NCBI GenBank assembly: GCA_026982145.1
Contig: JALSHQ010000393.1
Coordinates: 1 to 39,433 of the forward strand
Direction of reading: 5' to 3'
Length of the DNA stretch: 39,433 nt
Source: Gammaproteobacteria bacterium
GTDB lineage: Bacteria; Pseudomonadota; Gammaproteobacteria; SZUA-140
The notes under the pieces are model-generated. The model searched no databases. It was not told where the DNA came from and saw only the letters and a program-made list of their open reading frames with translations. The translations under genes and the position numbers were made by a program. Below, piece by piece: positions 1 to 39,433 of this stretch (within the stretch, counting starts at the first letter, position 1; the number at the start of each line of letters is the position of its first letter).

Positions 1-2
1 AT

Positions 3-656
3 AAAGCCAAGGTTGCACTCGATGCCGGTGACTTGGTGCTGGCGTTATTTGAAGTTGATGAATCCTTACGTTCAATGAGCACGGCTGCGCGCCTAGTGCC
101 CACGCCGGAGCAACTACAAGAGCAGAAATTAAAATTTGTTGCGCTGATGGAGGAAGTTAAGGTCTTTGAAAAATCATACAAGCGCAATGTTGAGCGGATG
201 GAAAAAAGTGGCCGAACAGATGTGCGTGACCATTTAAGCTATGCCGAGCTAGAAAGCACGATTGAGGCTGCTGAAAGCCTTCGTGACATGAAGGAGATTA
301 GCGCAGCGAATCGCCTCATGATAAATTTACAAAGGACAATCACCACCGCTTTAAGTAAGATACTTGATAGCCAGACGGTGGTTTATGATAAAACCTTTGA
401 GTCGCCACAAGAAGAGTATGAATATGAGTTGGCGCGTTACTTGAGCTACGAAGAGCTGGTACCACTGGCGATAGAGCAGAAGCGCCCATCAAAACGTGCG
501 ATTGAGTTGATGGATCAATTTGTGGTTAAGGGTAAAAATACCTATGAGCAAGCGCTGCCTGTGGCAGAGCAGAAAGATTACAAAAATGCGATTTTGATGT
601 TGCAGGGCGCAACATTTCAGATCAGGCGCGCATTACGGATGGTAGGGGTGAGATAG
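3..656 (+). CDS. Hypothetical protein with helical, charged composition; 5' end probably outside the window
   Basis: Track ORF 33..656 starts at a TTG. The same frame has no stop back to nt 3 (K-A-K-V-A-L-D-A-G-D precedes it), so the gene may begin upstream of the window. I recognise no motif and see no signal peptide in the visible part. Its stop lies 1 nt before the next start (658), which implies co-transcription with the cytochrome genes. Confidence 0.55.
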   Translation, partial: KAKVALDAGDLVLALFEVDESLRSMSTAARLVPTPEQLQEQKLKFVALMEEVKVFEKSYKRNVERMEKSGRTDVRDHLSYAELESTIEAAESLRDMKEISAANRLMINLQRTITTALSKILDSQTVVYDKTFESPQEEYEYELARYLSYEELVPLAIEQKRPSKRAIELMDQFVVKGKNTYEQALPVAEQKDYKNAILMLQGATFQIRRALRMVGVR

Positions 657-657
657 T

Positions 658-1308
658 ATGACGCAGGCCATGGGTGACCGATCACAAAAAACACGGCCAA
701 TAATGGGTTGGTGGTGTGTGCTCGCGCTGATGGCCTGCCTAACCTTTAGTACTCAAGGCACGGCTGCAGATTCAGTTTTTTCTGACGCATCCAATCCATC
801 AGAGCCAGGCATTACTGCAGTATGGTCTCGTGGCCTCCATTTTCAGACAGAAGGCGAAGTGGTGCCGTTGGCGGAAGATGGCATTCATGACCCGACCAAT
901 GATGCGGTGCATCTGCTGCAGGAACCCTATGAGTCGATGGCGGAGTTTCCTCGCGACTCGCAGGGCATCATCGATTGGGTTCAGACCCTACGTCAGGGGT
1001 TGATTGACCCTCGTATGAGCTTGACCGGTGAAGAGAAGATGTACACGGTCGACTTCGATATCATATTTAAAAATACAGGCTCGATGCCGCATGTCCGTTT
1101 TCCACATCTACAGCACACCGAGTGGCTCACCTGCGCGAACTGCCACCCGTTGATTTTTGTTCCTCAAAAAGGCGGCAACCCTGTCTCCATGTCAGCCATT
1201 ATTCAGGGTGAATATTGTGGTGTTTGCCATGGCAAGGTCGCCTTTCCACCTACGATGAATTGCGGCCGATGCCATTCCGTTCCAAATCAAGCCAACTTGC
1301 GGCGCTAA
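658..1308 (+). CDS. Exported c7-type trihaem cytochrome c
   Basis: Three CXXCH motifs (CANCH, CGVCH, CGRCH) sit in the last ~75 aa. The strings IDWVQTLRQGLIDPR and CGVCHGKVAFP match my memory of the c(7)-type trihaem domain family. There is a hydrophobic N-terminal export signal (GWWCVLALMACLTF..GTAAD). Confidence 0.85.
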   Translation: MTQAMGDRSQKTRPIMGWWCVLALMACLTFSTQGTAADSVFSDASNPSEPGITAVWSRGLHFQTEGEVVPLAEDGIHDPTNDAVHLLQEPYESMAEFPRDSQGIIDWVQTLRQGLIDPRMSLTGEEKMYTVDFDIIFKNTGSMPHVRFPHLQHTEWLTCANCHPLIFVPQKGGNPVSMSAIIQGEYCGVCHGKVAFPPTMNCGRCHSVPNQANLRR

Positions 1309-2555
1309 TTGCGCTCACTTCATCCCTCTTCATTGGGGGCTGCTCGATGCTCCCTTTCGGGGGCGCGAGCAGTAGTGACGCGCGTACTGCACCCAAACAG
1401 CAAACGCTTTATGGTTGGGGGTGGCGTGATATTGATGGTGGACGTGAGCTGGAAGGGAATGCGATTTTAGGTCAGCGTCATGTGCGCTTTGTACGACCAG
1501 TACAAGTGGCCGCACGCGGGAATTTTGTTTTTGTGGTGGATGCCGGCGTGCAGTTGCTCTATCGGTACGACTTGTCTCGTGATCAGTTGGCGGTGGTTCT
1601 GGATCTACGTGCGGTGACCGTGGGCGAAGTTTCTGACATCTACCTTTATCAGGATCACTCCTTTTTGCTGGTTGACCCGGATGCCGGGCGGGTGCTTCAT
1701 TTTGACCGCAATGGGCGATTGATCCGCACTTTTGAAGATCGTCTGAATCTGATCCGCCCGGTCGCCGTAACCTACGATGAACAGATGGGGCGTGTACTCA
1801 TCGCGGATGGTTCAAGTGACGATATTCTTGTGTTCACCTCGACCGGGCAACTTCAGGGTGTGATCGGTTCACGTGGTCTCACCGAAGGAAAGTTTCTTAA
1901 CCTTACGGCCATCACCTCAGGTGAACGCGGCATTTACGCGACCGCGCGTTTAGGGCATCGGGTACAACTGATGGGGCGTGATGGTTCGCACCAAAAAACA
2001 TTTCAGCCTGATACCGTGGTTTTTCCACTCGCGATAGCGGTCGATAAAAGCGGTAACACCTTTGTGAGTGACTATCTCGATAACTCAATTAAAGTGTTTC
2101 AAAATGATCTGTTCCTTGAGAGCATCGGCAGCTCTGGCATCGGCCCGGGAAGATTCAAACGTATTACGGACCTGTGGTATGACGACGGTTTTCTCTATGC
2201 GGTGGATAGCCTGAATGGGCGAATACAGGTGCTGCGTGTTGAAATGGTGGAACCTGAAGCGCTGCCTGAGAGTGCTGATGAGCTTATCGATAATGAGCTC
2301 GATGATGTTTTGAGTGATGAATTTGATGATCTGGCGGAGAGCCGTGATGCCGATGCGATGGTGTTGGATGAGCCGCAGGTGTTGGATGCCGCACTGTCTG
2401 AATCTGAGAAAACTCAGGCCGCCCAGACGGAATTAGCGGCGGGAAAAGCAGAAGTAGCAGGTGAGGTGTCGCTTGAAAGCCCCGTGATTTCTGATGAAGT
2501 GCTGCCTGAGTCATCGCAGGTGAACGGCACACCTGATCGCACCGTTCAGGAATAA
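1269..2555 (+). CDS. NHL-repeat beta-propeller lipoprotein with a strongly acidic C-terminal tail
   Basis: The track ORF starts at 1215, inside the previous gene. The ATG at 1269 (Met19 of the ORF) gives MPFRSKSSQLAALIALTSSLFIGGC, a lipoprotein signal with a lipobox. NHL-type blades are present, e.g. PVAVTYDEQMGRVLIADGSSDDILVF, PLAIAVDKSGNTFVSDYLDNSIKVF and LWYDDGFLYAVDSLNGRIQVL. The last ~100 aa are Asp/Glu-rich. Confidence 0.85.
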   Translation: MPFRSKSSQLAALIALTSSLFIGGCSMLPFGGASSSDARTAPKQQTLYGWGWRDIDGGRELEGNAILGQRHVRFVRPVQVAARGNFVFVVDAGVQLLYRYDLSRDQLAVVLDLRAVTVGEVSDIYLYQDHSFLLVDPDAGRVLHFDRNGRLIRTFEDRLNLIRPVAVTYDEQMGRVLIADGSSDDILVFTSTGQLQGVIGSRGLTEGKFLNLTAITSGERGIYATARLGHRVQLMGRDGSHQKTFQPDTVVFPLAIAVDKSGNTFVSDYLDNSIKVFQNDLFLESIGSSGIGPGRFKRITDLWYDDGFLYAVDSLNGRIQVLRVEMVEPEALPESADELIDNELDDVLSDEFDDLAESRDADAMVLDEPQVLDAALSESEKTQAAQTELAAGKAEVAGEVSLESPVISDEVLPESSQVNGTPDRTVQE

Positions 2556-2561
2556 TTCCCC

Positions 2562-3638
2562 ATGATTGATAAACCCCACCACTGGTTGGCGGCGCTACTA
2601 TGCCTGTTTATTGTTGGCTGTGCTTCTGCGCCTCCGGTGCTGAAGCTTGACCTGCATGAGGTTCAGGGGTATGTCTGGCCGAGTGAGCCAGAAGTGGCTC
2701 GTTACCAATATGTTGGCCAACTGACGGGCGAAGAAAACTTCATTAAAGAGGTTGATGATGTTTCAATGACCCGCAAGGTGTTTGAGTGGGTGGTCGGGAT
2801 CGTGGCGGGTGAAATGATCCCCACAGTGTTGCAACGCCCCCAGTCGGGCGCAGTGGATAGCGACGGCCGTATCTACGTCACGGATGTTAGCCGAGCTGCG
2901 GTTTATGTTTTTGATGGCGTGGCTGGCAAGCTGGATGTGTGGGAGATGGCAGGTGAACAGCTGCGTTTTAAAACCCCCATTGGGCTGGTGGTGGTGGAGC
3001 GTGAAGCGGGTGAACGTGAAATTCTCGTGGCTGATGCAGACCTTAAGCGCATTGTTCGACTAGATCAAAACGGGAAGCCAATAGGCCATTTTGGTTTAGA
3101 CGTTTTATCACGCCCCACCGGGCTTGCACGAGACCCAGAGAGTGGCCATCTCTTTGTCGCCGATACCTACACTCATGAGATTAAAGTTTTTAGCGCTGAA
3201 GGGGTGCTACTTAATACCCTTGGAGCCGGTGCGCGCAGTGCTGGGCTTGGCGAGTTTAATGCGCCAACACATCTCTCTTTTGCTGCTGGGCAGCTCTATG
3301 TGACAGATACGTTGAACTCACGTGTTCAGGTGTTGAGTGGCGCGGGTGAATTTGTGCGCACCTTTGGGCGGCGGGGGCTTTTTGTAGGGGATCTGCCACG
3401 CCCTAAAGGCGTGGCGGTAGACAAAGAGGGTAATGTCTATGTGGTGGAATCCTATTATGATCATCTGTTAGTATTCAACCAAGAGGGGAGTCTGCTATTG
3501 CCCATCGGAGGCTCGGGCAGTGGGTTAGGTGAGTTTTACCTGCCGGCAGGTGTCTGGACAGATCACCGTGACAGAATATATGTGGCCGATAGTTTCAATG
3601 GTCGGGTTGTGATATTGCAGTATTTGGGAGGGGCATGA
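2562..3638 (+). CDS. NHL-repeat beta-propeller lipoprotein
   Basis: Lipobox signal (LLCLFIVGCASAP). Classic NHL blades are present: GEFNAPTHLSFAAGQLYVTDTLNSRVQVL, PRPKGVAVDKEGNVYVVESYYDHLLVF and GEFYLPAGVWTDHRDRIYVADSFNGRVVIL. The stop overlaps the next start (ATGA at 3635-3638). Confidence 0.9.
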   Translation: MIDKPHHWLAALLCLFIVGCASAPPVLKLDLHEVQGYVWPSEPEVARYQYVGQLTGEENFIKEVDDVSMTRKVFEWVVGIVAGEMIPTVLQRPQSGAVDSDGRIYVTDVSRAAVYVFDGVAGKLDVWEMAGEQLRFKTPIGLVVVEREAGEREILVADADLKRIVRLDQNGKPIGHFGLDVLSRPTGLARDPESGHLFVADTYTHEIKVFSAEGVLLNTLGAGARSAGLGEFNAPTHLSFAAGQLYVTDTLNSRVQVLSGAGEFVRTFGRRGLFVGDLPRPKGVAVDKEGNVYVVESYYDHLLVFNQEGSLLLPIGGSGSGLGEFYLPAGVWTDHRDRIYVADSFNGRVVILQYLGGA

Positions 3639-6316
3639 AACGTCATTTTTCGAGCACGTTATTGATCCTACTTGCTATTTTTACGATGGCGAGTTCAGCC
3701 CTTGCCGCGCGTATTTCTGATATCGCAAATACCAAACATAATTTTTCGGCAACCGTCGCCCCGAGTGAGACGGCGCGCGAAGCGAGAGCGGTTTCCGAGT
3801 CCCAGATCTGTGCTTTTTGCCACACGCCTCACGGTGCTACCAATGAGGCGCGAACACCCCTCTGGAACCGAACGCTTTCGAGCGCCACTTACACGCCGTA
3901 CGGGTCAACATCACTGGATGCCACTGATCTTGGGCAGCCTGAAGGAAAATCCAAACTCTGCCTGTCGTGCCACGATGGTACGCTTGCGCTCGGTTCAGTG
4001 AATGTATTGAACCGTGTTGAACTGAAAAAAGAGGGGCGTGAGATCCCTTTTCAGGGGACGCGCGCGGATGGTTCTATTCCTGATGGATTGGGTGAAACCA
4101 CAGGCTTTACTCGCCGCATTGGTGTTGATCTGAGCAATGATCACCCCATTTCATTTACCTTCGATAGCGCACAGGCTGTGCGAGACGGGGAGCTCTTTAA
4201 CCCTGCCGCTGTGTCACATATCAAAGAGCGCAGGCCGGGCAGTGGGCCGGCATTTCCGCAGTCGCAACAGACCGGGGTGCAGGGCTATCTGCCGCTGGAG
4301 GATGGTCAGGTTGAGTGTATTACTTGTCATGACCCCCATATCCGCTCGGATGATCCGAACGAAGGCAACATCAAATTTCTGCGCGTAAACCGTATGCAAC
4401 GCCACGCTGAGCCGGTAGATGGGCAGTTTAATGCGGATAACGATATCATCTGCATCGCTTGCCACGATAAAGAGGGATGGGTCGGCTCAGCACACGCTAA
4501 CCGACTCGCTGCGGATGAGAGCTATGACCTTGCTGCGGGCAACCTGCGTGAGTTTCCTCGGGATACTCAAGTGTGGCAAGCGTCTTGCCTGAACTGTCAT
4601 GACCCGCACACGGTGCAGGGGTCTCGTCGCATCTTGCGCGAGGGAACCGATGGCCCGACGACGGTGGATCCGGTGACAGGAGCAAGATTCAAACAGGGGG
4701 GGGATCACGCCATTGAGGAGGTCTGTTACGCTTGTCATTCGACCGATGGTGGTGTCTTGGTGGGGCAGGGCGGCGTGGGTTTTCAAGTGCCCGATGTGAA
4801 AACTGATTTTGTGACACCGGGCAATATCCATATGCCGATCGCAAGTGCCGACCAGCGTGCCGGGCGAGAAGTTCACTCCATTGGTACCGGTAGCGATGGG
4901 CCTGAAGGGCGAACGCGTGGGCAGGATTTTGTTGAATCACCAGAGAGCATGGGCAAGGGAAATTTAATGAACCGCCATGTGGAGTGTACAGATTGCCATA
5001 ATCCGCACCGGGTGGCTAAAAATCGCATGTTTAATGCCAATAATGCGATTCCTGATGAAGCGGGTACCCATCCACACACACCCGCAGATATTGCGGCAAA
5101 TGGCTTAACCATGCATACCAACTTAGCTTCTGGGGTGCTGCGTGGCATTACAGGGGTGGAGCCTGTTTATGGCTCTGCTGCTTTTGGCAGCGAACCAGTG
5201 AGCTTTATACTTAAGCGTGGTGACCCGGGTACCGGAGGCGGCACTAATGTAGAAGAGCCGTATGTGACACGTGAGTATCAGGTTTGCCTCAAATGCCACT
5301 CAAATTATTCTTACGACACTCCACCACCATTAGGGCTGCATGGCGGGAGTACGCCGGTGGGCACCAATGCGATGTTTGAATACACTAATCAGGCGATGGA
5401 ATATCAGGCACCGGCATCGCATATGGGTGAGTTGAGCTCCTCTCCAGCACCCGGCTGGGGGCCGTTTGTCGGCATCGATATTGGTGGGAATAGCGTCGAT
5501 TATGAGGCCAACAATCACCGCTCATGGCACCCGGTGATTGACAGAACCGGGCGTACCGCTGATGCTGCATCGAGCGGGGGTGGCGAGCGCCGCGCCTCAA
5601 AAGATGTCTGGCGAACACCCTTTAACATCGATGGCGCAGTCGGTAATCAAACCATGTACTGCACGGATTGCCATGGCAATAACACCGCGAATGACACAGT
5701 CATCCCCAATGGTGGTGTCAATGGTGAAGTTTGGGGGCCTCACGGCTCGCAAAATAACTTTCTGTTAAAAGGGCCGTGGGACGACCAGACCGGTCGCACC
5801 CAGCCAGATGGCCTCTGTTTCAGATGCCATGACTACAACCAATATGCGAGCAACGCCAATCCCATTACTACACCTGTTTTGGCCAGTGGCTTTAAAGCGA
5901 CTGGCGGGGCTGGTTGTATTAACTTTACAGCGCAAAACTTGCATTTGGCACATGCGGGTGCAGGCACGAATGGTGCCCCTGTGACTGGTGTGACAAACTT
6001 TCGTTGTACCCTGTGTCATATCGCGGTGCCTCATGGCTGGAAAAATAAAGTCTTTCTGGCAAACCTAAATGATGTGGGTGCTGAGGCTGGCATGTTACCC
6101 GGCACTCAGGTGAGGTACACCGGCTTTGCCCCCTCTGGCACCGGTCGATATTATGCGGGTCCGTATTACAATGGTGCAGCCTTGAAGGTCAATACCTTTG
6201 CTCGTAGTGGTTCATGGATAGACCAAAACTGTGGCTCTTCCGGGGCGCCTGGCAATAGCGCGATAGGCTTCTCTTGGATGGCAAGTGCTGACGAGACATG
6301 CGCCAGCCTGCCGTAA
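3635..6316 (+). CDS. Secreted undecahaem (11 x CXXCH) c-type cytochrome, 893 aa
   Basis: Sec-type signal peptide (LLILLAIFTMASSALA/AR). Eleven canonical motifs counted by hand: CAFCH, CLSCH, CITCH, CIACH, CLNCH, CYACH, CTDCH, CLKCH, CTDCH, CFRCH, CTLCH. Several have the CxxCHxxH form typical of 'doubled CXXCH' Geobacter-type multihaem cytochromes. I found no non-canonical haem motif. Confidence 0.92.
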   Translation: MKRHFSSTLLILLAIFTMASSALAARISDIANTKHNFSATVAPSETAREARAVSESQICAFCHTPHGATNEARTPLWNRTLSSATYTPYGSTSLDATDLGQPEGKSKLCLSCHDGTLALGSVNVLNRVELKKEGREIPFQGTRADGSIPDGLGETTGFTRRIGVDLSNDHPISFTFDSAQAVRDGELFNPAAVSHIKERRPGSGPAFPQSQQTGVQGYLPLEDGQVECITCHDPHIRSDDPNEGNIKFLRVNRMQRHAEPVDGQFNADNDIICIACHDKEGWVGSAHANRLAADESYDLAAGNLREFPRDTQVWQASCLNCHDPHTVQGSRRILREGTDGPTTVDPVTGARFKQGGDHAIEEVCYACHSTDGGVLVGQGGVGFQVPDVKTDFVTPGNIHMPIASADQRAGREVHSIGTGSDGPEGRTRGQDFVESPESMGKGNLMNRHVECTDCHNPHRVAKNRMFNANNAIPDEAGTHPHTPADIAANGLTMHTNLASGVLRGITGVEPVYGSAAFGSEPVSFILKRGDPGTGGGTNVEEPYVTREYQVCLKCHSNYSYDTPPPLGLHGGSTPVGTNAMFEYTNQAMEYQAPASHMGELSSSPAPGWGPFVGIDIGGNSVDYEANNHRSWHPVIDRTGRTADAASSGGGERRASKDVWRTPFNIDGAVGNQTMYCTDCHGNNTANDTVIPNGGVNGEVWGPHGSQNNFLLKGPWDDQTGRTQPDGLCFRCHDYNQYASNANPITTPVLASGFKATGGAGCINFTAQNLHLAHAGAGTNGAPVTGVTNFRCTLCHIAVPHGWKNKVFLANLNDVGAEAGMLPGTQVRYTGFAPSGTGRYYAGPYYNGAALKVNTFARSGSWIDQNCGSSGAPGNSAIGFSWMASADETCASLP

Positions 6317-7353
6317 AATCTGTTTTACGTCGCCTAGCATCAACCAAACTGACACTGTTGTGGATGGTGTTGTTGGGGGTAGGTGCGACGCTTAGCTATG
6401 GTAATCCGGTGGAAACCTCCATTTGGGTACTGATCGTACCGATGCTGTTGTTGGCGATCAACTTGGTGGCGGCGATTATCAGCAACCCGCGCATCAACCG
6501 CCGTGGTGGCCTGCTGGTCTTTCATATTGGTCTATTAGGGATTGTGGTACTGGCGGCTATCGGCCGCCTGACCCATATGGAGGCACGTGTTGAGATCATC
6601 TCCGGCAATGAGTTTTCGCATGACCATCTGATTGAAGTACGCGCCGGGCCTCTCCATAATGGTGCCATCAATGAGGTGCGCTTTGTGCAAGGCCCCTACA
6701 CTGTTGAGTACCGAGCGCGGATGAGTCGTGGCCGCACTTACAGTCAGGTGGCAATTCCTGATGGCGAAGGGGGCTGGTATGAATCTGTGGTGGGGGATGA
6801 TCGCCCACTCGTCATTGAGGGGTACCGCTTCTACACCACTTTTAATAAAGGGTTTGCACCGATCATGAGCTGGATCGGTGAAGAGGGTAATGTGATCGAA
6901 ACGGGTGCGGTGCACATGCCATCATACCCCTTGTTTGATTTTAAGCAGTCAAACAGTTGGACGCCCAAAGGTGGCGATGAAATAAAATTCTGGTTACAGC
7001 TAGAGACCGGCCTCAATGCAGAAGAGGCGTGGGTACTTGATGGAAGAGAAGCAACAGGCACACTGGTAGTGAATGTTGCGGGCAAGCGCACAGAGTTGTT
7101 GCCGGGTGAGAGTGTGAAAATGGCGGGCGGCTCGTTGCGTTACGAGCAACTCACGACCTGGATGGGTTACAAACTCTATTATGACCCCACCTTGCAGTGG
7201 ATGTTCTTGATCTCGGTGATCACTGTGGCGGGGCTTGGTGGCCATTTTTGGCGTAAGTTATCGGCGGAACCGCTTGGGTTGGATGATGCGCTTCGTGGTG
7301 AAAAAAAGCTGGTAAAAGGATCGGTGCCCGCACCGCGTTCAGCATCGGTGTAA
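6298..7353 (+). CDS. ccsB: ResB/CcsB-family cytochrome c biogenesis protein (System II)
   Basis: The N-terminus LRRLASTKLTLLWMVLLGVGATLSY is typical of ResB. TM helices flank a ~200 aa periplasmic loop. There is a conserved-looking TM histidine (LLVFHIGLLG) and a final TM helix (WMFLISVITVAGLGGHFW). The gene overlaps the cytochrome gene by 19 nt and is followed by ccsA. Confidence 0.8.
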   Translation: MRQPAVKSVLRRLASTKLTLLWMVLLGVGATLSYGNPVETSIWVLIVPMLLLAINLVAAIISNPRINRRGGLLVFHIGLLGIVVLAAIGRLTHMEARVEIISGNEFSHDHLIEVRAGPLHNGAINEVRFVQGPYTVEYRARMSRGRTYSQVAIPDGEGGWYESVVGDDRPLVIEGYRFYTTFNKGFAPIMSWIGEEGNVIETGAVHMPSYPLFDFKQSNSWTPKGGDEIKFWLQLETGLNAEEAWVLDGREATGTLVVNVAGKRTELLPGESVKMAGGSLRYEQLTTWMGYKLYYDPTLQWMFLISVITVAGLGGHFWRKLSAEPLGLDDALRGEKKLVKGSVPAPRSASV

Positions 7354-7357
7354 GGAG

Positions 7358-8224
7358 ATGAGTGTGATGACAGAACTACCATGGTTATATGCGGCGCTTA
7401 GCGCTTATGCGTTAGCGACAATCGCCTCCCTCGTTGGCGTCGGGCGGCTTGGTACACCGGCCACAAGCCCCGCGGATTTTGCTGTCAGCGAAGACCAGCG
7501 AAATAATGAAAGATTAGTGCTGGCGCTGATGACCGCCAGCGTTATTTTATTGGTCGTCACCCTGACCGATCGCTGGCTGCGCATTGGCCATGGCCCCTTT
7601 GTAAACTTGTTTGAACTCTTGATTAGTCAGCTCTTTAGTTTGGGGTTGGTCTATGCTGTTGCCTATTGGCGCATTCCCGTACTGCGCCCCACATCCGTTG
7701 TGGTGTTGCCGTTGATGGGGGTACTGGCTGTCTGGGTGTTGGTGCTAGAACCTTCGGATAGCGTTTTTCCGCCTACCTACCACAACCCATGGCTATGGGC
7801 ACATGTCGGTTTTGGGAAATTCTTTCTGGCGTTCAGTTTGATTGGCACCGGCTTGGCGGGGGTGATCTTGCTGCGCAGTCGAGCCTATTTTAAAAACCTC
7901 TTTCGTCACCTTCCCGATAATGTGATTCTCGACAAGCTTGCTTGGCGCTTCATGTTGTTGGCGCTGGTATTTGACAGCCTGATGCTCATTGCCGGTGGTG
8001 TCTGGGCGCAGGATGCGTGGGGTCGATACTGGGCATGGGATGCGCTTGAAACCTCATCCTTTCTAAATTGGCTCTTGCTGGGTGCCTCGATTCACGCTCG
8101 CACCACCTACAACGTGCCGATACGCGTTGGTGCACTGCTCATTATCGGTATTTTTGTGTTCGCCTTTGTCACCTATTTTGGAACGCCTTTTTACAGTGAA
8201 GCAGCGCACAAAGGTGTTATCTAG
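7358..8224 (+). CDS. ccsA: CcsA/ResC-family haem-handling protein (System II cytochrome c synthase subunit)
   Basis: Polytopic membrane protein with the Trp-rich WWD-type motif WAQDAWGRYWAWDALETSSF, followed by a conserved His region (GASIHART). It lies 5 nt after ccsB. Confidence 0.88.
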   Translation: MSVMTELPWLYAALSAYALATIASLVGVGRLGTPATSPADFAVSEDQRNNERLVLALMTASVILLVVTLTDRWLRIGHGPFVNLFELLISQLFSLGLVYAVAYWRIPVLRPTSVVVLPLMGVLAVWVLVLEPSDSVFPPTYHNPWLWAHVGFGKFFLAFSLIGTGLAGVILLRSRAYFKNLFRHLPDNVILDKLAWRFMLLALVFDSLMLIAGGVWAQDAWGRYWAWDALETSSFLNWLLLGASIHARTTYNVPIRVGALLIIGIFVFAFVTYFGTPFYSEAAHKGVI

Positions 8225-8238
8225 CGGAGCAGACGGTC

Positions 8239-9006
8239 GTGGTGGATAAAAAAAGAAGCAGCAATGAGTCGACGATCGCAACGCTATCCATCTTAATGGT
8301 GGGGATCGTTTCTGCTGCGATTGTAATGTTAATGATGAAAGATGACCCGAGGCAGCAGGAATCAGTCACGCTAGCATCGTTACAATCCGCCTCCTCGATG
8401 CCGCTATCCACACCCAGCAAGGTGAACACTGAAGCGGTTGAGGCGCCACCTGACGCGACACCCATGCCAACGGTTGCATCAGCGCAGAGCCCAGAGGAGA
8501 AGCGGCTAGCGGAGATCACCACCCGCTTTGAGCAAGCCATCGTGATGCTGCATGCTAAAGAGTATGAGCATGCCGCCACCGCACTGCACCGCGTGATGGA
8601 ACTCTCCCCGCGCATGCCAGAGGTTTATGTGAATATGGGCTATGCCAAACTTGGGCAAGCGTTGCCACAAGAGGCGCTGGTCTTTTTTGAGACCGCCACG
8701 CAGTTGAAGCCCGAGCAAGCCAATGCTTACTGGGGGATGGCCGTAGCACTCGAAAGCATGGGCGACCTTGCGGGTGCGTTGGGTGCCATGCGCACCTTTA
8801 TTCACCTCTCCCCCGGAAATGACAATTTTGCACGACGTGCACGCTCTGCACTGTGGGAGTGGGAAGAGACGCTCGCACGAGGGCCGCTGCCAGAAGAAGA
8901 GAAAGAGTTTCTGGAGCGTGGTGCACTGCAATGGGAGTCGCGCAACACCCCGCGTGATGATGTTGAAAGCGGTGAACAGAACTTGCAAGTTCAGCCGATC
9001 CAATAA
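8239..9006 (+). CDS. Membrane-anchored TPR-repeat protein
   Basis: GTG start. One N-terminal TM helix (IATLSILMVGIVSAAIVMLMM), a low-complexity linker, then TPR-like repeats (YEHAATALHRVMELSPRMPEVYVNMGYAKLGQ..., ALVFFETATQLKPEQANAYWGMAVALESMGD...). Confidence 0.75.
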   Translation: MVDKKRSSNESTIATLSILMVGIVSAAIVMLMMKDDPRQQESVTLASLQSASSMPLSTPSKVNTEAVEAPPDATPMPTVASAQSPEEKRLAEITTRFEQAIVMLHAKEYEHAATALHRVMELSPRMPEVYVNMGYAKLGQALPQEALVFFETATQLKPEQANAYWGMAVALESMGDLAGALGAMRTFIHLSPGNDNFARRARSALWEWEETLARGPLPEEEKEFLERGALQWESRNTPRDDVESGEQNLQVQPIQ

Positions 9007-9019
9007 TTGAGTGCCGCTT

Positions 9020-9661
9020 ATGAAACGCGTGACGATCATTTTCTTGAGTCTATTTTTTATCTCTGCCATCGCGCAGGCGACGCCGCCAATACAGCTCTAT
9101 CAAAAAGGTGTTAGCTACCAAGAGATTGCAGGTGCAGAATCTACTTATCAGGGGGATAAGGTCGATGTACTTGAGATGTTGTGGTATGGCTGTCAAAGCT
9201 GCTACATGATTCAGGGTGACCTTGAGCAGTGGGTAGAGGGTTCTGCAAAGGTGATCACCTATCGCCGCATGCCAGCGGTGACAGATGACAATATGATACT
9301 GCTTGCTAGAACTTTTTATGCGGCCGAAGTATTAGGTGTGATGGATAAGGTCCACAAACCTCTGTTTACAGCCATACATGATGCCAAACGGCAGATGACG
9401 ACGGAAGAGGATGTGGGTGAGTTCTTTGAGGAGCAAGGGGTGAGCAGCAAAGATTTCTTCTCTGCACTGAATAGTAATTACGTGAACGGCAAGCTGCGTC
9501 GTGCACGTATGATGAGCAGTCGTTATGGCATCAAGGGTGCTCCATCAGTGATTGTAGACGGCAAGTATCTGGTGGACCCCTCAATGGTGACAAGCCCTCG
9601 CCAGTTTGTGGCGGTCATCAATTTCTTGGTGAATAAGGTACGAACAACGGTGCGTCCTTAA
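9020..9661 (+). CDS. dsbA: Periplasmic DsbA-like thiol:disulfide oxidoreductase with a CQSC active site
   Basis: The ATG at 9020 (Met4 of track ORF 9011) gives the signal peptide MKRVTIIFLSLFFISAIAQA. The thioredoxin-fold motif is LEMLWYGCQSCY. The C-terminal GIKGAPSVIVDGKYLV resembles the DsbA cis-Pro loop region. Overall the sequence is collinear with E. coli DsbA as I remember it. Confidence 0.8.
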   Translation: MKRVTIIFLSLFFISAIAQATPPIQLYQKGVSYQEIAGAESTYQGDKVDVLEMLWYGCQSCYMIQGDLEQWVEGSAKVITYRRMPAVTDDNMILLARTFYAAEVLGVMDKVHKPLFTAIHDAKRQMTTEEDVGEFFEEQGVSSKDFFSALNSNYVNGKLRRARMMSSRYGIKGAPSVIVDGKYLVDPSMVTSPRQFVAVINFLVNKVRTTVRP

Positions 9662-9686
9662 CGGCGAAGCGAAAAGGAGGGTTCCT

Positions 9687-12452
9687 TTAATCAGAATCAG
9701 CCTTCAGGTGTGGTGTTTTTTGGTCAGCCGTTGCCCATAGTTCTGGTTTAGCCAAAGCATAGCCTTGCGCATAATCGACCCCCATGGTCACCAGTGCTTG
9801 TTCAATTTCCGAACTTTCAACAAACTCTGCAATGGTTTCGATGCCCATCACCCGGCTGATTTGAACGATGGATGAGACCATGACCCGGTCTACCTCATCG
9901 CCCAGCATATCTTTGACGAATGCACCTTCAATTTTCACGTAATCTACAGGCAGGTTTTTCAAGTAGCAAAATGAGCTTAGGCCGCTGCCGAAGTCATCAA
10001 GTGCAAATTTACACCCCAATGCCTTTAATTGATGCATGAAGGCCACAGCCGATGACAAATCCAGGATTGCAGCGGTTTCCGTAATTTCAAAACAGATCTG
10101 CTTTGGGTTTACGCCGCTGTTGGTAATCTCCTCAGTTACAAAATCAAGGAACCCCTCTTCACTGACCGATTTCCCAGAAAGGTTGATGTTATAGATGAAA
10201 TCATTCTCTTTCTCCAAGGCGATGCGCGCAAGCGCAGTGCAAAGTACCCAGCGGTCAATGGAGGGCATTAAACTGTACCTTTCAGCGGCCGGAATAAAAG
10301 CCATTGGTGAAACTAATTGACCATTTGCATCATGCATGCGAATTAAGATTTCATAATGTTTGGGTGCGTCGGGGGTTTGAATGGGTAAAATCAGCTGACG
10401 ATATAATCGAAAACGATGATGTTCAAATGCATCATGAATTTTGTGTGCCCAGTGCATTTCGCCTTGTCTAATGGTGAGTTCTTCATCGGTGACCGAGTAG
10501 ACGCATATTCGATTACGCCCTTTCTCTTTGGCCATATAGCAAGCAGAGTCTGCCGCGCTTAATAGATCTGATGCGGAGCCCATCTCCTTATCGATAGAGA
10601 CAAGGCCCATACTGGCACCCACATTGAAGGTTCTACCCTCCCATACAAATCGGCTATCTTTAAGTGAGTTATGTAACGATGATGTGATTTCCATTGCCTT
10701 TTCAATGTCGCAATCAAACAGTATTAATCCAAATTCATCTCCGCCAAGCCGTGCCAATACATCCGAGGTTCTTATTTTTGCTCTTAATAAAGAGGTCACT
10801 TGTTTTAAAAGTTTGTCGCCAACAACATGACCGCAGGTATCGTTGACCACTTTGAATTGATCCAGATCGATATAGCAGAGAACATCGCCAACCGATTGTC
10901 GATGACTTATGTGAAGAGAGCTTTCAAGTTGTTCTTCAAATTCGCGACGGTTCAAAAGCCCTGTTAATGCATCATGGCGTGCTTGGTGAGAGAGCAGCTT
11001 TGCCATGCGGCGCTCTTGAGTCACGTTGCGGAAGACGATCACCGCACCGATCACATCGCCATCCCGGTTGCGTATGCCTGATGCTGTTAAGTGGATTGAG
11101 AAAGATTCACCATTGCGGTTGTTGAGGGTTAGATCCAAATTTTTAAATTCATCAGTCGGGGTTGCTTGTATTTTGTTCAGCTGGTCTTCTAGCCTTGCCC
11201 CTGTAGTGGCATCAAATACGCTAAATACGTCGGTGATTTTTTTACTCAATGCAGCGGTGTTGCTATAGCCTGTGAAATGCTCAGCAACTTCGTTCATGTA
11301 CTCTATTTTTCCTTGCACATCGGTGGTGATGACGCCATCAGCAATAGAGTGCAGTGTCACTTCTGCAAGGTCTTTTTCTTTGAACAGCGCATCTTGAGCA
11401 TGTTCATTCTCGATGTCATGTAGTAAGTCCCCTTTAAGTACGCGGCGAGAGAGGAGCGACATTATGATTGCAAAAAGAAGTATGATGCCGGGCGTGACTA
11501 GATCTAGGTCTTTGAGGCGTATATTTTTGCTGGCTTGAAATACGAAGGGATGAGGGTTTGTACCACTATTCATATCGACTAAACGTGTCGCAGAGGGCAG
11601 CAGTTGGCTGAGTAGCGTGGTCTCTTTAAGTTTGTCTTTCTGATAAAGCAGGCCGGCCTTGTTTTGCTTGTTGAAACCTTGGTGGCGAAACAGTATTGAA
11701 GTGTCATCATCATTGATGGTGTTAAGCACATCGGGCAATAACTTGTCCATTGAGACGACAATGGCAAAAATACCATCTATTTGGCTTTTGCGGTCGAAGG
11801 TGTTGTTTGGGGTGATTTTCCCCTTATAGGCGGCTTTAAGCACATAAAAGACGCGCTCACCACTGGGGGTGGTTTGTGGCGTTGAGGTGATGGTGCCCCC
11901 TGTTGCAATTGCTTGCTGAATGACAGGAAATAGCACGGGGTCAGATAACGCATCAATCCCTAATGCCGAGATGGTATGGGGCTCTAAAGGTTCAACGAAT
12001 GTGATTGGAAAATAGACCTCTCTGTTTTTAGGGGCTGAGAGACCTGTTCGCATGTCACGAATCACAAAGGTTGCATAACCATCTTCTTGCTTGTTGCGTT
12101 CAAAATTTAACTTGTCACGGTTATCAATACGCGTCATATATTCTAGGGCATAGATGTGCGGGTAGTTTTCCAGCATATCCTCTGCAAAGATCGTGAGTTC
12201 ACTCGCATTGACCTGTGCTTGAGAGTGGTGCCAACCTGTTAATGCGGAAACTACGGCATGGTTTGCGTTCAACCTATTCTGTATTTGAGCATTTACAGCA
12301 CTCACTTGCTCATTAAAGGCGCGTTGCAAATTAGAAATATTGATTTGGAAAACGATGGTAATTAACAGGCCTGCGACGAGCGCGCACAACACTAACGCCA
12401 TGGTTAAACGGTAGCGGTAGGTTGAGAGGTGTTTCTTTTCACTCAGAGGCAT
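9687..12452 (-). CDS. CHASE-TM-PAS-GGDEF-EAL c-di-GMP signalling protein
   Basis: N-terminal TM helix, then a periplasmic region with CHASE-like strings (REVYFPITFVEPLEPHTISALGIDALSDP) and a second TM helix. A PAS region follows (ITTDVQGKIEYMNEVAEHFTGY). The GGDEF motif is intact with an RxxD I-site (RTSDVLARLGGDEF). The EAL domain is present (EILIR, CFEITET, DDFGSGLSSFCYLK, QGYALAKP). Confidence 0.92.
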   Translation of the reverse strand: MPLSEKKHLSTYRYRLTMALVLCALVAGLLITIVFQINISNLQRAFNEQVSAVNAQIQNRLNANHAVVSALTGWHHSQAQVNASELTIFAEDMLENYPHIYALEYMTRIDNRDKLNFERNKQEDGYATFVIRDMRTGLSAPKNREVYFPITFVEPLEPHTISALGIDALSDPVLFPVIQQAIATGGTITSTPQTTPSGERVFYVLKAAYKGKITPNNTFDRKSQIDGIFAIVVSMDKLLPDVLNTINDDDTSILFRHQGFNKQNKAGLLYQKDKLKETTLLSQLLPSATRLVDMNSGTNPHPFVFQASKNIRLKDLDLVTPGIILLFAIIMSLLSRRVLKGDLLHDIENEHAQDALFKEKDLAEVTLHSIADGVITTDVQGKIEYMNEVAEHFTGYSNTAALSKKITDVFSVFDATTGARLEDQLNKIQATPTDEFKNLDLTLNNRNGESFSIHLTASGIRNRDGDVIGAVIVFRNVTQERRMAKLLSHQARHDALTGLLNRREFEEQLESSLHISHRQSVGDVLCYIDLDQFKVVNDTCGHVVGDKLLKQVTSLLRAKIRTSDVLARLGGDEFGLILFDCDIEKAMEITSSLHNSLKDSRFVWEGRTFNVGASMGLVSIDKEMGSASDLLSAADSACYMAKEKGRNRICVYSVTDEELTIRQGEMHWAHKIHDAFEHHRFRLYRQLILPIQTPDAPKHYEILIRMHDANGQLVSPMAFIPAAERYSLMPSIDRWVLCTALARIALEKENDFIYNINLSGKSVSEEGFLDFVTEEITNSGVNPKQICFEITETAAILDLSSAVAFMHQLKALGCKFALDDFGSGLSSFCYLKNLPVDYVKIEGAFVKDMLGDEVDRVMVSSIVQISRVMGIETIAEFVESSEIEQALVTMGVDYAQGYALAKPELWATADQKTPHLKADSD

Positions 12453-13404
12453 ATACTTTTTTGCTTTTTATGAGGAATGATTCAGGCAGTGTGACACCGC
12501 TGCTTTGCAATAATGAAACATTAATGAGCATGTCCCATTGCCGGTTGGGAATGATGGGGATGGTGCGTGGTTCAGTGCCTGTTAATATTTCTAGCGCAAC
12601 CTTTGCGGCCCATATGCCTTGTTCCTGAGGGACTTTTGTCATGCCGATAATTGCGTATTCCACCATCCACTCATAATCGGTTAGGCTTAGCACACGGCCA
12701 CTCTCTTTAACCGTGCGGTAAGCGAGTTGATCATTCCAGTCATTGATGCCCGACTTTGTACCCAATATGATGAAGTCAGCACCTTGGCCTTCTTGAAAGG
12801 CTGCTTGCCACTCTTGTAGTGTTTTACTGAGCCTGTTTACAAGACGAATATTATATTTCTCAGCTGCGCGCTGGTAGCGATAAAAACTTTTCTCTTCGGT
12901 TAAGGTATCGGCGGCTATGTAATATGCGACAGAGGCGAGTGGCTTTACTGATTTGATCAGTTCATACATCTGCCGAATGGGTGCAACTTCGATCATGCCG
13001 GTAGCATTATCGTATGGATAGCCATATTCAGCGACAGTCCAATTAATGCCGCAAAAGACAAAAGGGAGTTCACTATTTTTGAAGTAGGGCTTTACTAGAT
13101 ACTTGGATGCGTTGTCATCGGCAACAATGACGACATCTGGTTGCCATTGCTCAATGAACGCTTTTATCTCCAAGGCTTTTTGCTTTATAAATATTTCGCT
13201 TTTATTGCGCTTGGTATCCATATTGAGCTGTTTGAACTCGCACTGGCCAGCAAGGGTTTGCCGCACACCCTCTTCGATGCCGTCGGCCCAGTGGTAGCCT
13301 TGATGGTAAGACGAGACAAAAAGACATTTTGCGGCACTCGCACTTTGAGGAGCCGCGCATAATAATAGTAGTGTGAGAAATACCCTATATTTCTTACTGT
13401 TCAT
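12439..13404 (-). CDS. Periplasmic substrate-binding-like protein (ABC_sub_bind / PBP type), probable sensory partner of the downstream GGDEF-EAL protein
   Basis: Signal peptide MNSKKYRVFLTLLLLCAAPQSASA. The mature N-terminus KCLFVSSYHQGYHWADGIEEG resembles binding-protein-like proteins found next to sensor proteins. Its 3' end overlaps the GGDEF-EAL start by 14 nt. Confidence 0.6.
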   Translation of the reverse strand: MNSKKYRVFLTLLLLCAAPQSASAAKCLFVSSYHQGYHWADGIEEGVRQTLAGQCEFKQLNMDTKRNKSEIFIKQKALEIKAFIEQWQPDVVIVADDNASKYLVKPYFKNSELPFVFCGINWTVAEYGYPYDNATGMIEVAPIRQMYELIKSVKPLASVAYYIAADTLTEEKSFYRYQRAAEKYNIRLVNRLSKTLQEWQAAFQEGQGADFIILGTKSGINDWNDQLAYRTVKESGRVLSLTDYEWMVEYAIIGMTKVPQEQGIWAAKVALEILTGTEPRTIPIIPNRQWDMLINVSLLQSSGVTLPESFLIKSKKVYASE

Positions 13405-13587
13405 ATCGTCTTACCTTGGGCGCTGTACTCAGCGGCATGAAGGAGGTAATTATACGGATCTTTAAAGATATGGCAATATTACATGTTTAGGCGGCGACTG
13501 CGAAGCAGAAAAACAGCGAAGCGATGATGGCCAGTAACGGCTAGGGGTGCTTGAACTCTCATTCTGGTGGTGAGCAGAGAGTCAGCG

Positions 13588-13794
13588 CTACTTAAAGTTT
13601 TGGTCGCTGTTTGGGTCAAGCAGAAGGCTCTTGACCGTATCGCTGGCTTGGTCATGGGTGAACTCGACGTTGAGTAGCAGTGCTAATGCAGCCATTTCAT
13701 CTTTGTCTTTGAGGGCTTTTGAGAAAGCGTTGAGAGAGCCCGCTTGGGTTAGGCGGTCTGTTAGTGACATCCCCACATATTTCTTTGTGTTCAT
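13588..13794 (-). CDS. Hypothetical small protein (68 aa)
   Basis: ATG-initiated ORF filling the gap between batD and the binding-protein gene on the same strand. Its composition is protein-like and not low-complexity. I recognise no motif. The upstream GGTGAG is a possible weak SD. Confidence 0.35.
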   Translation of the reverse strand: MNTKKYVGMSLTDRLTQAGSLNAFSKALKDKDEMAALALLLNVEFTHDQASDTVKSLLLDPNSDQNFK

Positions 13795-13861
13795 TGGCTC
13801 ACCCAGCCTTTAGTTTCATTGCGCTCAATATGTTGAGGCGTTAGTCGTTATGATCGACAAA

Positions 13862-15490
13862 CTATAACAGCTTATGCGGCGCTGTAAATGCTTCGGCTCG
13901 CCACGGCTCTTTTTCTATTTTAGAGCTATTTTGTGCGGTGATCTTGCGAGTCAATTTTTCGATTCCCGCTTGCAAGTGATTAATCTCTTGCCTCTCTTCA
14001 CGCGCCCCATAACAGTGGCGTTGTATTTTGTGAATAATCGCGCGCATTTCTTCATCAACGCCGTGGTGTAGCTCCCACTGGGTGAGTCCCTGCTCAAGGG
14101 TTTGAGCTTTAAAGGCGACCAGTAATTTCTGCTGCAGTGGGTGCGTTGGGGCAGTTGGCAATGCATGTTGCTTTTTAGCTTCGATAGTTGCAGTGGGTCT
14201 ATTCATTGTTTGATAGCGCCATACCAGCAGCGTAATGAGCCAGAGTAGCGATGTGATAAGCGTGGCCACTTGCCATGGCAGTACCCCTTGTTCGGAACCC
14301 GCAGCAGGGGTTAGATCAGCGGTTGGGGGTAGCGAATTCTCGATGGGCGGGATCGGCGCTGCGGCGACTTCAAGTGTTTGTCCTTGCAGGCGCGCCTCGT
14401 CCATGATGCCGCGCTCTGGGTCGAAGTAGGGGACGCGCCAGTTGGGCAGTTGAAAGCTTCCCGCAGACAACGGCATGAGTTGATATTGATAGGTGACTTT
14501 TGTGCTGCCATCATTGGAACCTTCAACCGATTGGCGCAGTCCCCTGTCTGCATAAGTTTTAAGTTGTGGCGAAAAGGGGAGGTCAGGCGCAGTAGGAGAA
14601 AGGTTGATGATGTTGCTGGGGGCTTGCAGCGTAAGCTCAAGCTGAATGTTCTGGTACTGTTTTACACTTTTAGCAAGCGGTGACTGTGTAAGTTGGGGGC
14701 GTCCAACCAAGGTTAAAGGGGGAACACTCTCAGGCAATGGCCGTGTTTCGATCTGGATATCTTTAAACGGAAATCGTAGCTGCTTGCCGGCCTGGGTCTC
14801 AACCCACACATCAGGTAGAAAAAGTTTGATCGGCTGGTTAATGGCTGGTGCAACGCCCCAGGCGGAGCGGGTGACATTGTAGCGAATGCCGTTGTGTATC
14901 TCGGTGCGATCTGTTTGTGGCAGTTGGCTAAGTTGGATCTGTAGTTTTGGCTCACTGTCGATTGCACCGCCGAGCTTAGCACTGGCAAGTTCAGTGCGGT
15001 GATAAAGGTCGATATAAGCAATCGTCTGTTCGCGAAGCCATAGTTTTGATTTATAAACTCCGCTGCGTGTAAACACTTCAGGTGTATCATCAGGTGCAGC
15101 GCTATGTGCCACAATGGCGATAGGTTGTGATGCTTCACCATCGACACTAAATGCGGGAATGATGAACTCACCCTCATTTTTAGGAAAGAGTGTCACGCTG
15201 ATCTCAGAGCTTGCCCGGCCACGATTCCGGAAAGGGCTATAACGATTGCTTGCTTGAGGAATGCCCAGCTCGAAGTGGTCAGTGAGTATCGTCAGGTCAA
15301 TGTTGGGGTTTACACCGGTCGCACGCAGGCGAGTGTCGCTATTAATGAGCGCCAGCGTCAATATTAAGTGCTCGCCCACAAGCAGTTCTTTTTTATCAAC
15401 ACGCGCCTCCAATGTGGCAGCGAGCAGCGTGCTGCCATACAGCGAAAGCATGAGCATAACTAAACAGCGTAATAGATAACGTGTTACCAC
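13862..15490 (-). CDS. batD: BatD-family protein
   Basis: Signal peptide followed by a long beta-rich ectodomain, a C-terminal TM helix (WQVATLITSLLWLITLLVW) and a cytoplasmic tail. It sits at the end of the MoxR/DUF58/VWA operon and overlaps the upstream gene by 7 nt. The GTG start is uncertain. Confidence 0.7.
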   Translation of the reverse strand: MVTRYLLRCLVMLMLSLYGSTLLAATLEARVDKKELLVGEHLILTLALINSDTRLRATGVNPNIDLTILTDHFELGIPQASNRYSPFRNRGRASSEISVTLFPKNEGEFIIPAFSVDGEASQPIAIVAHSAAPDDTPEVFTRSGVYKSKLWLREQTIAYIDLYHRTELASAKLGGAIDSEPKLQIQLSQLPQTDRTEIHNGIRYNVTRSAWGVAPAINQPIKLFLPDVWVETQAGKQLRFPFKDIQIETRPLPESVPPLTLVGRPQLTQSPLAKSVKQYQNIQLELTLQAPSNIINLSPTAPDLPFSPQLKTYADRGLRQSVEGSNDGSTKVTYQYQLMPLSAGSFQLPNWRVPYFDPERGIMDEARLQGQTLEVAAAPIPPIENSLPPTADLTPAAGSEQGVLPWQVATLITSLLWLITLLVWRYQTMNRPTATIEAKKQHALPTAPTHPLQQKLLVAFKAQTLEQGLTQWELHHGVDEEMRAIIHKIQRHCYGAREERQEINHLQAGIEKLTRKITAQNSSKIEKEPWRAEAFTAPHKLL

Positions 15491-17289
15491 GGTTTTTCCT
15501 CTGCTTTAAGTGATATCTCACCTTCTTGTGACATAAACCGCTGTAGCATGAATTGATGCCCGAGTTTTTTGTTGATGGCCTCAGCTTGTTGCCGCGCGTT
15601 ATTCCAGTTAATGGCTGGGTGGGCTCCACTTTTTTGCGCTGATGGCTGATGTTGCCTATCGATACTTTCATCCGGCTGTTGCTGGCTGGCGGGGTTATTC
15701 GTTGGCATTCCATTCTTTTCTGAATTTCCCGGTAGCGGGCGCTGTTGTCCTGCCTGTTTTAACTGTGCTGAGATTTGAGTGGCCGCGTTATCGTGTGATG
15801 CATTTTGGAGTGATTGTAGCGGCGGTTGTATTTCACGTTTTTGAACGCCGCCCTGTTGTGTGCGGGCCTTATTGATTAGGTTGAGATTGAGTGCCGCACG
15901 AGAGAAGTTACTCTGAAGCTTTAAGGCCGCCTCAAATGCTGCGGCAGCTGCATCAAGTTGCCGCAGCCGACTGAGCGCATTGCCACGGTTGTAGTGCGCT
16001 TGTGCTCGTTGCTGGTCATCATCGGCATACTGTAGTGCTCGTTCAAATGCCTCTGCCGCAACTTGCCACTCCTGCTGTCGATAAGCAGCCACGCCGTAGC
16101 CGAGTTGACCGCGGTAACTTTTAATCTCACTGTAGTGGTAAGCCGCTTCAGCATGTCGCCCCTCATTGAGCGCACGGTAAGCTTGTGATTCACTCCAGTG
16201 TTCGAAAATAGCGCTGGCTTGTGTCTCGGGTGTGGGCACAAACAACAAGAGCAACATCGGAATCATAAGCAGTGCGCCACTTCCTCGCTGTTGCTTTACC
16301 GTAGCGAATATAAATAGAAAAATTGCAGCACCCATCAGCCACGGGAATAGCTGAAATTGTTGCGGTTGATATGCGGTGCGGTAGTGGTTAAGGGGTTCGA
16401 GCTTGTCCAGTTCGCGAAAGATAAATTTCCAATCACTATCGTCGCTACGGACTGGGGTGTAGACGCCACCACTGGTGGTCGCAAGCCTTTGTAGCGTGGT
16501 GGCATCGAGTCGTGACACAACGGGTTCGCCTTGGTGTTGAAGGCGCCTGCCAAACTCATTAGGCACTGTGCTGCCGCTGTTTGAACCGACACCCAAAATC
16601 AACAACGGGATCTGTTTTTTATGGAGCCGCTGCGCGACCTTCAGGTTGGCTTGCGGGTCAAAGCTCTCGCCATCAGTGAGCAGTACAATGGCACGCCCCT
16701 GCTGTTCGCTGCGCATCAATAATTGCATGGCTAGTTCCAGTGCTTGGGTGAGATTGGAGCCACGTTTGCGTGTCAGCGTGGTGTCGAGTGCGTCGCTGAA
16801 GTGGTGCAGGGTGTCGCGGTCGGCGGTGAGCGGCAGCACTTTATAGGCGTTGGCTGAATAGGCGATGAGCGCGGTGCGATCTGCTTTGAGTTGTGCAGTA
16901 AAGTCGCGCAGTTCAAGTTTAGCGCGTGCCAAACGAGAGGGGGTGATGTCGTCAGCCGCCATGGAGGGTGAGATATCGATGACGACTGCGATATCAATAC
17001 TGCGGGCGGTTGCCGTTTCGCTGCGGTCATTCAAGTACGGCCCGCTTGCCGCAAGTGCGATGAGCCCCCATGCGAGCCAAAGCGGCCACGGCATTGAATG
17101 GCGGTGAGGGTTTTGTGGTTGGGTGAGCAGCCAGCCCCACAAGCGGGGGTCGATAAATTTTGTGAGCCGCTGCAGGTGTTGATGGCTGCGGGGGCGCAGT
17201 TGTCGTACAGCCATCATTGCGAGCGGGACGAGCAGCAACAGCAACCACCACGGCTGGCGTAGCGTCAGTGATGTCAAGTTTTCGATCAC
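15484..17289 (-). CDS. batB: VWA plus TPR membrane protein (BatB/BatC-like fusion) with a Gln-rich C-terminal region
   Basis: N-terminal TM helices and a VWA MIDAS motif (IDIAVVIDISPSMAADD). A further TM helix precedes TPR-like repeats (YRALNEGRHAEAAYHY..., AEAFERALQYADDDQQRAQAHYNRGNAL...). The tail is Q/N/P-rich. The start overlaps the batA stop (ATGA). Confidence 0.82.
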   Translation of the reverse strand: MIENLTSLTLRQPWWLLLLLVPLAMMAVRQLRPRSHQHLQRLTKFIDPRLWGWLLTQPQNPHRHSMPWPLWLAWGLIALAASGPYLNDRSETATARSIDIAVVIDISPSMAADDITPSRLARAKLELRDFTAQLKADRTALIAYSANAYKVLPLTADRDTLHHFSDALDTTLTRKRGSNLTQALELAMQLLMRSEQQGRAIVLLTDGESFDPQANLKVAQRLHKKQIPLLILGVGSNSGSTVPNEFGRRLQHQGEPVVSRLDATTLQRLATTSGGVYTPVRSDDSDWKFIFRELDKLEPLNHYRTAYQPQQFQLFPWLMGAAIFLFIFATVKQQRGSGALLMIPMLLLLFVPTPETQASAIFEHWSESQAYRALNEGRHAEAAYHYSEIKSYRGQLGYGVAAYRQQEWQVAAEAFERALQYADDDQQRAQAHYNRGNALSRLRQLDAAAAAFEAALKLQSNFSRAALNLNLINKARTQQGGVQKREIQPPLQSLQNASHDNAATQISAQLKQAGQQRPLPGNSEKNGMPTNNPASQQQPDESIDRQHQPSAQKSGAHPAINWNNARQQAEAINKKLGHQFMLQRFMSQEGEISLKAEEKPW

Positions 17290-18293
17290 GGCAACACCTG
17301 CTGCCGAGCGTTGCGTTCGTTAAGTAACAGCAACGATAGCGCCAATAAAAGCGGCAGCCAGAACCACTCTGCGCGGGGGGGCAATGCAGGGTCGTCAATA
17401 TCGACAGGCTCCAGTTGGTCAATCTCGTTAAAGATCGCTTGCAGTGCCTGACTGTTATTCGCATGAAAGTAGTGGCCGCCGGTTCGATTTGCGATCTGTC
17501 TTAATAAATTTTCATTAAGGGGCAGCTCAGTGTAGAGCGGCTGTTGTTGTGGCCCGCGTGGAAAGGCGACCGTGCTGTTTGTGCCTACTCCAATAGCGTA
17601 AATGCGTAGCTTGTATTCTTGTGCCAATAGAATGGCTGATTCAGGAGCCACATAGCCAGCCGTGTGGCTGCCATCCGTAAGTAAAATTAGGATGCGTGAC
17701 TTGGCTGCGCGCGTTCTCATGTGGTCGGCCGCGAGTGCAATCGCATCGCCCAGCGCGGTGCGCTCACCTGCGAGGCCGTTGCTGATCTCAGCGAGAAAAT
17801 CGTGCGCAATTTTAAGGTCGGTTGTGAGTGGCATGAAGGTGAACGCATCATCGGCAAAGGCGATCAGCCCGATGCGGTCGCCGGCGCGCTGTTTTATGAA
17901 TGACTGCCCCATTGATTTTGAAATATCGATACGACTGGTGGAGCGTCCTTCATGGATAAAGTCCTGCGCCAACATCGAGCCAGAGATATCAATAGCCAAC
18001 ATGATGTCGTGGCCGGGGCGCTTGATCGGCTCATCATTATGGAGCCACTGGGGGCGCGCAGCCGCGACAAACAGCAGTGCGCAACCCAGTAACCATAACC
18101 ACGGTAGGCGGGATCTATTACGAGTAGCGCTGGCGAGTTGAATCAGCAGTTCAGCTTGACTATGGCGGATGGCGGCAACGTTGTTATGGCTCGGTGCCGT
18201 ATCGGGTGGGCGTTCTGCACGCGAAGTGATGAGCCACAGCAGATAAGGGAGTGGCAGCAGCAGTAACCAGAGCGGGGCAGCAAACTCAAACAT
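17286..18293 (-). CDS. batA: VWA-domain membrane protein (BatA-like)
   Basis: The start is set at Met8 of the track ORF, which gives the typical BatA N-terminus MFEFAAPLWLLLLPLPYLLW. The MIDAS motif is DIMLAIDISGSM and there is a C-terminal TM helix. The alternative start at 18314 cannot be excluded. Confidence 0.85.
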   Translation of the reverse strand: MFEFAAPLWLLLLPLPYLLWLITSRAERPPDTAPSHNNVAAIRHSQAELLIQLASATRNRSRLPWLWLLGCALLFVAAARPQWLHNDEPIKRPGHDIMLAIDISGSMLAQDFIHEGRSTSRIDISKSMGQSFIKQRAGDRIGLIAFADDAFTFMPLTTDLKIAHDFLAEISNGLAGERTALGDAIALAADHMRTRAAKSRILILLTDGSHTAGYVAPESAILLAQEYKLRIYAIGVGTNSTVAFPRGPQQQPLYTELPLNENLLRQIANRTGGHYFHANNSQALQAIFNEIDQLEPVDIDDPALPPRAEWFWLPLLLALSLLLLNERNARQQVLP

Positions 18294-18801
18294 CTGGTTT
18301 ACCTGTGGGCTCAAGGGGCGGTGTTGATAACCACTGCCGAAGCATCAAAAAAATGCTCTGTTCTATTTTGTCTGCGGGTTGCGGCTGATAGCGCAATCTT
18401 GAAAGCAGTGTCATCGTCTGTTGCCACGCTGCCTGTTGTGTGTGGAGTTGCTGTGGGCTATGAGCGGTCAGTTGCGCCAACCTAAGTCCAAGGCGTAGCA
18501 AAGTGCTGAGCTGATAGGCTGTTTCACGTGCATCAATTTCACCTTTTAACCACCTTTGTTCAACGGTTGCGAGGCGTGCTAGTGCCTGTTGTGTGGTGTT
18601 GGAGGGCGGTGCGCGGTGCTTTTTGTTGCGGTGGCGATAGATCAGTGAGATGAGTGCGACAACCACCAGCGTAACCGCAGCGAGCATGAGGAGCGGCCAC
18701 CATAGTGTGGGTTCACCCGGCAGCTCAACATCGGCCATGCGCTCAAAAAAAGCGGCGTTGTTGATCGCCGTGGGCGGTGAATTTAACGCTGTCGGTATCA
18801 T
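18286..18801 (-). CDS. DUF4381-like single-pass membrane protein
   Basis: A proline-rich N-terminus, one TM helix (WWPLLMLAAVTLVVVALISLIY), a basic stretch and then a helical domain. Its position between the DUF58 and BatA genes is canonical. The start overlaps the DUF58 stop (ATGA). Confidence 0.7.
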   Translation of the reverse strand: MIPTALNSPPTAINNAAFFERMADVELPGEPTLWWPLLMLAAVTLVVVALISLIYRHRNKKHRAPPSNTTQQALARLATVEQRWLKGEIDARETAYQLSTLLRLGLRLAQLTAHSPQQLHTQQAAWQQTMTLLSRLRYQPQPADKIEQSIFLMLRQWLSTPPLEPTGKPDV

Positions 18802-19703
18802 TGCAGTTGCGCCAGCTGTTGCAGGGTGTCGCGATGATTATAGAGGGTGTGCAGTGGCAGTTGGCTGCGTTGGCAGAGCTGTTCGAGCTTGCGTTGGCGT
18901 TGCTGCATGGTATCGGCATAGGCTCGGCGCAAGGCGCTATCGTCGCTATCGATGATGCTGCTTTTGCCGCTCAGCGGTGAGATGATGCGCACTTTGCCAC
19001 ACGCCTCAAGCCGCTCTTCGGCCAGATCAGTAATGCGTAATGCCAAAGGTTCAAAGCGTGTTGCGATCTCGAGCAGCAGGGGTTGATGTTGCGCTTCGAG
19101 CGCTTGCAGGTCGCTGATGATCACCAGCGAACTACCACGCTCTGCTGTTTGGCTGACCTGCTCAAAGAGCGCGCTGAGTTTGAGAGGTTCAGTGGTTGGA
19201 TGGGTCGCGAGTGGTGCCGTGGCCGCTTGCAGGAGTGGCAGTGTGCCCTCGATGGTTTGGGATGCTGAAAAGAATCGAGCTTCGTTATCAAGCACCACAC
19301 CGGCCACGCGCTCCCGCGCGGCGAGTGCAGAGAAGGCGAGGATCGCAGCGCAACGTGCGGCGGTGGTCGCTTTAAGCTCAACCCGGCTGCCAAACTGCAT
19401 CGAAGCGCGACGGTCAATCACCAAAAAGAGGCTGCGCTGCCGTTCCGCAAGAAAGACCTTGCTGGTCGGTTTTCCGCTGCGTGCAGTGGCGCGCCAGTCC
19501 ATGTGGCGAATATCATCACCTACTTGATAGGGGCGTACATCATGCAGCTCCATGCCGTGGCCGCGGTGTAACGAGAGGAAGGCACCTGCATATGGTGTGT
19601 CGAGCGGTCGTGTTTGAGCGTGACGACGCTGCAGCACTTGCTGCTGCACGCTTTCGAGCTCGGCAGTGGAGAGTAGTGCTTTCTGATGAGCGTTGGCGTG
19701 CAT
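18798..19703 (-). CDS. DUF58-family protein (MoxR-associated, VWA-like)
   Basis: The diagnostic string is RPYQVGDDIRHMDWRATARSGK. The first ATG (19703) lies 7 nt after the moxR stop. The track ORF extends to a TTG at 19745, inside moxR. Confidence 0.85.
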   Translation of the reverse strand: MHANAHQKALLSTAELESVQQQVLQRRHAQTRPLDTPYAGAFLSLHRGHGMELHDVRPYQVGDDIRHMDWRATARSGKPTSKVFLAERQRSLFLVIDRRASMQFGSRVELKATTAARCAAILAFSALAARERVAGVVLDNEARFFSASQTIEGTLPLLQAATAPLATHPTTEPLKLSALFEQVSQTAERGSSLVIISDLQALEAQHQPLLLEIATRFEPLALRITDLAEERLEACGKVRIISPLSGKSSIIDSDDSALRRAYADTMQQRQRKLEQLCQRSQLPLHTLYNHRDTLQQLAQLQ

Positions 19704-19710
19704 GGGGGTG

Positions 19711-20658
19711 CTAGGGAACCGGCACCACGTCGGTGATGCGCTCAATCAGCTCGCGGCAGTTAACCCCTTCCGCGCGCGCCGTGAAGCTGAGTGCAATGCG
19801 GTGGTTAAGCACGTCATGCGCGAGTTCAATAATGTCACCGGGTTCTACAAAATTGCGCCCTCTCAGGTAGGCACGTGCGCGGCTGGTTTGCGCCAGTGCT
19901 AGGGTGGCGCGGGGGGATGCGCCGCGCGTCAACAGCGGAGTCAGCACCTCGTCCCACGGGGATGGGTCGCGCGTAGCGCCCACCAGTGTGACGATATAGC
20001 GCTCCAGCATCTCATCAATATAGACTTCGCTAACCGCTTTGCGAGCAGTAAGCACTTGCGCAGCGCTGATGGCCGCATGTTTGTGTTGACTTGCTGTTGG
20101 GCGCTGCGCTCGGCGTAAGATCTCCAGCTCTTCATCGGCACTGGGGTAGTCAATATGGGTTTTTATCATGAAGCGGTCGAGTTGCGCCTCTGGCAATGGG
20201 TAGGTGCCCTCTTGGTCGATTGAGTTCTGGGTCGCGATCACCATGAATATTTCAGGCAGCGGGCGGGTAGTGCCGCCCACGGTCACTTGGCGCTCCTGCA
20301 TCGCTTCCAGCAGTGCTGATTGCACTTTGGGTGGGGCACGATTAATTTCGTCAGCGAGGATAATTTCATTGAAGATCGGTCCGGCGATAAACTGAAAGTG
20401 CCCGTCTTGTGGCACAAAGATATCCGAGCCGGTAATGTCGCCGGGAATCAGATCCGGGGTGAACTGAATGCGTTGAAATGGCATCGCCATGCCGCTGGCA
20501 AGTTGATGCACTGCAGTGGTTTTAGCGAGCCCGGGCAGCCCCTCTAGTAGAAGGTGCCCATCGGCCAGCACGCCGGTCAGCAGACGTTCGATGAGTGTTG
20601 CCTGCCCGACAATGGCTGTTTCGATATGCGCCTTGAGCGCTTCAAAGTCATTTTTCAT
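19711..20658 (-). CDS. moxR: MoxR-family AAA+ ATPase
   Basis: Walker A motif LEGLPGLAKT, Walker B motif ILADEINRAPPKVQSALLEAMQE, and a length of 315 aa typical of MoxR (AAA_3 type). Confidence 0.93.
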   Translation of the reverse strand: MKNDFEALKAHIETAIVGQATLIERLLTGVLADGHLLLEGLPGLAKTTAVHQLASGMAMPFQRIQFTPDLIPGDITGSDIFVPQDGHFQFIAGPIFNEIILADEINRAPPKVQSALLEAMQERQVTVGGTTRPLPEIFMVIATQNSIDQEGTYPLPEAQLDRFMIKTHIDYPSADEELEILRRAQRPTASQHKHAAISAAQVLTARKAVSEVYIDEMLERYIVTLVGATRDPSPWDEVLTPLLTRGASPRATLALAQTSRARAYLRGRNFVEPGDIIELAHDVLNHRIALSFTARAEGVNCRELIERITDVVPVP

Positions 20659-20770
20659 AATCGCAAGATTCTAGACTATTCCTAGAAAATTGACAGGTAG
20701 CGTTACTAGGGCGCATTGAATCTGATTTCAGGATCGAAAAATCAGGCTGACGTGAGGTGGAAAAAATGAA

Positions 20771-20786
20771 CTATTCGCGTGAATAG
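20771..20786. promoter_or_regulatory. Perfect 6-4-6 palindrome CTATTC-GCGT-GAATAG, candidate operator in the moxR/ccmA divergent intergenic region
   Basis: Read directly from the sequence. The same hexamer, in one or other orientation, recurs at 20676-20681, 20967-20972 and 21074-21079 within a 527-nt non-coding region. Confidence 0.35.
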
Positions 20787-21148
20787 GTAGATTTTAATCG
20801 CATTTATCAGATCGTCTTTGGGTCGGGTGCAATGTCTGAGGGAAGGTCGTATAATCGCTGAACTTTGCATTTTGTGGGCTTTAATGGAAACTCAGCGTTA
20901 AGCGCAGAAGGGGTGGTTTGAGCGGGGTGATCGAGATTGAGTTCATCTGCTTGAAGCCTGCTGGGAGAATAGATGTTGTGCCTAGCGCTTCTGCACGTAA
21001 GAACAGGCACCTGCTTTAGATATAGACGTCGGTTTTGATCTACCATCGCGATGTATCTCAACGTGGTTAAGAAGAATAGTCCATTGAAAAATAGGGCTTT
21101 TAGTTTTTTGGATTTTTTTAGGGATCGGGCTTTTTGACTGCATTTATG

Positions 21149-21154
21149 TATAAT
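21149..21154 (+). promoter_or_regulatory. Consensus -10 box TATAAT upstream of ccmA
   Basis: A perfect TATAAT lies 32 nt upstream of the ccmA GTG. No good -35 is present at 16-18 nt spacing. A near-identical GTATAATCG string also occurs at 20849-20857. Confidence 0.4.
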
Positions 21155-21185
21155 CGACGCTCTTTGAAAAGCCGAGCGAATTACT

Positions 21186-21830
21186 GTGGATAAGGCGCTG
21201 CTTGAAATTCGGGCACTGGAATGCGTGCGCGGAGATAAGCAGCTCTTTAGTGAGCTCTCATTTTCACTGGAGGCGGGTTCGTTGCTGCATGTGCATGGCC
21301 CTAACGGCAGCGGTAAAACGACGCTGCTGCGCGCCATTGCAGGGCTAGTGTTGCAGGAGTGCGGCGAGATTCGCTGGAATGGTGAATTGGTGACGCAGCA
21401 GCAGGATGAGTTTAACCGTGAGCTGCTCTATTTGGGACACCATTATGGGCTCAAGTTTGAGTTGACCGGTTATGAGAATTTAAAGGTGTTCGCCAACCTG
21501 AGTGGTTCTGAGACCAGCGAACATGAGGTGGAGGCGGCATTGACGCGCTTTGGTTTGGCGCACTGTGTTGAATTACCAGTGAAGGTGTTGTCGCAAGGGC
21601 AGAAACGGCGTGTTGCACTGGCGCGACTGCTACTGCAGCCATCGAAGTTGTGGATACTGGACGAGCCTTTTGTGGCGCTGGATGTGGCGGCGGTGGAGTT
21701 GTTGCTAGAGGTGATTAGGACGCATGTTGCCAGTGGTGGCATGGTGATTTTGACCACTCACCAAGAGGTGGCAGTAGAAGTGGGAAGTTTGCAGCACCTG
21801 CACCTTGGCTCTTCGGTGAGGCAGCACTGA
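21186..21830 (+). CDS. ccmA: Cytochrome c biogenesis ATP-binding export protein CcmA
   Basis: Walker A motif GPNGSGKTTLLR, ABC signature LSQGQKRRVALARL and Walker B motif LWILDEP. GTG start. First gene of the ccm operon. Confidence 0.93.
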   Translation: MDKALLEIRALECVRGDKQLFSELSFSLEAGSLLHVHGPNGSGKTTLLRAIAGLVLQECGEIRWNGELVTQQQDEFNRELLYLGHHYGLKFELTGYENLKVFANLSGSETSEHEVEAALTRFGLAHCVELPVKVLSQGQKRRVALARLLLQPSKLWILDEPFVALDVAAVELLLEVIRTHVASGGMVILTTHQEVAVEVGSLQHLHLGSSVRQH

Positions 21831-22498
21831 TGCTAGCGGCATTGAGATGTATGGTGATACGGGATCTAACGCTGGCGATGCGCCACCGTTCAGATGTGTT
21901 AACGACGGTGTTCTTTTTTATCATCGTGGTGAGCCTGTTTCCGCTGGGCGTAGGGCCTGATGCGCAGCTCTTAAAAGAGATGGCGGCGGGGGTAGTGTGG
22001 GTTGCCGCGCTGTTGGCATCGATGTTGTCGTTAACGCGTCTGTTTGCAGATGATTTCAATGACGGCACGCTGGAACAGCTGTTGTTGGTGCCGCAGCCGT
22101 TGGCACTGATTGTATTGGGCAAGGTGCTGGCACACTGGATTATTTCGGGTCTACCGCTGGTGCTGATGTCGCCGCTGCTAGGGTTGCAGTTTGGGCTTGA
22201 AGGTGACGAGTTGATTATGTTGATGGTGACCCTGCTGATAGGGACACCCGTGTTGAGTTTACTAGGCGCCATTGGCGCGGCGCTGACATTGGGGTTGCGC
22301 GGCGGTGGTGTGTTGGTATCGCTATTGGTGTTACCGCTTTACATTCCTGTGCTGATTTTTGGCGCGGGCGCGGTGACGGCAAGCGCGGCTGGGATGGGAG
22401 CCGATGGGCACCTATCATTGATGGGCGCAATATTGTTACTGGCGTTAGCACTTGCGCCATGGGCCTCGGCGGCAGCGCTTAGGATATCGGTGGAATAG
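21830..22498 (+). CDS. ccmB: Haem exporter membrane protein CcmB
   Basis: A 222-aa polytopic membrane protein. Its start shares one nt with the ccmA stop (TGATG). Its position and length are canonical. Confidence 0.92.
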   Translation: MLAALRCMVIRDLTLAMRHRSDVLTTVFFFIIVVSLFPLGVGPDAQLLKEMAAGVVWVAALLASMLSLTRLFADDFNDGTLEQLLLVPQPLALIVLGKVLAHWIISGLPLVLMSPLLGLQFGLEGDELIMLMVTLLIGTPVLSLLGAIGAALTLGLRGGGVLVSLLVLPLYIPVLIFGAGAVTASAAGMGADGHLSLMGAILLLALALAPWASAAALRISVE

Positions 22499-22545
22499 CT
22501 TTTGTATAAAGCGCTATAGAATTTTAAATTGAGAAGATAAGCATC

Positions 22546-23295
22546 GTGTTTAACTTGTTTAAATTTGCATCACCCGCGACTTTTTATCCGCTAGCGGGAA
22601 GGCTTGCGATGGGGTTTGGCATCGCCTCTGCCATTTTGCTGGCGATCGGGCTCTATATGAGCTTTTTTGTCGCGCCGACAGATTACAAACAAGGCGAAGG
22701 GTATCGCATCATGTTTATTCATGTGCCCGCAGCGTGGATGTCGATGCTCATCTATGTGGTGATGGCGTGCTGGGCGGCCGCCGGGATGATCTGGCATACA
22801 CGCCTCTCTTCGATGATGGCTTCGTCACTCGCACCCACCGGCGCGATGTTCACCTTTATTGCGTTGTGGACGGGCGCGCTGTGGGGCAAACCGATGTGGG
22901 GGGCTTGGTGGGTGTGGGATGCACGCCTAACCTCCGAGCTGATTTTACTATTTCTCTATATCGGCTTTATGGCGCTGGAGTCAGCGATTGATGACCCGCG
23001 TCGCGCCGCGCGTGCCAGTGGTCTTTTAGCGCTGGTAGGGGTGGTCAATGTGCCCATTATCTATTACTCCGTGCAGTGGTGGAATACGCTCCATCAAGGC
23101 AGTTCGATCAAGATTGTTGATGGCGGGGTCGAGAGCAGCATGTCTGAAATAATGGTTTGGACACTGTTGGTGATGACCTTCGCCTGCTGGTTCTACACCA
23201 TTGCAGTGGCGTTGTGTCGGGTGCGCAGTATCATCCTTGAGCGCGAAGCCAATACATCGTGGGTGAAAGAGTTATTGCAAGGGGCAAAATCATGA
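22546..23295 (+). CDS. ccmC: Haem exporter / haem-handling protein CcmC
   Basis: The WWD motif GAWWVWDARLTSELILLFLY is nearly identical to E. coli CcmC. Confidence 0.95.
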   Translation: MFNLFKFASPATFYPLAGRLAMGFGIASAILLAIGLYMSFFVAPTDYKQGEGYRIMFIHVPAAWMSMLIYVVMACWAAAGMIWHTRLSSMMASSLAPTGAMFTFIALWTGALWGKPMWGAWWVWDARLTSELILLFLYIGFMALESAIDDPRRAARASGLLALVGVVNVPIIYYSVQWWNTLHQGSSIKIVDGGVESSMSEIMVWTLLVMTFACWFYTIAVALCRVRSIILEREANTSWVKELLQGAKS

Positions 23296-23471
23296 GTGAA
23301 TGGTTCGCCATGGGTGGGCACGGCCTTTATATTTGGGGGTCATATGGCGTGGCGGCTTTGTATATGATTGTTGAAGTGATCCTCGTGGTGCGCCGCAGAC
23401 GCAGTTTAGTGCAGCGCTTGGGGCGGATGATCCGAATGAAAGCACACGCAGATTTAGAGGTACCGAAATGA
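23292..23471 (+). CDS. ccmD: Haem exporter protein CcmD
   Basis: The ATG at 23292 (Met12 of track ORF 23259) overlaps the ccmC stop (ATGA). The product is a 59-aa single-TM protein, MSEWFAMGGHGLYIWGSYGV..., which is typical of CcmD. Confidence 0.88.
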   Translation: MSEWFAMGGHGLYIWGSYGVAALYMIVEVILVVRRRRSLVQRLGRMIRMKAHADLEVPK

Positions 23472-23974
23472 AGTCTAGACATAAACGTATGGTGTTTATC
23501 GCCGTTGGCCTAGTGGCGTTGGGCGGTGCGGTCGCACTGATTCTGAATGCGCTCAACAGCAACATTAATCACTTTTTCAGCCCGACCGAAGTACACGCCG
23601 ATGCAGCGCCGAAAGATCGCTCTTTTCGTTTGGGCGGTCTGGTCGAGGTGGGTAGCATTCAGCGTGAAGATGACGGGCTAACCGTACACTTTCGGGTGAC
23701 CGATAACGCCGAAACCGTGCCGGTGGTCTACACTGGTATCCTGCCTGATCTATTCCGTGAAGGTGAAGGGGTGGTAGCGCAGGGCAAGATCGACAATGAG
23801 GGTGTTTTTCATGCAGATGAAGTGTTGGCTAAACATGATGAAACCTACATGCCACCGGAAGTCGCCGAGGCGCTTGAAAAGGCCGAACAGGCAAAACTAG
23901 AACAGGCCAAGGCGGCATCAGCCGTTGAGTCCTCGGTCGTTAAGCCGCTCACCCAGCCACAAGAGGGAATATAG
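23468..23974 (+). CDS. ccmE: Haem chaperone CcmE
   Basis: LPDLFREGEGVVAQG and the haem-binding histidine motif VLAKHDETYMPPEV. Confidence 0.96.
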   Translation: MKSRHKRMVFIAVGLVALGGAVALILNALNSNINHFFSPTEVHADAAPKDRSFRLGGLVEVGSIQREDDGLTVHFRVTDNAETVPVVYTGILPDLFREGEGVVAQGKIDNEGVFHADEVLAKHDETYMPPEVAEALEKAEQAKLEQAKAASAVESSVVKPLTQPQEGI

Positions 23975-25990
23975 ATGATACCTGAAATTGGACATTATGC
24001 GCTGGTGCTCGCGCTGTCGATGGCACTCATTCAAGCGGTGCTGCCGCTGATTGGTGCGCAGCAAGGGAAAGCGTCGTGGATCGCCGTGGCGCGCCCTGCC
24101 GCACAAGGGCAGTTTGCCTTTGTACTGGTCGCTTTTGGCTGCCTGACCTACGCTTTTATTGTGAATGATTTTTCGGTGCAATACGCGGCTAACCATTCCA
24201 ATTCACAGCTGCCGATTGAATACCGCATCGCAGCTGTCTGGGGGGGGCATGAAGGGTCGCTACTGCTGTGGGCACTGATGCTTGCGAGCTGGACGCTTGC
24301 GGTCTCTATTTTAAGCAAAAACCTGCCGGACGAAATGGTGGCGCGTGTGATTGGCGTGCTGGGGCTGATCTCGATCGGCTTTTTACTGTTTTTACTGCTG
24401 ACCTCTAATCCGTTTGATCGTCTTATACCGGCTGCGATGGATGGGCGGGACCTTAACCCACTGCTGCAAGACCCCGGTTTGATTATTCATCCGCCGATGC
24501 TCTACATGGGCTATGTCGGATTCTCTGTCGCTTTTGCCTTTGCGATCGCCGCACTGCTCAGTGGCCGGCTCGATGCTGCCTGGGCGCGCTGGTCTCGTCC
24601 GTGGACCACGGCGGCGTGGTGTTTTCTCACCATCGGTATCGCGCTTGGTAGCTGGTGGGCCTATTACGAGCTTGGCTGGGGCGGCTGGTGGTTTTGGGAT
24701 CCGGTCGAAAATGCTTCGTTTATGCCGTGGTTGGTGGGCACCGCACTGATCCATTCGCTGGCCGTGACTGAAAAACGGGGCAGCTTTAAAAACTGGACCG
24801 TACTGTTGGCGATCATTGCCTTCTCGATGAGCCTGCTGGGCACATTCCTTGTACGCTCCGGTGTGTTGACTTCCGTTCACGCTTTCGCGACGGATCCTGA
24901 TCGAGGTATCTATATTCTTGGCTTTCTTGCGGTGGCGATTGGCGGTTCACTCTTTCTGTATGCGGTGCGCGCACCGAGTGTCAGTAAGGGCGGTGAGTTT
25001 TCAATGCTGTCACGTGAAACGCTGTTGCTGAGCAACAACGTACTATTGGTTGTGGCGTGCGGCACTGTGCTGCTCGGTACGCTCTACCCGCTGCTGCTTG
25101 ATGCACTGGATATGGGCAAAATCTCAGTGGGGCCGCCGTACTTTAACTCCGTATTTGTGCCGCTGATGATGCCGCTGCTCTTTTTGATCGGACTGGCGCC
25201 GTTTGTGCGCTGGAAAAAAGCAAGCCTGCCGGAGCTAGCGCGTCTACTGCGCTGGGCTTTTGCTGTTTCACTGGTGGTGGCATTGATACTGCCATTTACG
25301 CTCGGCGAATGGCAGGTGATGGTGAGTGTGGGGCTGTTGATGGCCATCTGGATTGTCGCCACAATCATTCTCGGTTTCACCCGCCGTATTCAACGAGGCA
25401 ACGGCCTGAAAGGGATCTCAATGAGCTACTACGGCATGCAGACAGGGCATCTTGGCATGGCCGTTTTTGTGGTCGGGGTGACACTGATTGGCGGCTACGA
25501 GACCGAAAAAGATGTGCGCATGGATATCGGCGACGTCACCACGGTGGGAGGTTACACCTTCCGCTTTGACGGTGTGGTTGATCAGGCCGGGCCTAACTAT
25601 CAGGCCACACGTGGTTATATTCAGGTGATGAAAGATGGCGACAACGTGATGTTGTTGCACCCTGAGAAGCGTATCTACAACGTGCAGACCATGCCGATGA
25701 CCGAAGCGGCGATCGACAGCGGTTTTACACGGGATCTTTATGTCTCACTGGGAGAGCCTGTGAGCGGTGGTGCATGGAGTGTGCGCATCTACCACAAGCC
25801 GTTTGTGAACTGGATCTGGGGCGGCTGTGCACTCATGGCACTGGGTGGCTTTTTGGCGATGAGTGATCGTCGCTATCGCATCGCATCACGCCAGCGCAAA
25901 GAAGCTGAGAAAAAGCGGGTCGTCACGAAAAAAGCGACCAGCGGTAGCGCCACTGATGCACCCGCCGTAGCACGAGAGGCTAAGGTCTAA
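23975..25990 (+). CDS. ccmF: Cytochrome c haem lyase subunit CcmF
   Basis: A 671-aa polytopic protein with the WWD motif GWGGWWFWDPVENASFMPWL. Confidence 0.96.
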   Translation: MIPEIGHYALVLALSMALIQAVLPLIGAQQGKASWIAVARPAAQGQFAFVLVAFGCLTYAFIVNDFSVQYAANHSNSQLPIEYRIAAVWGGHEGSLLLWALMLASWTLAVSILSKNLPDEMVARVIGVLGLISIGFLLFLLLTSNPFDRLIPAAMDGRDLNPLLQDPGLIIHPPMLYMGYVGFSVAFAFAIAALLSGRLDAAWARWSRPWTTAAWCFLTIGIALGSWWAYYELGWGGWWFWDPVENASFMPWLVGTALIHSLAVTEKRGSFKNWTVLLAIIAFSMSLLGTFLVRSGVLTSVHAFATDPDRGIYILGFLAVAIGGSLFLYAVRAPSVSKGGEFSMLSRETLLLSNNVLLVVACGTVLLGTLYPLLLDALDMGKISVGPPYFNSVFVPLMMPLLFLIGLAPFVRWKKASLPELARLLRWAFAVSLVVALILPFTLGEWQVMVSVGLLMAIWIVATIILGFTRRIQRGNGLKGISMSYYGMQTGHLGMAVFVVGVTLIGGYETEKDVRMDIGDVTTVGGYTFRFDGVVDQAGPNYQATRGYIQVMKDGDNVMLLHPEKRIYNVQTMPMTEAAIDSGFTRDLYVSLGEPVSGGAWSVRIYHKPFVNWIWGGCALMALGGFLAMSDRRYRIASRQRKEAEKKRVVTKKATSGSATDAPAVAREAKV

Positions 25991-26523
25991 TGGTGCGGTA
26001 TCTGAAATATCTGGCACCGCTGGCAGTGTTTCTGGTGATGGTGTGGTTTTTAGGGCGCGGGCTTTACCTTAACCCACAAGAGGTGCCTTCACCGCTCGTC
26101 GATAAGCCTGCGCCAGTCTTCAGCGTAGAAGATCTGCATCATCCCGGGCAGCAGTTCAACTCTGAACAGATGAAAGGACAGGTGTGGATCTTGAACGTGT
26201 GGGCCTCATGGTGCCGTGCCTGTCGTGATGAGCACCCCCTGTTTGTTGAGCTGGGTCGTCAGAATTTCGTGCCCATTGTTGGGCTGAACTACAAAGACCA
26301 GCGTGGCGATGCGTTGCAGTGGCTGCGTGCATTGGGTGATCCTTACGTGGCGAGTGCTTACGATGTTGATGGCAAAGTGGGGATGGACTTTGGCGTATAC
26401 GGTGTGCCGGAAACCTACGTGATCGACCGAGACGGAATCATTCGCTACAAGCACATCGGGCCTGTTACGGCTCATTCGTTAGAGACAAAAGTGGTGTCGT
26501 TGGTGAAGGAGTTACAGAAATGA
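25990..26523 (+). CDS. ccmG: Thiol:disulfide interchange protein CcmG/DsbE
   Basis: N-terminal membrane anchor, thioredoxin motif WASWCRACRDEHP and the string GVYGVPETYVIDRDG. Confidence 0.94.
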   Translation: MVRYLKYLAPLAVFLVMVWFLGRGLYLNPQEVPSPLVDKPAPVFSVEDLHHPGQQFNSEQMKGQVWILNVWASWCRACRDEHPLFVELGRQNFVPIVGLNYKDQRGDALQWLRALGDPYVASAYDVDGKVGMDFGVYGVPETYVIDRDGIIRYKHIGPVTAHSLETKVVSLVKELQK

Positions 26524-26984
26524 AGCGTGCTTTAGCTTGTTTAATGTTGCTTTCTACGATGATGATTTCACCTTTAGTGCAGGCGAAAGAGGCAGCGTTA
26601 ATGGCAGCTGACCCTGTATTGGAGAAACGTGTGATGGCGCTGGCGTATGAGCTACGCTGTTTGGTGTGCCAGAACCAGTCACTGGGAGATTCACACTCCG
26701 ATTTTGCAATTGATCTCCGCAGCGAAATGCGTGAACAGATGAGCCAAGGCAAAAGTGATGAGCAGGTGATTGAGTTTATGGTGCAGCGTTATGGAGACTT
26801 CATCCGCTTTCGTCCCCCCGTTAAATCAACCACGCTTCTATTATGGTTCGGCCCGCTGCTGTTATTGATGATCGGAGCCTTAGTGCTGTTTTTCAGTTTG
26901 AAGGCACGTAAACGCACGGTTAAAACAACACCGTTGAATGATGAAGAACGCAAACGTGCAGAAGCGTTGTTAGACGACAAATAA
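26520..26984 (+). CDS. ccmH: Cytochrome c biogenesis protein CcmH
   Basis: LRCLVCQNQSLGDS motif, ...QRYGDFIRFRPP and a C-terminal TM helix. The gene is separate from ccmI, as in Pseudomonas/Shewanella-type operons. Confidence 0.94.
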   Translation: MKRALACLMLLSTMMISPLVQAKEAALMAADPVLEKRVMALAYELRCLVCQNQSLGDSHSDFAIDLRSEMREQMSQGKSDEQVIEFMVQRYGDFIRFRPPVKSTTLLLWFGPLLLLMIGALVLFFSLKARKRTVKTTPLNDEERKRAEALLDDK

Positions 26985-27072
26985 GCATTGGGCGATTTGA
27001 ATAAATTGGCCAATATCAGAGCAACCCGTAGAGAGTAAAGCCGCTAAGGCTGATGCAGAGGAAATTTAAGGC

Positions 27073-28362
27073 ATGATTATTTTTTGGATTGTGGCAGCGC
27101 TGCTGACGCTCGCGGCACTGTTGTTTTTATTACCCCCCCTGCTGCAGTTAGGCAAAAAACAGGACGAGGTGGTGATTGAGCAAGATGCGCTCAATGTTTC
27201 TATTTATAAAGACCAGCTAGCAGAGTTGGAGCAAGACCTCCTGAATGATGTGATTACGCAGGATCAATGCGAGCAAGGGAAGCAAGAGTTAGAACATCGC
27301 TTATTAGAAGATGTAACAGGTGAAGCGGGCAGTGTTGCAACTAGCGCGGAGGGCAGCAGCAAGATTACCGCCGGCGTTGTCACGGTGGTGGTGATTGCGA
27401 TGACGGTTTTGCTCTATCTTCAACTCGGCAAACTTGAGCTAGTGGCGCCTGTGGCGGAGAACGATACCATCGCACCTAAAATAGCTCCGGAGATGAGCCA
27501 AGATGAGATTGTTGATCAGGTCGCAATGATGGTGAGTCAGCTCTCGGCTCGCCTTGAGAAAGACCCCAGTGATGTGCAAGGGTGGGCAATGCTAGGGCGC
27601 TCATATTACGCATTGAGCCGCTATGGCGATGCGGTAGCCGCGTTCGCGAAAGCCGTTTCGATTGTTGATAACGATGCTCAGCTGCTGACAGATTATGCCG
27701 ACGCAATGGCGATGAGCAGTGGCGAGCAGACACTGGAAGGACGCCCGATGCAGCTGATCATGCGCGCGCTGAACCTTGATCCGCAGAATCAGAAAGCGTT
27801 GTGGCTAGCCGGCACCGCAGCTTATGAGCGTGCCGATTTTGAATCCGCCCTGATCTACTGGAAACGGATCTATTCGATGCTGGATCCAAACTCACAAACA
27901 GGGCAAACCATGGCGGGTAATATTGCAGAGACTGAGCAGTTGATGCAGGCGCAGCGTGCCAATGCGAATGGCGATAGTGCTGCGGTTACGAGTCCGGCTG
28001 CCACACCCGCGACTCAGCCGGCAAAAGTGAGCGGCGTGGTGACATTGTCACAATCACTCGCGGCAGAAGTGTTACCAACGGACACCATTTACATCTTTGC
28101 TCGCGCCATGCAGGGGCCGCGTATGCCGCTGGCCATTCTGAAAACCGAAGCGGGCAAGATGCCGATTGAATTTACCCTTGATGATTCGATGGCGATGGAT
28201 GCATCGATGAACCTCTCCAGCACGACGGAAGTGATGGTGATGGCGCGCATCTCACGCAGCGGAAATGCAACACCTCAAAGCGGTGACCTGCAGGGCGGGG
28301 TACAGAACGTGAAGATCGGTGCTTCTGGTATTGAGATTGTGATCGACGAGGTCATTCCTTAG
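27073..28362 (+). CDS. ccmI: Cytochrome c biogenesis TPR protein CcmI (CycH)
   Basis: Two N-terminal TM helices around a charged loop, then TPR repeats (GWAMLGRSYYALSRYGDAVAAFAKAV...). Its position after ccmH is canonical. Confidence 0.85.
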   Translation: MIIFWIVAALLTLAALLFLLPPLLQLGKKQDEVVIEQDALNVSIYKDQLAELEQDLLNDVITQDQCEQGKQELEHRLLEDVTGEAGSVATSAEGSSKITAGVVTVVVIAMTVLLYLQLGKLELVAPVAENDTIAPKIAPEMSQDEIVDQVAMMVSQLSARLEKDPSDVQGWAMLGRSYYALSRYGDAVAAFAKAVSIVDNDAQLLTDYADAMAMSSGEQTLEGRPMQLIMRALNLDPQNQKALWLAGTAAYERADFESALIYWKRIYSMLDPNSQTGQTMAGNIAETEQLMQAQRANANGDSAAVTSPAATPATQPAKVSGVVTLSQSLAAEVLPTDTIYIFARAMQGPRMPLAILKTEAGKMPIEFTLDDSMAMDASMNLSSTTEVMVMARISRSGNATPQSGDLQGGVQNVKIGASGIEIVIDEVIP

Positions 28363-28420
28363 CGATCACGTGGCGCGTCATCTCGTCTGAAACGGAAGGT
28401 GGCGCTGCGATGAGGGGGAT

Positions 28421-28987
28421 ATGATCTATAGAGCGGTGTGGCTTCCACTGTTGGCGTTGTTACTCACCGCGTGTGAGTTCGGCGAGCATCATAGTGCTGA
28501 GTCACTGCCTCGCCTTTCTGCGGGCGATCTTTTTCCCGAGGTGACGCTGCCGGGGTTGGATCGACCCGACCTGCCAATCTCACAGTTGCGGGGAAAGGTG
28601 GTGGTGCTTAATGTCTGGGCGACTTGGTGCGCTCCCTGTCGACGCGAGCTGCCAAGCCTACAACGCCTTGGTGAACAGCTGGATCGTGAGCGCTTTGCCG
28701 TGCTGGGGCTCTCTGTGGATGATGATAAACATGAGCCGCGTGAATACCTGATCGACCGAAAAATCAAGCTAACAAGCTATATTGATATGGATACATCAAT
28801 AGTGCGCAGCCTCGGTGTGCAAGGCTACCCCGATACCTATTTGATCGGCGTGGACGGACGCTTGCTGATGAACATTGAGGGTGAACGAGCGTGGGACAGC
28901 CCCCAAGTGGTGGCGGCGCTGGAGGCCGCTTACGAGGGAGATACCGCGCTGTTGCAAGGCATCCTGCATCAGGATATGAGAGAATAA
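28421..28987 (+). CDS. TlpA/ResA-like thioredoxin-fold lipoprotein
   Basis: Lipobox LLALLLTAC and redox motif WATWCAPCRRELP. It also carries the GVQGYPDTYLIGVDG string typical of the redoxin/AhpC-TSA fold. Confidence 0.85.
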   Translation: MIYRAVWLPLLALLLTACEFGEHHSAESLPRLSAGDLFPEVTLPGLDRPDLPISQLRGKVVVLNVWATWCAPCRRELPSLQRLGEQLDRERFAVLGLSVDDDKHEPREYLIDRKIKLTSYIDMDTSIVRSLGVQGYPDTYLIGVDGRLLMNIEGERAWDSPQVVAALEAAYEGDTALLQGILHQDMRE

Positions 28988-29033
28988 CGCTGGAATATTG
29001 ATGAAGGGCAATAACAGGCGAGGGGGCATGGTC

Positions 29034-29375
29034 ATGCGCAGTGAGAATTTTCTGAAAAAGGTGAGCCGTTATGGTGGCAGCGCTGTGCTGCTGTGCAGTA
29101 TGGCGTTACTGGGTATGCCACAGGCGATGGCGGGCAACCCGGTCAATGGTGGAAAAGTTTACAACCAGCACTGCAAAAAGTGCCACGGTGTTAGTGGCAA
29201 GAGCACCTTCCCGGGGGTGGCCGATTTTTCACGTGGCGAGGGGCTGTTAAGAGCGGATAGCGAGCTGCTGAAGAAAATTAGAAATGGCGGCGGGATGATG
29301 CCTGCATATCGCGGTATTTTGAAGGATAATGAGATCCTTGACGCGATCACCTACCTGAGAAAACTGCATCGATGA
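29034..29375 (+). CDS. Periplasmic monohaem class I cytochrome c
   Basis: One CXXCH motif (CKKCHG), with a distal Met candidate in GGGMMPAY. Signal peptide ...SAVLLCSMALLGMPQAMA. The start is chosen at the ATG at 29034 because GAGGGGG lies 7 nt upstream; 29001 and 29028 are alternatives. The stop overlaps the next start (ATGA). Confidence 0.85.
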   Translation: MRSENFLKKVSRYGGSAVLLCSMALLGMPQAMAGNPVNGGKVYNQHCKKCHGVSGKSTFPGVADFSRGEGLLRADSELLKKIRNGGGMMPAYRGILKDNEILDAITYLRKLHR

Positions 29376-30583
29376 GAGCAAGAGTCACCCTGATTTCGCT
29401 GGCATTATCGTCAGCGCTGCTCCTCTCTGCCTGCTCCAGCTCTGATGATGAGACCGCGACCCTGTCGGGCGATGAGTTATCATCCAAGCTAGCGCAGCCT
29501 GCCACAAATCCATCGCCATCGCTGACTGGAAAAAACCGTGTGGCACCATCGGAAGCCGAGCCCGCCGTCGGGTCAGTGCGCAGCACGCTACCGCGCGTGC
29601 TGGAGTCCTTTGGTGTCGGTGATGGTGTTTTTGTGCGTTCACTGGCGCTAGACCTGCACGACAAAGCGGTTTGGGTGGGCACTTCTGCAGGTGTGCTTGA
29701 GATCGATCTTGATAGTTACGACCTACGCGCTACCTATTCACGCAACGATGGCCTCGCCAATGAATATGTCTTTAGCATCATGGTCGATCGCCAAGGCAGC
29801 AAGTGGTTTGGCACCAATGGCGGCGGCATGACACGTTACCGCAATGGCGAGTGGAAAACATTTTTTCCGATGCATGGGCTGGCAGATTACTGGGTCTACT
29901 CTTTTGGTGAATCCAAAGAGGGGGACTTATGGGTGGGCACTTGGGGTGGCGCTAATCAGTTCGACAGTCACAGCGACACCTTTACCGCCACCTATGTGAC
30001 AGAGCTGGTGAATGAGTGGGTTTACGGCATTGCCAGTGATGACCAAGGGCGCATGTGGCTCGGCACCGAAGGGGGCATTTCGATGTTCGACGGTGAGCGT
30101 TGGCACGCATTCACACATGAAGATGGTGTGGGCGCACCCAACACCCGCAGCCTTCCCGTAAGCCAGAACACCGGGCTGGGCACACGTGAGCGCCATGACC
30201 TCAGTGTCGCCTCAGAAGGGGAACAGACCTATAACCCCGGTTATGTCTTCTCTGTATATGTGGCTGCAGATGGCCATGTTTGGGCGGGCACATGGGGCGG
30301 CGGCGTGAGTTTTTATGATGGGAAAAAATGGCAAAGCCTGACCACGGAAGATGGGCTGGCCGGCAACATCGTCTATAGCATCGCACAGGATAGTGAGGGT
30401 GTATTTTGGTTTGGCACCAACCAAGGCCTCTCTCGTTACGATGGCAAAGCGTGGCAGACCTTTGCTAAAGCGGGTGCCAATGGTTTGATCGATGACAATG
30501 TTTATGCAGTAATTACGCTACCGACAGGCGAGGTGTGGGTCGGTACACGTGGCGGTGTGACCCGCATCGGTTACGGCGACTAA
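29372..30583 (+). CDS. Stand-alone Reg_prop (two-component-regulator propeller type) beta-propeller lipoprotein
   Basis: Lipobox LLLSACSSSDD. About seven repeats of the W-x-G-T-x-G-G type are present: VWVGTSAGVLEID, KWFGTNGGGMTRY, LWVGTWGGANQFD, MWLGTEGGISMFD, VWAGTWGGGVSFYD, FWFGTNQGLSRYD and VWVGTRGGVTRI. Confidence 0.8.
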   Translation: MRARVTLISLALSSALLLSACSSSDDETATLSGDELSSKLAQPATNPSPSLTGKNRVAPSEAEPAVGSVRSTLPRVLESFGVGDGVFVRSLALDLHDKAVWVGTSAGVLEIDLDSYDLRATYSRNDGLANEYVFSIMVDRQGSKWFGTNGGGMTRYRNGEWKTFFPMHGLADYWVYSFGESKEGDLWVGTWGGANQFDSHSDTFTATYVTELVNEWVYGIASDDQGRMWLGTEGGISMFDGERWHAFTHEDGVGAPNTRSLPVSQNTGLGTRERHDLSVASEGEQTYNPGYVFSVYVAADGHVWAGTWGGGVSFYDGKKWQSLTTEDGLAGNIVYSIAQDSEGVFWFGTNQGLSRYDGKAWQTFAKAGANGLIDDNVYAVITLPTGEVWVGTRGGVTRIGYGD

Positions 30584-30639
30584 ACGCAGGCCGCATGTTT
30601 GTGCTCTGCTTGAAATGAACTGAATAAAAGGTAGAAAAC

Positions 30640-31983
30640 GTGAATCTGAATTTCAAGGCGTTAGCAGTCGTGGTGATCATCATGGGGCTGATGGTGGTGG
30701 GTGGATATAAACTGGGCACTCAGCAGGCGAGCAGTGAGTTGGCACTGCAAAAGAGATTGCCAGCCGCCGTGGGTAACAATATGAGTGCAGGTGAATTAAA
30801 GCCAGGGGCACAGGTGCCGCTTAACCACCCGCCGATGGAAAGCCCGGCCCCTGCCGCGACACAAACCACAACTTTTCCTCAACCTGCAACCGCCCAAGCT
30901 AATCTTACGGGCTTGGGCGGGAGTGCCGGAACGCCTGCGCCGCAGCTTAGCGGGGAGAGTAAATTTGCCCATTTTCGCGTCGGTAACCGCAATGTAAAAG
31001 GGCTGGCGATTGATGGCCACTATGTCTGGATCGGCACCTCAGGCGGTGTGATTCGTTACAACACCCTTGATGACAAATATGATGTGTATGATAACCGCAT
31101 CGAAGGGTTGCTCTCTAACGGTGTTTTTCATGTGAGCCGGATTGATAACAAACTCGCCGTGGGCACCTATGGCGGTGGTCTTTCAGTGATGGATATCGAT
31201 ACCAGTGTCTGGACAAACTACAACATTCCCATCGGGCTTGCTGATCAGTTTGTTTACGACATGCAAAAAACCAGCAATGGTGACATTTGGATCGCCACTT
31301 GGTCTGGCGCAAACCGCATCCGCGGAGGAGACCTAGACGACCACTCAAAGTGGGACATGTTCACCGTTGAAAATACCAACGGTGGCATTCCAAACCCGTG
31401 GGTATACGGGGTTGAAGAGGGGCTGAATGGTGACATCTGGCTCGCGACCGAAGAGGGGCTGGCACTCTTCCGCGGAGGAAAATGGGAGAATTGGCAGCAT
31501 AAAGATGGCCTAGGTGCACCGATCGAAATCGTACGTGATGCGATCACTTCAAGAAACGACCCTGCAAAGTCATCCCAACATCACGCCCGCCAAAAAAGCG
31601 AACAGGGGTTGGAAGATGTTGATATCGCCTATAACCCAAACTACATCATCTCACTTGCGGTCGATAGCGACGGCATTGTCTGGGCGGGCACTTGGGGGGG
31701 CGGGCTGGCGCGTTTTGATGGTGAAAACTGGCTCAATTACACCACTGCGGATGGCCTGCCGGGGAACCACATCTTCATGCTGCATATCGATATCGACGGC
31801 CAACTCTGGATCGGCACCAGCAAAGGGCTCGCACGCTTTAAAAAAGAAGGTGAAGGTTTTGATGTGATGACCACGCTCGATGGCCTCTATGCCAACAATG
31901 TTTTCTCAATGGCGAAGGGGGAAGATGGCACCATGTGGGTCGGTAGCTTTGGTGGCGTTGCTAAACTGAATGCCCCGCTCTAG
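30640..31983 (+). CDS. Stand-alone Reg_prop beta-propeller protein with an N-terminal membrane anchor; paralogue of the preceding gene
   Basis: GTG start. TM helix ALAVVVIIMGLMVVGG, then a Pro/Ala/Gln-rich linker. The same repeat type recurs: VWIGTSGGVIRYN, LAVGTYGGGLSVMD, IWIATWSGANRI, IWLATEEGLALF, VWAGTWGGGLARFD, LWIGTSKGLARF and MWVGSFGGVAKL. Confidence 0.8.
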   Translation: MNLNFKALAVVVIIMGLMVVGGYKLGTQQASSELALQKRLPAAVGNNMSAGELKPGAQVPLNHPPMESPAPAATQTTTFPQPATAQANLTGLGGSAGTPAPQLSGESKFAHFRVGNRNVKGLAIDGHYVWIGTSGGVIRYNTLDDKYDVYDNRIEGLLSNGVFHVSRIDNKLAVGTYGGGLSVMDIDTSVWTNYNIPIGLADQFVYDMQKTSNGDIWIATWSGANRIRGGDLDDHSKWDMFTVENTNGGIPNPWVYGVEEGLNGDIWLATEEGLALFRGGKWENWQHKDGLGAPIEIVRDAITSRNDPAKSSQHHARQKSEQGLEDVDIAYNPNYIISLAVDSDGIVWAGTWGGGLARFDGENWLNYTTADGLPGNHIFMLHIDIDGQLWIGTSKGLARFKKEGEGFDVMTTLDGLYANNVFSMAKGEDGTMWVGSFGGVAKLNAPL

Positions 31984-31991
31984 CTGCTGTT

Positions 31992-32016
31992 TTCACTGTT
32001 AAGAAAAGTGAATTTT
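31992..32016 (+). terminator. Weak intrinsic-terminator-like hairpin after the propeller genes
   Basis: TTCACT (31992-31997), a 9-nt loop, AGTGAA (32007-32012), then TTTT (32013-32016). The stem is short and AT-rich. Confidence 0.3.
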
Positions 32017-32125
32017 GTCGTGGCTCAATGAGTGGGCAGTTACCATTAGGGTGACAGCGGCATCGAAAACAGTTTTATAGGACGCTGATTTTCTTGATTT
32101 AAACAGTCGGGAATTAACCCTTTGT

Positions 32126-32154
32126 TTGACCTTGTGTAGTAATTTTCCTACTAT
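32126..32154 (+). promoter_or_regulatory. Sigma70-like promoter candidate for the haem-sensor GGDEF-EAL gene
   Basis: TTGACC (32126-32131), a 17-nt spacer and TACTAT (32149-32154), about 30 nt upstream of the TTG start at 32184. Confidence 0.45.
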
Positions 32155-32183
32155 CAAAGCATGAGGCTACTTGGAACTGTGCG

Positions 32184-34652
32184 TTGAAAAGCTTGGGCAC
32201 GCGCATCGCGGTTGTCATCTCTTCTGTATTAGTTGTCCTTCTGTTGATTGTCGCTTTTTCTGTGGATCATCAACTCACTCGCTCGATGAAGAACGAGGAT
32301 ATCACTCAAATAAAAACACATGCCCGCACCATGCTGGCCAGCCTGCAAACGTTGATGTTAAGTGGCCAAGGGGTGCTGGCGCGCGAGTGGCTTGAGCGAA
32401 TGCGCGGTGAGTCCGGGGTGGTTGAAATAGCGATACTGCGTAAAGATGGGCGGGAAGCCTTTACCGATACCACCACCATTGATGCGGTAAACCTTTTTTT
32501 GCAGCAGCCCCGGTTTAGTCGCCAGCCAGTGGAGCCCAAGTATCAACCACAAAATCAGGAATCCACCCATGTGAGCAACGCCCTCGCGGGCGGTGTCGTT
32601 GTGGCTGATGATCAGCCACAACAGGTGGTGATTTATATGCCGATCAAGGCGAAGCTGGAGTGCCTCACTTGTCACGGTTATGACACTTCCCAAATGCGTG
32701 GGGTGCTCAAACTTGCCGTTTCGACTGAACAAGCGAGCAAGCGCATTCAGGCGATGCGCTTTAATCTATGGGGGATGTCGACGCTGGTGGTGTTGATGCT
32801 GGCACTGGCGCTCTGGATCTCACTTCGCCAGAGCGTCGTGCGCCCTATTGCAGCCCTGCGGGATGCCTTGTGGCAAGCGGGCAAAGGCGACCGTAACATT
32901 AAGCTGGCGGTGAACCGGCGTGATGAAATTGGTGAACTCAGCGCAGTGTTTAACCGTATGCAGCAACAGCTCAGCGCAACGGAGGCACGCATTGGGGCGG
33001 TGATGACGAGCGTGATCGAGCCAATTGTCATCATCGATGATCATGGTTTGATTGAACAGGTGAATCCCGCGCTCGAGCAAACTTTTGGTTATCGAGAGAA
33101 TGAGCTGATCGGGCGCAGCGTTTCGGTGTTGATGTCAGCAGGTGATCGTCCCGAGCATGAGCGAGCGATTGAACAGTACCTGTTAAAAGGGCGGGGTAGC
33201 GCGAGTGAGCGCAGCCGAGAAATTGAATGTTTGCGTCACGATGGCACGCTTTTTTCTGCTGAGATTACGATCAGTGAAATGCATGTCGATGACAGTTGCC
33301 GTTTTATCTGCATCGTGCGCGATATTTCTGAGCGCAAAGCGTACCTTGATGCGATTGAATATCAGGCGCTGCATGATGTGCTAACCGGGCTGCCTAATCG
33401 CGTATTGCTGCTGGACCGGTTGCGTCAGAGCGCGCGCGGTGCCTCGCGTACCCAGCAGCCATTAGCGTTATTGGTGATTGACCTCGATCACTTTAAACAG
33501 GTGAACGACACCCTTGGCCACCACAATGGCGACATCATTCTAAAGCTTGCCGCCGAGCGGATGAATACCGTGTTGCGCAGTTCAGATACGGTGGCTCGAT
33601 TGGGTGGGGATGAATTCGCAATATTACTGCCCGCCACTGATCGGGCGCAGGCGGAACAGATCGCCGAAAAATTACGCGCCGTGCTGGAGCAGCCCTGTGA
33701 GCTTGAAGGGCACACTTTTTACGTCGGTGCCAGTGTCGGCATTGCCATGTACCCAGAACATGGCGTCGATGATGTGAGTTTAATGCAGCATGCTGATGTT
33801 GCCATGTATGTTGCGAAGCGGGCAAAAAGTGGCCACGCCGTTTATCAAGAGGGGCAGCGTCATGGCAGCCTGCCGCAACTCTCATTGATGAATGAGCTGC
33901 GCGCCGCGGTCGATAACAATGAACTGCGGCTCTGCTATCAGCCGGTGATCAATCTAAAATCAGGCAGTATCAGCGGTGTTGAGGCGCTGGTGCGCTGGCA
34001 GCACCCCACAAAAGGGTTGCTCTACCCCAATGCGTTTATCCCGCTTGCGGAGCAGACGGGGCTGATTGGCCCGCTAACGCTGTGGGTGTTTGAGCAGGCG
34101 ATGTTGCAGAGCAGTGAGTGGGAGTCATTGGGGCTGGAGCTGCGTGTTTCGGTTAATCTCTCGGCGCGCAGCCTACATGATGCGAGATTTCCGGGTCAGT
34201 TGACTCAACTGATCGATTCGGCGGGCATTCAGGCTGAGCGTCTGCGCCTAGAAATTACTGAGAGTGCCATTATCACCGATCCAGAATATACCGCCAACAT
34301 GCTCAATAATCTGAGCAAGATGGGGGTTCGTATTTCGATTGACGACTTTGGCACCGGCTACTCATCGCTCGCTTATCTAAAACAGCTGCCGGTCGATGAG
34401 ATCAAAATAGACCGCTCGTTCGTGACCCACATGCTGGAAGATGAGAGCGATGAAGTGATTGTCCGCTCAACGATTGACCTCGCTCATAACATCGGCATGA
34501 AAGTGGTCGCGGAAGGGATCGAGCAACAAGCGGTTTACGACCGGCTGGTAGCACTCGGTTGTGATGCCGCGCAGGGGTTTCACATGGGACGTCCCCTCTC
34601 TCCTGCTGCATTTTTAACTTGGTTAAAATCATCCCCGTGGGGGGTGAGATAA
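32184..34652 (+). CDS. c-di-GMP signalling protein: periplasmic CXXCH (haem c) sensor domain, then HAMP, PAS, GGDEF and EAL domains
   Basis: TTG start; there is no in-frame ATG that would keep TM1. TM1 is IAVVISSVLVVLLLIVAF. The ~165-aa periplasmic domain ends in PIKAKLECLTCHGYDTSQMRGVLKLAV (CLTCH at nt 32661-32675). TM2, a HAMP region (RPIAALRDAL...IGELSAVFNRM) and a PAS domain follow. GGDEF is intact with an I-site (RSSDTVARLGGDEF). The EAL domain is intact (EALVRW, LEITES, DDFGTGYSSLAYLK, QGFHMGRP). Confidence 0.9.
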   Translation: MKSLGTRIAVVISSVLVVLLLIVAFSVDHQLTRSMKNEDITQIKTHARTMLASLQTLMLSGQGVLAREWLERMRGESGVVEIAILRKDGREAFTDTTTIDAVNLFLQQPRFSRQPVEPKYQPQNQESTHVSNALAGGVVVADDQPQQVVIYMPIKAKLECLTCHGYDTSQMRGVLKLAVSTEQASKRIQAMRFNLWGMSTLVVLMLALALWISLRQSVVRPIAALRDALWQAGKGDRNIKLAVNRRDEIGELSAVFNRMQQQLSATEARIGAVMTSVIEPIVIIDDHGLIEQVNPALEQTFGYRENELIGRSVSVLMSAGDRPEHERAIEQYLLKGRGSASERSREIECLRHDGTLFSAEITISEMHVDDSCRFICIVRDISERKAYLDAIEYQALHDVLTGLPNRVLLLDRLRQSARGASRTQQPLALLVIDLDHFKQVNDTLGHHNGDIILKLAAERMNTVLRSSDTVARLGGDEFAILLPATDRAQAEQIAEKLRAVLEQPCELEGHTFYVGASVGIAMYPEHGVDDVSLMQHADVAMYVAKRAKSGHAVYQEGQRHGSLPQLSLMNELRAAVDNNELRLCYQPVINLKSGSISGVEALVRWQHPTKGLLYPNAFIPLAEQTGLIGPLTLWVFEQAMLQSSEWESLGLELRVSVNLSARSLHDARFPGQLTQLIDSAGIQAERLRLEITESAIITDPEYTANMLNNLSKMGVRISIDDFGTGYSSLAYLKQLPVDEIKIDRSFVTHMLEDESDEVIVRSTIDLAHNIGMKVVAEGIEQQAVYDRLVALGCDAAQGFHMGRPLSPAAFLTWLKSSPWGVR

Positions 34653-34668
34653 AGCATCCTTGCGAAGG

Positions 34669-34686
34669 GGGCAGTAAGCGCTGCCC
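34669..34686 (+). terminator. GC-rich hairpin 17 nt after the GGDEF-EAL stop
   Basis: GGGCAG, loop TAAGCG, then CTGCCC. No U-tract follows, so it may be a weak or Rho-assisted terminator or an RNA-stabilising hairpin. Confidence 0.35.
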
Positions 34687-34751
34687 AAAGCTGAGGTAAT
34701 CCCATAAAATAGCGCCTTCTGAAATCATCTAAAACAGCAGAGGCCACTTGA

Positions 34752-36032
34752 GTGGAGACGCAACAACTGATCGCGCTGGACAATCAGCATGTTTGGCACG
34801 CCTATAGCGCCATCGGTGCTGATCTGCCCATCTTTCCTGTAGCCTCTGCAAATGGGGTGCACCTCAAACTTGCTGATGGCCGTGAATTGATCGACGGTAT
34901 GTCGTCGTGGTGGTCGGCAATTCACGGTTATAACCATCCGGTGATGAATGCAGCACTGCGGGCACAGATCGAAAAAATGTCGCATGTGATGTTTGGCGGG
35001 CTGACCCACGAGCCCGCCGTTGAACTCGCCACGCGCTTGGTTGAATTAACCCCCGCCCCGCTACAGACCGTCTTTTTTTCTGACTCCGGTTCGGTGGCGG
35101 TTGAAGTGGCGATGAAGATGGCGATTCAATACTGGCATGCCAAAGGGCAACCCACTAAGCAGCGTTTTCTCACGTTACGCAACGGCTATCACGGCGATAC
35201 CTTTGGTGCGATGTCGGTGTGTGACCCGGTGACGGGCATGCACTCACTGTTTAGTGAGGTGCTCGCTCAGCAATATTTTGTCGATGCACCCACTTGCCGT
35301 TTTGGTGAGATGAGTGGTGGTGATGAGATCGAACCCCTTAAACAGCAGCTCGAACAACATGGTGCTCAGATCGCAGCGGTCATTTTAGAACCCATCGTTC
35401 AAGCAACGGGGGGGATGAACTTCTACTCGGCCGACTACCTGCGGCGCGTGCGAGCATTGTGTGATGAATTTAATGTGCTATTGATTTGCGATGAGATCGC
35501 CACCGGCTTTGGCCGCACCGGCAAGCTGTTTGCCTGTGAACATGCGGGCATCTCACCGGATATTATGTGTTTGGGAAAAGCGTTGACCGGTGGGTATCTC
35601 ACCCTTGCCGCGACACTGACGACTGAAAAAGTCAGCGGCACGATTAGCCAGAGTGAACCGGGGCTGTTTATGCACGGCCCCACTTTTATGGCGAACCCGC
35701 TAGCGTGCAGCGCCGCACTGGCCAGCCTCAAGTTACTGACAGAATCGGATTGGTCAGCTAACGTTTTACGCATTGAGTTGGGGCTGAAGAGCGGCCTTGC
35801 ACCTTGTTGCGAACTCGCTGCGGTGGCCGATGTGCGTGTGCTGGGTGGGATTGGTGTGGTTGAGCTAAACGAGCCGGTCGAGATGAAAACGATCCAGCCA
35901 CTGTTTGTCGAGCATGGGGTGTGGGTGCGGCCGTTTGGCAGGCTGGTCTATCTGATGCCGCCTTATGTGATCTCGGATGAGGATTTGGTTGAGTTGTCGG
36001 CAGCGGTGGTGAGGGTGGTTGAATCGTTGTAG
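34752..36032 (+). CDS. bioA: Adenosylmethionine-8-amino-7-oxononanoate aminotransferase
   Basis: SSWWSAIHGYNHPVMNAALRAQIEKMSHVMFGGLTHEPAVELA is nearly collinear with E. coli BioA. PLP-region strings are DEIATGFGRTGKLFA and the lysine context CLGKALTGG. GTG start. Confidence 0.95.
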   Translation: METQQLIALDNQHVWHAYSAIGADLPIFPVASANGVHLKLADGRELIDGMSSWWSAIHGYNHPVMNAALRAQIEKMSHVMFGGLTHEPAVELATRLVELTPAPLQTVFFSDSGSVAVEVAMKMAIQYWHAKGQPTKQRFLTLRNGYHGDTFGAMSVCDPVTGMHSLFSEVLAQQYFVDAPTCRFGEMSGGDEIEPLKQQLEQHGAQIAAVILEPIVQATGGMNFYSADYLRRVRALCDEFNVLLICDEIATGFGRTGKLFACEHAGISPDIMCLGKALTGGYLTLAATLTTEKVSGTISQSEPGLFMHGPTFMANPLACSAALASLKLLTESDWSANVLRIELGLKSGLAPCCELAAVADVRVLGGIGVVELNEPVEMKTIQPLFVEHGVWVRPFGRLVYLMPPYVISDEDLVELSAAVVRVVESL

Positions 36033-36055
36033 CCTCTTTGATCGGCTCTCGAAAA

Positions 36056-36073
36056 TTGCGCAATAATGCGCAA
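36056..36073 (-). terminator. Palindromic hairpin TTGCGCA-ATAA-TGCGCAA between convergent bioA and the wHTH gene
   Basis: A perfect 7-bp stem. On the minus strand it is followed by TTTT (the AAAA at 36052-36055 on the plus strand), which fits an intrinsic terminator for the minus-strand gene. It lies 24 nt after the bioA stop, so it may act bidirectionally. Confidence 0.5.
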
Positions 36074-36140
36074 GAAACATAAAATACAGTTGCGCATTTA
36101 CATGGAAAATTTGCTTTTGATGTTGTTAAGCTAGGTGATA

Positions 36141-36350
36141 CTAGGTGGCGCGGGCCTTACCTCGGCGCTGAATATGCCCGGCATTAACCAATTCTCGCAA
36201 GCGCAGTTTTAACGTATTCTTGTTGCCAGCGGTCATCTTAGCCATCTGTGCAATGGTTAAGCGCTCATGCTGCTGGAGCAGCGCTAAGATGCTAACGGAT
36301 AGCAGTGGTAGTTCCACGTTACTTATCGTTTTTTTCTGCTCTACTTTCAT
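36141..36350 (-). CDS. Small winged-helix DNA-binding protein (~69 aa)
   Basis: LSVSILALLQQHERLTIAQMAKMTAGNKNTLKLRLRELVNAGHIQRRGKARAT reads as helix, HTH and a basic wing. The start is set at the ATG at 36350 (Met43 of the track ORF). The track ORF begins at a TTG at 36476 with a Lys/Arg-rich extension, and I cannot decide between the two. Confidence 0.55.
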   Translation of the reverse strand: MKVEQKKTISNVELPLLSVSILALLQQHERLTIAQMAKMTAGNKNTLKLRLRELVNAGHIQRRGKARAT

Positions 36351-36701
36351 GGCGAGGTTAGTTTTCTGTTTTTTCAAGCAGCGTAGAAAAAGCCCAGCTA
36401 GGGTTCCCAGTCTGGAGAATCCTCTTTTAATGTTGTTTGTATCTCGCCAATCTTTGGGCTTTCCTTTTCCACCCAAAACAGCGTCGGATTATTTTACACT
36501 TTTGCCGTGCCGCTCGCCCTAATATAACTAATTGAATGTGTTAAATAAGTACTCGCTGGCGTGGTATTTGCATTATCTTTGTCGGGGTAATGAATCGTCT
36601 CTTGCTTATATTCAGGTTAAGAAATAGGCCGTCGCGAACAGTTTCGTATTTTATTTGGGGGGAGTATCGTTGCGGTTAAGTTAACTCGGGTTTATCTGTC
36701 T

Positions 36702-37355
36702 GTGCTGGGGTTGAGCGCTCTGTTGTTGGTGGGTTGTGGCGGTGGCGGTGATGGTTCACCTTCTGAGGGTAATAATTTAACAACGGCGGCCATACAGACA
36801 ATCCTCCTCTCTATTTTTCAGGAGGCGGACGTGGTGGTTGGCCAGACCGATTTTACCAGCGGGGATGCAAACCAGGGCGGCACTGCCCCCGCAGCCAATA
36901 CCATTAATGCACCCTACGGTAATCCCGGTGCCAATAACGGGGTGCTCTATCTGCCTGATTATGGTAATGAGCGCTTGTTGGGTTATAACGCCATTCCCTC
37001 AGTCAACAATATGAATGCTGATTTTGTACTGGGTCAAGTAGATTTTACCAGTGACGTGAACGGGGTGAGTGCGACAGCGTTTAATGGCACTCAAACGGTA
37101 TTTTTGACCAGGGCAAGATGTTCGTGGTCGCATGTGGATGAAAAAGGGTACACTCTGCGGTCAATCGTCGCGGGTGATCGGATCCGCCGCAAACCCCTCG
37201 TCCACCCCCAGCGCAACCGGCCTGAAAACATCCACCTTGCGGAAGAACTGATCGACAATATAGATGCGCCCATCTTCATCAACATCGATGCCGGAGGGGA
37301 GCATGTAGCTGCCGGGGATGCCGGACTGGCCGCGTTGCCCCATAAACATCAGTAG
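36702..37355 (+). pseudogene. Probable 3'-truncated NHL-like lipoprotein gene remnant
   Basis: N-terminal lipobox (LSALLLVGCGGGG), then two copies of a GQxDFTS motif (VVGQTDFTSGDAN..., VLGQVDFTSDVNG...) separated by an NHL-like VLYLPDYGNERLLGY blade. After about aa 136 (nt ~37110) the composition turns R/H/W/C-rich. The frame then runs 195 nt antisense into the convergent NHL gene (37161..38276). Confidence 0.4.
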
Positions 37356-38276
37356 CTCACCTTTGTTGTTAAAAATTTGTATGTTGCCAAAGGCGCTGTC
37401 GACGACGTAGATGTTGCCTGCGGCATCGGTGGCGATCCCTTTCGGGCGTGAGAACTGGCCGGGGTAGCGGCCGATAGCACCGAAGGAAAATTTAAAACTA
37501 TCGTCACTGTTAAAAGCTTGTACGCGGAAGTTGCCGCCATCAACCACATACCAGTTGCCGTCTTGGTGGGTGGCGATCTGAAGTGGCAAATTGAATTCAT
37601 TCTCTTTAGTGCCGCGCTGGCCGATGGTTTTGATCACCTCCCCTGTTGCGAGGTCAAACACGACAATATTATGGGTGTTACTCTCAACGCCGCCAGTATC
37701 CACCACATAAAGGCGCGTGCCGTCACTGCTGACGGTGAGATCCGTAGGGCGGGTGAAAACCTCCCGGCTGCCCATGCGGCGTATAAACTCGCCGTTGGCG
37801 TCATACTCCATGATGCGCAGGGCGCTGATATCAGCCACGAAAATATGACCATTGGCCGCGACATCGATCCCCAGCGGTTTGCTGAGTAGCCCCGGTTTGG
37901 TGGTGCCGATCAGACGGAATTTTTTGCCAGGGATATCAAACAGCACGACGGCACGTTGCACGGAGTCGCTAACATAGACCTTACCCTGATGCACGGCAAC
38001 ATCAAACGGTTTGACCATGCCGCGGGTTGGGCGCGCCTCACCGGTGGCAAACAGGCGAAATTTGTCTCGGCCGCTGAGCGCTTCGATATCATCGTTGTAG
38101 AGCAGGGTGCGTTCAAAGATGAAGCGGGGGTCAGCCGGCGCAGGGGGATAAACCGGCGGCTCAAAAGGGACGGCAGGTTTGGGTGTCGTGGTGCAACCCA
38201 CTAGCAAGAGCAGCGACAGTGCGGTGATGAGCGTTGTGATGCGCAAGCGGGTTGCGCCTCTTATTTGATATGGCAT
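37161..38276 (-). CDS. NHL-repeat beta-propeller lipoprotein (paralogue of 2562..3638)
   Basis: Lipobox LSLLLLVGCTTTP. NHL blades are present: KPFDVAVHQGKVYVSDSVQRAVVLF, KPLGIDVAANGHIFVADISALRIMEY, SRPKGIATDAAGNIYVVDSAFGNIQIF and MLPSGIDVDEDGRIYIVDQFFRKVDVF. The start overlaps the upstream cytochrome gene by 16 nt. Confidence 0.9.
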   Translation of the reverse strand: MPYQIRGATRLRITTLITALSLLLLVGCTTTPKPAVPFEPPVYPPAPADPRFIFERTLLYNDDIEALSGRDKFRLFATGEARPTRGMVKPFDVAVHQGKVYVSDSVQRAVVLFDIPGKKFRLIGTTKPGLLSKPLGIDVAANGHIFVADISALRIMEYDANGEFIRRMGSREVFTRPTDLTVSSDGTRLYVVDTGGVESNTHNIVVFDLATGEVIKTIGQRGTKENEFNLPLQIATHQDGNWYVVDGGNFRVQAFNSDDSFKFSFGAIGRYPGQFSRPKGIATDAAGNIYVVDSAFGNIQIFNNKGELLMFMGQRGQSGIPGSYMLPSGIDVDEDGRIYIVDQFFRKVDVFRPVALGVDEGFAADPITRDD

Positions 38277-39025
38277 GTTTCACACAACCGGTCGGCGCGG
38301 TCGCGCAGCAACACCTGAATATCCGGGTTGTGTACGTTATGGCAGGAGGCGCACTCAACCCTTTCGTCATAGAGCTTGACCCCGTTGTCGAAACCGTAGG
38401 GGCTGTCGGGTTGCCTGAAATCGAGATCTTTGGAGCTCAGCCCGGCGTAGCGCATTGAAATGGGGTGGTCGTTGGTGAGATCGGTGCCGATGTGTTTGAT
38501 CGCAATGTTATGTGCGACACGCCCGTTGTGGCATTTGCCGCAGCTCATGGTGTCGTTAGCACCGTTGATGCTGAGGTGCATCGCGGCATCTTCGCTGCTG
38601 CGCCAGCCATTGGGGCGGAAGACCGTCATATCGACCCCCATCGTGCCGTCGTGGCATGAGAGGCATAGCAGGCTGATGGGGCTGGGGGCGTATACCTTAT
38701 TATCGAGCGTGCGACTGTCGTAGAGGTCGTAACTGTGTTCAGTGGCCGGGCGAAAACGGTTCCACCCTTCAATGCCGCCAAAAGGGGTGGAGTCTGCGCC
38801 ATCTTGTTCGGGCGGAATATGGCAATAGACGCACGACGAGCCGTAATCGGAAAAGGCGAGCCCGGCCATGGCAGCAACGCCGACGCGCTGATTCAAACCG
38901 GTAAAATCATGCTTGGTACCGAGGATGGTGTTGGTGCCTTCGGCAGCACTTGCAGGCAGCGACACAGTGCATCCCAACAAGAGGATGGCGAGCAGATGAA
39001 TAAATTGGCTAAGTCGCTGTTTCAC
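38261..39025 (-). CDS. Pentahaem c-type cytochrome, possibly a lipoprotein
   Basis: Five CXXCH motifs: CVYCH, CLSCH, CGKCH, CASCH and CETCH. The start is set at the GTG at 39025 (Val42 of the track ORF), which has AAGGA 9-10 nt upstream. This gives the signal VKQRLSQFIHLLAILLLGC (lipobox-like LLGC); ASA/AE is an alternative cleavage site. Confidence 0.85.
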   Translation of the reverse strand: MKQRLSQFIHLLAILLLGCTVSLPASAAEGTNTILGTKHDFTGLNQRVGVAAMAGLAFSDYGSSCVYCHIPPEQDGADSTPFGGIEGWNRFRPATEHSYDLYDSRTLDNKVYAPSPISLLCLSCHDGTMGVDMTVFRPNGWRSSEDAAMHLSINGANDTMSCGKCHNGRVAHNIAIKHIGTDLTNDHPISMRYAGLSSKDLDFRQPDSPYGFDNGVKLYDERVECASCHNVHNPDIQVLLRDRADRLCETCHIK

Positions 39026-39190
39026 GTAATTTATATCCTTGAGCGGCTGTGGTGACAGAGTTTCAGGCTGCTCAGGATCCCCCGGTTGCACTACGTTTAT
39101 TATGCAGTCTCCGCTGCTTACTCTATTGAATAAGAATAAAGCTATCATTGGCGTGGCGCAACTATTTGTTTTGCGTCACAATACAGGGCT

Positions 39191-39433
39191 ATGAAAGGAC
39201 AGAAATTTTACAAGGTTTACTCACGATTATTGGCAGGGGCATTGATTTCACTGCTGCTTTCATCGCAGGCTGCTCAGGCGATGCCGGGCATGACGGCAGC
39301 TGAGGCAACGGGCGAGGCGCGCCCCTCGGTAGCCGAGGCAGCGGTGTTTGCGGATTACGAGCCGATTTATCGCCAGCATTGCGCGGTCTGCCATGGCGAT
39401 AAAGGGGATGGCAAGAGTCGCGCCCAACACGGG
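39191..39433 (+). CDS. c-type cytochrome (class I-like haem domain), 3' end outside the window
   Basis: This ORF is not in the track because it is open-ended. The ATG at 39191 is followed by 81 codons with no stop to the window edge. Signal peptide YSRLLAGALISLLLSSQAAQA, then IYRQHCAVCHGDKGDGKS (CXXCH). AGGG lies 4-7 nt upstream. Confidence 0.75.
   Translation, partial: MKGQKFYKVYSRLLAGALISLLLSSQAAQAMPGMTAAEATGEARPSVAEAAVFADYEPIYRQHCAVCHGDKGDGKSRAQHG

Follow-up and report, generated by a model that had tools for sequence, protein, structure and literature searches.

A uet-type undecahaem cytochrome cluster with predicted OmcE homologues in an uncultured gammaproteobacterium

Undecahaem electron transfer (uet) clusters of the composition uetABCDEFGHIJ-ccsAB-nrfG-batABD have been published for Candidatus Tenderia electrophaga and relatives in the Tenderiales (Eddie et al. 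2022, bioRxiv 10.1101/2022.05.06.490989). In this literature nrfG is the name given to the TPR gene and the Bat-type set is counted in the module. The cluster is also found in the iron oxidisers Gallionella and Leptothrix (PMC10734462, PMC13386937). On cathodes, the trihaem genes of Ca. T. electrophaga rank among its most highly expressed genes. The undecahaem gene shows no differential expression with electrode potential, and its expression clusters with that of the terminal oxidase and ACIII. The OmcE locus of Desulfuromonadia provides a second point of reference (Geobacter sulfurreducens GSU0618 region, PDB 7tfs; Petersen et al. 2025, bioRxiv 10.1101/2025.10.22.684050), and the filament literature has asked for an OmcE-like 'stopper' or initiator that has a spare His and is encoded alongside. 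In the osc (OmcS-companion) cluster of G. sulfurreducens (Shen et al. 2025, as described in PMC13194489), OscH is assigned to folding, OscE/F/G to secretion and OscD to morphology. Clusters combining multihaem cytochromes with NHL proteins are known from Desulfovibrio ferrophilus IS5 (DFE_0448-0451 and DFE_0461-0465; PMC5815863, PMC9769857), where the NHL propellers are co-expressed with outer-membrane-associated multihaem cytochromes and have been proposed to stabilise the complex during electron uptake.

Here we analysed a 39,433-nt stretch of DNA (the window), whose host is an uncultured gammaproteobacterium within or near the order Tenderiales. Judged by sequence, positions 1-9661 are the distal part of a uet cluster, uetF(3')-G-H-I-J-ccsBA-nrfG with an added dsbA (Table 1). 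The cluster is already named in the literature and is not new; the nine genes are its downstream two-thirds. Domain content and order agree gene by gene with the published uetA-J-ccsAB-nrfG list, the match to the Ca. T. electrophaga genes (ALP54622-54637) being by published description and not by sequence. Both share the order tetrahaem cytochrome, PPIase, barrel, c7, c7, cupredoxin protein, c7, NHL, NHL, 11-haem cytochrome, System II pair and TPR protein, and both have a Bat/VWA set, a ten-gene ccm operon and a secondary cytochrome cluster in the vicinity. The further order of the window, from the bat and ccm genes through a thioredoxin, a cytochrome c, two sensor-propeller proteins and a c-di-GMP protein to a final pentahaem plus NHL pair, mirrors the Ca. 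T. electrophaga genome as described. The window differs from the published cluster in the dsbA gene after the TPR gene, in an inserted CHASE-PAS-GGDEF-EAL gene and ABC_sub_bind gene, in bat genes that are convergent with the operon, and in UetH, which carries a lipoprotein signal and an acidic tail here but was 'cytoplasmic' by PSORTb in the uet paper. As an account of the whole, we consider it likely that this is a uet-type cluster of a host in or near the Tenderiales, working by the mechanism proposed below. The first-pass annotation, made from the sequence alone, had mentioned undecahaem-plus-NHL neighbourhoods in electroautotrophs and iron oxidisers that lacked biochemical characterisation. 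This was correct and refers to the uet cluster; in the literature searched, up to mid-2026, we found no Uet protein that had been tested genetically or biochemically.

Table 1. Features of the window and of the adjoining source contig (L001)
Feature	Position	Strand	Description
uetA	upstream of window, L001		tetrahaem cytochrome
uetB	upstream of window, L001		SurA-like PPIase
uetC	upstream of window, L001		594-aa outer-membrane beta-barrel candidate
uetD, uetE	upstream of window, L001		two c7 trihaem genes
uetF 3' part	<1..656	+	218 C-terminal aa of 441-aa protein
uetG	658..1308	+	secreted trihaem c7-type cytochrome
uetH	1269..2555	+	NHL beta-propeller lipoprotein, C-terminal acidic tail of ~100 aa
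uetI	2562..3638	+	NHL six-blade-type beta-propeller lipoprotein
uetJ	3635..6316	+	secreted 893-aa undecahaem cytochrome
ResB/CcsB-like gene	6298..7353	+	short System II cytochrome c synthase subunit, 351 aa
ccsA	7358..8224	+	CcsA-type haem-handling System II subunit
nrfG-like TPR gene	8239..9006	+	N-terminally anchored TPR protein (NrfG/CcmI-like)
dsbA-like gene	9011..9661	+	periplasmic thiol:disulfide oxidoreductase, CQSC motif
batD, VWA-TPR, batA/VWA, DUF4381, DUF58, MoxR AAA	13862..20658	-	Pfam matches
ccmABC(D)EFGHI	21186-28362		complete System I operon
UetI-type NHL lipoprotein (second pair)	37161-38276	-	33% identity to UetI over 359 aa
five-haem OmcE-like cytochrome (second pair)	38261-39148	-	5 CXXCH

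The tight packing described in the first-pass annotation was borne out, with successive distances of +1, -40, +6, -4, -19, +4, +14 and +4 nt along nine plus-strand open reading frames, and profile searches backed its list of products. Its count of nine stands for reading frames but not for complete genes, as the frame of the first is open to nt 1. Of the two ATGA-type overlaps it had listed, we found a single true one (uetI/uetJ), the remaining overlaps being 40 and 19 nt. The 40-nt uetG/uetH overlap hinges on ATG 1269 as the uetH start; in the public gene call uetH starts at 1347 and the lipoprotein signal is lost. Promoter-like and terminator-like sites within positions 1-9661 were not commoner than in shuffled sequences, consistent with a single operon.

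Nucleotide 1 of the window corresponds to nt 6367 of the source contig (1 mismatch over 16316 nt), and directly upstream lie uetA, uetB, uetC, uetD, uetE and the start of uetF, which begins 669 nt before the window (full gene at L001 5697-7022). UetC is predicted to form a beta-barrel, given its signal peptide, strand-like alternation (z = 5.5), lack of a transmembrane helix and, in 43 of 53 orthologues, a C-terminal Phe. The missing porin, from which it had been concluded that the module does not look like a classical porin-cytochrome conduit, is a consequence of the window edge cutting the operon: inspection of the upstream sequence, as had been suggested, revealed uetC as a beta-barrel candidate, which lies upstream of uetJ in 55 of 60 loci with enough flank. 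The absence of an inner-membrane quinol dehydrogenase from the cluster was confirmed.

The CXXCH motifs of UetJ number exactly 11, and variants of the CXXCK or CX3-4CH type were not found in it. All 11 motifs and 15 non-motif His are invariant across 96 homologues, enough for bis-His ligation of 11 haems, and an open haem site is not evident from the sequence. The protein matches Paired_CXXCH_1 and has a Sec signal and no lipobox; it is not a lipoprotein. Residues 10-240 match PDB 7tfs_A (1.9e-17) and 9yuq_N (1.6e-12), and the UetJ profile matches Geobacter OmcE at 6e-37. UetA matches the same chains over its full length (9yuq_N 7e-28, 7tfs_A 1.5e-25) and retains four CXXCH and four extra His-containing blocks. 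We take 9yuq to be the D. soudanensis OmcE bundle and both chains to come from filament structures. These matches indicate that UetA over its whole length and UetJ in residues 10-240 are homologous to OmcE, which is the nanowire subunit of Geobacter, and that UetJ comprises an OmcE-like four-haem N-terminal module (residues ~10-280) followed by a seven-haem extension. An AlphaFold2 model of UetJ was of moderate confidence (pLDDT 71), and no structural neighbour of it was found in the PDB.

UetH matches NHL and DUF5128 and, from ATG 1269, has the lipobox FIGGC|S, with a lipobox in 40 of 53 orthologues; its family profile matches the NHL protein adjoining Geobacter omcE at 3e-39. UetI (NHL, 4.3e-27; lipobox IVGC|A, present in 59/67 orthologues) is 31% identical over 336 aa to the NHL lipoprotein beside omcE, a full-length match, and its segment before the propeller matches as well, which suggests that the two belong to one lipoprotein-propeller subfamily. 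A second pair at the far end of the window corresponds to the 'secondary cytochrome cluster' described for Ca. T. electrophaga, and its five-haem cytochrome matches UetA (E = 9e-22) and Geobacter OmcE (2e-20). A UetI-type lipoprotein and an OmcE-like cytochrome thus co-occur three times, with UetJ, with the five-haem protein and with Geobacter omcE, adding support to the earlier proposal that NHL propellers scaffold or dock the cytochromes, which we regard as plausible.

The part of UetF inside the window is a helical, Cys-free domain; a cupredoxin-like N-terminal domain lies upstream, where His93, Cys139, His142 and Met145 are kept in ~70-78% of 58 family members. UetF had no Pfam match. UetG has three CXXCH motifs (Cytochrome_C7 PF14522, 1.3e-11; nanowire_3heme TIGR04257, 7e-18) and is probably a periplasmic shuttle. 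Its best match of solved structure is 3ov0 (1.3e-28), which we take to be the dodecahaem protein GSU1996 of G. sulfurreducens. The ResB-like protein matches PF05140 at profile positions 150-263 only (8.8e-11), conserves His76 and aligns with Geobacter ResB by hhalign (E 7e-5, probability 63%). CcsA matches Cytochrom_C_asm PF01578 (1.2e-21) and TIGR03144 (103.5 bits, under the equivalog cut-off of 187.6). Its WWD motif (WAQDAWGRYWAWDALE) and His 78, 149, 246 and 284 are conserved across 63 sequences, so the System II synthase looks functional. The TPR protein, with TPR family matches and one hydrophobic N-terminal helix, is presumed to be an apocytochrome chaperone, and the DsbA-like protein matches PF01323 (5.3e-15) and, below cut-off, NF047695 (1.1e-18). 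Given the complete System I operon in the window, the ResB-like/CcsA pair is an additional system, in support of the private maturation set proposed earlier.

A search of species-representative genomes, in line with the synteny check proposed in the first-pass annotation, gave 113 relatives of UetJ, and gene order is conserved at the testable loci. UetI immediately precedes UetJ in 61 of 69 of these, a ResB-like gene follows uetJ within 6 kb in 62 of 71, and the TPR gene is present in 59/80. The dsbA gene occurs in 27/80 loci only, all from closer relatives, and is a lineage-specific addition to the operon. Bat-type genes are on the minus strand in 13-17 other loci as well. The closest relatives of the window are metagenome-assembled genomes with the isolate labels SZUA-, S140_ and D96SM, names that to us suggest hydrothermal or marine surveys.

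The G. sulfurreducens omcE locus encodes a c7 trihaem protein, ResB, CcsA, two multihaem cytochromes, an NHL lipoprotein, OmcE and a 752-aa barrel candidate. It resembles the uet cluster in its OmcE-family tetrahaem protein (UetA and the UetJ N-module), in its UetI-type lipoprotein and in the joint presence of the remaining parts. In contrast, the gene order differs and the barrels are not detectably homologous (hhalign probability 0.2%). The PPIase, cupredoxin protein and 11-haem fusion protein are found in Uet and not in Geobacter, glycosylation genes are found in Geobacter, and ResB/CcsA serves general maturation there whereas it is an extra system here. With MtrCAB, PioAB and MtoAB the cluster shares the general plan of an outer-membrane barrel plus multihaem cytochromes for carrying electrons across the outer membrane, and UetJ locally matches the MtrC/MtrF domain II/IV family (PF22113, 53 bits). 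However, UetC has no MtrB_PioB match, UetJ reaches 41.9 bits against the DmsE/MtrA cut-off of 192.2 and is not a lipoprotein, and in the periplasm its partners are c7 trihaems, not a decahaem protein. As in D. ferrophilus IS5, going by published descriptions and not sequence, NHL propellers are co-encoded with multihaem cytochromes, but those clusters are described without a barrel, in a sulfate reducer of another phylum. The osc cluster, as described, similarly has dedicated factors accompanying a filament cytochrome, although OmcS and OmcE are unrelated in sequence. OscH reportedly contains a prolyl isomerase and OscD is reportedly beta-propeller-like. By description, not by sequence, such factors would parallel UetB, UetC and UetH/UetI.

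These data allow us to propose a mechanism. From the gene content, motifs, homologies and synteny observed here, and the high cathode expression known from the literature, we infer where the proteins reside and with which partners, in which direction electrons flow and what the NHL proteins do. The ResB-like/CcsA system, the TPR chaperone and DsbA would mature the cluster's 24 haem sites beside the general Ccm system. The c7 trihaems UetD, UetE and UetG would carry electrons across the periplasm, and the UetC barrel would allow a chain of haems to span the outer membrane or to be displayed there. OmcE-family UetA (4 haems) and UetJ (11 haems) would make up the end at the cell surface, in contact with solid donors or acceptors, with the outer-membrane lipoproteins UetH and UetI holding or assembling their complex.

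It is very improbable that the module is porin-independent, with NHL propellers instead of a beta-barrel placing the cytochromes at the outer membrane or a mineral surface. No porin gene lies inside positions 1-9661 and none was found within ~8 kb of the second five-haem/NHL pair, but the source contig contradicts this reading, the operon running on upstream to UetC, which is conserved with UetJ. We likewise give little credence to UetJ as a soluble periplasmic multihaem enzyme, like the octahaem nitrite, hydroxylamine or tetrathionate reductases, instead of a conduit. Its large size (81 aa for each haem) and the presence of a Sec signal but no lipobox would fit an enzyme, as would weak matches to octahaem nitrite reductases. 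The latter are not significant (E = 0.46). The motifs of UetJ are all CXXCH with sufficient His for bis-His ligation, its N-terminal module is homologous to OmcE, and the genes constantly found beside it encode a barrel, propeller lipoproteins and shuttles and include none for substrate metabolism.

A refinement of the surface-conduit mechanism rather than a strict alternative, possible but doubtful, is that Uet forms a proteobacterial OmcE-type filament, in which UetA would polymerise extracellularly, UetJ, by way of its OmcE-like N-terminal module, would initiate, cap or anchor the filament and connect it to the barrel, and UetB, UetC and UetH/UetI would provide folding, secretion and anchoring. 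UetA and UetJ match the same OmcE chains, the omcE locus holds the same kinds of part, the invariant non-motif His of UetJ exceed its haems by four (compare the spare-His 'stopper'), and the assembly factors proposed for OmcS are a PPIase, a channel and one more factor for morphology. On the other hand, filaments have not been observed in any organism that carries Uet, the Uet and Geobacter barrels have no detectable homology, and tetrahaem OmcE-like proteins are very widespread (>7000 matches), most of which need not polymerise. NHL repeats are also generically alike, UetI strongly matching eukaryotic TRIM-NHL domains, and the physiological role of OmcE/OmcS filaments is itself disputed. The same hardware could run in reverse and deliver respiratory electrons to minerals of Fe(III) or Mn(IV), the role that OmcE has in Geobacter. 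Metal reduction is the process served by the nearest characterised homologues (OmcE, PpcA-like c7), multihaem chains are reversible, and heterotrophs with UetJ relatives include Ramlibacter, Aromatoleum and Aestuariirhabdus. Export is nevertheless unlikely, as the organism in which the cluster was defined is an autotroph that oxidises cathodes, and Gallionella and Leptothrix iron oxidisers have it too; the survey-like labels of the closest relatives also give an impression against it.

The OmcE homology of UetJ and UetA, the UetI subfamily and the pair at 37161-39148 apparently go beyond published accounts of uet. Together these data support the proposal of an extracytoplasmic multihaem electron-transfer module. 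Its function, judged from homology and from expression data in the literature, is probably extracellular electron exchange, and its context suggests that the net direction is probably uptake, from cathodes or Fe(II)- or S-bearing minerals.

The source contig of the window, matched through the exact UetJ sequence (L001; ENA ERZ27262642 k141_492102, 54.7 kb), extends beyond window nt 1, which aligns to L001 nt 6367; over 16316 nt the two differ by 1 mismatch. On it, uetA-B-C-D-E-F lies directly upstream of the window genes F(3')-G-H-I-J-ResB-CcsA-TPR. These are the content and order of the conserved undecahaem electron transfer (uet) cluster, in which ccsAB, nrfG and batABD come after uetABCDEFGHIJ; it was named in Ca. 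Tenderia electrophaga and its relatives (Eddie et al. 2022, bioRxiv 10.1101/2022.05.06.490989; reference proteins ALP54622-ALP54637). The published parts are the tetrahaem UetA, the PPIase UetB, the beta-barrel UetC, the c7 trihaem cytochromes UetD, UetE and UetG, the cupredoxin protein UetF, the NHL proteins UetH and UetI, and the undecahaem cytochrome UetJ (Eddie et al. 2022). The upstream genes therefore identify the nine window genes as uetF(3')-G-H-I-J-ccsB-like-ccsA-nrfG-like-dsbA, and window 1-9661 almost certainly belongs to a uet cluster. Bat/VWA genes and a ten-gene ccm operon lie near it, as in the published neighbourhood, and the order in the remainder of the window is that published for Ca. 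T. electrophaga (Eddie et al. 2022). A MAG labelled SZUA-140 (locus L016) carries a UetJ 61% identical to ours in full synteny; SZUA-140 is an order placed next to Tenderiales (Eddie et al. 2022).

Genes of the uet cluster and of the rest of the window (window nt unless marked L001)
Feature	Position	Strand	Remark
Porin_4 general porin gene	L001 1-510		just 5' of uetA
UetA, 279-aa tetrahaem cytochrome	upstream on L001
UetB, SurA-like PPIase	upstream on L001
UetC, 594-aa protein	upstream on L001		no Pfam family
UetD and UetE, two c7 trihaem genes	upstream on L001
uetF, first 223 codons	upstream on L001		tail is 'gene 1' of the window
uetF, 3' part	<1..656	+	frame open to nt 1
uetG, c7 trihaem cytochrome	658..1308	+	Cytochrome_C7 / nanowire_3heme profiles
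uetH, NHL lipoprotein	1269..2555	+	NHL profile; ORF open from 1215
uetI, NHL lipoprotein	2562..3638	+	NHL profile
uetJ, 893-aa undecahaem cytochrome	3635..6316	+	Paired_CXXCH_1; 11 CXXCH
ccsB-like (ResB)	6298..7353	+	ResB profile
ccsA	7358..8224	+	Cytochrom_C_asm profile
nrfG-like TPR protein	8239..9006	+	TPR profiles
dsbA	9011..9661	+	DSBA profile
CHASE-PAS-GGDEF-EAL	9687-12452	-	convergent with uet operon, 25 nt from dsbA stop
BatD, VWA-TPR, BatA, DUF58, MoxR	13862-20658	-
ccmABC(D)EFGHI	21186-28362	+
Two adjacent Reg_prop ('two-component regulator propeller') proteins	29372-31983	+	after thioredoxin-like protein and monohaem cytochrome c
HAMP-PAS-GGDEF-EAL	32184-34652	+
Class-III aminotransferase, 426 aa	34752-36032	+	Pfam family
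UetI-type NHL lipoprotein, 371 aa	37161-38276	-	3' of five-haem gene
OmcE-like cytochrome, 295 aa	38261-39148	-	five CXXCH

Profile searches recovered every protein family named in the first-pass annotation (c7, NHL twice, Paired_CXXCH_1, ResB, Cytochrom_C_asm, TPR and DSBA), and its count of eleven haems for the 893-aa protein is exact, with no variant motifs. The nine close-set genes that it described on one strand are present as ORFs, with successive junctions of +1, -40, +6, -4 (ATGA), -19, +4, +14 and +4 nt, but the first is a fragment of a longer gene. Of its two ATGA-type overlaps, the one at uetI/uetJ holds and no second true ATGA junction occurs. Promoter-like and terminator-like sites inside 1-9661 were not commoner than in shuffled sequence. 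The 40-nt overlap that it reported stands if UetH begins at ATG 1269, and hinges on that choice of start. Translation from this ATG gives a lipoprotein signal with the lipobox FIGGC-S, and the start is justified because a lipobox is found in 40/53 UetH orthologues; the corresponding counts are 59/67 for UetI and 0/47 for UetA, and the matches in UetJ were all spurious. The public gene call of UetH begins at ATG 1347, dropping the lipoprotein signal peptide (window 1269-1347). A similar mis-call may be the cause of the published listing of UetH as 'cytoplasmic' (Eddie et al. 2022). At its other end, UetH carries a strongly acidic tail of ~100 residues (residues about 330-428; window 2250-2555), rich in E, D, S and L, which is restricted to the closest relatives, whose orthologues run to 413-445 aa where others have 330-380 aa. 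This tail looks disordered and could bind cations or mineral surfaces.

One genome per species was scanned for UetJ relatives; 113 were found and 80 loci kept, with Ca. T. electrophaga outside these 80. Cluster proteins were placed in the loci by tblastn. The UetJ-carrying loci are mostly from gammaproteobacterial MAGs, with further carriers in Gallionellaceae, Magnetococcales, Hyphomicrobiaceae, Woeseiaceae and Sedimenticola; many MAGs bear the isolate labels SZUA-, S140_ or D96SM, which resemble hydrothermal or marine survey names. The module clearly keeps its synteny in other genomes, with gene order and strand near-uniform across loci: UetI lies directly upstream of UetJ in 61/69, UetC upstream on the same strand in 55/60, and a ResB-like gene within 6 kb downstream in 62/71 (of loci with enough flank in each case). 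DsbA occurs in 27/80 loci only, every one a closer relative. Cultured strains are among the carriers. Ramlibacter alkalitolerans KACC 19305 (L059) has a near-complete uetA-J-ccsBA-TPR cluster, that of Aestuariirhabdus sp. LZHN29 (L082) is partial and rearranged, and Aromatoleum toluclasticum ATCC 700605 (L079) has an orphan UetJ only. Such orphan paralogues, with the other uet genes absent within 10 kb, occur at six loci (L043, L044, L047, L050, L071 and L079), and UetJ is duplicated in tandem in one Gallionellaceae MAG (L069 6878-12652).

The first-pass annotation had found no porin and concluded that the operon did not look like a classical porin-cytochrome conduit. Although the annotation otherwise read the operon well, this claim, its most distinctive, is wrong: the absence is an artefact of the window edge, since the operon continues upstream of nt 1 and includes there, in uetC, a barrel candidate. 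With its signal peptide, its strand-like alternation (z = 5.5 against shuffles) and its lack of any hydrophobic helix, and with a C-terminal Phe in 43/53 orthologues, UetC fits the beta-barrel predicted in the published description of the cluster. The Porin_4 gene upstream of uetA is distinct from UetC, and a similar gene stands in the same place in 18/80 loci. The cluster nevertheless differs from the MtrCAB/PioAB conduits. These have an MtrB/PioB-family porin, whereas UetC lacks a significant Pfam family and the window holds no such porin either; they also have an MtrA/DmsE decahaem, whereas UetJ scores 41.9 bits against the TIGR03508 cut-off of 192.2. The reading of UetJ as a multihaem enzyme was rejected. 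UetJ is secreted, with a Sec signal ending ALA-A, and has no functional domain besides its CXXCH motifs. All 11 motifs and 15 non-motif His are invariant in 96 homologues, so bis-His ligation of all eleven haems is possible with four His to spare, and neither motifs nor conserved His in these homologues bear the mark of an open catalytic haem site. The sole 'enzyme' matches in a PDB sequence search were octahaem nitrite reductases, at E 0.46. An AlphaFold2 model of UetJ was moderately confident (pLDDT 71, pTM 0.79), and Foldseek found it no neighbour in the PDB (an amylase came closest, at E 2.3); Foldseek seems blind to cytochrome models that are rich in coil and lack haem, and sequence searches alone were informative.

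UetJ also has three conserved non-haem Cys, C866 and C889 (window 6230-6316) and C761. Across the 96 homologues the C-terminal pair does not vary, and C761 reaches at least 90% conservation. A disulfide may join C866 to C889, in which case the co-encoded DsbA would have a substrate.

The maturation genes of the cluster carry the features of a System II (CcsBA) synthase. In CcsA (PF01578, 1.2e-21), the WWD motif WAQDAWGRYWAWDALE and His78, His149, His246 and His284 are conserved in 63 sequences; its TIGR03144 score of 103.5 lies below the equivalog (CcsB) cut-off of 187.6, which makes it a divergent member. The ResB-like partner is short (351 aa) and retains a conserved transmembrane His76. It reaches 41.7 bits against the PF05140 cut-off of 24.6 over profile positions 150-263 only, a partial match that marks its sequence as divergent. 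At a distance of 12 kb from this pair, the window also holds a complete System I operon (ccmA, B, C, (D), E, F, G, H, I). The genome therefore runs both systems, and the ResB-like/CcsA pair is an extra, cluster-linked one, as also noted for the published clusters (Eddie et al. 2022). No non-canonical haem motif that would explain the need for an extra synthase was found in the cluster. In Geobacter, resB and ccsA lie directly upstream of the omcE cluster, an arrangement that fits a putative co-transfer of synthase and module.

A link to the OmcE cytochrome nanowires of Geobacter came from sequence searches against the PDB. UetJ matched 7tfs_A (E 1.9e-17, residues 10-240) and 9yuq_N (E 1.6e-12), and UetA matched the same chains over its full length (1.5e-25 and 7e-28). 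We take 7tfs_A to be the G. sulfurreducens OmcE filament, and infer that 9yuq, a 16-chain entry, is the D. soudanensis OmcE bundle. The OmcE-like subunit feature of four CXXCH plus four further conserved His is present in both UetA and the N-module of UetJ, which also have NTKH, CHTPH, NDHP and CHDPH blocks in common. Beyond the haem motifs, UetJ/UetA and the OmcE chains share NTKH, C-x-F-CHTPH, PLWNR, C-L-S-CHDG, NDHP and CHDPH. By these sequence criteria, the UetJ N-module and UetA are OmcE homologues. The link appears to be new: none of the papers searched connects Uet with OmcE, the Uet paper (Eddie et al. 2022) does not mention OmcE, and a study reporting OmcE homologues with such neighbours in Pseudomonadota mentions neither Uet nor Tenderia (Petersen et al. 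2025, bioRxiv 10.1101/2025.10.22.684050).

Since a homologue search from UetA gave close orthologues only and did not reach Geobacter, OmcE was rebuilt from the PDB alignments. The rebuilt 7tfs sequence shares 98% identity with a protein of G. sulfurreducens, and as a query OmcE led to the protein P0121 at the omcE locus (L083). This locus has the same kinds of part as uet, in the order PpcA-like c7 trihaem, ResB, CcsA, 9-haem cytochrome, 8-haem cytochrome, NHL lipoprotein, OmcE, a 752-aa protein without Pfam family, and glycosylation genes. UetI is 31% identical to the NHL lipoprotein beside omcE over 336 aa (blastp E 8e-42), and the family profiles match that protein at 8e-78, end to end, for UetI and 3e-39 for UetH. 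We dropped score alone as insufficient for this link; because eukaryotic TRIM-NHL domains match UetI even more strongly, the N-terminal non-repeat segment was tested separately. A UetI(22-180) profile aligns from just past the lipobox of both the Geobacter lipoprotein and the third NHL protein of the window, but matches UetH from profile position 65 onwards only. The UetI-type lipoproteins are therefore a specific subfamily. The two CcsA proteins match at 7e-35, and ResB similarity is weak (hhalign E 7e-5). Each locus has a large barrel candidate, of 594 aa (UetC) and 752 aa in Geobacter; a 53-sequence UetC profile found nothing above negative controls in the latter by hmmsearch or hhalign (hhalign probability 0.2%).

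At the far end of the window stands a second pair of cytochrome and UetI-type lipoprotein. Its five-haem protein fits the 'five-haem OmcE-like' class, put forward as a possible new nanowire family (Petersen et al. 2025). The pair diverges from two class-I multi-domain cytochrome c genes beyond the window end (L085), and no barrel gene was found near it in the window end and the L085 flank. Elsewhere, the Reg_prop pair adds more beta-propeller proteins to a cytochrome neighbourhood. Two c-di-GMP turnover proteins flank the cytochrome and Bat genes and may regulate biofilm or attachment. The aminotransferase among the cytochrome genes could be HemL-like (glutamate-1-semialdehyde aminomutase), and would then be linked to haem supply.

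In published expression data from Ca. T. electrophaga on cathodes, the trihaem genes rank with the most highly expressed. The undecahaem gene (Tel_16545) shares an expression cluster with the terminal oxidase and ACIII but is unresponsive to electrode potential. We found no mutants or biochemistry for any Uet protein in the literature. On homology and these expression data, the uet cluster fairly likely mediates extracellular electron exchange. Combined with the near-certain identity of the cluster, this makes us reasonably confident of the overall reading, a uet cluster mediating such exchange. From the established gene parts, motifs, homologies and synteny we infer localisation and roles as follows. 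The dedicated CcsBA, TPR protein and DsbA would mature the 24 haem sites of the cluster, and the c7 trihaems would shuttle electrons across the periplasm. At the outer membrane, the UetC barrel would pass or display a haem chain. The surface end would consist of UetA and UetJ, and UetH and UetI, as predicted outer-membrane lipoproteins (Ser or Ala after the lipid Cys), would hold or assemble the UetA/UetJ complex. Given the hosts, electron flow is probably in the direction of uptake; the hardware is reversible, and characterised homologues of the Uet parts serve metal reduction.

A more specific possibility is a nanowire, with UetA as the polymer and UetJ as its base or cap, which we consider unlikely. 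Also unlikely is the wider proposal that treats Uet as the counterpart, in Proteobacteria, of the OmcE nanowire system. Here UetA would assemble into a haem filament outside the cell. UetJ, in which an OmcE module is joined to seven further haems and whose gene shares the operon of uetA, would be the end piece (initiator, anchor or 'stopper'): it would complete the open haem where the filament ends and couple the filament to the UetC barrel. An OmcE-like 'stopper' or initiator that has a spare His and is encoded alongside is described as still missing (Petersen et al. 2025). All OmcE-like cytochromes, the five-haem class at the end of the window among them, would then have the UetI-type NHL lipoproteins as their conserved factor for assembly or anchoring.

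As extracellular electron exchange by a uet cluster, the reading we prefer, the finding changes little, because the cluster is already known, named and published, and ours is one further uncultured carrier. The remaining interest lies in the OmcE-locus homology and in the cultured carriers, which could permit a first genetic test of a system so far known from metagenomes and a biocathode enrichment. Through the OmcE link, a pathway proposed for electron uptake in autotrophs is tied to a filament family of solved structure, and the unexplained NHL lipoproteins gain a concrete, testable partner. Were the nanowire proposal true, cytochrome filaments would also be used by organisms that take up electrons (oxidisers of cathodes, Fe(II) and minerals), and the assembly kit for such filaments would be defined and genetically compact.

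What the first reader, a model, noticed from the sequence alone, without database searches (positions are those of the whole stretch)
28421..31983. The ccm operon continues into a TlpA-like lipoprotein, a monohaem cytochrome c and two stand-alone Reg_prop beta-propellers
Seen: the four extra genes follow ccmI on the same strand. The gaps are 58, 46 and 56 nt (46 nt if the cytochrome starts at 29034), plus one ATGA overlap between the cytochrome and the first propeller, which indicates translational coupling. The only terminator-like structure comes after the second propeller.

Established knowledge: Reg_prop repeats are normally the periplasmic sensor domain of hybrid two-component systems. 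Here they are stand-alone, exported, and coupled to a cytochrome.

Inference: the cytochrome plus the propeller pair may form a periplasmic redox module, either a substrate-binding propeller with a dedicated electron carrier or a redox-sensing complex. Its maturation would be co-regulated with System I. I know of no described function for such a trio.
Basis: partly seen in the sequence, partly recalled or inferred. Interest (0 to 1): 0.6.

Follow-up and report, generated by a model that had tools for sequence, protein, structure and literature searches.

The report
Cytochrome-coupled stand-alone propeller sensor module
The genes after ccmI are a widely conserved module, a small cytochrome c made together with two stand-alone sensor-type beta-propellers, which travels with the Uet extracellular-electron-uptake gene cluster and with signalling genes, so it is most likely a periplasmic redox sensor and not part of cytochrome maturation; a 2022 paper listed these genes but no one has tested their function.

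Summary
ccmI is followed on the same strand by a TlpA-like thioredoxin lipoprotein, a class-I monohaem cytochrome c, and two seven-bladed Reg_prop propellers. The gaps are 58, 46 and 56 nt, and the cytochrome and first propeller share an ATGA overlap. The "terminator" after the second propeller is weak.

The cytochrome-prop1-prop2 trio is a conserved unit. It occurs in more than 579 species-level genomes of Gamma- and Betaproteobacteria and in one further class. The cytochrome stop and prop1 start overlap in 52 of 65 loci.

The trio tracks the undecahaem UetJ cluster. In an even sample of 301 genomes, 27 of 29 trio carriers also have UetJ, usually 7-30 kb away.

Its neighbours are signalling genes in nearly every lineage:
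- In the window's lineage, a haem-c GGDEF-EAL protein follows.
- Elsewhere, a histidine kinase, a sigma54 response regulator and a Sel1 protein precede it, and a hybrid kinase or a haem-c diguanylate cyclase follows.

Linkage to ccm is lineage-specific.

My best reading (about 0.55) is an unfused, cytochrome-coupled version of the Reg_prop double-propeller sensor that reports periplasmic redox state for the Uet system.

Eddie et al. 2022 already listed these genes as a "secondary cytochrome cluster". This scan also noted the module in five other genomes. No function has been tested.

The parts
3635..6316 (+). UetJ undecahaem cytochrome gene. This is context: the cluster that the module co-occurs with.
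   Evidence: Orthologues at 52-67% identity occur in 27 of 29 trio-carrying genomes of the class sample and in 10 of 10 further genomes checked. Named after Eddie et al. 2022.
21186..28362 (+). ccmABCDEFGHI, System I cytochrome c maturation, directly upstream.
   Evidence: Pfam and NCBIfam hits for CcmG, CcmH and CcmI. The whole order is conserved in 14 of 14 family loci.
28369..28412 (+). GC-rich hairpin in the ccmI-tlpA gap, with no U tract.
   Evidence: Minimum free energy -20.9 kcal/mol, z = -1.13. It is not a canonical terminator. Its meaning is unknown.
28421..28987 (+). TlpA/ResA-like thioredoxin-fold lipoprotein (WCAPC motif, lipobox LTAC).
   Evidence: Pfam AhpC-TSA 69 bits and Redoxin 61 bits. 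It scores below the NCBIfam cut-offs for TlpA, ResA and DsbE. It lies upstream of the trio in most Gamma and Beta loci but not in the other class.
29034..29375 (+). Class-I monohaem cytochrome c (CKKCH, GMMPAY) with a signal peptide. An alternative start is at 28998.
   Evidence: Pfam Cytochrome_CBB3 and Cytochrom_C. Weak PDB sequence matches to c552, c6 and CcoP haem domains.
29372..29375 (+). ATGA stop/start overlap between the cytochrome and prop1.
   Evidence: Read directly from the sequence. A 4-nt or 1-nt overlap occurs in 52 of 65 orthologous loci.
29372..30583 (+). prop1: a seven-bladed Reg_prop propeller, a lipoprotein in this genome, with an invariant loop (NTGLGTRxRHDL) inserted between blades 4 and 5.
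   Evidence: Pfam Reg_prop 91 bits. AF2 model pLDDT is above 90 in the propeller. Foldseek top hits are BT4673, BT4663 and BT3049. Alignment A1.
30640..31983 (+). prop2: N-terminal membrane anchor, a disordered roughly 70-aa linker with an xPxxHPP motif, and a seven-bladed Reg_prop propeller with a helical insertion carrying an invariant His-His.
   Evidence: Pfam Reg_prop 74.5 bits. AF2 model. Foldseek top hit BT4663. Alignment A2. Motif census.
31992..32018 (+). Weak AT-rich hairpin plus UUUUGU after prop2.
   Evidence: It folds no better than shuffled sequence and the terminator scan did not call it.
32184..34652 (+). Probable output partner: a membrane protein with a periplasmic CxxCH (haem-c) domain, then HAMP-PAS-GGDEF-EAL.
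   Evidence: Pfam. CLTCH lies at about residue 160. An orthologue with CxxCH at the same place follows prop2 in 18-19 gammaproteobacterial loci. A haem-c GGDEF (Mcp40H-20_sensor) follows prop2 in another class. A promoter-like site at 32126-32154 suggests it may have its own transcript.

Best explanation
The cytochrome c, prop1 and prop2 form a periplasmic accessory sensor that belongs to the extended Uet (undecahaem extracellular-electron-uptake) locus.

Shown:
- The three genes are one conserved, translationally coupled unit.
- Each propeller is a single seven-bladed Reg_prop domain, the fold that is used as a fused pair in the sensor head of Bacteroides hybrid two-component systems.
- The unit co-occurs with UetJ.
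- The unit is flanked by signalling genes in almost every lineage.

Inferred:
- prop1 (a lipoprotein or soluble) and the membrane-tethered prop2 pair up to rebuild a double-propeller sensor head.
- The small His/Met cytochrome docks on it, probably at the invariant loops inserted between blades 4 and 5, and equilibrates with the periplasmic electron pool fed by Uet.
- The resulting redox or occupancy state passes to a neighbouring membrane transducer. In this genome that is the haem-c HAMP-PAS-GGDEF-EAL protein, which would change c-di-GMP and so attachment. In most other lineages it is a histidine kinase with a sigma54-type response regulator, which would change gene expression.
- The TlpA-like lipoprotein is a dedicated thiol reductase that keeps the CxxCH cysteines of these periplasmic haem proteins reduced. 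It explains why the module sits next to cytochrome-maturation genes, but it is not part of the sensor itself.
For: - Conserved unit: the same order occurs in 14 of 14 family loci and in about 75 of 80 loci across classes. More than 579 loci were found in species-representative genomes. The cytochrome/prop1 stop-start overlap occurs in 52 of 65 loci.
- Sensor-type fold: Pfam Reg_prop is well above threshold. Both AF2 models best match the sensor domains of BT4663, BT4673 and BT3049. Each protein has seven blades.
- Link to Uet: in an even class-level sample of 301 genomes, 27 have both, 2 have the trio only, 3 have UetJ only and 269 have neither, spread over 18 families. Where contigs allow, the two lie 7-30 kb apart on the same contig. 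UetJ lies 8-11 kb upstream of the trio in 4 of 5 named genomes, including Ramlibacter lithotrophicus, R. monticola and Hydrogenophaga; in the fifth, Piscinibacter caeni, the distance could not be measured. UetJ is present in 5 of 5 genomes of another class.
- Signalling neighbours: a haem-c GGDEF-EAL follows prop2 in 18-19 loci. A sigma54 response regulator (51-72% identical) with a Sel1 protein, and usually a histidine kinase, lies directly upstream of the cytochrome in about 48 loci. A soluble PAS hybrid kinase follows prop2 in 19 loci, 18-22 nt downstream on the same strand in the four Burkholderiales loci where the gap was measured. In L119 the order is HK, RR, Sel1, cytochrome, prop1, prop2, haem-c GGDEF, with abutting or overlapping genes.
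- No sigma54 promoter lies between the response regulator and the trio, so the trio looks like a co-operonic partner, not a target.
- The inserted loops are invariant across classes, and the prop1 loop is modelled with low confidence, as expected of a partner-binding loop.
Against: - No experiment or expression data could be obtained.
- Complex formation was not modelled, because no multimer tool was available.
- prop2 has only a few cytoplasmic residues, so it cannot signal across the membrane itself. The Burkholderiales hybrid kinase is soluble and could not touch periplasmic proteins.
- Two lineages lack one member: G051 has no cytochrome and G100 has no prop1.
- One close relative lacks the GGDEF-EAL (L025/L033), and some genera have it without the haem domain.
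- G136 and G290 carry UetJ but no trio was found.
- Gene neighbourhood cannot tell a sensor from a regulated structural component.
Confidence: 0.55

Rival explanations
1. Non-sensory electron relay or scaffold. The two propellers, one at the outer membrane and one tethered to the inner membrane, hold the monohaem cytochrome in the periplasm as a fixed stepping stone between the Uet trihaem cytochromes and the cbb3 oxidase or bc1 complex. This would resemble the proposed role of the NHL propellers UetH and UetI.
For: Strong co-occurrence and co-location with UetJ. The cytochrome resembles CcoP, c552 and c6 electron carriers. prop1 and prop2 are anchored differently. Translational coupling implies fixed stoichiometry. 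The pentahaem and NHL genes often lie just downstream.
Against: The Reg_prop fold is known only from sensor heads. prop1 has a lipobox-like signal in only 40 of 80 loci. Signalling genes flank the module in nearly every lineage, and in about 48 loci a sigma54 response regulator, usually with a kinase, sits directly upstream of the cytochrome. G051 keeps the propellers without the cytochrome.
Confidence: 0.22
2. Cytochrome-maturation accessory. The TlpA-like protein, the cytochrome and the propellers help System I or System II to mature the very large Uet multihaem cytochromes, by holding apocytochromes or by handling haem or thiols.
For: In Gamma- and Betaproteobacteria the module always lies directly downstream of ccm(F)HI or ccsBA-TPR genes and a thioredoxin-like gene. 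The uet cluster also carries a DsbA-like gene.
Against: In another class the trio has no maturation genes within about 11 kb upstream and instead sits in a kinase/regulator operon. ccm genes are reported as near-universal, yet the trio occurs in only about 10% of sampled genomes and tracks UetJ. In about 48 loci the regulator and Sel1 genes, usually with a kinase, separate the thioredoxin from the trio. No known maturation system uses a finished cytochrome c or a propeller.
Confidence: 0.1
3. Enzyme. One or both propellers bind a substrate and a cofactor and pass electrons to the dedicated cytochrome, as PQQ dehydrogenases or cd1-type enzymes do.
For: Very high conservation (55-65% identity between classes), with invariant His, Arg and Asp residues in the inserted loops. 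Tight coupling to a cytochrome. Weak sub-threshold hits to Vgb lyase.
Against: No HMM or fold match to PQQ-, d1-, N2OR- or amine-dehydrogenase-type propellers. The top matches are non-catalytic sensor domains. There is no cofactor-binding motif. Most of the conserved residues are the structural Reg_prop repeat.
Confidence: 0.06
4. Unrelated neighbours. The four genes merely happen to lie after ccmI.
For: No transcript data are available. A hairpin lies in the ccmI-tlpA gap.
Against: Synteny is conserved across three classes and the stop/start overlaps are conserved.
Confidence: 0.02

Closest known systems
[quoted passage not shown] Tenderia electrophaga (ALP54648.1 thioredoxin, ALP54909.1 partial-CcoP cytochrome, ALP54649.1 and ALP54650.1 periplasmic ligand-binding sensor proteins, ALP54651.1 haem c-di-GMP phosphodiesterase; Eddie et al. 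2022)
   Same: The described order is the same: bat operon, ten-gene System I, then thioredoxin, small cytochrome, two sensor-domain proteins and a haem GGDEF-EAL, followed by NHL and pentahaem genes (compared). It is almost certainly the orthologous locus.
   Different: The paper only lists the orthogroups and suggests 'regulation'. It does not describe the translational coupling, the spread to Burkholderiales and another class, the kinase/sigma54-regulator variant, or the genome-wide tie to UetJ. I matched orthology by description only, not by sequence.
Periplasmic sensor domain of Bacteroides hybrid two-component systems (BT4663, BT4673, BT3049)
   Same: The same Reg_prop seven-bladed fold, and these are the best structural matches. 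Two propellers are used together, and they are associated with a kinase and a response regulator.
   Different: Here the two propellers are separate polypeptides. There is no Y_Y_Y domain, no fused kinase/receiver/AraC output, a cytochrome c partner, and an extra conserved loop between blades 4 and 5. Sequence identity is about 20%. The Bacteroides ligand is a glycan, which is unlikely here.
Accessory periplasmic co-sensors of membrane transducers (TorT/TorS, LuxP/LuxQ; YfiB/YfiR/YfiN for a diguanylate cyclase), from established knowledge
   Same: The logic is the same: separate periplasmic or lipoprotein components modulate the periplasmic domain of a kinase or a GGDEF protein encoded beside them.
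   Different: The folds are unrelated. None of those systems uses a cytochrome or a propeller. The interaction is inferred here, not shown.
Haem-c PAS-like periplasmic sensor domains (Geobacter GSU0582/GSU0935, Pfam Mcp40H-20_sensor; Tll0287-like)
   Same: The transducer next to the trio carries a single CxxCH in its periplasmic domain. Pfam gives Mcp40H-20_sensor in L119 and a weak Tll0287-like hit in the window.
   Different: The window's domain has no PDB sequence match. Those known sensors work without propeller or cytochrome partners.
MtoD/Cyc1-type periplasmic monohaem cytochromes of iron oxidisers, from established knowledge
   Same: A small class-I cytochrome c encoded with an outer-membrane electron-uptake system.
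   Different: Those are free shuttles and are not coupled to propellers. No sequence comparison was made.

Membership tests
Reg_prop (PF07494) two-component-regulator propeller | Repeats match the Pfam model above the gathering score. | tested here: met
   prop1 scores 91 bits and prop2 74.5 bits against a cut-off of 20.4.
Reg_prop (PF07494) two-component-regulator propeller | Seven-bladed propeller fold like the solved hybrid two-component sensor domains. | tested here: met
   AF2 models have pLDDT above 90 in the propellers. Foldseek top hits are BT4663, BT4673 and BT3049 at E 1e-15 to 1e-17.
Hybrid two-component system sensor (Bacteroides type) | Two propellers plus a Y_Y_Y domain fused to a transmembrane kinase, receiver and DNA-binding output in one protein. 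| tested here: not met
   Each protein has one propeller, no Y_Y_Y hit and no output domain. Kinase and regulator are separate genes where present.
Class I cytochrome c | A single CxxCH, a distal Met and a class-I fold profile. | tested here: met
   CKKCH and GMMPAY are present in the sequence. Cytochrome_CBB3 scores 41.5 bits against 27, and Cytochrom_C 32.4 against 21.3. Haem attachment itself cannot be tested here.
TlpA (NF047696), ResA and DsbE/CcmG equivalogs | Score above the curated NCBIfam cut-off. | tested here: not met
   TlpA 92.5 against 230, ResA 71.5 against 170, DsbE 53.7 against 123. It is a thioredoxin-fold CxxC protein (Pfam) but not an orthologue of any named one.
Extended Uet locus (Eddie et al. 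2022) | Co-occurrence and co-location with uetJ and its ccsBA-TPR genes. | tested here: met
   27 of 29 trio genomes in the class sample carry UetJ. UetJ is present in 10 of 10 further genomes, and lies 8-11 kb upstream in 4 of the 5 named ones. The window itself has UetJ at 3635-6316.
Extended Uet locus (Eddie et al. 2022) | Sequence orthology to ALP54648-ALP54651 and ALP54909. | tested here: inconclusive
   Those sequences were not on hand. The match rests on the paper's description of gene order and domains.
PQQ-, haem d1-, N2OR- or amine-dehydrogenase-type catalytic propellers | An HMM or fold match to those families. | tested here: not met
   No such Pfam or NCBIfam hits, and none among the top 50 Foldseek matches.

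The most novel reading that the evidence does not exclude
The trio is the first dedicated sensor of extracellular electron uptake. In this reading it is an unfused Reg_prop double propeller that reads the redox state of a bound cytochrome c fed by the Uet conduit. It then switches c-di-GMP turnover, or a sigma54 regulon, so that cells attach to and invest in a mineral or cathode only when electrons actually flow.
Probability: 0.3. Interest if true: 0.75.

Novelty: new variant of a known kind. Interest (0 to 1): 0.5.

Why it matters
It is not known how iron-oxidising and electrode-oxidising bacteria sense that a solid electron donor is delivering electrons, or how they couple that to attachment and to expression of their cytochrome conduits.

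This module is a concrete candidate. It tracks the Uet system across three classes, its fold is that of a sensor, it has a built-in redox partner, and it sits beside c-di-GMP and sigma54 regulators.

It also shows that Reg_prop sensor heads exist as free, split proteins outside Bacteroidota.

The module occurs in cultured strains of Ramlibacter, Hydrogenophaga and Piscinibacter, so the idea can be tested genetically. The uncultured Tenderiales do not allow that.

Tried and rejected
- Expression of the Ca. Tenderia electrophaga orthologues: the stored copy of Table S3 of PMC5371394 is truncated and does not contain ALP54648-ALP54651.
- A sigma54 promoter (TGGCAC-N5-TTGC) between the response regulator and the trio, or anywhere in L119: matches were at chance level only. 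I dropped the idea that the trio is the regulator's target.
- Canonical terminators or promoters inside the array: none were called. The hairpin after prop2 is not significant.
- Assignment of the propellers to an enzyme family: none found.
- PDB sequence match for the haem-c sensor domain of the GGDEF-EAL: none.
- Literature search linking Reg_prop to extracellular electron transfer: no papers. Papers on OmcE and nanowire clusters mention only NHL-type propellers.
- The xPxxHPP motif of the prop2 linker as a defining feature: present in only 31-42 of 59 loci, so I kept it as a side note.
- An orthologue of the sigma54 regulator in the window's own genome (75% complete): only generic 36-40% paralogues.

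Full report
**What is in the window.**
- ccmI ends at 28362.
- A 188-aa thioredoxin-fold lipoprotein (LTAC lipobox, WCAPC motif) runs from 28421 to 28987.
- A roughly 113-aa cytochrome c with one CKKCH and a GMMPAY methionine runs from 29034 to 29375. An upstream TTG at 28998 is possible, but orthologue N-termini favour 29034.
- prop1 starts at 29372 inside an ATGA that also holds the cytochrome's stop codon, and ends at 30583.
- prop2 runs from 30640 to 31983.
- The gaps are 58, 46 and 56 nt.

Pfam gives AhpC-TSA/Redoxin for the thioredoxin, Cytochrome_CBB3 for the cytochrome, and Reg_prop for both propellers, far above threshold. NCBIfam finds no equivalog for any of them. The thioredoxin scores well below the TlpA, ResA and DsbE cut-offs, so "TlpA-like" is a description and not an orthology call.

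The claimed terminator after prop2 is a 6-bp AT-rich hairpin that folds no better than shuffled sequence, and the consensus scan did not call it. A stronger GC hairpin without a U tract sits in the ccmI-tlpA gap.

**The proteins.** Alignments of orthologues (A1, A2) and AlphaFold models show that each propeller protein is a single seven-bladed Reg_prop propeller.
- prop1 has a lipoprotein signal here, but a lipobox-like signal in only 40 of 80 loci.
- prop2 has an N-terminal membrane helix and a disordered linker of about 70 residues. The linker often carries an xPxxHPP motif (31-42 of 59 loci).
- Both proteins carry an extra segment at the same place, between blades 4 and 5. It runs from H-x-DGLGAP to YNPNY. 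Its interior differs between the paralogues but is invariant within each across classes: NTGLGTRxRHDL in prop1, and NDPxKxSxHHAxQKxExG, modelled as a short helix, in prop2.

Foldseek places both models next to the periplasmic sensor domains of the Bacteroides hybrid two-component systems BT4663, BT4673 and BT3049 (E 1e-15 to 1e-17). Generic WD40 proteins and Vgb lyase follow. No PQQ-, d1- or N2OR-type propeller appears near the top. The cytochrome is an ordinary class-I His/Met type with weak similarity to c552, c6 and the CcoP haem domain.

**Conservation.**
- Within the window's family, the order ccmA-I, thioredoxin, cytochrome, prop1, prop2 is identical in 14 of 14 loci from 11 genera. A GGDEF-EAL gene follows in 12 of the 14.
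- prop1 has thousands of close relatives in metagenomes.
- A scan of species-representative genomes found more than 579 loci at 52-80% identity. They include Tenderiales-like Gammaproteobacteria, Thiohalobacter, Sedimenticola, Gallionella/Sideroxyarcus, Rhodocyclaceae, Hydrogenophilales and Burkholderiales. Cultured carriers include Ramlibacter lithotrophicus, R. monticola, Hydrogenophaga sp. and Piscinibacter caeni.
- In the 80 best loci the cytochrome-prop1-prop2 trio is intact in about 75.
- The cytochrome stop and prop1 start overlap by 4 nt or 1 nt in 52 of 65 loci. That degree of conserved translational coupling argues for a fixed-stoichiometry complex.

**What the module travels with.** That is System II, not ccm.

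I then searched an even class-level sample of 301 genomes with prop1 and with UetJ.
- 27 genomes have both, 2 have only the trio (fragmented MAGs of one family), 3 have only UetJ, and 269 have neither.
- The 27 span 18 families. Relatedness means the nominal P value overstates the case.
- Where contigs allow, the two features lie 7-30 kb apart on the same contig.
- All five named genomes I checked have a UetJ orthologue; in four of them it lies 8-11 kb upstream of the trio, and in Piscinibacter caeni the distance could not be measured.
- The trio also occurs in another class of the phylum, and 5 of 5 such genomes have UetJ.

The stable association is therefore with Uet. The link to System I is lineage-specific.

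**Signalling neighbours.** This was the most informative result. Two architectures emerge.
- Type A is the window's lineage and related Gammaproteobacteria, about 33 loci. The order is ccm, thioredoxin, cytochrome, prop1, prop2, then a membrane protein with a periplasmic CxxCH domain followed by HAMP-PAS-GGDEF-EAL.
- Type B covers Burkholderiales, Gallionellaceae, Rhodocyclaceae, Thiohalobacter, Sedimenticola and the other class, about 48 loci. The order is uetJ-ccsBA-TPR or ccmF(G)HI, thioredoxin, a membrane histidine kinase, a sigma54-dependent response regulator (51-72% identical across classes), a Sel1/TPR protein, cytochrome, prop1, prop2. A soluble PAS hybrid kinase often follows (Burkholderiales; 18-22 nt gap in the loci where it was measured), or a haem-c HAMP-PAS-GGDEF (other class; Pfam Mcp40H-20_sensor).
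- In locus L119 these seven genes abut or overlap.
- No sigma54 promoter consensus lies between the regulator and the trio. The trio therefore looks like a co-operonic partner of the two-component system, not its target.
- One lineage (G051) keeps kinase, regulator, Sel1, prop1 and prop2 but has no cytochrome. Another (G100) has the cytochrome and prop2 only.

**Interpretation.** The combination points to a periplasmic accessory sensor of the Uet system. The features that support this are a sensor-type fold, two propellers as in the fused sensor head of hybrid two-component systems, a translationally coupled redox protein, genome-wide linkage to an electron-uptake conduit, and signalling genes on one or both sides in nearly every lineage. 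In effect it is an unfused, cytochrome-coupled counterpart of the Reg_prop double-propeller sensor. Its output would be c-di-GMP in this genome and a sigma54 regulon elsewhere.

The steps from "conserved unit" to "complex", and from "complex" to "signal", are inferred. I put this reading at about 0.55. The rivals are:
- A purely structural electron relay, about 0.22.
- A cytochrome-maturation helper, about 0.10. It is weakened by the class in which no maturation genes are nearby and by the kinase/regulator genes that separate the thioredoxin from the trio.
- A catalytic propeller, about 0.06, with no HMM or fold support.
- Chance adjacency, which the conservation data exclude.

**Comparison with the literature.** Eddie et al. 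2022 (bioRxiv 10.1101/2022.05.06.490989, section 11) describe the same layout in Ca. Tenderia electrophaga: a bat operon, a ten-gene System I, then a conserved cluster. The cluster contains a thioredoxin, a cytochrome with a partial CcoP domain, two "periplasmic ligand-binding sensor domain" proteins and a haem-containing c-di-GMP phosphodiesterase. They suggest a role in regulation. The gene set is therefore not new.

The later Uet papers I read (Gallionellaceae pangenome; Leptothrix) do not mention the gene set; they report UetJ with other Uet subunits or its porin. I found no paper linking Reg_prop propellers to extracellular electron transfer. First readers of this scan noted the same module in five other genomes without follow-up.

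What appears to be new here is:
- the cross-class distribution,
- the conserved translational coupling,
- the quantitative tie to UetJ,
- the kinase/sigma54-regulator/Sel1 variant.

I therefore rate the finding as a new variant of a known kind (Reg_prop sensors) and of moderate interest.

Noticed in passing
window 28369-28412: A GC-rich hairpin (-20.9 kcal/mol) with no following U tract fills most of the ccmI-tlpA gap. It could be a processing or stability element, or an attenuator between the ccm genes and the module.
   Followed up: partly
window 30800-30835 (prop2 residues about 55-66): The disordered linker of prop2 carries VPLNHPPM. An xPxxHP motif recurs in 31-42 of 59 orthologues, and 53 of 59 have at least one His in the linker. 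The conserved His could ligate a haem or a metal.
   Followed up: partly
window 9011-9661: The last gene of the uet/ccsBA/TPR block encodes a DsbA-like protein (WYGCQSCY). The locus therefore carries both an oxidising and a reducing (tlpA-like) thiol-disulfide protein.
   Followed up: no
L119 6729-16118; L110 (G051): A variant operon: histidine kinase, sigma54 response regulator, Sel1 protein, (cytochrome), prop1, prop2, haem-c GGDEF, with abutting or overlapping genes. G051 has the same operon without the cytochrome.
   Followed up: yes
L113 (G100) 8591-10193: A reduced form with only the cytochrome and a prop2-type propeller, beside NHL, pentahaem and UetJ-like genes.
   Followed up: partly
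L074, L076: In two gammaproteobacterial loci a Kelch-repeat lipoprotein follows prop2 in place of a signalling gene. In L053, L081 and L060, extra c-type cytochromes follow.
   Followed up: partly
G002:C80:35952-37171 (L010): In one genome of the same genus, prop1 is split by an in-frame TGA or frameshift near residue 317. This may be a pseudogene or an assembly error.
   Followed up: no
window 32126-32154: A sigma70-like site (TTGACC-17-TACTAT) lies 30 nt upstream of the GGDEF-EAL start, in a 200-nt gap. The output gene may have its own promoter.
   Followed up: no
L029 8820-8990: A 56-aa ORF is called between ccmI and the thioredoxin gene on a 1.4-Mb contig of a relative. There is no counterpart in the window.
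   Followed up: no
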